Assembly: GCA_023249845.1 (NCBI GenBank)
Contig: JAHFBW010000001.1
Span: 11,545 to 55,597, forward strand
DNA length: 44,053 nt
Direction: 5' to 3'
From: Candidatus Eiseniibacteriota bacterium
GTDB lineage: Bacteria; Eisenbacteria; RBG-16-71-46
The position numbers and the translations under genes were made by a program. The notes under the pieces were generated by a model. It saw nothing but the letters and a program-made list of their open reading frames with translations, was not told where the DNA came from and searched no databases. This document shows positions 1 to 44,053 of this stretch, piece by piece (within the stretch, counting starts at the first letter, position 1; every line of letters begins with the position of its first letter).

Positions 1-2
1 CG

Positions 3-1535
3 GACGGGCGCTCGATCGCGTTCACCATGCTCGACACGCTGCCGAAGCGAGTGAAGGAGTGGCGGAAGAAGAAGTGGGACCAGGTCGTGGAGGACGAGAT
101 CCCGCAGTACAACCACCTGTGGGTGATCGACGTCGCGTCTGGGAAGCAACGCCGGCTCACGTCGGGCACGTTCATGGTCGCCGACCCTCGCTGGTCGCCG
201 GACTCTCGCAGCATCGCGTTCGTATGGAACCCGACCGGCCGTCCGGATGACGGCAACCTCACTGACATCGCGATCGTGTCCGCTCAGGGCGCGAGTCCCG
301 CCGCGCCGCGCAAACTCGACACCATGCTGTCAGGCTCGGTCGCGTGGTCGCCCGACGGACGATGGCTCGCGTGGGCCGGCGGGAACGATCGCAGGAGCTT
401 CATCCAGAAGACGGACCTGTGGGCGGCTCCCGCGGCCGGCGGAGCGTCGGTCAAGCTGACCGCGACGTTCGACGAGGATGCGGATGCGCCGATGTGGAAT
501 GCCACGTCCGACACGCTGTTCTTCTGGAGCTCGCAGGGCGCCACGAAGCGTGTGGCGTCGGTGCCGCGCGTGGGTGGCGCCGTGTCGCTGGGGCTGGACC
601 TGGCCGGCGAGACCGCGGGTGCGGCGGTGCGAGGGCCGGGGAGCCGGGTGGCGTACGTGGCCTCGGGATGGAATCGCCCGCCCGAGGTGCACATCGCCGA
701 TCACATCAACGCGCCTTCGCGCGCGGTGTCGCGAATGCACGCGGACGCGGCCGGTTGCGCGTTCGGCGCGCAGCGCACGGTGCGCTGGAGCAGTGATGAC
801 GGCGTGCAGGTGGAAGGCGTGCTCGTGCGTCCGCCGGGGGCTCCCGAGCGCGCGGCGCTTAAGACGCTCGTGCTGCTGCACGGCGGCCCGTACAGCTCCC
901 GCTACACGATGGGTTTCCAGGTCATGGCGCAGTACATGGCCGGCCGGGGCTACCAGGTGTTCATGCCGAACTTCCGCTCGAGCGGCGGCTACGGCGCCGC
1001 GTTCATGCTGCGGAAACGCGCCGACTGGGGCGGCCAGGATTGGCGCGACGTCGAGACCGGCGTGGACAGCCTCGTGCGCTGGGGGATCGCGGACGGGAAT
1101 CGCCTGGGTGTGCTCGGCCACAGCTACGGCGGCTACCTCTCGGCCTGGGCCATCACGCACACGCTGCGCTACGACGCCGCGGTGATCTCGGCCGGCGCCA
1201 GCGATCTCGCCGCACACTGGGGACAGAGCGACATCCATCTCTACCGCGCGTACGACTTCGAGGGCCTGCCATGGGAGTCGTTCGAAAAGTGGCGCCGAAG
1301 CTCGCCGGTCGCGACCATGGGGCGCGCGAGGACGCCGACGCTCGTACTGAACGGCGAGGCTGACGTGCGCGTGCCGAACCCGCAGGCACAGGTCACGTAC
1401 CAGTCGCTGAAGGCGCTCGGCGTCCCCACCGAGTACGTCCACTACCCGCGCGAGGGGCACACCCTGCGCGAGCCGCGGCACCGGGCCGACTGGTTCACGC
1501 GCCAGGCCGACTGGTTCGACCGCTGGGTGAAGTGA
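3..1535 (+). CDS. S9 family (prolyl oligopeptidase / acylaminoacyl peptidase-like) serine peptidase, 5'-truncated by the window edge
   Basis: Frame is open from position 3 (DGRSIAFT...). WSPD beta-propeller repeats, LHGGP, nucleophile GHSYGG, catalytic Asp (D-V-R-V) and His (EGH). Confidence 0.93.
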   Translation, partial: DGRSIAFTMLDTLPKRVKEWRKKKWDQVVEDEIPQYNHLWVIDVASGKQRRLTSGTFMVADPRWSPDSRSIAFVWNPTGRPDDGNLTDIAIVSAQGASPAAPRKLDTMLSGSVAWSPDGRWLAWAGGNDRRSFIQKTDLWAAPAAGGASVKLTATFDEDADAPMWNATSDTLFFWSSQGATKRVASVPRVGGAVSLGLDLAGETAGAAVRGPGSRVAYVASGWNRPPEVHIADHINAPSRAVSRMHADAAGCAFGAQRTVRWSSDDGVQVEGVLVRPPGAPERAALKTLVLLHGGPYSSRYTMGFQVMAQYMAGRGYQVFMPNFRSSGGYGAAFMLRKRADWGGQDWRDVETGVDSLVRWGIADGNRLGVLGHSYGGYLSAWAITHTLRYDAAVISAGASDLAAHWGQSDIHLYRAYDFEGLPWESFEKWRRSSPVATMGRARTPTLVLNGEADVRVPNPQAQVTYQSLKALGVPTEYVHYPREGHTLREPRHRADWFTRQADWFDRWVK

Positions 1536-1774
1536 GCGACATGGCCCGGCGCTGGATCGTCCCACTCGTCCTGTTCCTGCTGGCGCTGGCGTTCGCGCTG
1601 TGCGTGTGGCCGACGCGCTGGCGCTACGACCACATGACGGTGGACGGCGACATCGTGCCCGTGCGCATGGACCGCCTGACCGGCCGCGCCGACATGCTGC
1701 TTCCGGATCATGGTTGGGTGCCCGTGGAGGCACCTCCCGACAGCCTCGGCGACGCGACGCCGGCGAGCCTCTGA
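1532..1774 (+). CDS. Small single-TM hypothetical protein (80 aa)
   Basis: GTGA overlap with the peptidase stop. Hydrophobic N-terminal helix (WIVPLVLFLLALAFALCVW). GC-rich third codon positions. Confidence 0.7.
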   Translation: MSDMARRWIVPLVLFLLALAFALCVWPTRWRYDHMTVDGDIVPVRMDRLTGRADMLLPDHGWVPVEAPPDSLGDATPASL

Positions 1775-1777
1775 TCG

Positions 1778-3463
1778 GTGTCGCCCGTTTCCGTGGCGCG
1801 GGATCTGGCGCGTCTCGAAGCGCTGCGCTGGACGTTCGGCGCCGCAGCGGCGCGCGAACGGCGAGCCCTGTTTCGTCGCATGCTGCGCGCGCGGCTCGGC
1901 GCCAGACCGATCGAGAGACTACACGAGCTGCTGCTCGCGGCCCGCGCCTACCCCGATCACCGCGCGACGCTGACGCTCGTCCAGGGAGCGCTCGCCGCGT
2001 TCGGGCGCCGGCCAGACGTCCGCCGCCATCGCGCAGCACTCGCGGATTCGGGGATCAGCGGCTGCGACATCCGTTTCGGGTTCTTCGCGCCCACGGCACG
2101 ACAACTCGCACGGCGCTGGCCGAAGCAGCTCGAGCTGGACGTCGCGGCACTGGAGGACCCTGACGCGCTCGAAGCGTGGCTACCGCTGCTCGCGCATGAC
2201 GCAGAGGTGCCGGGTCTGGACGAGTACGACTACGGGCTCAAGCGCTGGCTCGAACAGCTCAAGGCGCCGGGGGAAGCCACCGGTGCGTTCGTGGCGAGGG
2301 CGTTGTCCGAACGACTCCCGGACGACGCCGTGTTCGAGCGCGTCCACGACGGGTTGGGACTCGAGTACGTGTTGCGTGGAACGGCCGCGACGCCGGCGCG
2401 CACGTGTTCGACCTGGCCGGTGCGAAGCGTGCGGTTCCAGTCCACACCGTTCGCGGGCCGCCCCGATCTCGCGCTCGTCGTGGACGTGCCGCCGCGTTCC
2501 ATCCGCGCACTCTCGCTGCGCGAGGGTGAACGTGCGCTCGCGCTCGCCATGGAGGCCATGGCCACGCGTAGTCGTGATCTGGACGTGTTCGCCTGGGGCG
2601 ACGCGCGCGACGTGCGCCGCGTGGACTGCGGTGACAGCCTCGAGTTCCTCATGATCGGCGCCAAGCCCGAGCGCCGGCTCCTGCTCGAAAGCGTGTACGG
2701 GTTTCTTTCGCTCAAGAACGGAGTGCCCATCGGTTACGTCCTGACCAGCGCGCTCTACCGCTCTGCGGAGCTCGCGTTCAACGTGTTCGACACCTATCGC
2801 GGCGCCGAGGCCGGTCCGGTCTACGGCAAGGTGCTCGGCATGACGCGCGCGCTGTTCGGCACGAACGCGTTCACCATATTCCCGTACCAGTTGGGCGACG
2901 GGAACGACGAGGCCATCGAGTCGGGCGCGTGGTGGTTCTACCAGAAGCTGGGCTTCCGCCCGCGCGCGGCGGGCGCCCGTTTGATCATGCGGCGCGAGCT
3001 CTCGCGCATGGCGCGCGAACCATCGTATCGCTCGTCCGCTGGCGTTCTGCGGCGCCTCGCGCGCTCGAACCTCTATTGGCATCGCGGCCCGTCACGCCGC
3101 GACGTCATCGGGGAGCTGCCGCTCCCCTCGGCTGGGCTCGCGGTGACCCGTCTCATCACCACGCGCTTCGGGGGCGATCGTGCGCGCGCAGCGGAGACGT
3201 GTGAACGCACGGCGGCCGAGCGATTGCGCTTGCGCTCGCTCGCCGGCTGGAGCGAGTCCGAGCGGCACGCGTGGTCGCGCTGGGCCTCACTCGTGACGCT
3301 GCTGCCGGGGGTTTCGCGCTGGACACCGCGCGAGAAGGCGGCGCTCGTGAGCGTGATCCGCGCGAAGGGTGGCCGCCGCGAGGACAAGTTCGTCCACGCG
3401 TTCGACGCCCATCCGCGGCTCGGGCCCGCGCTCGCCTCGCTACTGCGCGCGACACGCGCCTGA
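1778..3463 (+). CDS. Hypothetical protein (561 aa) with a possible C-terminal GNAT-like segment
   Basis: Starts 3 nt after the previous stop. Protein-like composition. GNDEAIESGAWWFYQKLGFRP resembles GNAT motif B. Confidence 0.75.
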   Translation: MSPVSVARDLARLEALRWTFGAAAARERRALFRRMLRARLGARPIERLHELLLAARAYPDHRATLTLVQGALAAFGRRPDVRRHRAALADSGISGCDIRFGFFAPTARQLARRWPKQLELDVAALEDPDALEAWLPLLAHDAEVPGLDEYDYGLKRWLEQLKAPGEATGAFVARALSERLPDDAVFERVHDGLGLEYVLRGTAATPARTCSTWPVRSVRFQSTPFAGRPDLALVVDVPPRSIRALSLREGERALALAMEAMATRSRDLDVFAWGDARDVRRVDCGDSLEFLMIGAKPERRLLLESVYGFLSLKNGVPIGYVLTSALYRSAELAFNVFDTYRGAEAGPVYGKVLGMTRALFGTNAFTIFPYQLGDGNDEAIESGAWWFYQKLGFRPRAAGARLIMRRELSRMAREPSYRSSAGVLRRLARSNLYWHRGPSRRDVIGELPLPSAGLAVTRLITTRFGGDRARAAETCERTAAERLRLRSLAGWSESERHAWSRWASLVTLLPGVSRWTPREKAALVSVIRAKGGRREDKFVHAFDAHPRLGPALASLLRATRA

Positions 3464-3481
3464 GCCCTGCACTCTCACGAG

Positions 3482-3927
3482 TTACGTGACCCCCTCAGAT
3501 CGGTCCAGACCCTATGGGGTCATCTGGGCCGGGTACTCGAGGAAAGGGGCGCGGAGATGGCTCGCAAGCGACACACGGCCGAGGAGATCATCGGCAAGCC
3601 GCGCGCGGCCGAGGTCGAACTGGCGAAGGGCCAGAGCGCGCAGCAGGCCTGCCGTAAGATCGGGGTGACGACGCTGTACATCGAGCCGGGCAGCCCATGG
3701 GAGAACGGGTACGTCGAGTCGTTCAACCTCAAGCTGCGGGACGAACTGCTCAACCGCGAGATCTTCTATACGCTGCGGGAGGCGCAGGTGCTGATCGAGG
3801 CGTGGCGGGGGGAGTACAATCAGCGACGACCGCACAGCGCCCTCGGCTACAGGCCGCCGGCGCCCGAGGCGGTCCAGGTCGCGGTGGCTCTAACTCAGTA
3901 AGTGGTACGACCATCGGGGGCACGTCA
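3482..3927 (+). mobile_element. Internally deleted IS3-family (IS407-group-like) element, 446 bp, both ends retained
   Basis: Left end TTACGTGACCCCCTCAGATCGGTCCA. Right end reverse complement TGACGTGCCCCCGATGGTCGTACCA, ending ...CACGTCA at 3927. Contains an OrfA N-terminus and an OrfB C-terminus. No target-site duplication seen. Confidence 0.88.
3557..3901 (+). pseudogene. IS3-family transposase remnant: OrfA HTH start fused in frame to the OrfB integrase C-terminus
   Basis: MARKRHTAEEIIGK...ACRKIGVT is joined directly to TLYIEPGSPWENGYVESFNLKLRDELLN...YNQRRPHSALGY. Most of the DDE core is missing. Confidence 0.9.
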
Positions 3928-4682
3928 GTGCGTTCCGGCACGTTGCCCGGGCCCCGGGTGACGATGTCGAGCACGACGCCGAGCCGAGGGGCCCTAGAGC
4001 GCGGTGGCGGCAACCTTGGTTAGCTCGGCCCGCTGCCCCGCTGTCCCGATGCAGCCAGAATCTAACCTCGGGGTGATAATCGCCCAGGGCGAAGATCGCC
4101 CACGATGATGGCCGGTCCGGGGGCGGGATTCGCTCAGTCTCTCGGCCCGTAACTCAGGTCGTCGGTGGCGGCTTGAGCCCCTGCCGAAAGCGCCCCTGAC
4201 TTCCGCTGTCCGCGAAGTGACCAGGCAAGGCCTTTCGCCCGCGCAACAGGCGTGCCCAACAGACCCCCTCTGGGCACGGGCGCTCGGCGCCGCAAGCCGA
4301 GGAGGGCTAGGGGGAGTGTGGGTGGGGAGCTCGTCGAGGCTGGCCGTGAGAATTCGCTGCGCCAAAGGCTTCCAGGTGCTACGGTCTTCGAGCGGCTCGA
4401 GGCTTCCTCAGTGACAGCCTCGCGACGCTCGTCGAGGATCGGAGAGGGACCTACACCCGTCGGAGCGCAAACGCATCCTCCCCGCGCCGCATTGGAAAGT
4501 GCCCCCCGACCTTGCCGCGGGCACGCCGGGGCGGTCACGTCCAATCGGCTCCTGGTCGGGCGCCCGACTGCCGGCCGATCGATTCCCGCTGGCGCGGCCC
4601 GAGCCCCGCCGGCATCACCGACACAATCCGGAACGCGGACGTGGCGTCAAACTTCGTGCGCAGACATCAGAGGGAGGCACCG

Positions 4683-5423
4683 ATGAAAGCGTTGGCATCC
4701 GCAGCAATATTCGCGGCTGGCTTAGTGGCCGCGCTGGCCGGGGTCGCCCAGGCGGCCTCGATCGCGTACGACGGCATTCAGTACCCACCCGGCGCGCTCG
4801 CCCTGAACGGCCCGGCGTTCGGATTCTCGGGGCCGTGGGCGGCCGATCCCGGCATCGCCGTGGTGCCGGCAGGACTGGCCAGCCTGCTGGCCCTGCCGTC
4901 CGCGGGCGGCGCCGTCGCGGGGGGCTTTAACTTTCAAGCTCCCTTGTCGAGCACGCTCGCCCCGTCGCCCGGCAAGGAGTTCTGGGCATCGTTTCTGATA
5001 TTTCATGGAGCACCAAACGACGAGACGTTCATGGGTCTGTCGCCAGCCGGAGCGCCGTTCGGGGCTCCACCATCGGTGGGGTTCGGCGTACGCCTGGGAC
5101 AGTACGGGATTTTCGACGGGGGAGCGTTCACCCCCGCGCCGAAGCTGTACACGCCCAGCGGGTCGACGGACTTCCTGGTCACGCATTTCGCCGCTGGCGG
5201 CGCGACCTGGAACGTCCAACTCTACGTGAACCCGTCATCGTTCGCAGTGCCTGATCTGGTCATGAATGTGGCGCCGGTGACGTATGGAACAGTGGTGAAC
5301 CTGAATGAGACGGGATTCAAATCCGATGAGTTCCGCCTCGGCGACACGGCGAGCGACGTGGCCGCGGGCGCGACCCCCACGCACTGGACATCGTGGGGCC
5401 GAATCAAGACCATCTATCGGTGA
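4683..5423 (+). CDS. Secreted beta-rich hypothetical protein (246 aa) with a C-terminal TSWGRIKTIYR motif
   Basis: RBS GGGAGG at 4672-4677, ATG at 4683. Sec signal ending AQA|A. Ends DEFRLG...ATPTHWTSWGRIKTIYR. Confidence 0.85.
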   Translation: MKALASAAIFAAGLVAALAGVAQAASIAYDGIQYPPGALALNGPAFGFSGPWAADPGIAVVPAGLASLLALPSAGGAVAGGFNFQAPLSSTLAPSPGKEFWASFLIFHGAPNDETFMGLSPAGAPFGAPPSVGFGVRLGQYGIFDGGAFTPAPKLYTPSGSTDFLVTHFAAGGATWNVQLYVNPSSFAVPDLVMNVAPVTYGTVVNLNETGFKSDEFRLGDTASDVAAGATPTHWTSWGRIKTIYR

Positions 5424-5471
5424 CGTTTCGTATCCACGGCGCCTAACTGCGACCACCTCGCTCTGTGGGGT

Positions 5472-5678
5472 TGACGTGACCCCCTCAGATCGGTCCAGAC
5501 CCTATGGGGTCATCTGGGCCGGGTACTCGAGGAAAGGGGCACGGAGATGGCTCGCAGGCGACACACGGCCGAGGAGATCATCGGCAAGCCGCGCGCGGCC
5601 GAGGACGAACTGGCGAAGGGCCAGAACGCACAGCAGGCCTGTCGCAGGATCGGGGTGACGGAACAGACCTACTACCGC
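5472..5678 (+). mobile_element. Truncated second copy of the same IS3-family element (left IR plus OrfA 5' part)
   Basis: Begins TGACGTGACCCCCTCAGATCGG. 5472-5660 matches 3482-3670 with 9 mismatches in 189 bp (hand count). OrfA similarity ends after GVTEQTYYR. Confidence 0.88.
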
Positions 5679-5883
5679 GGCCCGCGGCAGGACTCGGGGG
5701 AAGTCGGCGTCTTCGACCGTAGCACCGCCTCGCGACGAAGCCGTGTGAATTCACCCAAGACGCGCGGCGAAGGTTCGTCACGCGCGGCGCGGGAAGGCGC
5801 GGAAAGCGAGGTGGGAGGCACTGCCAGCCAGGCCGCCGACCGGGGGGCTTCAGTGGCCCGGAGCTCTCGCCGAAAACGAAGAC

Positions 5884-6570
5884 ATGGCCCCGCCTCGCGA
5901 CGAGCAGCCCCACTGGATGGAGCGCGCACGCCAGGACGCCTTGGTGCGATCCCGCGTCGGCGTCCCCGCGGATCCCGTCGAACGGTGGAGTGGCTGGGGT
6001 CTGCTCGTCTGTGCCGTCATCGCCATCGGCTACGGTCTCGGCACGCTCTATGGGTCGGGCACGCGCGCGCTCACGCTCGACGTCACGCGCGAGCTCGAGG
6101 GCGCGCGCGGTTCCTCCACGGACGCGCGGCTCGGTCCGTTCCATCTGGAACCGGGCATGAACCCGCTGCGCTTCATCTTGAACGCCTCGCACGCTCCGCT
6201 CGGTTCCTCGCGGCGTCGCTACGAACTGGCGCTCGAGGACGACTCGGGCAGGGCCCTGTGGAACGCAAAGGGGTCTCTCGGCAGCCGCGACGACGAGGCT
6301 TCCATCGTCCTCACTCGAACGAGCCTCGCCACGTTCGACGTGCCGAAGGCGGGTGGGTACTACGTCCGGGTGCGCGGCTCGGGCGCGAGCATGGATGACC
6401 TGCGCGCGGCGACGCTCGAGTTGCGGCGGGGTGTCACGCGCGTGGACGCGCGCATCCCGTGGACATTCGGTGTGGCCGCGTTCCTGTGCCTGCTCGCGAG
6501 ACTGTTCGCCACGAACCGACGGCCGCGCGACGGCTCGGGCGAGGCCCCCGGCACGCGACTCGCCGCCTGA
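5884..6570 (+). CDS. Hypothetical membrane protein (2 TM helices flanking a beta-rich domain)
   Basis: Hydrophobic segments WGLLVCAVIAIGYGLG and IPWTFGVAAFLCLLARLF. Plausible codon usage. Confidence 0.72.
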   Translation: MAPPRDEQPHWMERARQDALVRSRVGVPADPVERWSGWGLLVCAVIAIGYGLGTLYGSGTRALTLDVTRELEGARGSSTDARLGPFHLEPGMNPLRFILNASHAPLGSSRRRYELALEDDSGRALWNAKGSLGSRDDEASIVLTRTSLATFDVPKAGGYYVRVRGSGASMDDLRAATLELRRGVTRVDARIPWTFGVAAFLCLLARLFATNRRPRDGSGEAPGTRLAA

Positions 6571-6591
6571 GTCTTTCGCCCGTTCGACGTG

Positions 6592-7512
6592 CTACAGGAT
6601 CGTCTTGCCCAGCGCGCTCTGCGCCAGTTCCGCAGCCAGGATCCCGGTCATGTTCTGACTGTCGAGCACGGGGTTCACCTCGACCAGGTCCAGTGCCACG
6701 ATGTTCGCGCGGTCGTTGAACATCTCCATCGCGAGATGCGCCTCGCGGTAGCTGATGCCGCCCCACACCGGCGTGCCCGTGCCGGGGGCGTCTTCGGGAT
6801 CCACCACGTCCAGGTCGAACGACAGGTGGATGCCCGCGGTGCCGTCGCTCGCGAGACGGATGGCCTCGTCCAAGACGTCGCGCATCCCGCGCTCGTCGAG
6901 GTCGCGCATGGTGTAGCAGGTCACGCCGCTCTTCTTGAGGAAATCGCGCTCGCCCGGATCCAAGTCGCGGATGCCGATGAGCACGGTATTCCGAGGTTGC
7001 ACCTTGGGCGCACGGCCGCCGAGATTGACGAGCTCGTGGTCCCCGAATCCCAGCGACACGGCCAGCGACATGCCGTGGATGTTCCCGCTCGGCGTGGTCT
7101 CGGGCGTGTTCGCGTCGCCATGCGCGTCGAACCAGATGAGCCCCAGGGATTCGCCTTTGCGCGCGTGGAAGTTCGTCGAGCCGGCCACCGAGCCGATGGC
7201 GATGCTGTGGTCGCCGCCCAGGACGAGCGGCATGCGCCCCTCGCCGAGACACTTGTCCACGCCCTTCATGAGGTCCCGGCACGCGGATAGGATGGGCTTC
7301 TTGTAGCGGAGCTTGCCGGTGCCCACCTTCTGCGTCTCCGGGATCATCACGTCCAGGTCCCCGTAGTCCTCGACCTTGTGCCCGAGGTCCTCCAGGCGCT
7401 TCTCCAGGTCGGCGATGCGGATGGCGGACGGGCCCATGTCGACCCCGCGGCGGCCCGCCCCGAGGTCGATGGGTACGCCGATCACGCCGATACTGCGCTT
7501 CTTCTTGGCCAT
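6592..7512 (-). CDS. rocF: Arginase
   Basis: GGDHS, DAHGD-x-NTP, SGNIHGM, SFDLDVVDP and EVNP motifs. N-terminal GAGRRGVDMGP is typical of bacterial arginases. ATG at 7512. Confidence 0.95.
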   Translation of the reverse strand: MAKKKRSIGVIGVPIDLGAGRRGVDMGPSAIRIADLEKRLEDLGHKVEDYGDLDVMIPETQKVGTGKLRYKKPILSACRDLMKGVDKCLGEGRMPLVLGGDHSIAIGSVAGSTNFHARKGESLGLIWFDAHGDANTPETTPSGNIHGMSLAVSLGFGDHELVNLGGRAPKVQPRNTVLIGIRDLDPGERDFLKKSGVTCYTMRDLDERGMRDVLDEAIRLASDGTAGIHLSFDLDVVDPEDAPGTGTPVWGGISYREAHLAMEMFNDRANIVALDLVEVNPVLDSQNMTGILAAELAQSALGKTIL

Positions 7513-7807
7513 GGCGGCCCAAGCTAACACCGCCCCACACGGGACACCACCGGCCGCGAATCATCGCGCGCGCAAATGCTTATCGCGCTCGGCCAGACCT
7601 GCTCGATCGCTCCGTCGCTCGAATTCGCACTGTTCCGCGCGCGCACGGCAGTGCTGATGACTCACGCGCTGGTACCAAAGAAGGACTGTTCAGCGACCCA
7701 CTCACGGCACCAGTCTTGCAGCTTGGCCCCGCTCACGCCGCAAGCGATCGCTCTTCAACTCGAATGGACCGAGACGTGGTCGGTTCCCCGACCCGTGAGG
7801 GTGCATT

Positions 7808-8803
7808 TTGGCCATTGATCCGCTCAGAATGCACGATGTCCCGAGCGAGGCTGGCGTCGCCACGGCGCGGGCGGCGGGCCCAAGCGTCGTCAGGCGAGCC
7901 GAGCCCGTGACGGGCCACGCCCCGGGCGGTGGCCTGCCGTTGATGGTCCTGCTCACGATCCCCAGCCTCGTCACCGCGTGGGGCCTCCCCTATTACGTGC
8001 TGTCGCTGGCGCAGCGCCTGCGCCACCCGCTCCACCCAGTGCTCAAGTCGTCCGGACCGCTCGGGCTCGCGTTCGGGGCGCTCGCGCTCACGATGTTCCT
8101 GTTCATGTGGGCCTACCCGTTCCGGAAGCAGGCGCGCTGGCTGGCGTGGACCGGCCCCGTCGGCCGCTGGCTCGACGTGCACATCGTCATGGGGCTGTCG
8201 CTGCCGGTGATCGCGGCCGTGCACGCCGGCTGGCGCTTCGAGGGACTCATCGGCCTCGGCATGCTCGCCATGGTCATCGTCTCGCTCTCGGGCATCATCG
8301 GCCGCTACCTCTACACGCACATCCCGCGCAATCGCGCCGGACTCGAGTTGTCGCTCGAGGAATCCGGCGCCGAGCGCCGCGTGCTGCTCACCGAGCTGGC
8401 GGTGGAGACCGGGCTCACACCGCAGGAGCTGGAGCGGTCACTCGGCCTGGACCTGCGCCCGCAGGCTGGCAGCGGCATCCACCGCACGTTCGCGCGGCTC
8501 CTCACGGATGACCTGGCGCGCTGGCGTACGCTGCGCCGGCTGCGCCGGGAATGGTCGCGCAGCCCACGAGCACAGACGCTCCAAGATGGCGCGCGGCTCG
8601 GTCGCGCGCTGCGTCTCGCGCGCCGGGAGCTCGCGCTCAGCCAGCAGGTGCGGCTGCTCGACGCCACCCGAAAGGTGTTCGGCTGGTGGCATGTCGCGCA
8701 TCGACCGTTCGCGATGACGGCGCTCCTCGCTGTCGTCATCCACGTCGTCGTGGCGGTGTGGGTCGGCGGCGTGCGATTCACGCTTCCGGGGCCCCCGCGA
8801 TGA
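7808..8803 (+). CDS. Inner-membrane cytochrome-b / ferric-reductase-like protein
   Basis: About 5-6 TM helices with paired His in helices (WLDVHIVMG...AVHAG; WHVAHRPF...VIHV). GAGGG RBS precedes TTG 7808; an alternative ATG is at 7829. Confidence 0.7.
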   Translation: MAIDPLRMHDVPSEAGVATARAAGPSVVRRAEPVTGHAPGGGLPLMVLLTIPSLVTAWGLPYYVLSLAQRLRHPLHPVLKSSGPLGLAFGALALTMFLFMWAYPFRKQARWLAWTGPVGRWLDVHIVMGLSLPVIAAVHAGWRFEGLIGLGMLAMVIVSLSGIIGRYLYTHIPRNRAGLELSLEESGAERRVLLTELAVETGLTPQELERSLGLDLRPQAGSGIHRTFARLLTDDLARWRTLRRLRREWSRSPRAQTLQDGARLGRALRLARRELALSQQVRLLDATRKVFGWWHVAHRPFAMTALLAVVIHVVVAVWVGGVRFTLPGPPR

Positions 8804-10227
8804 ACATGGCGTGGCTCACCCCGGTGGCCGTCGCCTGTCTCACCTCGGTGTTCGTCCTGCAGCACGTGCGCCGGCGCTCGGCGGGTCCCTCGGACGTCGG
8901 CCGCTGTCCGCGATGCCGCGCGCTGCTGGCGCCCGAGGCGCTCACGTGCGCGTCTTGTGGAGCGCCGCTCGCCGCGTTCGCCGTTGTCAGCGCGCCACTC
9001 GCCACGGCTTCCGTGGCGGCTCCGGGAGGAGTGCTGCATGCCGTGGTGCGTGCCGACACGTGCGCGGGCTGCGGCACGTGTCTCGACGCCTGCCCGGAGC
9101 CGGGCGCGCTCATGATCGTGAACAAGGTGGCGCGCGTGAACCTGTCGGCCTGCAAAGGGCACGCGGAATGTGTCGCCGCCTGTCCGGTCGGCGCCATCTT
9201 CGTGACCTCGGGAGACGCGGTGCAGACGGTCGAGGTCCCCGATCTCGACGTGAACTTCCAGTCACACCAGGTGCCGGGGCTCTACATCGTCGGCGAGCTC
9301 GGCGGACGCGGGCTCATCAAGAACGCCGTCAACGAGGGCAAGCTGGCGATGGAGCACGTGGCGGCAAGCCTGCGGGGCACTGCGACTGACGCAGGCACGT
9401 TCGACGTCGTGGTGGTGGGTGCCGGTCCCGCCGGGCTCTCGGCCGGTCTGGAGGCGCAGTCGCGAAGGCTTCGCTACGCGCTGCTCGAACAGGGGACGCT
9501 CGCCGACACCATCGCGCGCTATCCGCGGCACAAGGTGCTGTTCGCCGAGCCGGTGCGCGTTCCGCTCTACGGTGACCTGTGGGTGTCGGATGCGTCCAAG
9601 GAGTCGCTCCTCCGCCTCTGGCAGACGGTGATCGAGCGCACTCGACTGCGGGTGCGCGAGGGCGTGCGCGTAGAGGCCGTGCGGCGTGAGGCGGGGGGGT
9701 TCGGTGTGGACGCGGGCGCGCTGCGTTTTCGCGCGCGGCGCGTGGTGCTCGCGACGGGCCGGCGCGGCTCACCTCGCCGGCTCGACGTGCCCGGGGAGGA
9801 TCGCTCTCAGGTGTTCTACGATATCGTCGAGATGGAGGCGTTCGCCGGGCGCAACGTGCTGGTCGTGGGTGGTGGCGACAGCGCGGTGGAATCGGCGGTC
9901 GGGCTCTCGCACCAGCCGGGCACACGCGTGACGCTCTCCTACCGTGGCAAGGAGTTCGGCCGCGTGAAGGAACGCAATCGCGCGAAGCTCGCGGAAGCCG
10001 CGGGCTCGGCCGAGCTGCGCGTGCTGCTCGGAAGCGAGGTGCGCGAGATCCGCCCGGGCGCCGTGGACCTGGACATCGACGGCCGTCTTGAGACGCTTGC
10101 GAACGATGACGTGGTCGTGCGCGTCGGTGGCGAGGCGCCCACCCCGTTCCTCGAGCGCTGCGGCGTGCGCATGGTGCGCAAGTCGCTCACTGCCGGACCG
10201 GACCCGGCCGAGCGATTGGCGGGCTGA
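8800..10227 (+). CDS. Membrane-anchored 2x[4Fe-4S] ferredoxin-domain FAD/NAD(P)H oxidoreductase (TrxR/YpdA-like fold)
   Basis: ATGA overlap with the upstream gene. N-terminal TM followed by RRR. CPRC..CASC ribbon. CAGCGTCLDACP and CKGHAECVAACP. VVVGAGPAG, LATG, VVGGGDSAVE, SYRG. Confidence 0.88.
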   Translation: MNMAWLTPVAVACLTSVFVLQHVRRRSAGPSDVGRCPRCRALLAPEALTCASCGAPLAAFAVVSAPLATASVAAPGGVLHAVVRADTCAGCGTCLDACPEPGALMIVNKVARVNLSACKGHAECVAACPVGAIFVTSGDAVQTVEVPDLDVNFQSHQVPGLYIVGELGGRGLIKNAVNEGKLAMEHVAASLRGTATDAGTFDVVVVGAGPAGLSAGLEAQSRRLRYALLEQGTLADTIARYPRHKVLFAEPVRVPLYGDLWVSDASKESLLRLWQTVIERTRLRVREGVRVEAVRREAGGFGVDAGALRFRARRVVLATGRRGSPRRLDVPGEDRSQVFYDIVEMEAFAGRNVLVVGGGDSAVESAVGLSHQPGTRVTLSYRGKEFGRVKERNRAKLAEAAGSAELRVLLGSEVREIRPGAVDLDIDGRLETLANDDVVVRVGGEAPTPFLERCGVRMVRKSLTAGPDPAERLAG

Positions 10228-10231
10228 GCGT

Positions 10232-12049
10232 GTGCGCCACTTCCTCCCGCCGCTGTTCCTCGCCGGCGCGGTGCTCGCCGCCGCACCCGTCCGCGCCCAG
10301 GTCTCACCTGGCCCGCTCGCCCAAGCGCACGCGGCCCTGGACGGAGCCACGGACTGCTTCCGCTGCCACGCGCGCGGCCAGGCCAAAGCGCAGATGGACA
10401 TGCGCTGCCTCGCCTGCCACACCGAGGTGGACTGGATGAGGACGCAGCAACGCGGGTTCCACGCGCGCGTCGCGACGCAGGCGTGTGCCACCTGTCATCC
10501 CGACCACGGCGGACGCGGTTTCACGCTGATCGCGTGGGAGGGCGGCCGCCCGGAACGATTCCCGCACGCGAAGGCCGGATGGGTGCTCGAGGGCAAGCAC
10601 GCGTCGCTCGCTTGTCGCGACTGCCACAAACCAGGGTTCCAGCGCTCGGAGGCGGTGGAGCTCCTTCAAGTGAAGGACCCCGCGAAGAGCTGGCTCGGCC
10701 TCGAGACGTCCTGCGTGAACTGTCACACGGATCCGCATCGCGGTTCGCTCGGGCGCCACTGCCTCTCCTGCCACGACCAGGCCCGGTGGAGTCCGGCGCA
10801 ACGATTCGACCACGCGCGCACGGGGTATGCGCTCACCGGCGCGCACACGAAGCGCGCTTGCGCCGACTGTCACGCGACGCTCGCCGTGAACGAGGGACCG
10901 GACGCGCGCGGCGCGCTCCGCCCCCGCTGGCGCCCGGTACCGCATGCCCACTGCGTCGCGTGTCACCGCGATCCCCATGCCGGACGCTTCAGCGGGGAAT
11001 GTTCGCGCTGCCACACCACGGCCGGCTGGCGCGCGGTGAACGAACGGCGTTTCGACCACGACCAGACGCGCTATCCGCTTCGCGGCGCGCACGCGGGCGT
11101 GCGCTGTGATGGCTGCCACGCCCCGGCGCACGGCGGTGCCAAGCCTCGGTTCGCGCGCTGCATGGACTGCCACTCCGACGCGCATCGCGGCACCGCCACC
11201 GTGCAGGGCGCCGCGGTGGACTGCGCTTCCTGCCACACGGTGCAGGCGTTCCGTCCCTCGACGTGGCCGCGAACCGAGCACGCGCGCACGCGCTACCCGC
11301 TGCTCGGCGCGCATGCCACCGTCGCGTGCGAGGGCTGCCACACGCGCGCCGACACCGCCAGCGCCAAGGCGGCGACTCTCGGCAGCGCGCGTGTGCGCAT
11401 TCGGCCCGACGCGGCCACGTGCGTAGCCTGCCATCACGACCCCCATGTGGGCCGCTTCGCTCCCGGGGGTACGCGGGCACGAAGCGAGGGCTGCCCGGCG
11501 TGTCATTCCCCAGTCGCGTTCCGGCCCTCGAACTTCGATGGCCGCGCACACGCCCAGAGCGTGTTCCCGCTCGAGGGCGCGCATCGAGCGGTGCCGTGCC
11601 AGCGCTGCCACGAGGAGCTTCGCGAGACGGCCACCGCTTCGACGCTGCGCGGCGGGACGCACCGCACGCTTCGCTTCGAATCGAAGGCCCGCGCCTGCGC
11701 CGACTGTCACCAGGATGCGCATGCCGGCCAGTTCCGCGCGCGCGCCGATCGCGGTGTGTGCGAGTCCTGCCACGACGCGATGGCATTCGTTCCCGCGGCG
11801 CGGTTCGACCACGACCGCGACACGGCGTTCCGCCTCCAGGGCGCGCACGCGCGCACCGCCTGTGCCGCCTGCCATCGCCGCACGACAAGCGCGGACGGCG
11901 TGCGAATCGTGCTCTATAAGCCCACACCGATGCGCTGCGAGAGCTGTCATGCCCCCGGAGGAGCGCCGTCGCCATCGCTCCGTCCGGGTGTGCCGTGGTT
12001 CTCCCCGCGTCGCGCGTCGATCCTGTTCACCACCCGAAGCGGGAGCTAG
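10232..12049 (+). CDS. Multiheme cytochrome c, 20 CxxCH motifs, Sec signal
   Basis: GTG at 10232, signal MRHFLPPLFLAGAVLAAAPVRA. 20 CxxCH counted by hand. Repeating FxH...L-x-G-x-H modules. Confidence 0.93.
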   Translation: MRHFLPPLFLAGAVLAAAPVRAQVSPGPLAQAHAALDGATDCFRCHARGQAKAQMDMRCLACHTEVDWMRTQQRGFHARVATQACATCHPDHGGRGFTLIAWEGGRPERFPHAKAGWVLEGKHASLACRDCHKPGFQRSEAVELLQVKDPAKSWLGLETSCVNCHTDPHRGSLGRHCLSCHDQARWSPAQRFDHARTGYALTGAHTKRACADCHATLAVNEGPDARGALRPRWRPVPHAHCVACHRDPHAGRFSGECSRCHTTAGWRAVNERRFDHDQTRYPLRGAHAGVRCDGCHAPAHGGAKPRFARCMDCHSDAHRGTATVQGAAVDCASCHTVQAFRPSTWPRTEHARTRYPLLGAHATVACEGCHTRADTASAKAATLGSARVRIRPDAATCVACHHDPHVGRFAPGGTRARSEGCPACHSPVAFRPSNFDGRAHAQSVFPLEGAHRAVPCQRCHEELRETATASTLRGGTHRTLRFESKARACADCHQDAHAGQFRARADRGVCESCHDAMAFVPAARFDHDRDTAFRLQGAHARTACAACHRRTTSADGVRIVLYKPTPMRCESCHAPGGAPSPSLRPGVPWFSPRRASILFTTRSGS

Positions 12050-12052
12050 CCA

Positions 12053-13141
12053 ATGAACCCGAGCCCGCGGTTCGAGCCGGTCCACAAGGTCTTCGCTCTC
12101 CTGCTCGTCATGCTGCCGCTGGTCGCAATCGTCGCCGCGGGGGCTGCCACGCGCCGCGAATCACCCGCCCATCGGTCACGGCCCGAGAGTCCGCACGGCA
12201 AATTCCGTGGCGAATGCGACCAGTGCCACGGCGCGGGCGCCTGGAAGCCCGCGCACATCAGCAAGAGGTTCGATCACGCGAAGTTCGGATTCCGCCTCGA
12301 GGGCGCGCACGCCGCCGCGTCGTGCCTCGGCTGCCATCGGAGCCTCGACTTCGCGTCGGTTTCCATGCAGTGTGCGTCGTGCCACCAGGATCCGCACCGT
12401 GGCGAGATGGGGCCTGATTGCGCGCGCTGCCATTCCGCGCGCAGCTTCGTGGATCGCGGACCGATGGTGCGAGCGCACCAGCTCACGCGCTTCCCGCTCT
12501 CGGGCGGACACGCCACGCTCGATTGCGAGAGTTGTCATCGGCCAGTGGCCCAGGGCCGGTTGCAGTTCGTGAACACGCAGGCCGAGTGCCGTGCCTGCCA
12601 CCTCGGACTGTTTCAATCCGCGAAGGATCCGGACCACGTCAGAGGCGGATTCTCGACCGACTGCCAGACCTGCCACACGGCGATCACCTGGTCACCGGCC
12701 CGATTCGATCACCAGCGCTCGGGTTTCCCATTGACCGGCGCGCACCGCTCGACGCCATGCGCGTCGTGTCACGCGGGCGGGCGTTACGCGGGCACGCCCA
12801 AGGACTGCGTCTCCTGCCACCAGCAGCAGTATGACACCGCGCAGCCCGCCCACGCGGCCGCGGGCTTCGCGGCGAGCGCCTGTGCCGGCTGCCACAACAC
12901 GACGTCCTGGGCAGGCGCCACGTTCGATCACGACACGCGCTACTTCCGCATCTATCAAGGCGGTCACGCCGGTCGGTGGTCGTCGTGCGGCGATTGTCAC
13001 ACGGTGCCGACCAACTTCGCCTCGTTCAACTGCCTCGGCTGTCACCCGCATTCGGATCAGGCCCAGACCGACAGCCGCCACGTTGGGCGCAGCGGTTATC
13101 GCTACGAGAGCTCGGCCTGTTACTCGTGCCACACGCGATGA
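12053..13141 (+). CDS. Multiheme cytochrome c, 13 CxxCH motifs
   Basis: N-terminal hydrophobic signal or anchor. 13 CxxCH counted by hand. Same FPLxGxH repeat type as the upstream cytochrome. Confidence 0.93.
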   Translation: MNPSPRFEPVHKVFALLLVMLPLVAIVAAGAATRRESPAHRSRPESPHGKFRGECDQCHGAGAWKPAHISKRFDHAKFGFRLEGAHAAASCLGCHRSLDFASVSMQCASCHQDPHRGEMGPDCARCHSARSFVDRGPMVRAHQLTRFPLSGGHATLDCESCHRPVAQGRLQFVNTQAECRACHLGLFQSAKDPDHVRGGFSTDCQTCHTAITWSPARFDHQRSGFPLTGAHRSTPCASCHAGGRYAGTPKDCVSCHQQQYDTAQPAHAAAGFAASACAGCHNTTSWAGATFDHDTRYFRIYQGGHAGRWSSCGDCHTVPTNFASFNCLGCHPHSDQAQTDSRHVGRSGYRYESSACYSCHTR

Positions 13142-14865
13142 TCACCTCCCGGCCCGCCACCGCCTCCGCTCGCGAACCGTTCGTCTGGCCGGGATCCTGG
13201 TCCACGCGTGAGCGACGCGCGCGTCCCGGTTGGGCTCGCCGGGCGCTCGCGTGCTCACTGCTGTTCACGCTGACGTCCGTGGCTGCCGCGCACGCTGCCG
13301 TCTCACCGGACTCGACGAGTGCGCATGAGCCCGAGAGCGTCGTCCGCGAGGGCTGGCGAACGGCACGCATCAGTTACTTGACCGGTGGCAGCGTCTATCT
13401 CGAGGCGGGGTCCGCCGAGGGGCTCGCGACCGGGGACACCGCGTGGATCATGCGCGGCGGATTGCGCGCGGCCGCGCTTCGCGTCGTCTACCTCTCGACG
13501 CATCGTGCCTCGTGCGACACGCTGTGGACCAAGGCGCGCCTCGCGGTCGGCGACGCGGTGGCGTATCGCCCCGGAGCGGCGCAACAGACGACGCAGGGCG
13601 CGATCGATGCACGCGCGGATTCCCTGCGCGCCGCCGCGGTGGTCTCGCCGTCGAGTTCGCGCGCGGCAAGCCGGGACGCGAGTCTGCGCGGCCGGATCGG
13701 CGCGCGTTGGCTCAGTATCGACGCTCCGGGCTCGAGCCGCCTCTCACAGCCTGCGTTCGAGGCGCGCTTCGACGGCCGCGAGGGACTCGGCGGCCACCTG
13801 GACGCCTCGCTCGACGTTCGCGGGCGTCGGACGCTCCGCACGAGCGAGTCCGGGCGCTGGGTCGAGCAGTACTCGCGCGTCTACCGCGCGTCGGCGACGT
13901 TTCGCGACGTCGCGGGTGGCCGGCGGCTCACGCTCGGCCGGCAGTCCTCGCCGACGCTCGCGTCCGTTAGCCTGTTCGACGGCGCACTCGTCGAATGGAA
14001 CGGCTCGCGCGCCGGGGTCGGAACGTTCGCCGGCACGCAGCCCGACCCGTTGCGTTCGCGCTGGTCATCAGATCTGCTCGAGGCTGGTGCGTACGCCGAG
14101 ATCCACCAGGCGCCGCTCGCGAAGGAGCGCTGGTCTCTCGCGGCGGGTGCGGTGGGTTCGCGGCATCGGAACGAGGTGGACCGCGAGTTCGTGTTCGCGC
14201 AGGGCTGGTGGTTCTCGCGTGCCGCCACGGCGTCACTCGCCCAGGAGGTGGACGTGAACCGCGGCTGGAAGCGAGCCGCGGGCGAGCCCCCGCTCGCCTG
14301 GACGAGCACGTTCGCCTCGTTACGAGTGCCGGTCGGCGCCCGGGTCGCGCTGCATTCGGGCTACGACAACCGTCGCAACGTTCGACTCTGGCGCGACCGC
14401 GAGACGCTCGAGACCCAGTTCGACGACCGCTACCGGCAGGGCGCGTGGGCGGGCGTCTCGGTCAACGGGAATGAATACACATCCGTCGGAGGCGAGTATC
14501 GCGTCGGGTCGGGTGGCGAACGCTCCGAGGCGTGGTCCGTGACCGGAGAGCTTCATCGGCTCACCGCATGGCACGCGGTATTGCGCGGCCGGTGGGCATC
14601 GTTCACGAGTGATGCCGCGATGAGTTCGCTCGTCTCGCTCGCGGCCGGCTTTGACCCGTGGGCGCGCTCGCACGTGGAGATCTCCTCGGGTGTGCGCAGG
14701 ACGCGCGATCGGTTGCTGGAGTTCGACGACCACGAGAACTGGCTCGGGGCAGACGCGGACCTGGCGCTCGGCGCACGCTGGTATGTGAACGCCGGCTGCG
14801 AACGGTTGACCGGTCCCACCGGCAACGCGTTGCAGGTGCAGGCGGGCGTGAGCGTACGGCTCTAG
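13138..14865 (+). CDS. Putative outer-membrane beta-barrel (porin-like) protein with an N-terminal soluble beta domain
   Basis: ATGA overlap with the 13-heme gene. Signal ending AAAHA|A. Long run of amphipathic, aromatic-rich beta strands. C-terminal strand LQVQAGVSVRL. Confidence 0.7.
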   Translation: MITSRPATASAREPFVWPGSWSTRERRARPGWARRALACSLLFTLTSVAAAHAAVSPDSTSAHEPESVVREGWRTARISYLTGGSVYLEAGSAEGLATGDTAWIMRGGLRAAALRVVYLSTHRASCDTLWTKARLAVGDAVAYRPGAAQQTTQGAIDARADSLRAAAVVSPSSSRAASRDASLRGRIGARWLSIDAPGSSRLSQPAFEARFDGREGLGGHLDASLDVRGRRTLRTSESGRWVEQYSRVYRASATFRDVAGGRRLTLGRQSSPTLASVSLFDGALVEWNGSRAGVGTFAGTQPDPLRSRWSSDLLEAGAYAEIHQAPLAKERWSLAAGAVGSRHRNEVDREFVFAQGWWFSRAATASLAQEVDVNRGWKRAAGEPPLAWTSTFASLRVPVGARVALHSGYDNRRNVRLWRDRETLETQFDDRYRQGAWAGVSVNGNEYTSVGGEYRVGSGGERSEAWSVTGELHRLTAWHAVLRGRWASFTSDAAMSSLVSLAAGFDPWARSHVEISSGVRRTRDRLLEFDDHENWLGADADLALGARWYVNAGCERLTGPTGNALQVQAGVSVRL

Positions 14866-14986
14866 CCTTGGGCGAGCCCCGGTTCGCGGTCCCCACTCAA
14901 GCCCAGGCGGTTGACACGCCGATATCCCTTCGAGCCGGCGTTCGAGTGGACGTGACCGGTTCCAAAGTGCCATGTTCGTGAGTGCG

Positions 14987-15640
14987 ATGCGGACGAACCA
15001 GCCTCGGATGGCGTTTCTCGCCGTAGTAGCGCTGCTCTCGCTCGGTGCGAGCATCGACGAGACCCGCTACGCGATGCCCTCGTCCCCTCCCCGCCTGCAA
15101 CGGCCGGCCGAGGGGGTGCTGTTCGCCGACGATTTCTCGAGCGGCTTGCTCAAGCGCTGGGATCCCGACAAGGAAAGCGTGTGGACGGCGTGGCGCGGCA
15201 TGCTGCGCGCGGACCTGCCCGACCAGAAGCAGGTGCGCTCGTTGATCCACACGGGCGACACGTCGTGGACCGATATCGCGGTGGATCTCGACGTGTGCAT
15301 GATGCGTGGAGTGGACAAGGGCGTCGTCGTGCGCGTGCGCGGCGAAGCCGGGATGGGTGTGGACCTGCGCGGCGGCAGCTACCAGGACGTCGTGATGTAC
15401 CAGCGGGAATGGCCCATGGGCCGCGCCGCCGCCACGAACGCCAATGGCACGTGGAACCACCTGCGCGTGGAGGCCCGCGGTCACCGCTACAAGGTGTTCG
15501 TGAACGGCGACTTGCGACTCGACCGCGTGGATGGCCGGAGCGCGCGCCCCTCCGGCAGCATTGCGCTGCCCGCGTACACGGGCGGCGTCGGCAAGTGCAC
15601 GGTCTACTACGACAACGTGGTGGTGACGAAGCTCGACTAG
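14987..15640 (+). CDS. Secreted DUF1080 / 3-keto-disaccharide hydrolase-like (ConA beta-sandwich) protein
   Basis: Signal peptide, LFADDFS, WNHLRVEARG...KVFVNG, SGSIAL, VYYDNVVV. Start uncertain (14972, 14987 or 15008). Confidence 0.75.
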   Translation: MRTNQPRMAFLAVVALLSLGASIDETRYAMPSSPPRLQRPAEGVLFADDFSSGLLKRWDPDKESVWTAWRGMLRADLPDQKQVRSLIHTGDTSWTDIAVDLDVCMMRGVDKGVVVRVRGEAGMGVDLRGGSYQDVVMYQREWPMGRAAATNANGTWNHLRVEARGHRYKVFVNGDLRLDRVDGRSARPSGSIALPAYTGGVGKCTVYYDNVVVTKLD

Positions 15641-15662
15641 CCGCCGCGGTGCCCGACTCGTG

Positions 15663-18053
15663 CTAGCGCGTGCGCCGGCCGCGCAACAGGCGCAGGCCAT
15701 TCAGGATGACCACCACCGTGCTGCCCTCGTGTCCGGACACGGCCACCGGCAACTTCAGTGCGCCGAGCGGCGTCAACGGGCCCACGAACACCCACGTCAC
15801 GAGCGCCGCCATGACGCCCGTGGCGATGACGAGATTCTGGATCACGACGCGCCGGGCGCGTTGCGCGAGCATCACCGCGTAAGGCAGCGCTGCCAGGTCG
15901 TCGCCCATCAGCACCACGTCGGCGCTCTCCATCGCGGCGTCGCTGCCGATGCCGCCCATCGCGATTCCCACGCTCGCGCGCGCCAGCGCGGGCGCGTCGT
16001 TGACGCCGTCGCCGATCATCGCGACTGCTCCGTGCCGCGATTCCAGCTCGCCGATGACGCGCACCTTGTCCTCGGGAAGCAGCTGCCCGTGCAGCTCGTC
16101 CATGTCCGTCTGCTCACCGATCGCACGCACCGTGGACTCGCTGTCCCCGGAGAGCAGCGCGGTGCGGCTGATGCCCGAGGCGCGCAAGGCGCGCACCGAG
16201 GCGAGCGCCGTGGGTCGCACGTCGTCCCGTGCGGCCAGCACACCCCACGCCACGCCACGCCGCACGATCATCGGAGTCTTGGCCTGTGCCGCGAGCCGGC
16301 GCACGTGCTCCACGGCGGCCGTCGGCGGCTTCACACCGAGCGAGTCGAACAGCTCGGGTGTGCCCACCTCGATGGTGCTGCCTTCGGCCACGGCGACCAG
16401 GCCTTTTCCCAAATGGTTCGTGAGCGTCTCCGCGGCTCTCACTTCGATACCGCGCGCCTCGGCCGCGCGCACGACCGCCTGGGCGAGCGGATGTGGCGAT
16501 CGCTTCTCGGCGCTGGCGGCCCAGGTCAGAAGATCGCGCTCACCGGCGCCGTCCAGCGTGACCACGTCGGTGACGTCGAAGCGCCCGTGCGTGAGCGTGC
16601 CTGTCTTGTCGAATGCGATGATGCGTACTCGGCCGAGCCTTTCCAGGTACGCGCCGCCCTTGAACAGGATGCCGTTCCTCGCGGCGTTCGCGATGGCCGA
16701 GAGCACGGTGGCTGGCGTGGCGAGCACGAGCGCGCACGGCGAGGCGACGACGAGCAGCGTCATCGCCCGGTAGAGCGATGCGCGCCACTCCGCGCCGAGC
16801 AACAGGGGCGGGACGAGCAGCATGAGCAGCGCGCCGAAGATCACCACCACGGTGTAGTACCGGCCCGTCACTTCGGCCAGCTCCTCGGCGCGCGACTTCT
16901 TCTCCTGCGCCTCGCGAACGAGCGCGACGATGCGCGCGAGCGCGCTGTTCGCGGCCACGCGCGTCGCGATCATCTCGAGTGCGCCCTGCTGGTTGAGCGT
17001 GCCGGCGAACAGCTTGTCGCCGGTCGACTTGGTCACGGGTACGGACTCGCCGGTCAGGTTCGCTTGATCCACGAGTGACTCGCCGCGAGTCACGGTGCCA
17101 TCCACGGGGATGGCCTCGCCGGGCTTCACGATCACGGTCTCGCCGACGCGCACGGCGTCGGCCTCGACCTCGACCTCGCGTCCATCGCGTCGCACGAGCG
17201 CGCGCGGCGGCCGCAGGTCGAGCAGCGCGTGCAGGGCGCGGCGCGTGCGGCCCATCGTATAGACCTCGAGCGTGTTGCTGAGCGAGAACAGGAACATGAG
17301 CACCGCGGCCTCGGCGGTGTAGCCGATCGCCGCGGCCCCGGCGGCCGCGAGCAGCATGAGCAGGTTGACGTCGAACTCGAACCGCCGGAGCGACGCCCAC
17401 GTGCTGCGTGCGGTGTACCAGCCGCCGCTCGCCGCCGAGGCCAGGTAGATCGCCTCGGCCAGCGCGGATGTGCCGCCGATTCGCTCCGTCACCGCGCCGG
17501 CGACAAGCAGCACCAGGCAGGTGCCGGTGAGCACCGCCATCGAGCGGCCCTCGGAGCGCTCCTCCTGCTCCGCGTGGGTGAGGCGGGCACCCCAGGGCTT
17601 CGAGGTGAGCGGGCGCACGACCTCGACACTGTCCTCGGGCTGGAGGTGGCGCTTGATGGAGACACGGCCCCGCGAGGCGCTGGCGTGGAACTCGGTCGCG
17701 GCCGTGGCATCGAGCTGGCCCAGCCGTAGAGCGCAGGCCTCGCACGCACCGAGTGTCTCGCGCCGTTCACACGTGGTGACGCGCTGCGCGAACATGGCGC
17801 CAACGTCATCCGCGAGCGCGTTCAACTCGTCCGGTGTGACCTGGGCGGGCTGATAACGAACGGTGAGCGTGCTGTCCTTGAAGTCGGCCTCGATCGCGAC
17901 GACGCCGGGCATCTCGCGCAGGCGGTCGGCGATGATCTCGAGGCAGCCCTCCCCGTCGGGGAGGAGCGGAAGATGCTCTGCGGGCGCCGGCACTTCGCGC
18001 GTGGAGGCGCCTCCGCAGGAATCGTGGTGCAGGCGATAGTGGTCACGGGACAC
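15663..18053 (-). CDS. Heavy-metal P-type ATPase, P1B-4 signature (Co/Zn/Fe-type)
   Basis: LTGES, TM SPC motif, FDKTGTLT, HP, GDGVNDAP and TM HEGST. His/Cys-rich N-terminal extension. Confidence 0.93.
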   Translation of the reverse strand: MSRDHYRLHHDSCGGASTREVPAPAEHLPLLPDGEGCLEIIADRLREMPGVVAIEADFKDSTLTVRYQPAQVTPDELNALADDVGAMFAQRVTTCERRETLGACEACALRLGQLDATAATEFHASASRGRVSIKRHLQPEDSVEVVRPLTSKPWGARLTHAEQEERSEGRSMAVLTGTCLVLLVAGAVTERIGGTSALAEAIYLASAASGGWYTARSTWASLRRFEFDVNLLMLLAAAGAAAIGYTAEAAVLMFLFSLSNTLEVYTMGRTRRALHALLDLRPPRALVRRDGREVEVEADAVRVGETVIVKPGEAIPVDGTVTRGESLVDQANLTGESVPVTKSTGDKLFAGTLNQQGALEMIATRVAANSALARIVALVREAQEKKSRAEELAEVTGRYYTVVVIFGALLMLLVPPLLLGAEWRASLYRAMTLLVVASPCALVLATPATVLSAIANAARNGILFKGGAYLERLGRVRIIAFDKTGTLTHGRFDVTDVVTLDGAGERDLLTWAASAEKRSPHPLAQAVVRAAEARGIEVRAAETLTNHLGKGLVAVAEGSTIEVGTPELFDSLGVKPPTAAVEHVRRLAAQAKTPMIVRRGVAWGVLAARDDVRPTALASVRALRASGISRTALLSGDSESTVRAIGEQTDMDELHGQLLPEDKVRVIGELESRHGAVAMIGDGVNDAPALARASVGIAMGGIGSDAAMESADVVLMGDDLAALPYAVMLAQRARRVVIQNLVIATGVMAALVTWVFVGPLTPLGALKLPVAVSGHEGSTVVVILNGLRLLRGRRTR

Positions 18054-18158
18054 GGCACGCTCCGGCGGCTAGGGGCAGACGGGAATGGTAGCGCCGTGTG
18101 TTCCAGCGGCCAACCGGGCGCGCCTCACGTCCGACAGGTCGCCGTCTCGGGATGTTGG

Positions 18159-18818
18159 TCACGCCGGCGCGGTCACACCTCCGGCGGAAAGGCCCGCGAG
18201 CATCACGACGAGCGCGCTCTCGAAATAGTCCTCGAGCGTTCCGGGCGTGCCCACGGCGTGCTCGAACGCGTGTCTCCATACCGTCGCGAACATCATGGGC
18301 GCCACGACGAAGCGTGCCACCTGGACCACGTTCATGGGCCGGAACTCGCCGCGATCGATGCCCTGCTGGAGCACTCGCTGCAGAAGCGACTGGTTCCGTG
18401 CGATGAACTCGTCGTTGTAGAAGCGGGCGAGCTCGGGGTAGCTGCGCGTCTCGGCCAGCATGAGTTTGACCAGGCCCGACAGGCGATTGCGCATCATGTG
18501 ATCCCAGCGCAGGCGCAGCAGCGCTTCGATCAGCTCGAGCGTCGTGCCGCGATGCGTCTCGGCCAGCTTCTCGGTCTCGAGCACGAGCGGGAGCATGACC
18601 TCGCGGACCGCAGCCTTGAACAGCTCGGTCTTGTTCTCGTAGTAGAGGAAGATGGTGCCCTTGGTGCAGCCGGCTCGCCGAGCGACGTCCACGAGTCGGG
18701 TGGACTCGTAGCCCCGCTCGCCGAAGATCTCGAGTGCTGCCGTGAGGATCTCGGCCGGGCGCGCCTCCTTGCGCCGTCGCCAGCGCGGCGCACGCTTGTC
18801 TTGGGTTTCAACCACCAT
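18159..18818 (-). CDS. TetR/AcrR family transcriptional regulator
   Basis: RRKEARPAEILTAALEIFGERGY...VARRAGCTKGTIFLYYENKTELF HTH. GGAGG RBS before ATG 18818. Confidence 0.93.
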   Translation of the reverse strand: MVVETQDKRAPRWRRRKEARPAEILTAALEIFGERGYESTRLVDVARRAGCTKGTIFLYYENKTELFKAAVREVMLPLVLETEKLAETHRGTTLELIEALLRLRWDHMMRNRLSGLVKLMLAETRSYPELARFYNDEFIARNQSLLQRVLQQGIDRGEFRPMNVVQVARFVVAPMMFATVWRHAFEHAVGTPGTLEDYFESALVVMLAGLSAGGVTAPA

Positions 18819-18857
18819 CGTGGGCCTCCGGGGGTGAGGTGGATCCCAACGCATGAA

Positions 18858-18875
18858 AATGACCCTAGGGTCATT
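18858..18875. promoter_or_regulatory. Perfect 18-bp palindrome AATGACCCT|AGGGTCATT, likely TetR operator
   Basis: Perfect inverted repeat 40-57 bp upstream of the tetR start codon. Confidence 0.7.
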
Positions 18876-18982
18876 AGCTGACGAACATTGTGACGCAGCG
18901 GCCTGGCTCTGGGGTTCTGGCTTTGTTGGCCGGACCACAGACTTGACACGACCTCGACCGGACCTCCTCTTTCCGGCCGGTT

Positions 18983-19010
18983 TTGACAGATGAGAGGCCC
19001 GCCCTACAGT
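18983..19010 (+). promoter_or_regulatory. Sigma70-like promoter for tldD-tldE
   Basis: TTGACA (18983-18988), 16-bp spacer, TACAGT (19005-19010), about 70 bp upstream of the tldD ATG. Confidence 0.5.
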
Positions 19011-19077
19011 CGCCCGGAGTCGCCTCTCCGTCGGTTGGACCGGCCCACACCCCTCACGGACGAGATCCCCGGATCCC

Positions 19078-20523
19078 ATGGACACGCCGCTCCCCGAGCT
19101 GTCGACGCTGCTGCCGCGCGAGCTGGCGGAGGAGATCCTGGCGCTGGCGAGGGCCGGCGGCGCCGGCTTCGCCGACCTCTACGCCGAGCACGCCGTGGTG
19201 AGTGGGTTCACGCTCGACGAGCAGCGGTTGAAGAGCGCGAGCTACTCCGTTCTCCGCGGCGTGGGCGTGCGCGCGATCCGCGGAGAGGCCACCGGCTACG
19301 CTTACGCGGACGGTTTCTCGCCGGATGGGCTCCGGGAGGCCGCGCGCGTCGCGGCGCGTATCGCCCGCGACACCCCACCCGCGGCGTCGGGAGCACGCGG
19401 AATGCCGATCGCGTTCCGCGCCTCGGGCGCTCCGCCGCCGTTTCTGTTGCGCGACCCCGCGACGCTGGCGCTCAACGAGATCGCGAAGGTGGAACTGCTG
19501 CGTCGCGCCGACCAGGCAGCGCGTGCTCTCGACCCGCGCGTCCGCGAGGTCTCAGCCTCATTCGGCAGCTCGGCGCGGTCGTTCCTCGTCGCGAACACCG
19601 ACGGCGTGTGGGAGGAGGATCGCACGCACCTGTCGCGGCTCGTCGTCACCGCGCTCGCGCTCGACGGGTCGGAGCGGCAGGAAGCGTTCGCCGCCGGCGG
19701 GGGCTGCGTGGAAGCCGACTACTACGCGCGCGAGCGCACCCCCGAGAGCGTGGCGCTCGAGGCCGCCTCGGGCGCGGTGCTGCTGCTCGCGGCCCACGAG
19801 CCGGAAGCCGGATCCTACCCTGTCGTGGTGTGCAATGGCTGGGGCGGCGTCATGGTGCACGAGTGTTTCGGCCACAGCATGGAGGGCGACACCATCCGGC
19901 GGAAGACGTCCATCCGCGCCACGCAGCTCGGAAGCCCGGTGGCTGCTCCCGGCGTCACCATCGTGGATTCGGGGCTCGTGCCATGGAGTCGCGGCTCGTT
20001 CCGTGTGGACGATGAGGGCACGCCCGCGCAGCGCACCGTGCTGGTGGAGGACGGCGTGCTCGTTGGCTACCTGTGGGATCGGCTGAACGGTGGCCTCACG
20101 GGGCACGCGCCTACGGGCAACGGGCGGCGTGCGTCCTACCGCGACTATCCGCTGTGCCGCATGACGAACACGTGGATCGAACCCGGGCCGCACGCGCCCG
20201 AGGCCCTGCTCGCCGACGTGAAACGCGGGCTCTACTGCAAGAAGCTGGGCGGCGGCTCGGTGAACCCGGCGGACGGCAACTTCTCGTTCCAGGTCACCGA
20301 GGGCTGGCAGATCGAGGACGGCAAGCTCACGCACCCGGTGCGCAACGCCACACTCACTGGCAATGGCAACGACGCGATGCTACGCATCGACGGCGTGGGG
20401 TCCGACCTCGCCATCGACGGGACCACCGGCTCGTGTGGCAAGGATGGTCAATGGAAGCCCGTGGGCGTGGGCCAGCCCACCGTGCGCTTCACCGGGATCA
20501 CCGTGGGCGGCACCGCGGTATGA
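19078..20523 (+). CDS. tldD: TldD metalloprotease subunit
   Basis: HECFGHSMEGD metal motif, DDEGTP, TGNGRR, RMTNT, CGKDGQ..PVGVGQPT. Confidence 0.93.
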   Translation: MDTPLPELSTLLPRELAEEILALARAGGAGFADLYAEHAVVSGFTLDEQRLKSASYSVLRGVGVRAIRGEATGYAYADGFSPDGLREAARVAARIARDTPPAASGARGMPIAFRASGAPPPFLLRDPATLALNEIAKVELLRRADQAARALDPRVREVSASFGSSARSFLVANTDGVWEEDRTHLSRLVVTALALDGSERQEAFAAGGGCVEADYYARERTPESVALEAASGAVLLLAAHEPEAGSYPVVVCNGWGGVMVHECFGHSMEGDTIRRKTSIRATQLGSPVAAPGVTIVDSGLVPWSRGSFRVDDEGTPAQRTVLVEDGVLVGYLWDRLNGGLTGHAPTGNGRRASYRDYPLCRMTNTWIEPGPHAPEALLADVKRGLYCKKLGGGSVNPADGNFSFQVTEGWQIEDGKLTHPVRNATLTGNGNDAMLRIDGVGSDLAIDGTTGSCGKDGQWKPVGVGQPTVRFTGITVGGTAV

Positions 20524-21893
20524 GCGGCCGCCCCGCGGCGCCCGCCGACCTCACCGCGTTGTGCGAGCGCGCGGTCGAGCGCGCGCGCGCGCACGGCGCG
20601 GCGGTGGCCGACGTCTGCGCCGAGAGTTCGCTCGCGTTCACGGTGCGCGTGCATGGCGGCGCCGTGGACACGCTGAAGCAGAGCGGCACGCTTGGCCTGG
20701 GGGTGCGCGCGATCGTGGGCGGCGCCGTGGGCTTCGCCTCGGGCACGGATCTGTCGCCCGACGGGCTCGACGACCTCGCGCGCCGCGCCGTGGCGATGGC
20801 CAGCTTCGCCACACCGGACGAAGCCAACGACGTCCCCAGCCCGGACGAGGCCGGCCCGCCGTTCACCGGCGACCTCGAACTCGATGACGCCGCGGCGTAC
20901 GAGCTGCTGCCGGAACGAAAGATTGAGATGGCGCTCGAACTCGAGCGGCTGACGCTCGCGGCCGACGCCCGCGTGACACGCACTGACGGCGCCAGTGTCT
21001 CGAGTGCGGGAGGCGCGTTCGCCATGGCCAACTCGCGCGGCGTTTCGCGCGCATGGCAGGGCACAAGCGTGTCGGCGTGGGTCGTGGCGCTGGCCGACGA
21101 CCGCGATGGGCGCCAGCAGACCGGCGCCGAGGGCATGAGCGTGCGCCATCTCGCCGACCTTCACTCGCTCGACTCCATGGCACGCCGCGCGGCGATCCGG
21201 GCCGTGAACCGTCTCGGCGCGCGCACGGTACCGAGCGCGCGCGTGCCCGTGGTGATGCATCCGGACATTGCCGCGGCGTGGATCTCGGAGATGATCGAGG
21301 CGTGGAGCGGCGAGAGCGTGCTCAAGCGCTCGAGCTGGCTCACGGAGCTGCTCGGCGAGACCATCGCGTCGCCGCTCGTGACGCTCGTGGACGACGCCAC
21401 GCTGCCTCGCCGTGTCGGGAGCTCGCCCTACGATGGCGAGGGCCTCTCCGCGCGCCGCAACGTGCTGCTCGATCACGGCAAGCTGGCGATGTTCCTCTAC
21501 GATCACTACCACGCTCGGCGGGCCGGCCGCGCGAGCACCGCGAACGGCCTACGAGGCTGGTCGAGCACGCCGGGCATCGGCACGCACAACCTCTACCTGG
21601 AGCCCGGCACGGACTCGCCGGAAATGCTGCTGCGGCGCGTGGACCGCGGGTTCTACTACGACGACCAGGGCTCGTTCGGCTTCAACCCGGTGACGGGTGA
21701 CTACTCGTTCCAGGCACAGGGTTACTGGATCGAGAATGGCGAACGCACGTACCCGGTGGACGGCATCACGGTGGCCGGCAACTCCCTCGCCATGCTCAAG
21801 GCGATCGCGGGCGTCGCGAACGACCTCGAATGGCGCTCCGCCGTCGCGTCGCCGACACTGCTCATCTCGGAGATGACGATCAGCGGGAGCTGA
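20520..21893 (+). CDS. pmbA: TldE/PmbA non-catalytic subunit
   Basis: ATGA overlap with tldD. TldD/PmbA fold motifs (YDGEG, NPVTGDYS, SPTLLISEMTISG) without HExxxH. Confidence 0.9.
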   Translation: MSGRPAAPADLTALCERAVERARAHGAAVADVCAESSLAFTVRVHGGAVDTLKQSGTLGLGVRAIVGGAVGFASGTDLSPDGLDDLARRAVAMASFATPDEANDVPSPDEAGPPFTGDLELDDAAAYELLPERKIEMALELERLTLAADARVTRTDGASVSSAGGAFAMANSRGVSRAWQGTSVSAWVVALADDRDGRQQTGAEGMSVRHLADLHSLDSMARRAAIRAVNRLGARTVPSARVPVVMHPDIAAAWISEMIEAWSGESVLKRSSWLTELLGETIASPLVTLVDDATLPRRVGSSPYDGEGLSARRNVLLDHGKLAMFLYDHYHARRAGRASTANGLRGWSSTPGIGTHNLYLEPGTDSPEMLLRRVDRGFYYDDQGSFGFNPVTGDYSFQAQGYWIENGERTYPVDGITVAGNSLAMLKAIAGVANDLEWRSAVASPTLLISEMTISGS

Positions 21894-21946
21894 ATTCGTC
21901 GTCTCTCCGCGAACATCGAGCGTTGCGCACGGCGTCTCCTCTCCCA

Positions 21947-22391
21947 ATCGCCTGCCGACTCGGTCGCCCCGCTCGATCGCCTGCCGACTCGGTCGCCGCG
22001 GGCCTACGGGGGGCCTCGCACAGGGGATCGTTCGTCGCGGCCATCCCTGGCCGCTCCTCACTCGTCTGGCCGTGGGCTCCGGCATCCTGCCTCCCACCCA
22101 CGTCCAGGCGCCCCCTGTGCGAGACCCCCCTTCCGGCCCGCGGCTCGATCGTGCGCGGCGAGGTGCGAGCGTCTCCCGTCATCGCACGGTCGAGCCCCGA
22201 GCGGCGGGGGCAGTTCGATCGTGGCCAGTCGTGAGCAGCCCGCAGCCAGGGACTGGCGAAGGGCGTCGCGAGCGTCAGGTCGGGCCGGGCAGGAGGCCCG
22301 GCCCGACCGTTGGCCACGAGCGAATCTCCCCCGCCGCTCGGGGCGACCGAAGCTGCAGGCGTCCGGCCCGGGGCGACCGAGTCGGCTGGCG
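21947..22391. repeat. Two direct copies of a ~22-bp unit facing two inverted copies across an intergenic region
   Basis: ATCGCCTGCCGACTCGGTCGCC at 21947-21968 and 21976-21997. Reverse-complement copies GGGGCGACCGAAGCTGCAGGCG (22340-22361) and GGGGCGACCGAGTCGGCTGGCG (22370-22391). Confidence 0.85.
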
Positions 22392-22419
22392 TTCGGACCG
22401 GGCCCACAGCGGCCGGAAG

Positions 22420-23631
22420 TCAGGACGTTCGGTAAGTGCTCACAAGTGCGACGCCGCGGCGGGGCATCGGCGACGGCTGCTTCGCGTGGCCCAGCCGAAC
22501 CAGCAGCAGCGGTTCCTCGCCGTCCGCGTGGAAGCGCCGCGCGAGGATCGCCCGGTGTTGCAGCGAGGCCACCGGCGCCGAGAGCGGTTGCTGCGCGACG
22601 CCGAGTGTCGCCGCTCGCAGCGCGAAGCGTTCGTATGCCTGCCCGCCCACGATCCAGCCCGCTTCGCTCGGCGCCGGCAGCGTGAGCAGGGCCAGCGCGC
22701 CCGAGCTGCGCACCAAGTCGCGCATGTCCTTCGCCATGCTCGCCGTGCCCCAACCGTAGAATCGGCTCTGCGGGTGCAGGGCGCGCCCGGACAGCCAGCC
22801 CGCCGGCCCACCCAGCCCCAAGCGCTCCGACGTGATGCCGTCGCCGTGCTCGCGCACGTCGCCATCCGAGCCGCGCAGCCACGCGCGACGCTCGGCCTGC
22901 GCCGCGCGATCGCTCATCACGACACGCACGGCGTCGTGCACCAGGTCCGCGACGGCGTTCACGTCGGAGCGGTCCTCGAGCCAGTGCACGCGCGCTTCCT
23001 CGCCCACTTGCGCGAGCAACTGGCTGCGGTTCGGCATCGTGATCGCGCGACCGTCGTAGCTGCGCGCGTTGGAGCGGCGGTCAGTGAGCGCCGAATGCAG
23101 CAGGCGATCCCGCGCCCGGTCGCCGGGCTGCCACGTCACCGACGCCACCACGAGCGAGCTACCGGGCCGCGAGGTGGTACCCCATGGCAGGTAGCGCACG
23201 CTGGGCTGCTGCCCCCACGCGCGCGCGGCCACGAGCAGGTTCTCGAGCGCGGCACCGAGCGACATCTGCGCGAATCGCTGATCGGGATCATCCAGCGGCA
23301 GGGTGCGTTGCGCGTCGAGCAGCAACCGCAGCTCGCCCGTGTCCACCTCGAACCGCCACGGTTGGGCGTTCCAATAGCTCGGCGCGAGGATCGCGGCGCC
23401 GATCAGCGCTCGCGCTGCCTCGATCGGGTGCGCCGGGATCGCCGCGGGGAGCGACCAGGGTTGGAGTGCGGGAAGCGTGGCGGCCCGCTTCGCCCAGGCG
23501 AGCGATGGTTCGAGCGCACGCAAGGCCGCGGCCCCACCCAGAAGCACCAGGAACCTTCGGCGGTCGAGCGTGAGCGACGCGAACTCGGGGCCGTCGGCGG
23601 CGGATCGCGGCCGCCGTGGTCGATCTCCCAT
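22420..23631 (-). CDS. Acg / nitroreductase-superfamily FMN-binding protein with a twin-arginine signal
   Basis: DRRRFLVLLG Tat motif. AILAPSYWNAQPWRF, RRSNARSY, GQAYERFALRA, LLVRLG, PRR. Confidence 0.85.
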   Translation of the reverse strand: MGDRPRRPRSAADGPEFASLTLDRRRFLVLLGGAAALRALEPSLAWAKRAATLPALQPWSLPAAIPAHPIEAARALIGAAILAPSYWNAQPWRFEVDTGELRLLLDAQRTLPLDDPDQRFAQMSLGAALENLLVAARAWGQQPSVRYLPWGTTSRPGSSLVVASVTWQPGDRARDRLLHSALTDRRSNARSYDGRAITMPNRSQLLAQVGEEARVHWLEDRSDVNAVADLVHDAVRVVMSDRAAQAERRAWLRGSDGDVREHGDGITSERLGLGGPAGWLSGRALHPQSRFYGWGTASMAKDMRDLVRSSGALALLTLPAPSEAGWIVGGQAYERFALRAATLGVAQQPLSAPVASLQHRAILARRFHADGEEPLLLVRLGHAKQPSPMPRRGVALVSTYRTS

Positions 23632-23754
23632 GGACGGCGAGGGTGCGCGAGGCCTGCGGAGACGTCAACGAGTCGTTCAGAACCCGGTGCCCGGGGCGGG
23701 GTTGCGGCCGCGGTCACTTGTCGGCGCCGGGTTGGCCCGGCTAGCGTCCCGCCC

Positions 23755-24240
23755 ATGCTCCCGCGCACGCGATTCCTCACTGATACCTCACTCGAGCACC
23801 TCGCGCGCCGGCTTCGTTTCCTCGGGTACGACGTTGCGACCCACCGGGGGGCCCGGCTCACCGAGCTGTTCGCGGCGGCCCGGCGCGAGGACCGCACGGT
23901 ACTGACGCTGTCCGCGCGTCAGCCCCCGAAAGGGGCCCCCGTGACCGTGCTGCGCATGCCGCGGGGTGACCTCGAAGCAGCGGTCCGCGCGGTCGTGGCG
24001 GCCCACCTCCCCGCGACGGCGCCCTGGAGCCGGTGTCCTGCCTGCAACGTGGCGCTGCACGCTCGCTCGGCGTTCGAGGCCCGCGGTGAGGTGCCGGGGC
24101 GCGTCACCCGGCTCGCGGTGCCGCTCTCGTGGTGCCCGGAATGTGGTCGCTGGTTCTGGCCGGGCAGCCACGTCGCGCGGATGAACGAGTGGTTCGAGCG
24201 GGTCCTCGGCCGCCTCCCCGACGCCGTCGATCCACCTTGA
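23755..24240 (+). CDS. Mut7-C RNase (PIN-like) domain protein
   Basis: RFLTDTSLEHLARRLRFLGYDV; SRCPACN...CPECGRWFWPGSH zinc ribbon. Confidence 0.88.
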   Translation: MLPRTRFLTDTSLEHLARRLRFLGYDVATHRGARLTELFAAARREDRTVLTLSARQPPKGAPVTVLRMPRGDLEAAVRAVVAAHLPATAPWSRCPACNVALHARSAFEARGEVPGRVTRLAVPLSWCPECGRWFWPGSHVARMNEWFERVLGRLPDAVDPP

Positions 24241-24754
24241 CCCAGTCTGGCTCCTGTTTCCCGAGTGAGTACGAACTTGGGGTGCGAAGGCTGGGTCTCG
24301 GCTCACGCGCCAGAGTTGCCACCGACTGAACAGGGTGTCGTGATCTCCGACACCTGTCCGCCATACCACACCGAGGAAGCGCAGGAACGGCAACATTTTG
24401 GCCGGTGGGCCCGGGTCAGCTGACTGAGAATGCGGCTGCTTCCGCACGCAGATGTGCGCAATTTACGCGGGCTTGCGGGTTTTCACGGCACGATAAAAAA
24501 ATCTCGTCGGCAGCAATCTTCGGTTGCGCGAATCGTAGCCTTCACCGACAATCCTCAGCGACGAACGCGTGCTGACTGGAAGTCGGGCCCGGAGAGAGAC
24601 GTGGGGAGAGGCTCGATCACGGTCGCGCCGTTCGTCATTTTTTTTCGTGACACGCCGGGTGTGAGCGCCTTCCTTGCGCGTTCCGCCCGGCGTCGTCGTG
24701 TCGGGTAGAGTCGCCGCGTCTCGCTGGAGCCCCAAGCACCCACCCGCGGCCCGC

Positions 24755-25630
24755 ATGGACCTCTCCTTCGTCGTCGTCACGTACAACTCCCGAGAGCACA
24801 TCCTCGCCTGCCTGCGATCGTTCGAGTCCGCCATGGGACCGCGAGGCGCGGCCGGGGCACCTGTCCGCTGGGAGTGCGTGGTGGTGGACAACGCCTCTGG
24901 AGACGGTACGCCCGAACTGGTCGAGCGCGACGCGAGCGAGGTGCGTGTCGTGCGCACTGGGGAGAACCTGGGCTACGCCAAGGCGGTGAATCGCGGTCTC
25001 GCCGAGACGAGCGGCCGGCACGTGCTGATCTCGAATCCCGACTGCGAGTGGCGCGAGGGAGCGGTGCGCGAACTGGTGGCATGGCTCGAAGCACATCCGC
25101 ACTGCGGCATCGCCGCGCCGCGCATCCGCAACCCCGACGGGTCGCTGGAATACAGCGCGCGAGCCTATCCGGACCACTTCGCGTTCCTGTTCAATCGCTA
25201 CTCGCTGCTGTCGCGCCTGTTCCCGCGCAATCCCTGGACACGCCGCTACCTGATGCTCGATTGGGATCATGAGACCGCCCGCAGCGTGGACTGGGTCTCG
25301 GGCGCGGCCATGCTCGTGCGCCGCGCCGCGGTGGTTGCGGTGGGCGGCATGGACGAGGCGTTCTTCATGTTCAACGAGGACGTGGACTGGTGCCGGCGCA
25401 TGAACCAGGCCGTCTTCAGCGTCGACTACGTGCCCGCGGCCGAGACCGTGCACCACATCGGCGCGAGCCGCGGCGGGGCCACGAATCGCGTCATCCTCGA
25501 GCGGCACCGGGGCATGCTCCACTACTTCCGCAAGCACCACCCCGCGCCGCTCCCGCTCGACCTCCTGGCGGCGATGTTCATCATGGCGCGCGCCCGGCTG
25601 TTGATGGCGCTCAACAGGCGTTCGCGCTGA
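24755..25630 (+). CDS. Glycosyltransferase family 2 (WbbL-like)
   Basis: SFVVVTYNS, VVDNASGDGT, NLGYAKAVN, NPD, VSGAAML, MDEAFFMFNEDVDWC. Confidence 0.92.
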   Translation: MDLSFVVVTYNSREHILACLRSFESAMGPRGAAGAPVRWECVVVDNASGDGTPELVERDASEVRVVRTGENLGYAKAVNRGLAETSGRHVLISNPDCEWREGAVRELVAWLEAHPHCGIAAPRIRNPDGSLEYSARAYPDHFAFLFNRYSLLSRLFPRNPWTRRYLMLDWDHETARSVDWVSGAAMLVRRAAVVAVGGMDEAFFMFNEDVDWCRRMNQAVFSVDYVPAAETVHHIGASRGGATNRVILERHRGMLHYFRKHHPAPLPLDLLAAMFIMARARLLMALNRRSR

Positions 25631-26673
25631 TGCCGTACTCCCTGCAACTGGCGTTCGCATCGGGGCTTGTCGCGTTGGCCATGACTCCACTGGCGCGCTC
25701 GCTGGCGATTCGCTTCGGCGCCCTGGACCACCCCGGGCCGCGCCGTGTGCACGCCGAGCCCACACCGCGATTCGGCGGGCTGGCGATGGCCGCCGCGGTG
25801 CTCGGCGTGGCGTGGCTGGCGCGCGTGCTGCCGGGGCCGGCGCGCGAGCTGGACTCACGGCCGCTCCTTGGCCTCACGTTCGCCTCCGTTCCCCTGCTCG
25901 CCCTGGGCGTGCTCGACGACCGGCACGGCGTGGGGCCGTGGGCGAAGCTCGCCGTACAGGCGTGCGCCGCGCTCACGCTCACCGTGTTCGGATACGGCGT
26001 GCCGCTGCTCACGAACCCTTTCGGCGAACCATTCGTGACCGGCGCCTGGAGCCTGCCGCTCACCGTGCTGTGGGTGGTCGTGCTCACGAACGCCGTCAAC
26101 CTGATCGACGGGCTGGATGGCCTCGCCGCCGGTGTCGTGGGCATCGCGTGCGCGGCGTTGTGGGCGACGGCGCGCAGTCACGGTGACTTCTACGTCATGT
26201 TCATCGCTGCGCTTCTGCTCGGCGCGTGCGGCGGCTTCCTGTGGTGGAATCGCCCACCGGCGCGCGTGTTCATGGGCGACACCGGCAGCCAGTTCCTGGG
26301 ACTCACGCTGTCCGCATTGTCGCTGCTCGAGAATCGCAAGGGCACCGCCGCGTTGACGCTGCTGCTGCCCATCGTGGCGCTCGGGGTCCCGATCGCCGAC
26401 AGCGCGCTGGCGCTGGTGCGCCGCGTCGTGCGCGGCCAGCATGTGTTCCGAGGCGACGCCGGTCACATCCACCACCGGCTGCTCGATGCGGGGCTCTCCC
26501 CTCGCGCGGCGCTCGCGGTGCTCTGGGGGCTCTCCGCGATGTTCGGCGGCGCGGCGGTGTTGCTCGAGTTCGTGCCGCATCGCTGGACCGTGCCAGTCAT
26601 GGCGGTACTCGGCGTCGTGCTGTTCGCCGTGCTGCTCACCGCACGCCACCACGCACGCCGGCGCCGCGACTAG
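25630..26673 (+). CDS. Undecaprenyl-phosphate N-acetylhexosamine-1-phosphate transferase (WecA/TagO, MraY-like family)
   Basis: TGATG overlap. PTPRFGGLA, LGVLDD, NAVNLIDGLDGLA, FMGDTGS, HIHHRLL. Confidence 0.92.
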   Translation: MPYSLQLAFASGLVALAMTPLARSLAIRFGALDHPGPRRVHAEPTPRFGGLAMAAAVLGVAWLARVLPGPARELDSRPLLGLTFASVPLLALGVLDDRHGVGPWAKLAVQACAALTLTVFGYGVPLLTNPFGEPFVTGAWSLPLTVLWVVVLTNAVNLIDGLDGLAAGVVGIACAALWATARSHGDFYVMFIAALLLGACGGFLWWNRPPARVFMGDTGSQFLGLTLSALSLLENRKGTAALTLLLPIVALGVPIADSALALVRRVVRGQHVFRGDAGHIHHRLLDAGLSPRAALAVLWGLSAMFGGAAVLLEFVPHRWTVPVMAVLGVVLFAVLLTARHHARRRRD

Positions 26674-26852
26674 GCTGTCTCATGCCTCCGCGCGCGCGGA
26701 GTTCTCAGACGGAGCCTGGCGCCCCTCCGAGCTGGACGAATCGCTTTCGAGGGGAGCGGGTCCGGCGCCCCGATCGTGCGCCGGACCCGCGGAGGCCGCG
26801 TCCCACCGGCGCGGATCGAGCACGCTCCGCGCGCGGCACGCTTTCGAACGCC

Positions 26853-27554
26853 CTAGAAGGCGCGCGCGCGAAGCAGCGGTTCGTCCCGCGCGGGCAGCGT
26901 GCGCGCTGCCTGGCGAAGCGACGCGCGCAATCGCGCCAGCACCGGAGCGAGCCCCGCGCGCGGCACGCTCACCGCCTGGAGGACGAGCAGTTGCTCGTGT
27001 CCGCCCACACGCACGTTCACCTGCATGCGATCGCGCTCGCCGAGCAACGCCTCACCCAGCAGCCGCCCGGGCTGCTCGGCCACGACATCCAGGACCTGGA
27101 GCCGAACCTGCGCGCCCGCAACCGACCGGCGCACCGCGAAGCCGTCGCCGGAAGGACTCGCGAGGATCACCGAAAGGTCGCCACCGTAGGCGACCGTGGC
27201 ATCGCGAAGCGCCGCTCGCGAGGCGGCGCGGGTCGCGCGCTGGTCCTCCCCGACCGAGAGCGGACCAGCGTCCGCATCCACCGTGGCGACATCTTGCACG
27301 GCGGTGTCGAACAGCGACCACGTCGTGAGTTCCAGCTCGGGGGAATCGGGGAAGCGCTCGCTTCGGCCCACGCACGGCACGGCCATGGTGCAGGTGAACG
27401 GCCCCTGCAGGCAGAACTTCGCTCCCGCGTCCGCGCCGACGCAGTTGAGCGTGGCGTCGCACGTCAGGCATCCGGCGCCTGCGCTCCCCACGGTCCACGA
27501 CAAGCTCACCAACGCCGAGACGGCGGCTGCGGATACGGCCTTCCACACACGCAT
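26853..27554 (-). CDS. Secreted hypothetical protein with a 6-Cys N-terminal domain
   Basis: Signal peptide followed by CLTC-x5-C-x9-C-x6-C-x5-C. Confidence 0.65.
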   Translation of the reverse strand: MRVWKAVSAAAVSALVSLSWTVGSAGAGCLTCDATLNCVGADAGAKFCLQGPFTCTMAVPCVGRSERFPDSPELELTTWSLFDTAVQDVATVDADAGPLSVGEDQRATRAASRAALRDATVAYGGDLSVILASPSGDGFAVRRSVAGAQVRLQVLDVVAEQPGRLLGEALLGERDRMQVNVRVGGHEQLLVLQAVSVPRAGLAPVLARLRASLRQAARTLPARDEPLLRARAF

Positions 27555-27764
27555 GGTCCTGCTCCCACGAGGGCGGGTCCGGGGGGCTGCCGAAGCGCGG
27601 AGCAGCGTTCATGCCCGGCCCGGTGCTGCGGGAAACACAGCCCGCACGAGTCGCGGTGCGCGCACGCCGGTGACGGATCGTCCACGCGGGTTACGTGAGC
27701 CCGTGGCTCTGCGCGAAGTTGCCCGGTATCCAGCGTCGTCGCGAGCAGCAGATCGGGAACGGCT

Positions 27765-28502
27765 TCAGTAGACGAGCGACCAGCTGGCCTTCAAGCTCCA
27801 CAGCGTCTCGCTGTCCTCACCGGTCCCGAACGTCGGGTTCACGATGCCCGACTGGCCCTGCAGCCGCGCGGCTCGCGCCTCGATGCCGATGACGTGGCGG
27901 TCGTCGATCGCCGAATGGAAACCCACCGTCACATGGGCGCCGCCGGTCGTGTACGTGTTGTACTCGCCGCCGGTCCGATACTTCTTGCGGAAGTAGAATC
28001 CTCCGCCCACGCCCACGTAGGGACGCGCCGCAGACTTCCAACGGAAGTGGCGCTGGAACTCGGCAGTGAACGGCACGGCGATGTCCACCTGGTTCGCGAA
28101 GTGCCCCACGACGTCGTGCCCAACGCCGGCCGCGAACGCGTAGCGATTGCTCATCATGTGCTGGTAGCCGACGCCGTAGCCCACGAACCCCTGCCCCGAG
28201 AGGTCACCCGAGCGCTTGGCGTAGCCGAAGCGCAGCGACAGCCAGTTGGCGCCCTGTGCCAGCACGCCATCCTCCTTGCGCCGATCCTCGTAGGGCTTCG
28301 TCGGCGTTCTGGGCTTCGCCGGCTTCGGCGACTTCGCGGGCTTGCCGGCGGAGACGGGCGTCGCGGTGGTATCCGCCGGCGCTGCGCTGCTGTCGGCGGG
28401 CGCGGACTGGGCCCGCGCGGAGGACAGCCACAGGCCCGAGATCAGCGCGAACGCGGCCACGACCGAGGCGGAGCGCCGCAGGTTCGCTTCGGACTGGTTC
28501 AC
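27765..28502 (-). CDS. Outer-membrane beta-barrel protein (OmpA/OmpW-like) with a Pro/Lys-rich linker
   Basis: AAAGGAG RBS, GTG start, signal ARA|Q, PYVGVGGG strand motif, terminal aromatic residue (..SWSLVY). Confidence 0.75.
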   Translation of the reverse strand: MNQSEANLRRSASVVAAFALISGLWLSSARAQSAPADSSAAPADTTATPVSAGKPAKSPKPAKPRTPTKPYEDRRKEDGVLAQGANWLSLRFGYAKRSGDLSGQGFVGYGVGYQHMMSNRYAFAAGVGHDVVGHFANQVDIAVPFTAEFQRHFRWKSAARPYVGVGGGFYFRKKYRTGGEYNTYTTGGAHVTVGFHSAIDDRHVIGIEARAARLQGQSGIVNPTFGTGEDSETLWSLKASWSLVY

Positions 28503-28762
28503 CCGAGACTCCTTTCGACACGACATGGCCCGGTCGGGGCGCGATGGCGAGCGACGCGGGCGTGTCGCGGCCGCAGCTCGGCGGCCCCGGCACGCGGACA
28601 GGCAGGGCAACCTAACAGAGGCGCGAGTCGCGCCGCAATCATGCACGAGGCTCGCAACGGGCTTCGCGAGCCAGTCGGAAACTCCGCTCCTGGAGCGACT
28701 TGGCGTATGCTGGCCGCGCGGTGGCGTGTTCACCGTCGGATGGACGATCACCGGAGGAACCC

Positions 28763-29329
28763 ATGAGCACGGCCGCGTCGGGGCTTCGCTCCCCCATGTT
28801 GGCGCAACTCATTGGCGAGCTGGATCGGATCGAGCCACGTACGCGGGTCGCGGTGACGGGGCTGCCCGAATCCAAGTTCAACGAGGTGCCCCCCGACGGC
28901 GGCTGGAGCGTGGCGCAGGTGTTCGAGCACTTGTGCATCGCCAACCGCTCGTACCTGGATGGGCCACTGCCCACGGCGGTCGCGAAGGCGCGGGAGCGCG
29001 GCCCGTCGCAGCGTGCGTGGCGGCCGAGCTTCATGGGCGGCTGGCTCACCCGGATGCTCATCGAGGGCGCGAAGGCCGTGCCCACGCCGCGGCTCTACCG
29101 CGTCTCGCATCCCGTCCGACCGACCGTCGTGGACGACTTCCTGCGCTCCGTGGCCGAGACCCGGAAGTTGGTGCTCGAGGCCGACGGCTGCGACTTGAGC
29201 GTCGGACTCGCCTCGCCGGCGTCGCCGCTCTTCCGGATGAACCTGGGCGACGCGTTCCGGATCATCGTCGTGCACGCCCACCGCCACATCGCGCAAGCCG
29301 AGCGCACGCGGCGCGCGGTGGGCATGTAG
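28763..29329 (+). CDS. DinB/YfiT family protein
   Basis: GGAGG RBS. P..GGWSVAQVFEHL and HAHRH metal His motifs. Confidence 0.85.
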   Translation: MSTAASGLRSPMLAQLIGELDRIEPRTRVAVTGLPESKFNEVPPDGGWSVAQVFEHLCIANRSYLDGPLPTAVAKARERGPSQRAWRPSFMGGWLTRMLIEGAKAVPTPRLYRVSHPVRPTVVDDFLRSVAETRKLVLEADGCDLSVGLASPASPLFRMNLGDAFRIIVVHAHRHIAQAERTRRAVGM

Positions 29330-29376
29330 CGGAACACCGGTTCCCCTCCGTCCCGCGTGTTGCTACCTTCGCCGCC

Positions 29377-29895
29377 ATGCGACGTGCCCGTCCCGCGCGC
29401 GCCCTCGTGGGCTGCGCGCCCCTGGTCCTGCTCCCCATCGCGCTGGTCTCGTGCAGCGGCGAGAAGCCAGCGTCCGAGCTGTCGTTCGAGACGCTGCCGG
29501 ATACCGTTGGGCTCTCGCAGGGCACACCCGTGCTCGAGCGCTTCGAGCCCTATCGCATGGCGAACGGGGCGGTTCGCGTGACCGGGCGTGCGCGGTTGCC
29601 GGATGGCACGCAGCTTCAGGTCGCTATCAAAGAACCGGACGGCGCGGTGTCGGTGGCCATGGCGCACACCGTCGTGAAGGACTTCCAATTCGAGACGCCA
29701 CCGCTTCTCGGTGAGCGCGGCCCGTTGCCCCAGGGCCGCTACCGCTTCGAGGTGCTCGTCAACTTCAACTCCGACTGGCAGTCGCCGGACGTGTTGCGCG
29801 CCGTTTCGGGCGGGAAGGCCCTGCGCGGCCCCGGGATCACGCGCGCCAAGAACGGCGACCCGACCCTGTTCATCGTGCGTGAGGCTCGCCTGTGA
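29377..29895 (+). CDS. Putative lipoprotein
   Basis: Basic N-terminus, hydrophobic stretch, lipobox LVSC. Overlaps the next gene (GTGA). Confidence 0.65.
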   Translation: MRRARPARALVGCAPLVLLPIALVSCSGEKPASELSFETLPDTVGLSQGTPVLERFEPYRMANGAVRVTGRARLPDGTQLQVAIKEPDGAVSVAMAHTVVKDFQFETPPLLGERGPLPQGRYRFEVLVNFNSDWQSPDVLRAVSGGKALRGPGITRAKNGDPTLFIVREARL

Positions 29896-31172
29896 GCGCT
29901 GCGCGCCGAGTCCGGCCGCCCGCGCTCCGCTATCGCCCCGCGCGCCGAACGGACATCGAGACGCTCGTGGACCTGTCGCTGCGCGCGTACCGCGTCTCGA
30001 GCGCGGAGGCGCGCCGCGAGTTCTTCAGCGACCACCCACGATTCGGGCTGCGCGACGTGCGCGTCGGCGAGCTGGACGGCGAACTCGTCGCCTACCTCGT
30101 GCTCTACCCGCTGCAGGCGTGGGTGCGCGGTGCTCGGCTGCCGCTTGTCGGCATCGGGTCCGTTGCCGTGTCGCCCGAACATCGCCGGCGCGGCGTCGCC
30201 GACGCGCTGATCCGCGCGGCTCTTCGTGAGATGCGCCAGCGCGGCGACGCGCTCAGCATGCTCTACGCGTTCCGTGGCGAGTTCTACCGCCGGTTCGGCT
30301 GGGGGCTGGTCGAGACCCCCACCCTGCTCTCCGTTCCACCCGCGCTGCTGCCGGCCTCTGACGAGGCTCGACGCGTGCGCCGGCTGCGCATGCCGGACCG
30401 GCCGCTCGTGCAGGAGCTCTACGATCGTCACGCCAAGGAGCGCGGCCACTTCGCGATCGCGCGGAAGCCCGAGTGGTGGGAACGCCGGCTGTGGGGTTAC
30501 GAGGGCGAGTGGGTCGTGTACGAGAAGCGCCGCGGCCAGATCGAGGGCTACCTGCACGTGCAGGTGGACAGCGGGGACGGCCCGTGGAAGCTGGTGCTCA
30601 CGGTGAACGAGTACGTGGCGAACACGCCCGACGCGCACCGCGGGCTCACCGGCTACCTGCACGGCCTGCGCGACCAGGCGGTGGAAGTCGTCATGTCGAC
30701 GTCGCCCGACGCGCCGTGGGCGGCGCAGTTCGCCGACGCCGCGAACCTGCGCGGCGACATGAAGATGGGCGTGGTGCGGAGCGCTGGACATGCCGGCTAC
30801 GGCGCCATGCTCCGCCTGGTGGACGTCAAGGCCGCGCTCGAGGAGCTGCCAGTGTCGCGGGAGGCGCGCGGCGAGATCGTACTGGAAGTGAAGGACGACG
30901 TGCTGCCACAGAACGAACGCGCCTGGCGCGTACACGCGCGCGACGGCCGGCTCAAGCTGCGCGCGGAGACGGCGCGTCATGCCGCGGGACGCGACCGGCT
31001 GCCGCGACTCGTCGCGAACGCCGAGACGCTCGCGATCCTCGCTGCCGGAGCGCTGAGCCCGGTCGTGGCCGCTGAGAGTGGCCTTCTCGAGAACGTGCGC
31101 GGTGCGGCCGAACTCGCGGAACCATGGTTCCGCGCCCGGCCCGTGTTCCTGTTGCCGATGAACGCATTCTGA
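29892..31172 (+). CDS. Eis-like GNAT acetyltransferase (tandem GNAT plus C-terminal SCP2-like domain)
   Basis: VAVSPEHRRRGVA, LYAF...FYRRFGW, MLRLVDVKAALE, C-terminal ...MNAF. 426 aa, matching Eis-family size. Confidence 0.85.
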   Translation: MSAARRVRPPALRYRPARRTDIETLVDLSLRAYRVSSAEARREFFSDHPRFGLRDVRVGELDGELVAYLVLYPLQAWVRGARLPLVGIGSVAVSPEHRRRGVADALIRAALREMRQRGDALSMLYAFRGEFYRRFGWGLVETPTLLSVPPALLPASDEARRVRRLRMPDRPLVQELYDRHAKERGHFAIARKPEWWERRLWGYEGEWVVYEKRRGQIEGYLHVQVDSGDGPWKLVLTVNEYVANTPDAHRGLTGYLHGLRDQAVEVVMSTSPDAPWAAQFADAANLRGDMKMGVVRSAGHAGYGAMLRLVDVKAALEELPVSREARGEIVLEVKDDVLPQNERAWRVHARDGRLKLRAETARHAAGRDRLPRLVANAETLAILAAGALSPVVAAESGLLENVRGAAELAEPWFRARPVFLLPMNAF

Positions 31173-31217
31173 TACCTGGTCCCGGCGCGTCTTGCGCCGG
31201 CTTCGAAAGGCCCTCGC

Positions 31218-31661
31218 TTGCCGCACGCCGACCGCTGGACCATCGTTTCGCCGCTCCGCCCGCGCTTTCGCGACACCGACGCGATGGGCCACATCAACAA
31301 CGCGGTCTACGTCACCTACCTCGAGGTGGCGCGACAGGACTACTGGCGCGCGTTCAAGCAGGATGACAACTACCGCGTCGTGCCGTTCATCCTTGCGCAC
31401 GTGACCATCAATTTTCGCTCGGAGGCGCTCGTGAATGAGACGCTCGAACTCTGCATCCGCTGTTCGCACGTGAGCACCAGGTCATTCGGCTTCGACTACG
31501 TCATCCGCGAAGCGAAGACGCAGCGTCTCGTGGTCGAGGCGCACACCGTGCAGGTGTTTTACGACTACGCGAAGAAGTCGAGCATGCCGTGCCCGGACGA
31601 CATGCGCGCGCGGCTCGAGGCGTTCGAGGGACGGCCGCTCGCGCGTGAGGTGCGCTCGTGA
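31218..31661 (+). CDS. Acyl-CoA thioesterase (YbgC/FadM hot-dog family)
   Basis: RFRDTDAMGHINNAVYVTYLEVAR motif. Confidence 0.9.
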   Translation: MPHADRWTIVSPLRPRFRDTDAMGHINNAVYVTYLEVARQDYWRAFKQDDNYRVVPFILAHVTINFRSEALVNETLELCIRCSHVSTRSFGFDYVIREAKTQRLVVEAHTVQVFYDYAKKSSMPCPDDMRARLEAFEGRPLAREVRS

Positions 31662-31975
31662 GCGCGCGGCGTGGGAGTCGCGCCGGGAAGCTGTCGCGGC
31701 GACGGTTCGTGTCGCTGCTCGCGGTGTCATCCGCGGCGGTGATCGCAGACCCGGCCGCGGCCGCGAAGGTGGTGCCCGCGACCCGCCGGAAGCCTGTCGC
31801 GGGCCCGACGGCAAAACCGCTGCCGGCCGTTGGGGCAGCCGACCAGAAGGAGTTCGAGCGCCAGCGTGCCAACACCCTCGGCGCGCTCAAGGTGATCCGG
31901 GCGTACAAGCTGCCGCCCGGCGGCGACCTGCCGGTGGTGTTCCGGCCGCTGCCCAATCCTCGCCGGAGCCGCTGA
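31658..31975 (+). CDS. Small twin-arginine-signal protein, putative amidase partner (AtzG/HpxX/GatC-like)
   Basis: SRRRFVSLL Tat motif. C-terminal LPPGGDLPVVFRP. Ends 1 nt before the amidase ATG. Confidence 0.7.
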   Translation: MSARRGSRAGKLSRRRFVSLLAVSSAAVIADPAAAAKVVPATRRKPVAGPTAKPLPAVGAADQKEFERQRANTLGALKVIRAYKLPPGGDLPVVFRPLPNPRRSR

Positions 31976-31976
31976 C

Positions 31977-33380
31977 ATGTTGCTCGACGACCTGTGGTTC
32001 GCGACCATCGACGAGCTCTCGCTCGAGCTGCGCGCCGGCCGGCTCTCGCCTATCGAACTCACGCGCGGCTTCCTCGATCGCATCGCGCGTCTGAACGAGC
32101 GCTACAACGCGTTCGAGCACGTCACGCGCGAGTTGGCGATGGAGCAGGCGGCGCGCGCCGCCGCCGAGTTGCACGCGAACAAGTGGCGGGGGCCCCTGCA
32201 CGGCATTCCGTACGCGGCGAAAGACCTGTTCGACACCCGCGGCGTCCCGACCGCGTGGGGCACGTCGTTCCTGCGCGACCGCGTGCCTGACACGAACGCC
32301 ACGGTGGTGGACCGGCTCGAGGCCGCAGGTGCGATCCTGCTCGGCAAGACCGCGATGGTGGAGTTCGCGGGCTGCCTCGGCTACCGCTACGCGAACGCTT
32401 CCGCGAGCGGGCCCGGGCGCAATCCATGGGACCCATCACGCTGGACGGGCGGTTCGTCTTCCGGCTCCGGCGCCGCTGTCGCGGCCGGGCTGGCCACGTT
32501 CGCGCTCGGCACTGAGACGTGGGGCTCGATCCTGTGCCCGTCCGCGTTCTGCGGGCTCACCGGCATCCGGCCCACGTACGGGCTGGTCTCACGCGCCGGC
32601 GGCATGGTTGGCGCCTACACGTTCGACAAAGTGGGTCCGCTCGCGCGCTCGGCGTCCGATTGCCGAACGGTGCTCTCGGCGATCGCCGGGGCCGATCTGC
32701 GCGATTCCTCCGCTCACGACAGTGCGGTGCGGCTCACGCGCGGCGCCGCGAAGCCGGTTCGTTCGCTCAAGGCCGCGCTGGTGCCGCTGGATTGGTCCAA
32801 GGTGGGCGAACCTGAGGTGAGGGCGGCGTTCGAGGCTGCCGCGGCCGAGCTGCGTGCGGCGGGATTGTCGATGGAAACGGCAGCACTGCCCGAGGGCCCC
32901 GCGTCCGAGGTGTCGGGGCTTCTGATCGGCGTCGAAGCGCTCGCGTCGTTCGAGATGTTCCTGGACGACGGGCGCGTGCGGCGGCTCGCCGACCGCATGG
33001 CGCCACGTCAGCGCGAGCTCGCCGAGCCCATCACCGGTGCCGACACAGTGAAGGCGATGCGCGTGCGCGAGTCGCTGCAGCGCGAGATGCGCGACTTCTT
33101 CACGCGCTTCGACGTGATCGTGACGCCCAACTTCATGAGTGTGGCACCGCCAGTCGATCAGGACCTGAACGAAGCGCTCCCCTACGGCGATCCGGTGGGT
33201 GCGCTCGCGGCCGCATGCGGCCTGCCCGGACTGGCGCTGCCGGCCGGCACGGGCAAGGCCGGCATGCCGGCGGGGTTCCAGCTCGTGGCAGCGCCATTCG
33301 AGGAAGCCACGTTGTTCGACCTGGGTGAGCGCTACCAGGCGCGAACTGTGCACCACCGCAAGCATCCGGCGATCGTTTGA
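31977..33380 (+). CDS. Amidase signature family enzyme
   Basis: GPLHGIPYAAKD (Lys), GGSSSGS (cis-Ser), GTETWGSILCPS (nucleophile), GLTGIRPTYG. Confidence 0.93.
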   Translation: MLLDDLWFATIDELSLELRAGRLSPIELTRGFLDRIARLNERYNAFEHVTRELAMEQAARAAAELHANKWRGPLHGIPYAAKDLFDTRGVPTAWGTSFLRDRVPDTNATVVDRLEAAGAILLGKTAMVEFAGCLGYRYANASASGPGRNPWDPSRWTGGSSSGSGAAVAAGLATFALGTETWGSILCPSAFCGLTGIRPTYGLVSRAGGMVGAYTFDKVGPLARSASDCRTVLSAIAGADLRDSSAHDSAVRLTRGAAKPVRSLKAALVPLDWSKVGEPEVRAAFEAAAAELRAAGLSMETAALPEGPASEVSGLLIGVEALASFEMFLDDGRVRRLADRMAPRQRELAEPITGADTVKAMRVRESLQREMRDFFTRFDVIVTPNFMSVAPPVDQDLNEALPYGDPVGALAAACGLPGLALPAGTGKAGMPAGFQLVAAPFEEATLFDLGERYQARTVHHRKHPAIV

Positions 33381-33441
33381 GCGCTTGAGCGATTGCTCAA
33401 GGCGTCGCGCGGTGGGGGCGAGGGGGATCCCGAGGCGCCGA

Positions 33442-33590
33442 GCGGTGGGTGAGGGGGACCGCGATCGGGGCCAGCCGCGCGCAGGCCGAAGGCCAGGATG
33501 GCCGGAGGCCGTCGCGCGCGACAGGTCGGGCCGGCCCTGGACGGGCCGGCCCGCCCGTTGGCCCCGATCGCGGTCCCCCTCACCCGCCGC
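33442..33590. repeat. Long inverted repeat (perfect 27-bp arms) enclosing nested hairpins
   Basis: GGGTGAGGGGGACCGCGATCGGGGCCA (33447-33473) pairs perfectly with 33559-33585. Inner 11-bp stem at 33527-33537 / 33543-33553. Confidence 0.9.
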
Positions 33591-33663
33591 GACACCGCCG
33601 CGATGACTCCGCGATGACTCCGCGATGACTCCGCGACGACTCTACGACAACTCCGCGAATGCT
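33587..33663. repeat. 11-bp tandem repeat x7 (consensus CCGCGATGACT)
   Basis: Units: CCGCGACACCG, CCGCGATGACT x3, CCGCGACGACT, CTACGACAACT, CCGCGAATGCT. Confidence 0.9.
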
Positions 33664-35906
33664 CAGCGCGGCACGTTCCGCCGGGGGATCCGCCACGCTT
33701 TCTGCAGCACCCAGTCCAGAATCGCGAGCTGCTGCTCGCGGCGCCAGTACCAGAGCTGGAATCCGCTGTATACCTGAATCTGACCGCCGAACCCGCCATA
33801 GTACACGGTCATGATCGGCCGCTGCGCGCCGAACTGTCCGCCCACGGATTCGTATAGCGTGTCGAGCACGGACTCCTCGCGCTTGATGCCCGGGCTCGGG
33901 TCGCGGTCCTCGATCATGTTGTTCGGCTTCGTGATCCCATCGCCGATGTGCGCGGTCTGGTAGAAGTCGGAGAGGCCGATGCGGTTCGGGGCGTAGACCG
34001 CGATGGGGTCGGTGTCCACGCCCTTCTCGAACAGGTAGTCGGGGAGCCCGGTGTAGTCCATCGGGCTCGTGCTCCGGCCGATCGGGTGCGGCGGCGCCGT
34101 GGCCTGAGCCATGGATTTCGCCGAGATCTCCGAGCGCCAGCCGAACACGTCGTACATGAATCGGCCCGGTACCAGTTCTCCGTCGGTCTGGGAATACACG
34201 TCCGCCGGGGGCGCTTTCTCCCAGTTGATCTGCAGCGCCGTCGCCGTGCCGCCGCCGAACATCCACAGCTGGCCGCCCTGGCCGATCCAGGTGCCGATCG
34301 GGTTGCTGCGTCCGGGAAGCGTGAGCCAACGCAACTCCGACATGGGCTCCACCGTCGAGAACGGATCGTTGATGAAGCGCGCGCTCTTGTTGTCCGTGTA
34401 CCAGACGACGTGCCGGTAGCGGGACAGCCGCTGAAGCGTGAGCGTGCCCTGCGGCAGGAACCGCGTGCCGAGTGTGTCGTAGTCGTAGCCGCTGAAGATA
34501 CCCGTCGGGGACAGCGTGCCGGTGGGATAGCACTTCCACGGCACGCCACCCTTCGCGAAGAAGAACGTGTCCAGCTCGGCCGCGGTGGGCCACACGCCGC
34601 GTGGCCGATCCACGCAGCCGCCCGTCACGGGCCGGTCACCGGAGAGCCTCGTGTCGTCCACGAAAAGCAATTCCTTGTCGAACACGGCGCGCACGACGGC
34701 GAACTGCACCACGGCGAGACTCGTCTGCTGGTTGTTGTCGGTGGCCTCGATGTACAGCGTGTGCGTCTCGCTGTTGTTCGCGGGGTTGAACGGTGGGAGA
34801 TCGACACCCAGTGTGAGGGGCGACGAGCGGCTCCAGCGGTCGAACTGCGCGTTCTCGTCGTCGCGCGGGGTGTTGTTGCCGACATTGCCGTCGAGCATCC
34901 AGCGATAGCCGGCCACATAGCCGCCAGCCGGCGTGGTGCCGAACCAATTGAACCGAACGGGCTTCCCGGCCGGGGCCTCGGTGTGAATGAACGAGGCGGG
35001 GTCGAGCGAGTAGCCGCCGGAACCGAGCGAGTAATAGAAGCTCTCGTTGTACACCGTCATCTTGGGCCCGAGCAGCCCGGCGTAGTTGACGTCGAACAGC
35101 AGCATGTTGACGTCCTGGTTGAACACCGGCGAGTAGGCACCGACCTCATCGAACGCAACCACGATCGCCATGTAGCGCCGTTTCGGGACCAGGTCTCGGA
35201 TATCCACGGCGGTGGTGTCGCCGCCCACCGAGTCCCATTCACTGAAGTCCGGTGCATAGCGCCGGCGCAGCGAGTCCGGGTTCGTGAGCATTTGCAGCCA
35301 GTCGAACTCGGTGCTGGCGTCGTTGAAGATCTTGAACTTGTACTTGACCGGCTTGTTCGTTCCGCGGCCATCGGGGTCGTTGCCAGTCCACCCGAGTCGG
35401 AACGACGGACCGAATGTGGGCTGGAAGAAGTGGTTGATCGGCGGCTGGATGATCTGCACGGTCGGTGCGATGGTGAACGACGTGAGCGACCGCCACACGG
35501 GAGGCGATATGGCGCCGCGGTCGTCCACGGCCTCCAGCACGATCGTGTGGTAGCCCTCGGCCGTCTGGTCGGTGGTCGTGTCCACGTGGTCCGCGTGGAA
35601 CAGGAATGACTGCCGGTTCTCGAGCGTGCGCACCCACGTCGTTTCGGCATTGGGGGCCGTGGGCGGATCCACGGCGTAGCGGAAGTAGTCCACGCGCCCG
35701 TCCACGTCGTAACCCGCCCAGCGCAGCTCGTAGCCATAGAAGAACGGCTGGTTCACCGACACCGGCGCCTGCGTCACCTCGATCGTCGGGCGCACGTTCG
35801 GCAGCACTGGCAGCGGCTCGACCGAGCATCCGGCGAGCCCCGATCCAGCTAGCCATGAGATCGCCAGCACGGCCGCGCGCGCGCGGCCCAGGCGGACCAC
35901 GGACAT
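33663..35906 (-). CDS. Large surface lipoprotein (747 aa) with repeated Ig/Fn3-like domains
   Basis: GGAGG RBS, ATG 35906, lipobox LAGC. Repeated W-x-G-x-D-x-DG motif. Confidence 0.8.
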   Translation of the reverse strand: MSVVRLGRARAAVLAISWLAGSGLAGCSVEPLPVLPNVRPTIEVTQAPVSVNQPFFYGYELRWAGYDVDGRVDYFRYAVDPPTAPNAETTWVRTLENRQSFLFHADHVDTTTDQTAEGYHTIVLEAVDDRGAISPPVWRSLTSFTIAPTVQIIQPPINHFFQPTFGPSFRLGWTGNDPDGRGTNKPVKYKFKIFNDASTEFDWLQMLTNPDSLRRRYAPDFSEWDSVGGDTTAVDIRDLVPKRRYMAIVVAFDEVGAYSPVFNQDVNMLLFDVNYAGLLGPKMTVYNESFYYSLGSGGYSLDPASFIHTEAPAGKPVRFNWFGTTPAGGYVAGYRWMLDGNVGNNTPRDDENAQFDRWSRSSPLTLGVDLPPFNPANNSETHTLYIEATDNNQQTSLAVVQFAVVRAVFDKELLFVDDTRLSGDRPVTGGCVDRPRGVWPTAAELDTFFFAKGGVPWKCYPTGTLSPTGIFSGYDYDTLGTRFLPQGTLTLQRLSRYRHVVWYTDNKSARFINDPFSTVEPMSELRWLTLPGRSNPIGTWIGQGGQLWMFGGGTATALQINWEKAPPADVYSQTDGELVPGRFMYDVFGWRSEISAKSMAQATAPPHPIGRSTSPMDYTGLPDYLFEKGVDTDPIAVYAPNRIGLSDFYQTAHIGDGITKPNNMIEDRDPSPGIKREESVLDTLYESVGGQFGAQRPIMTVYYGGFGGQIQVYSGFQLWYWRREQQLAILDWVLQKAWRIPRRNVPR

Positions 35907-35992
35907 CGAGCCTCCGGGACCACGGTGACGGGACGGTCCAGCAATCATAGAACAGCCGCCCAGCACGCGAATAGAGGCTCCGCGCGGCTGGA

Positions 35993-37897
35993 TCAGCGCA
36001 CGACCTCCGCCAATCGCACGCGGAGCGACTTCTCGGTTCCCGCGCGCCGCAGCCGCACCACGACGCGCCGCCCCGGCTCACCGTCGTCCAGCAGCGCCTG
36101 CAGCCCGGGCAGGTCCCACTCGGCGATCGCGCGCCCGTCCACGGCGAGCAGCTCGTCTCCGGAACGCAGGCCGGCGCGATCGGCAGGCGACGCGAACAGC
36201 ACGTCCATCACGGTCACGACTCCCGCCCGGCGGGCCAGCAGCGCGCCGGTGCGGGTCAGGTGGTCGCGGTCGGCGTAGCGCGCGCCCGGCTCCAGGTAGA
36301 CCTGCCGGCGCTGGTAGTCGAGCGTGACCCGGAACCGCTCCAGCACACGATTGCCGATGTTGCCGGCGTAGTCCTCGCTCGCGAACGCGCCCTCGGTGGC
36401 GTTCGAGAGCGACAGGATCGGGTCGTCCCACTCGTAGGGCCCGAGGCTCATGCCTGAGAGCCGGCCGATGTCGCTCGAGAACGTGCCGCCAAAGCCAACG
36501 CCTTGCACCGGCTGCGTCTTCTTCATGCGCTCGCGGAGTCGGTGCGCTTTCGCGAACGGCGCGTGAACGTCCACCGTGCTGCTGCTGCCGACGTCGAGCC
36601 GGAACAGGCCCTCGTCGGTGCCGTCGAACGAGCCGATGAGCGCGGGTACGGTGCCGTTCATGACCATGGGCAGCGGTTTCTCGCGTCCTTCGTACTTCCA
36701 GGTCGAGGGGTCGTGCAGTACGAGCACGCTGTCGTCGTAGTCGATCGTCACCACGAACCGGCCAATGACGTCGTAGCCGATGACGCCCGCCATACGGCGC
36801 CACAGCAGTGGCTCGAAGCTCGGGTTCACGTCGAGCGTCGCCACCTTCACGTTCTCCACCTCGATGCCGTCGCCCGTGGCGCTGGCCACGCGCAGTGACG
36901 CGAGGTTGGCGAACGAGGCCCCACCCGCTGCGCCCGCGCCAGCGGCCTGCATGCGGCCTTCCGTCTTGATGCCGTGCTCCGCGGCCCAGCTGCTGTCGAG
37001 CACGGTGACGCTCGCGCCGGTGTCGAACAGGAAGTCCTCGGGCGGACCGCCATTCACGCCGGCCTTGAGCCACACGTGACGCGCGCGGTAGTCGAACGGC
37101 AGTCGCGCGCGTCCCGGGTCCTCGAGCCAGCGCACGCCGCTCGCCGCTTCGCCCGGCGCCGAGAACGCGAGGCCTTCCACCGGGATGTTCACGAGCACGG
37201 TGTCGAACGTGGCGCGCAGCTGGTTCGCGGGCATGCCCACGATGCCTGTCTCGCTCACGAACGAACGCAGCCTCACGCCGGCGCGGCGCCAGTCCAGGAG
37301 TCGCGTCGTGACCTCGCGTTGGTCATCGCGGCCGTCCATGCGCGAAAGCAGTCCTGTCTTGGCGCTGAACCAAAGTCGCCGCGGCCGCAGCGGCCGCCCA
37401 CCGTGCGAGAGATCGGGAGGCATCACCTCGAGCACGGTGTAGCGGTCAAGCGAGTCGCGCTCGTTGCCCACGAGCGTCACGTTCCCGCCGCCCTGGCCGG
37501 GTTCCGCCCAACGCTCCAGCTCGAACCAGGCGCCGACCAGCGCCTGATCCAGGTCGTGGTCGGCGAGCACGCGCACGACGCCGGTCGTGGGATCGGTGCG
37601 CCAAGCCGTCTCGCCATTCACCCCCTCGCGCAGCTTGAACGGTCCCAGCTCGGTGAGCGCGTAGCGGCGCATCGGCCGCGCGGTCCACGCCGAGAAGGCG
37701 CCCTCGAACCCGAACGCCTGCACGCGCGCGTGCGAGTATCCCGTGCTCTCGGCCGCGAACGCCGGCGCGCCACCCGTGGCGTCGAGGTAGCGCCGGATCA
37801 CGGCTTCGGCGTCGGGCTGCGCCGAGGCTCGCGAGAGCGATGCGGAGCAGCAGGCGGCGAGCAGCGAGGCGACCAGCGATGTGGTGGGACGACGCAT
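35993..37897 (-). CDS. Secreted retropepsin-like aspartyl protease with a C-terminal PDZ domain
   Basis: Signal peptide. FLFDTGAS and RLDVGSS, GVIGYD and GNIGN. SPADRAGLRSGDELLAVDG PDZ motif. Confidence 0.88.
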   Translation of the reverse strand: MRRPTTSLVASLLAACCSASLSRASAQPDAEAVIRRYLDATGGAPAFAAESTGYSHARVQAFGFEGAFSAWTARPMRRYALTELGPFKLREGVNGETAWRTDPTTGVVRVLADHDLDQALVGAWFELERWAEPGQGGGNVTLVGNERDSLDRYTVLEVMPPDLSHGGRPLRPRRLWFSAKTGLLSRMDGRDDQREVTTRLLDWRRAGVRLRSFVSETGIVGMPANQLRATFDTVLVNIPVEGLAFSAPGEAASGVRWLEDPGRARLPFDYRARHVWLKAGVNGGPPEDFLFDTGASVTVLDSSWAAEHGIKTEGRMQAAGAGAAGGASFANLASLRVASATGDGIEVENVKVATLDVNPSFEPLLWRRMAGVIGYDVIGRFVVTIDYDDSVLVLHDPSTWKYEGREKPLPMVMNGTVPALIGSFDGTDEGLFRLDVGSSSTVDVHAPFAKAHRLRERMKKTQPVQGVGFGGTFSSDIGRLSGMSLGPYEWDDPILSLSNATEGAFASEDYAGNIGNRVLERFRVTLDYQRRQVYLEPGARYADRDHLTRTGALLARRAGVVTVMDVLFASPADRAGLRSGDELLAVDGRAIAEWDLPGLQALLDDGEPGRRVVVRLRRAGTEKSLRVRLAEVVR

Positions 37898-38007
37898 TCA
37901 GGTTCCTCCGGCGAGTGCGGGCAGTGTCGCTCCCAGCATAGGCGAGCGTCGCGGACGGAGCGAAGCCGGCTCGCCGCGTCCGGATGCGTTGGGCGCCACG
38001 CCGGGCA

Positions 38008-38045
38008 CAAAGAAGCGCGCCGGCCCGGAGACCGGGACCGGCGCG
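38008..38045 (-). terminator. Probable intrinsic terminator after the OMP gene
   Basis: GC-rich hairpin CGCGCCGG-T-CCCGG-TCT-CCGGG-CCGGCGCG followed by CTTCTTTG on the minus strand. Confidence 0.5.
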
Positions 38046-38067
38046 TTCAGGTCACTTCACGTGTCGC

Positions 38068-38550
38068 TCAGCGCGCGCGGAAGCTCCAGCCCGCGAGGGC
38101 CTTGAAGTCCGGCGAGTCAGCGAAGCCCAGCTTCATCTCGACGAAGAACCGGCTCCTGCCCTGCGTGGCCACGTCGGCGCCAGCGAGGAAGTGCCCGCCC
38201 GCAACCGTGTCACTGGCGTCGGGCCCGGGACCCGGGTTGTTGAACGACATGAAATGGATGCCCACGCCGCCACCGATGTACGGCTGCCAGTGCGTGCGCG
38301 TATCGAGGCGGTAGCGGAAGTCACCGTTCAACGACACCACCGTGCTGTTGTCTCCGAAGCCCAGGTCCACGCCGGGCACGAAGTCCAGGTTCGGGGCGAC
38401 ATCGCCCCACTGCAACTGACCGCCGACGACGAACTGGTCCGGACCCGAGCTGAATCCGACGTGAGGCCCGTACGCAGCGAACGGACCCGCGAATGAAGCC
38501 GCGGGAAGCACCGCGAGGATCGCGAGTGCGAGAATGGAACGACGCAACAT
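38068..38550 (-). CDS. Small outer-membrane beta-barrel protein
   Basis: AAAGGA RBS, signal ending ASFA|G, WQPYIGGGVG, terminal ..AGWSFRAR. Confidence 0.78.
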   Translation of the reverse strand: MLRRSILALAILAVLPAASFAGPFAAYGPHVGFSSGPDQFVVGGQLQWGDVAPNLDFVPGVDLGFGDNSTVVSLNGDFRYRLDTRTHWQPYIGGGVGIHFMSFNNPGPGPDASDTVAGGHFLAGADVATQGRSRFFVEMKLGFADSPDFKALAGWSFRAR

Positions 38551-38784
38551 GGCGAGTCCTTTCCTGTTGGTGTGGTGCGGGGAGCCTTTCGGGGACAGGC
38601 GACCACTGTTAGCACGGTGGACCGACCCGGCGCAACGCCGCGCACCACACATGAACATGACATTCACTCGCTCACCCAGATCGCGCGGCGTCTTCTATCA
38701 TCGGCAGGTCGCGACGCGCTCCGCAGTGCGTTGCGCCGGTCGCGATCGCGGCGCGTCCCGAGCGTGGGTGCGCGCGCCCTGCGC

Positions 38785-39453
38785 TCAGTGCGTCGTCGTC
38801 TGCCGACCCGCGGTGGGTGCGGCGCGATCCGCGTCGCGCAGGGCGGTCACGAGCGGCGCGGTCTCCGCGGCGAGCCCCATCTGGCGATGGCGTATGACGC
38901 CCTCCGCGTCGACCACGGAAATGACCGCCGAGTGCGCGATCTCGCCACCTTCGTCGGGCCGGAACCTGACCCCCAGCACGGCGGCCAGCGTTCGCATGTC
39001 CTCTTCGTTCGAGACGAGCAGCGTCCAGCGCGTGCTGTCCAGGTCGTGGCGTCGTGAGAACGCCGCCAGCGCCGCCGGCGTGTCCCGCTTCGGGTCGAGC
39101 GAGAACAGCACGAACCGCGTGCGCGATCGAAGCGCCTCCGGCAGGGCCCGATCCAGCGCGCGCAGGTCGGCGGTGACGCGCGGGCACACGGACTGGCAGC
39201 TCGTGTACACCATGCTCACGACCAACGGTCGCCCGCGGAACTCTACAAGCCGCCGCTGGCGGCCGGCGGCGTCGGTGAGCCCCAAGTCCAGCTCGTAGAG
39301 CGACGGCTCGGTCCGCGGGGCGCTGGCCGTCGCCTGATCGTGCCGCGGCTGGCTCGCGTCGTCCCGGGCCACGCGGCCGGGCGTGCACGAGGAGAGTGCC
39401 GCGACGACCACCAGCACCGGCGCGAGACGCGACCACCGCTTCGCGCGTGTCAT
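38785..39453 (-). CDS. SCO1/SenC copper chaperone (lipoprotein)
   Basis: YTSCQSVCP (CxxxC), SLDPKRDTP, IAHS. Lipobox LSSC. Confidence 0.9.
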   Translation of the reverse strand: MTRAKRWSRLAPVLVVVAALSSCTPGRVARDDASQPRHDQATASAPRTEPSLYELDLGLTDAAGRQRRLVEFRGRPLVVSMVYTSCQSVCPRVTADLRALDRALPEALRSRTRFVLFSLDPKRDTPAALAAFSRRHDLDSTRWTLLVSNEEDMRTLAAVLGVRFRPDEGGEIAHSAVISVVDAEGVIRHRQMGLAAETAPLVTALRDADRAAPTAGRQTTTH

Positions 39454-40310
39454 GGCGTCGCTCCCTCGCCCACGGGCAGCGAGCGAGCGGTGCGAAAGCC
39501 GAGCTGTGCCGTGGTGTAGCGGGCCTCGAGGCTCGCGCGATAAGCGAACCGCATGAACGCGGCGTAGTCCGCGAAGTCGGCCGCGCCGGAGGCGCCGGCG
39601 CCGCAATAGAGTGAGCGCTCGAGCGAGGCGTCGGCCCGCGATTCGCCCGAGACCAGGGCCGAGTTGAAGTCGAGCGTCCACTCCCACACGAGCCCGTGCA
39701 TGTCCTCCACGCCCCAGGCGTTCGGCACCCCCTGCCCCACGGCCGGCAGCACCGCCGCCGCGGGCCGCGAATACCACTCGCGCACGCGAGAGAGAAAACG
39801 AGGATCGCGTGAAGCGTCCTTGCGCGTCTCGTCCGCGGCGGCCGCAAGCTCCCATTCCGCCACCGTGGGCAGCCGGCCACCGTGAGCCGCCGCGTACGCG
39901 CGCGCCGCGAACCACGACACGTGGACGACCGGGCTCCGCTCCGGTGCGCGCGGTCCCGGGTCCAGGTCGCTGAGCCAGTGCCGGAGATAGCTTTCATCCG
40001 CGAACAAACGTGACACGCGCGAGCGCCGCCACGCGGGATGCGCGCGCACGAACTCCAGGTATTCGCCGTTCGTGACCGGCCGGCGGTCCAACTCGAACGA
40101 CGCCACCGTCACCGCCACCGTGCGTTTGAGGACCGTGTCCCGCGCGGTCCCGCGCACGGGCCGGCGGTAAAGTGGCCGGTAGAGGCCACCCTCGATGCGC
40201 ACGCGGTCCGCGGCGTGCGCGCCCTGCGTCACGAGCACGCACAGGACGAGGGCCGCGAGCGCCGCCCCCCACGGCGCTCCACCTCCGGCTCTCGTCCGGC
40301 GCGCTCGCAT
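39450..40310 (-). CDS. Formylglycine-generating-enzyme-fold protein, NirV-like
   Basis: PVTNGEY, PVVHVSW, RLPTVAEWE, NAWGVEDMHGLVWEW, LGFR. Lies directly downstream of nirK. Confidence 0.88.
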   Translation of the reverse strand: MRARRTRAGGGAPWGAALAALVLCVLVTQGAHAADRVRIEGGLYRPLYRRPVRGTARDTVLKRTVAVTVASFELDRRPVTNGEYLEFVRAHPAWRRSRVSRLFADESYLRHWLSDLDPGPRAPERSPVVHVSWFAARAYAAAHGGRLPTVAEWELAAAADETRKDASRDPRFLSRVREWYSRPAAAVLPAVGQGVPNAWGVEDMHGLVWEWTLDFNSALVSGESRADASLERSLYCGAGASGAADFADYAAFMRFAYRASLEARYTTAQLGFRTARSLPVGEGATP

Positions 40311-40312
40311 GG

Positions 40313-41794
40313 TCACTTCTTCGCGGACTTCCGAGCGGCAGCGACCTGCTCGGGCTTCACCTCGTGACCGGCGTTCCCCCACTTGCTGTACACGAACGTC
40401 AGCACGTTGGCCACGTCTTCGTCCGGCAGGTTCAGCGCCGGCATCTGGCTCGCATACGTCTTACCTTTCACCGCGATCGTCCCCGAGAGTCCACCCGAGA
40501 CCACACGCATGGCACGTACCGGGTCGGCGTTCAGGAAGTCCGAGCCGGCGAGCGGTGGGAACGCGCCCGCCACACCGAGGCCGCTCGGCTGGTGGCAGGC
40601 GGCGCAGATGTTGTTGAACACGTGCTCACCACGCGCGATGCGCTCGGCCTTGTTCGCCGCCGGCACCTGGCGCGGTGCCTCGCCCAGGCTCTGGATGGCG
40701 CCGCCTTCGGGCTGATAGACCTCGTCCGACTGCTTGCCCGAGTACACCAGCTTGTCCTCGGCGCCCTCCACCTTGAGCATGCCGAGCGAACCCTTGTTGA
40801 ACGTGCGGAAGATGGAGTGGTCCACCAAGATGAATGTGCCTGGGGCCTCCACTTTGAATTCCGCGATCGCGGATCCGCCCGCGGGAATCAGCGTGGTCTG
40901 CACGTTCGAGTTCCGGAGGTCGCCACCCTCCGCGTACACCGCGTCGAAGATCTCGCCGATGACGTGGAACGACGACACCAGGTTCGGCCCGCCGTTGCCG
41001 ATGAACAGTCGCACCGTCTCGCCCACCTTCGCCTTGAGCGCGTTGTCGCCGGTGAGCGAGCCCTCGGCGCCGTTGAACAACACGTAGTCGGGCTCTTCGC
41101 GGATCGCCTTCTCCATGTCGAACGGCTGCAGGCCCGGCTCGCCGTGCCCGCCCTTCGTGTAGAAGTCTCCCTGCATCACATAATACTCGCGATCCACCTT
41201 CGGCAGCCCGCCGGCCGGCTCCACGAGGATCAGGCCGTACATGCCGTTCGCGATGTGCATGCCGACCGGCGCGGTGGCGCAGTGATACACGTAGAGCCCG
41301 CGGTTCAAGGCCTTGAACGAGAACATCGACTCGTGGCCGGGCGCGGTGAACGACGAGGCTGCGCCGCCACCCGGACCCGTGACCGCATGCAGGTCGATGT
41401 TGTGCGGCATCTTGTTGTCGGGGTGGTTGCGCAAGTGGAACTCGATCTCATCGCCTTCGCGCACGCGGATGAACCTGCCAGGCACCGAGCCTCCGAACGT
41501 CCAGAACGTGTACTCCACGCCGTCGGCGATCCGTTTCACGACTTCCCTCACCTCGAGCTTGACCACCACCTTGGTGGCATTCTTCCGCGTGATGGGAGCC
41601 GGCACGGCGGGCGCGTCGGCGAGCACGGCCTCCTGGCTACCGCTCACGTTCACCGCACGAGCGGCGTGCGAGCTGGGTTCGCGCGACGCGGGCCCGGTGG
41701 AACAGCCGGCGCCAAAGGCGAGCAACGCCGCAAGCGTCGCAAATAGCGCGAGTGCCCACGCCTGGGCGCGGGTGATGAACGGCCTGGTTCTCAT
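40313..41794 (-). CDS. nirK: Copper-containing nitrite reductase with a fused C-terminal cytochrome c
   Basis: [12 protein letters not shown]...HIANGM, SSFHVIG and VDHS Cu ligands. C-terminal CAACH...MP. GGAGG RBS. Possible lipobox GAGC. Confidence 0.96.
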
Positions 41795-41847
41795 GACGAC
41801 CTCCGAGAGGGGACAGCGCACTGGCGGTGAAGGGTGCTGACGAAGGC

Positions 41848-41890
41848 AGCTTCGGTCGCGGGGGCGGGCTCGTCCATGACCGGCGTCATG
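41848..41890 (-). promoter_or_regulatory. Crp/Fnr-type box CATGAC-N4-GTCATG plus a putative -10 (GAAGCT) upstream of nirK
   Basis: Palindrome at 41875-41890. 22 nt separate the box core from the hexamer at 41848-41853. Confidence 0.65.
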
Positions 41891-41909
41891 TCCACGAGCG
41901 CTTTGGCAT

Positions 41910-42434
41910 TCAATGACTTGCGCGGCGCCGCGACGGCGCGCGGCGCGGACCGCGCGAGCGCTTCGAGGCCGCGGGCGCCGCCCGTAGCCGACCCAGCCAA
42001 CCGAACACGGCCTGCTCCTCGGCGTGGAAATGGAGGCGCATCAGTTCGACGAGGTCCATGACCAGTACGAACAATCGTTCGTCGCGTCGCTCGCCCGGCG
42101 CGGCGGACAGCAGCCTTTCCAGGTCGCGGCTCATGGCGCGCAGCTCGTCGTGATCGGCGCGAAGCCGCCGGAGCGTTTCGCCCAGCTCGGGGAACTCCTG
42201 TTCGAGCCGCGGGAACACCACCGACTCTTCCGCCGACATGTGCCTTTCATAGGCCCCGAGTAGGAACGCGGCGAACGACCGGAGCGAGCGATGCTCGACA
42301 GCACGCATCCGGCCGGCGCCACCACTGCGCAGCATCTCCTCGACGCGGCGTGCGCGGCGCAGCGTGCGGCCGTGCTCGGAGCGTAGGCGTGCGCGTGTTC
42401 CGCTCGCGCCGGTGTTCTCGTTCGTGGGGTCCAT
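41910..42434 (-). CDS. Hemerythrin (HHE) domain protein
   Basis: EH...[11 protein letters not shown]...DHDEL...[10 protein letters not shown] di-iron ligand pattern. Start uncertain. Confidence 0.82.
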
Positions 42435-42440
42435 GTCCGT

Positions 42441-42482
42441 AGCATCGGGGCGAGCCGGACGCAGGCGTATGACGGCCGTCAT
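42441..42482 (-). promoter_or_regulatory. Crp/Fnr-type box ATGAC-GGCC-GTCAT plus a putative -10 (GATGCT) upstream of the hemerythrin gene
   Basis: Palindrome at 42469-42482. 22 nt to the hexamer at 42441-42446. Box centre is 41.5 nt from the ATG. Confidence 0.65.
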
Positions 42483-42589
42483 CCGCCTTCCTTCCCCGCC
42501 CCGGACGGCGGAACCCGTTGCGGCGGGCTGGCGCGGCAGGGGGCCGCTCGGGCATGCTCGCGGGCCAATCACCCGACCTGGGGGACTCG

Positions 42590-43300
42590 ATGAGCCGCAC
42601 ACATGCCGAGAGGCTGGAGGCCGCGCTGGCCGACTCCCCCATGTTCCGCGACCTGGCCCCGCCGCTTCGCGATTCCCTGGCGCGGCTCGCCACGCTCGAG
42701 GATCTGGAAAAGGCCGACGCGCTGTGGAACGCGGGGGATCCCTCCGACGCGCTCACCGTGATCGTGAGCGGCCGCGTGAAGGTCGTGCGGCACGCCGACA
42801 CGGGCGACGTCATCCTCGAGATGTTCGGACCCGGCGAGGCCGTGGGCGCCGTGGCGGTGTACAACCAGATCCCCTACCCGGCCACCGCCATCGCCATGGA
42901 GCCCACCACGCTGCTCCGTCTGCCGCGCCGGGACTGGTTCGATCTCCTGGAGCGTGACCCCGCGTTCACGCGTGCGGTGTTGCTCGCCATGACGCGGCTC
43001 AACATGGCGCTGACGCGCAAGCTCGCGGGCATGCACGGCACGCGGGTGCAGTCGCGCGTCGCGGCGCTGTTCCTGTCGCTGGCCTCGCGCATGGGTCGCG
43101 AGACGCCCGAAGGCGTCGAGATCCCGCTCGCGCTCTCGCGCCAGGAGATCGCTGAACTCGTCGGCACCACGGTCGAGACCGCGATCCGCGTGATGTCGCG
43201 GTGGAATCGTGAGGGCGTGCTGTTGACCGGCCACGACCGGTTCGTGATCCCTGACCGCGAGGCGCTCAAGCAGGCGGGGAACGTCGGCGACGAGGAGTAG
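42590..43300 (+). CDS. Crp/Fnr family transcriptional regulator (DNR/NnrR/HcpR-like; no Fe-S Cys motif)
   Basis: cNMP-fold IVSGRVKV...GPGE, YPATA. HTH LSRQEIAELVGTTVETAIRVMS. No Cys residues. Confidence 0.92.
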   Translation: MSRTHAERLEAALADSPMFRDLAPPLRDSLARLATLEDLEKADALWNAGDPSDALTVIVSGRVKVVRHADTGDVILEMFGPGEAVGAVAVYNQIPYPATAIAMEPTTLLRLPRRDWFDLLERDPAFTRAVLLAMTRLNMALTRKLAGMHGTRVQSRVAALFLSLASRMGRETPEGVEIPLALSRQEIAELVGTTVETAIRVMSRWNREGVLLTGHDRFVIPDREALKQAGNVGDEE

Positions 43301-43318
43301 CCCTCTCGAGGCGCCCGG

Positions 43319-44053
43319 CTACCTCGCCCCGCCCAGTTTCATGCGTTCGAGGAACGGCTCCGTCGCGAGGAAGCCTTCCACGCGCGCGGCGGGGATCTCG
43401 CGACCGTCCGCCCCCAGGAACACGATGGTGGGAACACCGGCGATGCCGTAGCGCTTGCGCGAGGAGTCGGCCGCGGGCGAGTCGTACTTGGTGAGGTCCA
43501 TCTTGTAGCGGTCGAAGCGCCGCGCCTCGGCCACCACCCGAGGATCGCTGAGCGTGGCGATCTCCAGCTCGTGACAAGGCACGCACCAGTCGGCGGAGAA
43601 GTCCACCATCACCGGCCGGCCGGCGGCGAGGCTCGCCTCGACCGCCACGGCGTCGTAGGGCTTGAACGTGAGCGTGCGCAGCTTCGCGCGCACCATCTGC
43701 GAGCCGAACACCACGCCCATCACCACCGCGGCGAGGCCCGCGGCCTGCGTGAACGCCCGGAAGCCGCCCTTCGGTCCCGCGCTCTTGTCCACGAATCCCA
43801 GGTAGAGCCCGCCCAGGACGAGCGTCACGGGCAGCACCCACGGCGCCAGCTCCGGCGCCACGCCCAACAGCACGAAGTAGCACCCGAAGCCCACCATGAG
43901 CGTGCCGAACGCGTGCTTCACCCACACCATCCAGTCGCCCGAGCGCGGCAGGACCTGGAGCAGGTTCGAGAACGTGGCAAGGAACAGGTAGGGGAATCCC
44001 AGTCCCAACGACAGCGTGAACATGGTGCTCACGCCGAAGCCCAGGTCGCCCTT
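43319..44053 (-). CDS. DsbD/CcdA-thioredoxin disulfide interchange protein, C-terminal part (5' end outside the window)
   Basis: LPRSGDWMVWVK TM motif; VDFSADWCVPC thioredoxin; GVPTIVF. Confidence 0.88.
   Translation of the reverse strand, partial: KGDLGFGVSTMFTLSLGLGFPYLFLATFSNLLQVLPRSGDWMVWVKHAFGTLMVGFGCYFVLLGVAPELAPWVLPVTLVLGGLYLGFVDKSAGPKGGFRAFTQAAGLAAVVMGVVFGSQMVRAKLRTLTFKPYDAVAVEASLAAGRPVMVDFSADWCVPCHELEIATLSDPRVVAEARRFDRYKMDLTKYDSPAADSSRKRYGIAGVPTIVFLGADGREIPAARVEGFLATEPFLERMKLGGAR

Follow-up and report, generated by a model that had tools for sequence, protein, structure and literature searches.

Conduits such as MtrCAB of Shewanella and Pcc/Ext of Geobacter receive their electrons from quinol via CymA, ImcH or Cbc proteins. 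A window of 44,053 nt (the whole stretch of DNA that was analysed) from a groundwater bacterium of Candidatus Eiseniibacteriota raises the question of where a conduit of similar logic, i.e., one multiheme cytochrome in the periplasm, another distal to it and a barrel in the outer membrane, might obtain its electrons and in which direction they would flow. Here the corresponding genes follow those of a membrane protein and an iron-sulfur flavoprotein (Table 1), and no NapC/NirT-type gene is found in the five-gene cluster.

Table 1. Coordinates of the five genes and of the domains of their products, given as positions of the window.
Feature	Position	Residues	Strand	Description
g1	7808..8803		+	TTG start; 331 aa; inner-membrane protein
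g2	8800..10227		+	ATG start; 475 aa; membrane-anchored Fe-S flavoprotein
g2 anchor	8800-8865	1-22	+	N-terminal hydrophobic segment
g2 Zn-ribbon	8896-8970	33-57	+	profile match below cut-off
g2 two-cluster ferredoxin domain	9040-9204	81-135	+	Fer4_10, E 4.5e-9
g2 thioredoxin-reductase-type FAD/NAD(P) domain	9397-10179	~200-460	+	Pyr_redox_3, E 5.4e-39
g3	10232..12049		+	GTG start; 605 aa; 20-heme c-type cytochrome
g4	12053..13141		+	ATG start; 362 aa; 13-heme c-type cytochrome
g5	13138..14865		+	ATG start; 575 aa; predicted outer-membrane protein
g5 signal-like helix		33-52	+	
g5 small beta domain	13357-13566	74-143	+	
g5 22-strand barrel	13684-14859	183-574	+	AF2 model

The five open reading frames were confirmed at 7808-14865 and their junctions are tight throughout, with ATGA overlaps at 8800-8803 (g1/g2) and 13138-13141 (g4/g5) and gaps of 4 nt at 10228-10231 (g2/g3) and 3 nt at 12050-12052 (g3/g4), all of which reproduces the coupling described in an initial, sequence-only reading of this locus. 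Its total of 33 CxxCH motifs was also recovered on recounting (20 in g3, 13 in g4 and none in g1, g2 or g5), while its title, which placed the flavoprotein ahead of the cytochrome b, has to be corrected, the membrane protein being encoded first. An alternative start for g1 is the ATG at 7829, and other gene callers begin there, seven codons later (the 324-aa form, P0121).

The motif density, about one CxxCH per 30 residues in g3 and one per 28 in g4, far exceeds chance expectation. g3 carries an N-terminal signal-like segment and matches the Pfam families Cytochrome_C7 (E 1.9e-25) and Cytochrom_c3_2 (E 4.5e-22); in 46 of 47 genome loci the heme number of its positional homologue is either 20 or 23, and g3 is probably a periplasm-spanning wire. 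g4, with a hydrophobic N-terminal segment (residues 7-36) and a Cytochrome_C7 match (E 2.2e-17), occupies a position at which the heme count ranges from 8 to 61 across genome loci and reaches 73 among those from metagenomes; it is probably a distal or extracellular wire whose length varies. With 47 His for the 20 motifs of g3 and 30 for the 13 of g4, the His supply is sufficient for bis-His ligation, and cytochrome c assembly genes, i.e., heme c maturation, are encoded in the genome. The AF2 model of g5 (pLDDT 80.2) has 22 strands, every top Foldseek match is an outer-membrane barrel, and VIA-align relates the model to FyuA (Z 18.6) and BtuB (Z 18.3). These predictions bear out the earlier proposal that the product of 13138-14865 is an outer-membrane barrel. 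All 179 homologues of g5 are unnamed or 'hypothetical', and the protein matches no family in Pfam or NCBIfam, hence no MtrB/PioB-type model either; the MtrB barrel has 26 strands, compared with the 22 of g5. Membership of the MtrCAB type by sequence was rejected on the DmsE/MtrA profile TIGR03508 (22.9 bits, cut-off 192.2), and that of the OmcA/MtrC family on TIGR03507 (23.7 bits, cut-off 209.3).

The predicted entry point lies in the first two genes. g1 has five hydrophobic helices, no Cys and, between helices 4 and 5, a helical insert placed in the cytoplasm (about residues 172-295; AF2 pLDDT 87). W121, H125, H139, S161, G162, G165, W294, H295 and H298 are invariant in an alignment of 43 sequences, in which H312 is consensus-conserved, and the W-x3-H-x13-H pairs are also invariant in 39 relatives at 25-47% identity. 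These pairs lie on helices 3 and 5, in positions that would suit one putative heme per membrane face, and SGxxG lies on helix 4. The inner membrane protein of the PCC3 and PCC4 clusters has been described as having about 300 aa, five helices, SGxxG and W-x3-H-x13-H (PMC5566968); g1 carries exactly this motif set and is probably a di-heme cytochrome b of the same 'IMP' type. No ferric-reductase or cytochrome b family was reached at curated thresholds: the sole Pfam match is Ni_hydr_CYTB at 17 bits, under its cut-off of 30.1, and Ferric_reduct gives no match at E up to 0.1. Structural matches to the di-heme proteins Dcytb (Z 8.5), STEAP1 (Z 7.8) and CybB (Z 7.7) stand at the noise level of helical bundles. 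In eight homologues of g1, a leaderless two-cluster Fe-S domain is fused to the N-terminus, an arrangement compatible with Fe-S clusters delivering electrons at the N-terminal face, which is presumably the cytoplasmic one. It is paralleled by one PCC4 cluster in which the Fe-S and membrane-protein genes are annotated as a single gene (PMC5566968).

g2 lacks a twin-arginine leader, its anchor being followed by RRR. Its ferredoxin domain has the invariant cysteines C88, C91, C94 and C98 as well as C118, C124 and C128, the second cluster showing a conserved H121 where a Cys is expected, and GGGD.A.E is likewise invariant in the protein. No redox-active CxxC is present in the thioredoxin-reductase (TrxR)-type domain. 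The best NCBIfam match, YpdA, scores 158 bits where the cut-off is 339.9, and the PDB relatives comprise YpdA/Bdr (7a7b, E 1.6e-46), thioredoxin reductases and a TrxR-type ferredoxin-NADP reductase (3ab1, E 2e-23).

Co-conservation of the set, claimed in the sequence-only reading, holds over several phyla, with MAGs labelled Eisenbacteria, Gemmatimonadota, Acidobacteriota, Krumholzibacteriia and Binatia all providing examples. Of the genome loci that extend for 7 kb or more upstream of their g5 homologue (45 in all), 40 have all five genes, 32 of them colinear as g1-g2-g3-g4-g5 (one, L015, with a single cytochrome gene) and eight with an anchor-less g2 that lies divergently or downstream. In two loci (L042 and L075), g1 occurs with no g2 within 10 kb, and three others (L036, L041 and L066) are g4-g5 modules free of g1 and g2. 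A distant g1 branch (27-38% identity) was sampled in 80 metagenome loci, of which 42 are on contigs that end too early for g2 to be scored; all 38 informative loci have a g2-like gene, located directly after the membrane protein in 25, directly before it in four and after the barrel in nine.

The five-gene set resembles clusters described in iron bacteria, to which the conserved flavoprotein is an addition. PCC3 clusters (PMC5566968), such as Slit_0867-0870 of Sideroxydans lithotrophicus ES-1 in the available part of PMC8788666, show the same kinds of genes in the same order, i.e., membrane protein, ~20-heme cytochrome, variable cytochrome and barrel. Their heme numbers, as given in the accessible portion of PMC9900912, are 21, 24 or 27 for the periplasmic and 10-35 for the extracellular cytochrome, against 20 and 13 here and 17, 20 or 23 and 8-73 in the relatives; the published 22-39 amino acids per heme compare with 30 (g3) and 28 (g4). 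PCC3 porins have up to 42 predicted strands, and the clusters are reported only from Alpha-, Beta- and Gammaproteobacteria, whereas the five-gene set occurs in other phyla. In the PCC3 descriptions consulted, the cluster consists of four genes with a quinone-linked model and no flavoprotein, whereas here g2 is a conserved fifth gene; in the main text of PMC5566968, the terms FAD, flavo-, pyridine, ferredoxin and 4Fe-4S never occur. The PCC4/Ptd cluster (ptdABCDEFG; bioRxiv 10.1101/2023.11.21.568154), to which its authors assign no function, does encode an FAD/NAD(P) oxidoreductase, a two-[4Fe-4S] protein and a ferric-reductase-like membrane protein. There, however, the flavoprotein, which is flavohemoprotein-like, and the Fe-S protein are separate, whereas g2 unites both in one chain and is thioredoxin-reductase-like; the cytochromes carry 5, 4 and 10 hemes instead of 20 and 13, and the hosts are marine or saline Proteobacteria, Nitrospirales and Planctomycetes. 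Because PCC3 and PCC4/Ptd are predicted only, the earlier statement that the locus is not a characterised system still holds, yet PCC3 offers a precedent for four of the five components and the novelty is smaller than was implied.

NADPH oxidases and ferric reductases combine an FRD domain with an FAD/NADPH domain, and MsrQ is paired with the flavin reductase Fre. In the oxidases and reductases, a cytoplasmic pyridine-nucleotide flavoprotein passes electrons outward through two b hemes stacked on the H-x13-H pairs of helices 3 and 5, and the same is proposed for g2 and g1; the parallel between these His motifs and the PCC3/PCC4 inner membrane protein has already been drawn (PMC5566968). The differences are substantial: six helices as opposed to five plus a cytoplasmic insert of ~120 residues, a g2 that is a separate chain of thioredoxin-reductase fold with two Fe-S clusters interposed, and O2 or Fe(III) as direct acceptor where a multiheme chain is proposed here.

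Altogether, we consider it somewhat better than an even chance that the five genes constitute one PCC3-type trans-envelope conduit, in which a split NOX/ferric-reductase-like module forms the inner-membrane entry and electrons flow outward from NAD(P)H. Cytoplasmic NAD(P)H would reduce the FAD of g2, from which electrons would pass singly to its two Fe-S clusters, then to the b heme that g1 would hold on the cytoplasmic side (H125/H298), across the membrane to its outer counterpart (H139/H312) and on to the 20 hemes of g3 in the periplasm. g3, g4 or both would thread through or dock to the g5 barrel, and outside the cell the terminal acceptor may be humics, Fe(III)/Mn(IV) minerals or, possibly, O2. 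The constant association of g2 with a di-heme-type g1 fits such a cytoplasmic input, and to this extent the earlier view of a flavoprotein feeding a cytochrome b is supported; that NAD(P)H is used, that g1 binds heme b and that the proteins touch one another, we infer. The route would bypass the quinone pool and would not itself conserve energy. It is not obvious what the cell would gain, as membrane potential is dissipated whenever NAD(P)H electrons are exported; if the model is true, the conduit would re-oxidise NAD(P)H or reduce external metals when other sinks are lacking.

It is also conceivable, if unlikely, that the system works inward as a quinone-linked PCC3 conduit, g1 reducing quinone with electrons that Fe(II)/Mn(II) or minerals outside the cell supply and g2 serving an accessory regulatory, repair or alternative-donor role. 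The PCC3/PCC4 inner membrane protein has indeed been modelled as quinone-active (PMC5566968), PCC3 is common in iron-oxidising Gallionellaceae (PMC9900912, in its accessible portion), and a few loci carry g1 with no g2 nearby. Yet this reading sits poorly with how regularly g2 occurs (40 of 45 genome loci and each of the 38 informative metagenome loci), often with a 4-nt overlap with g1; g1 has no known quinone site, and the relatives of the host lineage are titled as members of soil and groundwater phyla of heterotroph type that are not known iron oxidisers. In Sideroxydans CL21, the inner-membrane component of one PCC3 copy is up-regulated when the cells oxidise iron (bioRxiv 10.1101/2025.02.27.639646, available part), but both PCC3 clusters of strain ES-1 are down-regulated on Fe(II) according to the available part of PMC8788666, which fits a function that is not Fe(II) oxidation.

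Two further alternatives retain the link between g2 and NAD(P)H. The cluster might be an NADPH-oxidase-like source of extracellular or periplasmic reduced species that hands single electrons to O2, forming superoxide, or to soluble substrates in the periplasm or at the surface. It would then serve purposes such as metal acquisition by assimilatory reduction of Fe(III) or the indirect oxidation of Mn(II), not respiration-like electron disposal. The logic and His-motif parallel shared with eukaryotic NOX/FRE enzymes would suit this role, as would an energy-costing route, presumably like that of assimilatory systems, and a patchy distribution (5 of 17 genomes of the host genus) resembling that of an accessory function; the hosts also appear to belong to phyla that we take to be largely aerobic. 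For superoxide production or iron uptake, however, a dedicated barrel plus cytochromes with 13 to 73 hemes would be a heavy cost, and no iron-uptake or regulator genes were found flanking the cluster in the window, which makes this role rather improbable. Improbable to a still greater degree is electron uptake that makes NAD(P)H, in which a very low-potential donor (a cathode-like mineral, Fe(0) or a reduced sulfur mineral) would feed g2 through an inward wire. Every cofactor in the chain is a reversible one-electron carrier, and the TrxR-type ferredoxin-NADP reductases found among the PDB relatives of g2 catalyse their reaction both ways. Inward flow to NAD(P)+ would, however, run uphill in redox terms as well as against the membrane potential, requiring a donor well below -320 mV, and Pfam and NCBIfam profiles revealed no coupling subunit such as a proton pump or bifurcating partner in the cluster. 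The suggestion in the sequence-only reading that electrons could move in either direction is therefore unlikely to hold for the inward case.

As regards the pairing of g1 with g2, no true fusion occurs among 60 adjacent pairs, and three apparent fusions in the protein library, which are devoid of the second His motif, look like frameshift read-throughs. The ESM Atlas contains a 56-member cluster of 805 aa that combines a g1-like fold with Pyr_redox and Fer4 domains and is given here as a lead only.

The five forward-strand genes at 7808-14865 form a real, strongly conserved cluster that almost certainly encodes an envelope-spanning redox system. They are denoted g1 to g5 and specify an inner-membrane protein (g1), an Fe-S flavoprotein (g2), two multiheme cytochromes (g3 and g4) and an outer-membrane barrel (g5). 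The re-derived coordinates agree with the tight coupling described in the sequence-only reading, i.e., ATGA overlaps at 8800 (g1/g2, 4 nt) and 13138 (g4/g5), a gap of 4 nt between g2 and g3, and one of 3 nt between g3 and g4. The 33 CxxCH motifs of the two cytochromes were also recovered, with 20 in g3, 13 in g4 and zero in g1, g2 and g5. Because the G+C content of the window is 66-74% throughout, many spurious ORFs on other frames overlap g1 to g5, from which the five genes are distinguished by their family matches and homologues. A scan of 7400-15200 found no sigma-70 promoter or terminator, and no gene for cytochrome maturation or a quinol dehydrogenase is present among the listed flanking genes (6592-7530 and 14972-21893). 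Upstream of the cluster, three sizeable forward-strand ORFs (1778-3463, 4512-5423 and 5884-6570) match no Pfam family and may or may not be genes in such G+C-rich DNA. The assembly amounts to 3.59 Mb in 433 contigs and is 87% complete. Its nearest relatives are MAGs titled Candidatus Eisenbacteria, and one relative's locus, L002, is 83-90% identical across all five proteins. The window was found in four sequencing datasets, all of DNA with no RNA dataset among them, from a single study labelled groundwater metagenome; the source of the window may be among them.

Coordinates of the conduit genes and of the genes flanking them
Feature	Position	Strand	Type
g1	7808-8803	+	ORF
g2	8800-10227	+	ORF
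g3	10232-12049	+	ORF
g4	12053-13141	+	ORF
g5	13138-14865	+	ORF
Arginase-family protein	6592-7530	-	flanking gene
3-keto-disaccharide-hydrolase-like protein	14972-15640	+	flanking gene
Heavy-metal-type P-type ATPase	15663-18053	-	flanking gene
TetR regulator	18159-19085	-	flanking gene
TldD/PmbA pair	19078-21893	+	flanking genes

Co-conservation of the five genes, whose absence would have counted against the proposed conduit, is borne out in other genomes. A scan with g5, using one genome per species, returned 200 relatives, the best 80 of which were kept as loci; their titles include Eisenbacteria, Gemmatimonadota, Acidobacteriota (including Polarisedimenticolia), Krumholzibacteriia and Binatia. 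Gene content was counted in the 45 of these best 80 loci that extend at least 7 kb upstream of g5. All five genes are present in 40 of the 45: 32 are colinear in the order g1-g2-g3-g4-g5 (one of them, L015, with a single cytochrome gene), and in the other eight, g2 is divergent upstream or downstream. The g2 homologues of these eight loci align from residue 80 only and lack both the anchor and the Zn-ribbon. Two loci have g1 with no g2 within 10 kb, and three (L036, L041 and L066) have only the g4-g5 part, with neither g1 nor g2 within 10 kb. The g4-g5 pairs of L041 and L066 are second copies, the MAGs concerned also holding a full cluster (L042 and L058). Metagenome contigs were scanned with a distant sub-branch of g1 (about 290-320 aa), and 80 loci were kept from 569 relatives, with 27-38% identity to g1 and a G+C content of 30-70%. 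Of the 80, 38 contain a gene resembling g2 (37-48% identity, from about residue 79), placed directly after the membrane protein in 25, directly before it in 4 and after the barrel in 9. Among the other 42 contigs, 41 end before the barrel and one ends 7 nt after the barrel match; none of the 80 metagenome loci shows a complete cluster without g2. The usual order in these loci starts with the membrane protein and, where present, the g2-like gene, continues with two cytochromes of 17 or 20 and of 18 to 73 hemes, sometimes followed by one of 8 hemes, and ends with a g5-like barrel of 22-31% identity.

The membrane protein g1 contains five hydrophobic helices and zero cysteines, and its confident AF2 model (pLDDT 87) shows helices 4 and 5 separated by a helical insert. 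Residues W121, H125, H139, S161, G162, G165, W294, H295 and H298 are invariant in 43 homologues, in which H312 is conserved. They include two W-x3-H-x13-H motifs (W121-H125-H139 and W294-H298-H312) and an SGxxG motif (S161-G162-G165); the two histidine pairs are also invariant in a further 38 proteins whose mutual identity is only 25-47%. With the N terminus and the Arg-rich insert placed inside, H125 and H298 would lie near the cytoplasmic face and H139 and H312 near the outer face, which is the geometry of a two-heme transmembrane wire. No curated family includes g1, and no solved structure resembles it convincingly. Pfam Ferric_reduct (PF01794; NOX/FRE/STEAP/MsrQ) gives no match at E up to 0.1, and Ni_hydr_CYTB (PF01292, prokaryotic cytochrome b561) gives 17 bits, below its cut-off of 30.1 and over the last helix only. 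A PDB profile search with the g1 alignment returned nothing meaningful, Foldseek with the model returned no match at E up to 0.001, and VIA-align returned generic helical bundles only (best Z 10.0), with STEAP1 (Z 7.8) and Dcytb (Z 8.5) inside the noise range for such bundles. Complex prediction of g1 with g2, run without controls, scored 0.10 and 0.03 against a mark of 0.32, from which nothing is concluded about their contact. The family is large: 794 homologues are present in the 90% library, and a profile search of 1.84 billion representatives gave 3148 matches at E up to 1e-3 (representatives clustered at 50% identity), 1758 at 1e-10 and 329 at 1e-30; no Pfam or NCBIfam model covers it. 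Three family members carrying both histidine motifs (P0353, P0296 and P0394) have an extra 200-500 N-terminal residues that match no Pfam family.

The flavoprotein g2 begins with a hydrophobic stretch (residues 1-22) followed by RRR. As no leader precedes this anchor and positive charges follow it, most of g2 is expected on the cytoplasmic side by the positive-inside rule. Beyond the anchor, g2 includes a four-Cys zinc-ribbon-like stretch under the Pfam cut-off, a dicluster ferredoxin domain (Fer4_10, E 4.5e-9) and a flavoprotein domain with two dinucleotide-binding sites (Pyr_redox_3, E 5.4e-39, 134.7 bits against a cut-off of 30). The latter has the GxGxxG (FAD) and GGGDSA (NAD(P)H) motifs of the thioredoxin-reductase-type fold, both invariant in 45 sequences, and among the 45 g2 homologues little or no variation is seen in GGGD.A.E and in an Arg-containing LSYR stretch. 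The nearest solved relatives are the YpdA/Bdr bacillithiol-disulfide reductase (7a7b, E 1.6e-46) and then thioredoxin reductases; a thioredoxin-reductase-type ferredoxin-NADP reductase (3ab1) also matches, at E 2e-23. Identity with YpdA as an equivalog is ruled out by a score of 158 bits against a cut-off of 339.9. The flavin domain has no CxxC disulfide pair, so that its flavin in all likelihood passes electrons to or from the Fe-S clusters, by analogy with a ferredoxin fused to its reductase. The first cluster motif of the 45 homologues is CxxCxxCxxxCP, while the second, at residues 118-128 of g2 (window 9151-9183), is CxxHxxCxxxCP, with a histidine at least 90% conserved, anchor-less forms included. 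A His-ligated or three-iron cluster at this site could be where electrons leave for the membrane protein.

With 20 CxxCH motifs and 47 His, the 605-aa cytochrome g3 has about 30 residues per heme, in line with the cytochrome of about 21 hemes and 22-39 residues per heme that characterizes PCC3, a predicted porin-cytochrome cluster. Judging from its N-terminal hydrophobic segment alone, g3 would be periplasmic. The second cytochrome, g4 (13 CxxCH and 30 His in 362 aa), fits the 'extracellular' cytochrome of PCC3 in its heme number and in the variability of its homologues. Of 47 genome loci, 23 have a first cytochrome of 20 hemes and another 23 one of 23 hemes, the ORF filter having caused a miscount in the remaining locus, L002; in metagenome loci, the first cytochrome has 17 or 20. 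These numbers step by three, which fits triheme c7-like modules. Between 8 and 61 hemes are found in the second cytochrome of genome loci, and up to 73 in that of metagenome loci. An inner wire of fixed length and an outer wire of variable length would be expected of a periplasm-spanning and an extracellular cytochrome.

No Pfam or NCBIfam family covers g5; its homologues number 179 in the 90% library, and those named by their source are all 'hypothetical protein'. The beta-barrel suspected at this position from amphipathic strands is upheld by structure prediction. The AF2 model, built from a 46-sequence alignment, has 22 predicted strands at residues 183-574 (mean pLDDT 80.2) and a signal-like helix. 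Every leading Foldseek match is an outer-membrane barrel, among them ushers, AlgE and Occ porins, at E 1.8e-9 or weaker, and 22-strand TonB-dependent receptors rank first in the full VIA-align scan, with FyuA at Z 18.6 (rmsd 4.5, 364 aligned) and BtuB at Z 18.3 (rmsd 4.4, 350 aligned). MtrB is not among the 50 rows listed by Foldseek and VIA-align and may stand further down. Before the barrel, a small, confidently modelled beta domain (residues 74-143; window 13357-13566) contains a nearly invariant C-D-T-L stretch. This domain may be placed like a plug, since the alignments to TonB-dependent receptors begin at about model residue 81.

How does the cluster compare with conduits already proposed? 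The MtrCAB system can be set aside, g3, g4 and g5 falling outside the MtrA/DmsE, MtrC/OmcA and MtrB/PioB families, with 22.9 bits for TIGR03508 (DmsE/MtrA; cut-off 192.2) and 23.7 bits for TIGR03507 (OmcA/MtrC; cut-off 209.3). The closest likeness in composition is to PCC3, whose gene order, heme numbers and membrane-protein motifs are all matched, and the predicted barrel of g5 corresponds to its outer-membrane component. [quoted passage not shown] The published make-up of PCC3 is nevertheless that of four genes, quinone-linked and without a cytoplasmic dehydrogenase, whereas g2 is a conserved fifth gene. The main text of PMC5566968 contains zero occurrences of FAD, flavo-, pyridine, ferredoxin or 4Fe-4S, and no flavoprotein is mentioned in the PCC3 passages of PMC9900912, bioRxiv 10.1101/2025.02.27.639646 and PMC8788666, all of which call the function of PCC3 untested. 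According to these passages, PCC3 cytochromes have 21, 24 or 27 and 10-35 hemes in Gallionellaceae (PMC9900912), 24+14 and 24+12 in Sideroxydans CL21 (bioRxiv 10.1101/2025.02.27.639646), and 17+21 and 24+28 in strain ES-1, in which both clusters are down-regulated on Fe(II) (PMC8788666). The periplasmic cytochrome thus reported has 21, 24 or 27 hemes, and the first cytochrome of the loci studied here 17, 20 or 23.

PCC4 combines cytochromes of 4, 5 and 10 hemes with a porin, the membrane protein, a gene for an Fe-S protein and 'other redox-active proteins' (PMC5566968). [quoted passage not shown] However, the window encodes cytochromes of 20 and 13 hemes, and g2 unites in one chain the flavin and Fe-S domains that are separate proteins in PCC4/Ptd. 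Set against the published descriptions of PCC3, the cluster is in effect a set of PCC3 cytochromes and barrel with a PCC4/Ptd-like flavin/Fe-S input fused in one protein. PCC3, PCC4 and Ptd all being predicted systems, the view that the cluster matches no characterized one stands in the strict sense. It can nevertheless be recognized as related to two of them, and it represents no new category but a variant of the predicted PCC3/PCC4 kind with a conserved Fe-S flavoprotein. In the literature outside subscription journals and supplements, PCC3, PCC4 and Ptd were the only candidates found for an already described flavoprotein-fed conduit, and within the literature searchable, such systems are not described in the host phyla of this variant.

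The most economical reading of the encoded domains is a path in which electrons would pass from NAD(P)H to FAD, the two [4Fe-4S] clusters, the inner and then the outer heme b, g3, g4/g5 and the outside. Support beyond gene linkage comes from eight g1 homologues, recovered in a search for longer proteins, in which a leaderless two-cluster Fe-S domain is fused N-terminally. Pfam finds no cyclic-nucleotide domain in these fusions, which are therefore not equated with PtdE. They were the only fusions among the longer g1 homologues, none of which joins g1 to a flavoprotein, and none of 60 adjacent pairs in the retrieved loci is a g1-g2 fusion. Three long proteins from the representative search (P0275, P0217 and P0264) combine g1 and g2 segments; they were rejected as true fusions and are read as frameshift read-throughs, because the second W-x3-H-x13-H is absent and the g2 frame is open for 83 codons upstream in the window. 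The ESM Atlas offers another lead, a cluster of 805-aa proteins in which a g1-like fold is joined to Pyr_redox and Fer4 domains; this row alone suggests a real fused g1-flavoprotein family. As to direction, we do not share the earlier proposal that electrons could flow either way. Outward flow would be downhill in potential and aided by the membrane potential, while inward flow to NAD(P)+ would be uphill in redox potential and against the membrane potential. As outward flow would spend membrane potential, the system is more likely to be a sink for overflow electrons, a metal reductase serving assimilation or, in the manner of NOX, a source of reduced oxygen species than an energy-conserving respiration.

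To our knowledge, the electrons of known cell-surface conduits are drawn from the quinone pool. The Fe-S flavoprotein conserved in the cluster calls into question the view of PCC3-type clusters as quinone-linked iron oxidases. A conduit fed by an NAD(P)H flavoprotein would uncouple extracellular electron transfer from respiration and would let the poorly known Eisenbacteria, Gemmatimonadota, Acidobacteriota and Planctomycetota of soil and groundwater dump reducing power on minerals. It would also alter how PCC3-like genes, now taken as hints of iron oxidation, are read in metagenomes. As the g1 family is large (3148 representatives) and without a Pfam or NCBIfam model, a bench result on one member would annotate many genes, and a self-contained five-gene module would be of use to builders of bioelectrochemical strains. 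A bolder and rather doubtful reading is that every member of the PCC3-type membrane-protein family works with a g2-type Fe-S flavoprotein on its cytoplasmic side. The family numbers thousands of proteins from six phyla or more and may include those of the Proteobacterial PCC3 clusters, currently annotated as candidate iron oxidases. If this reading were true, PCC3-type conduits would not oxidize Fe(II) by way of quinone but would be the bacterial equivalent of NADPH oxidase/ferric reductase, bringing cytoplasmic NAD(P)H electrons straight to the cell surface without passing through quinone. They would constitute a third mode of extracellular electron transfer beside the quinol-fed Mtr/Pcc and the Gram-positive flavin-based modes, as well as a compact five-gene module to wire metabolism to electrodes.

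A tblastn search of plasmids with g1 gave zero matches. Within the phylum to which the window belongs, g1 turned up in 70 of the 201 sampled genomes, 42 of the 121 high-quality ones and 5 of 17 other genomes of the same genus, all of these counts being floors owing to a stricter first look in the search. It is an accessory trait, and the patchiness of g1 within the genus suggests frequent loss or transfer.
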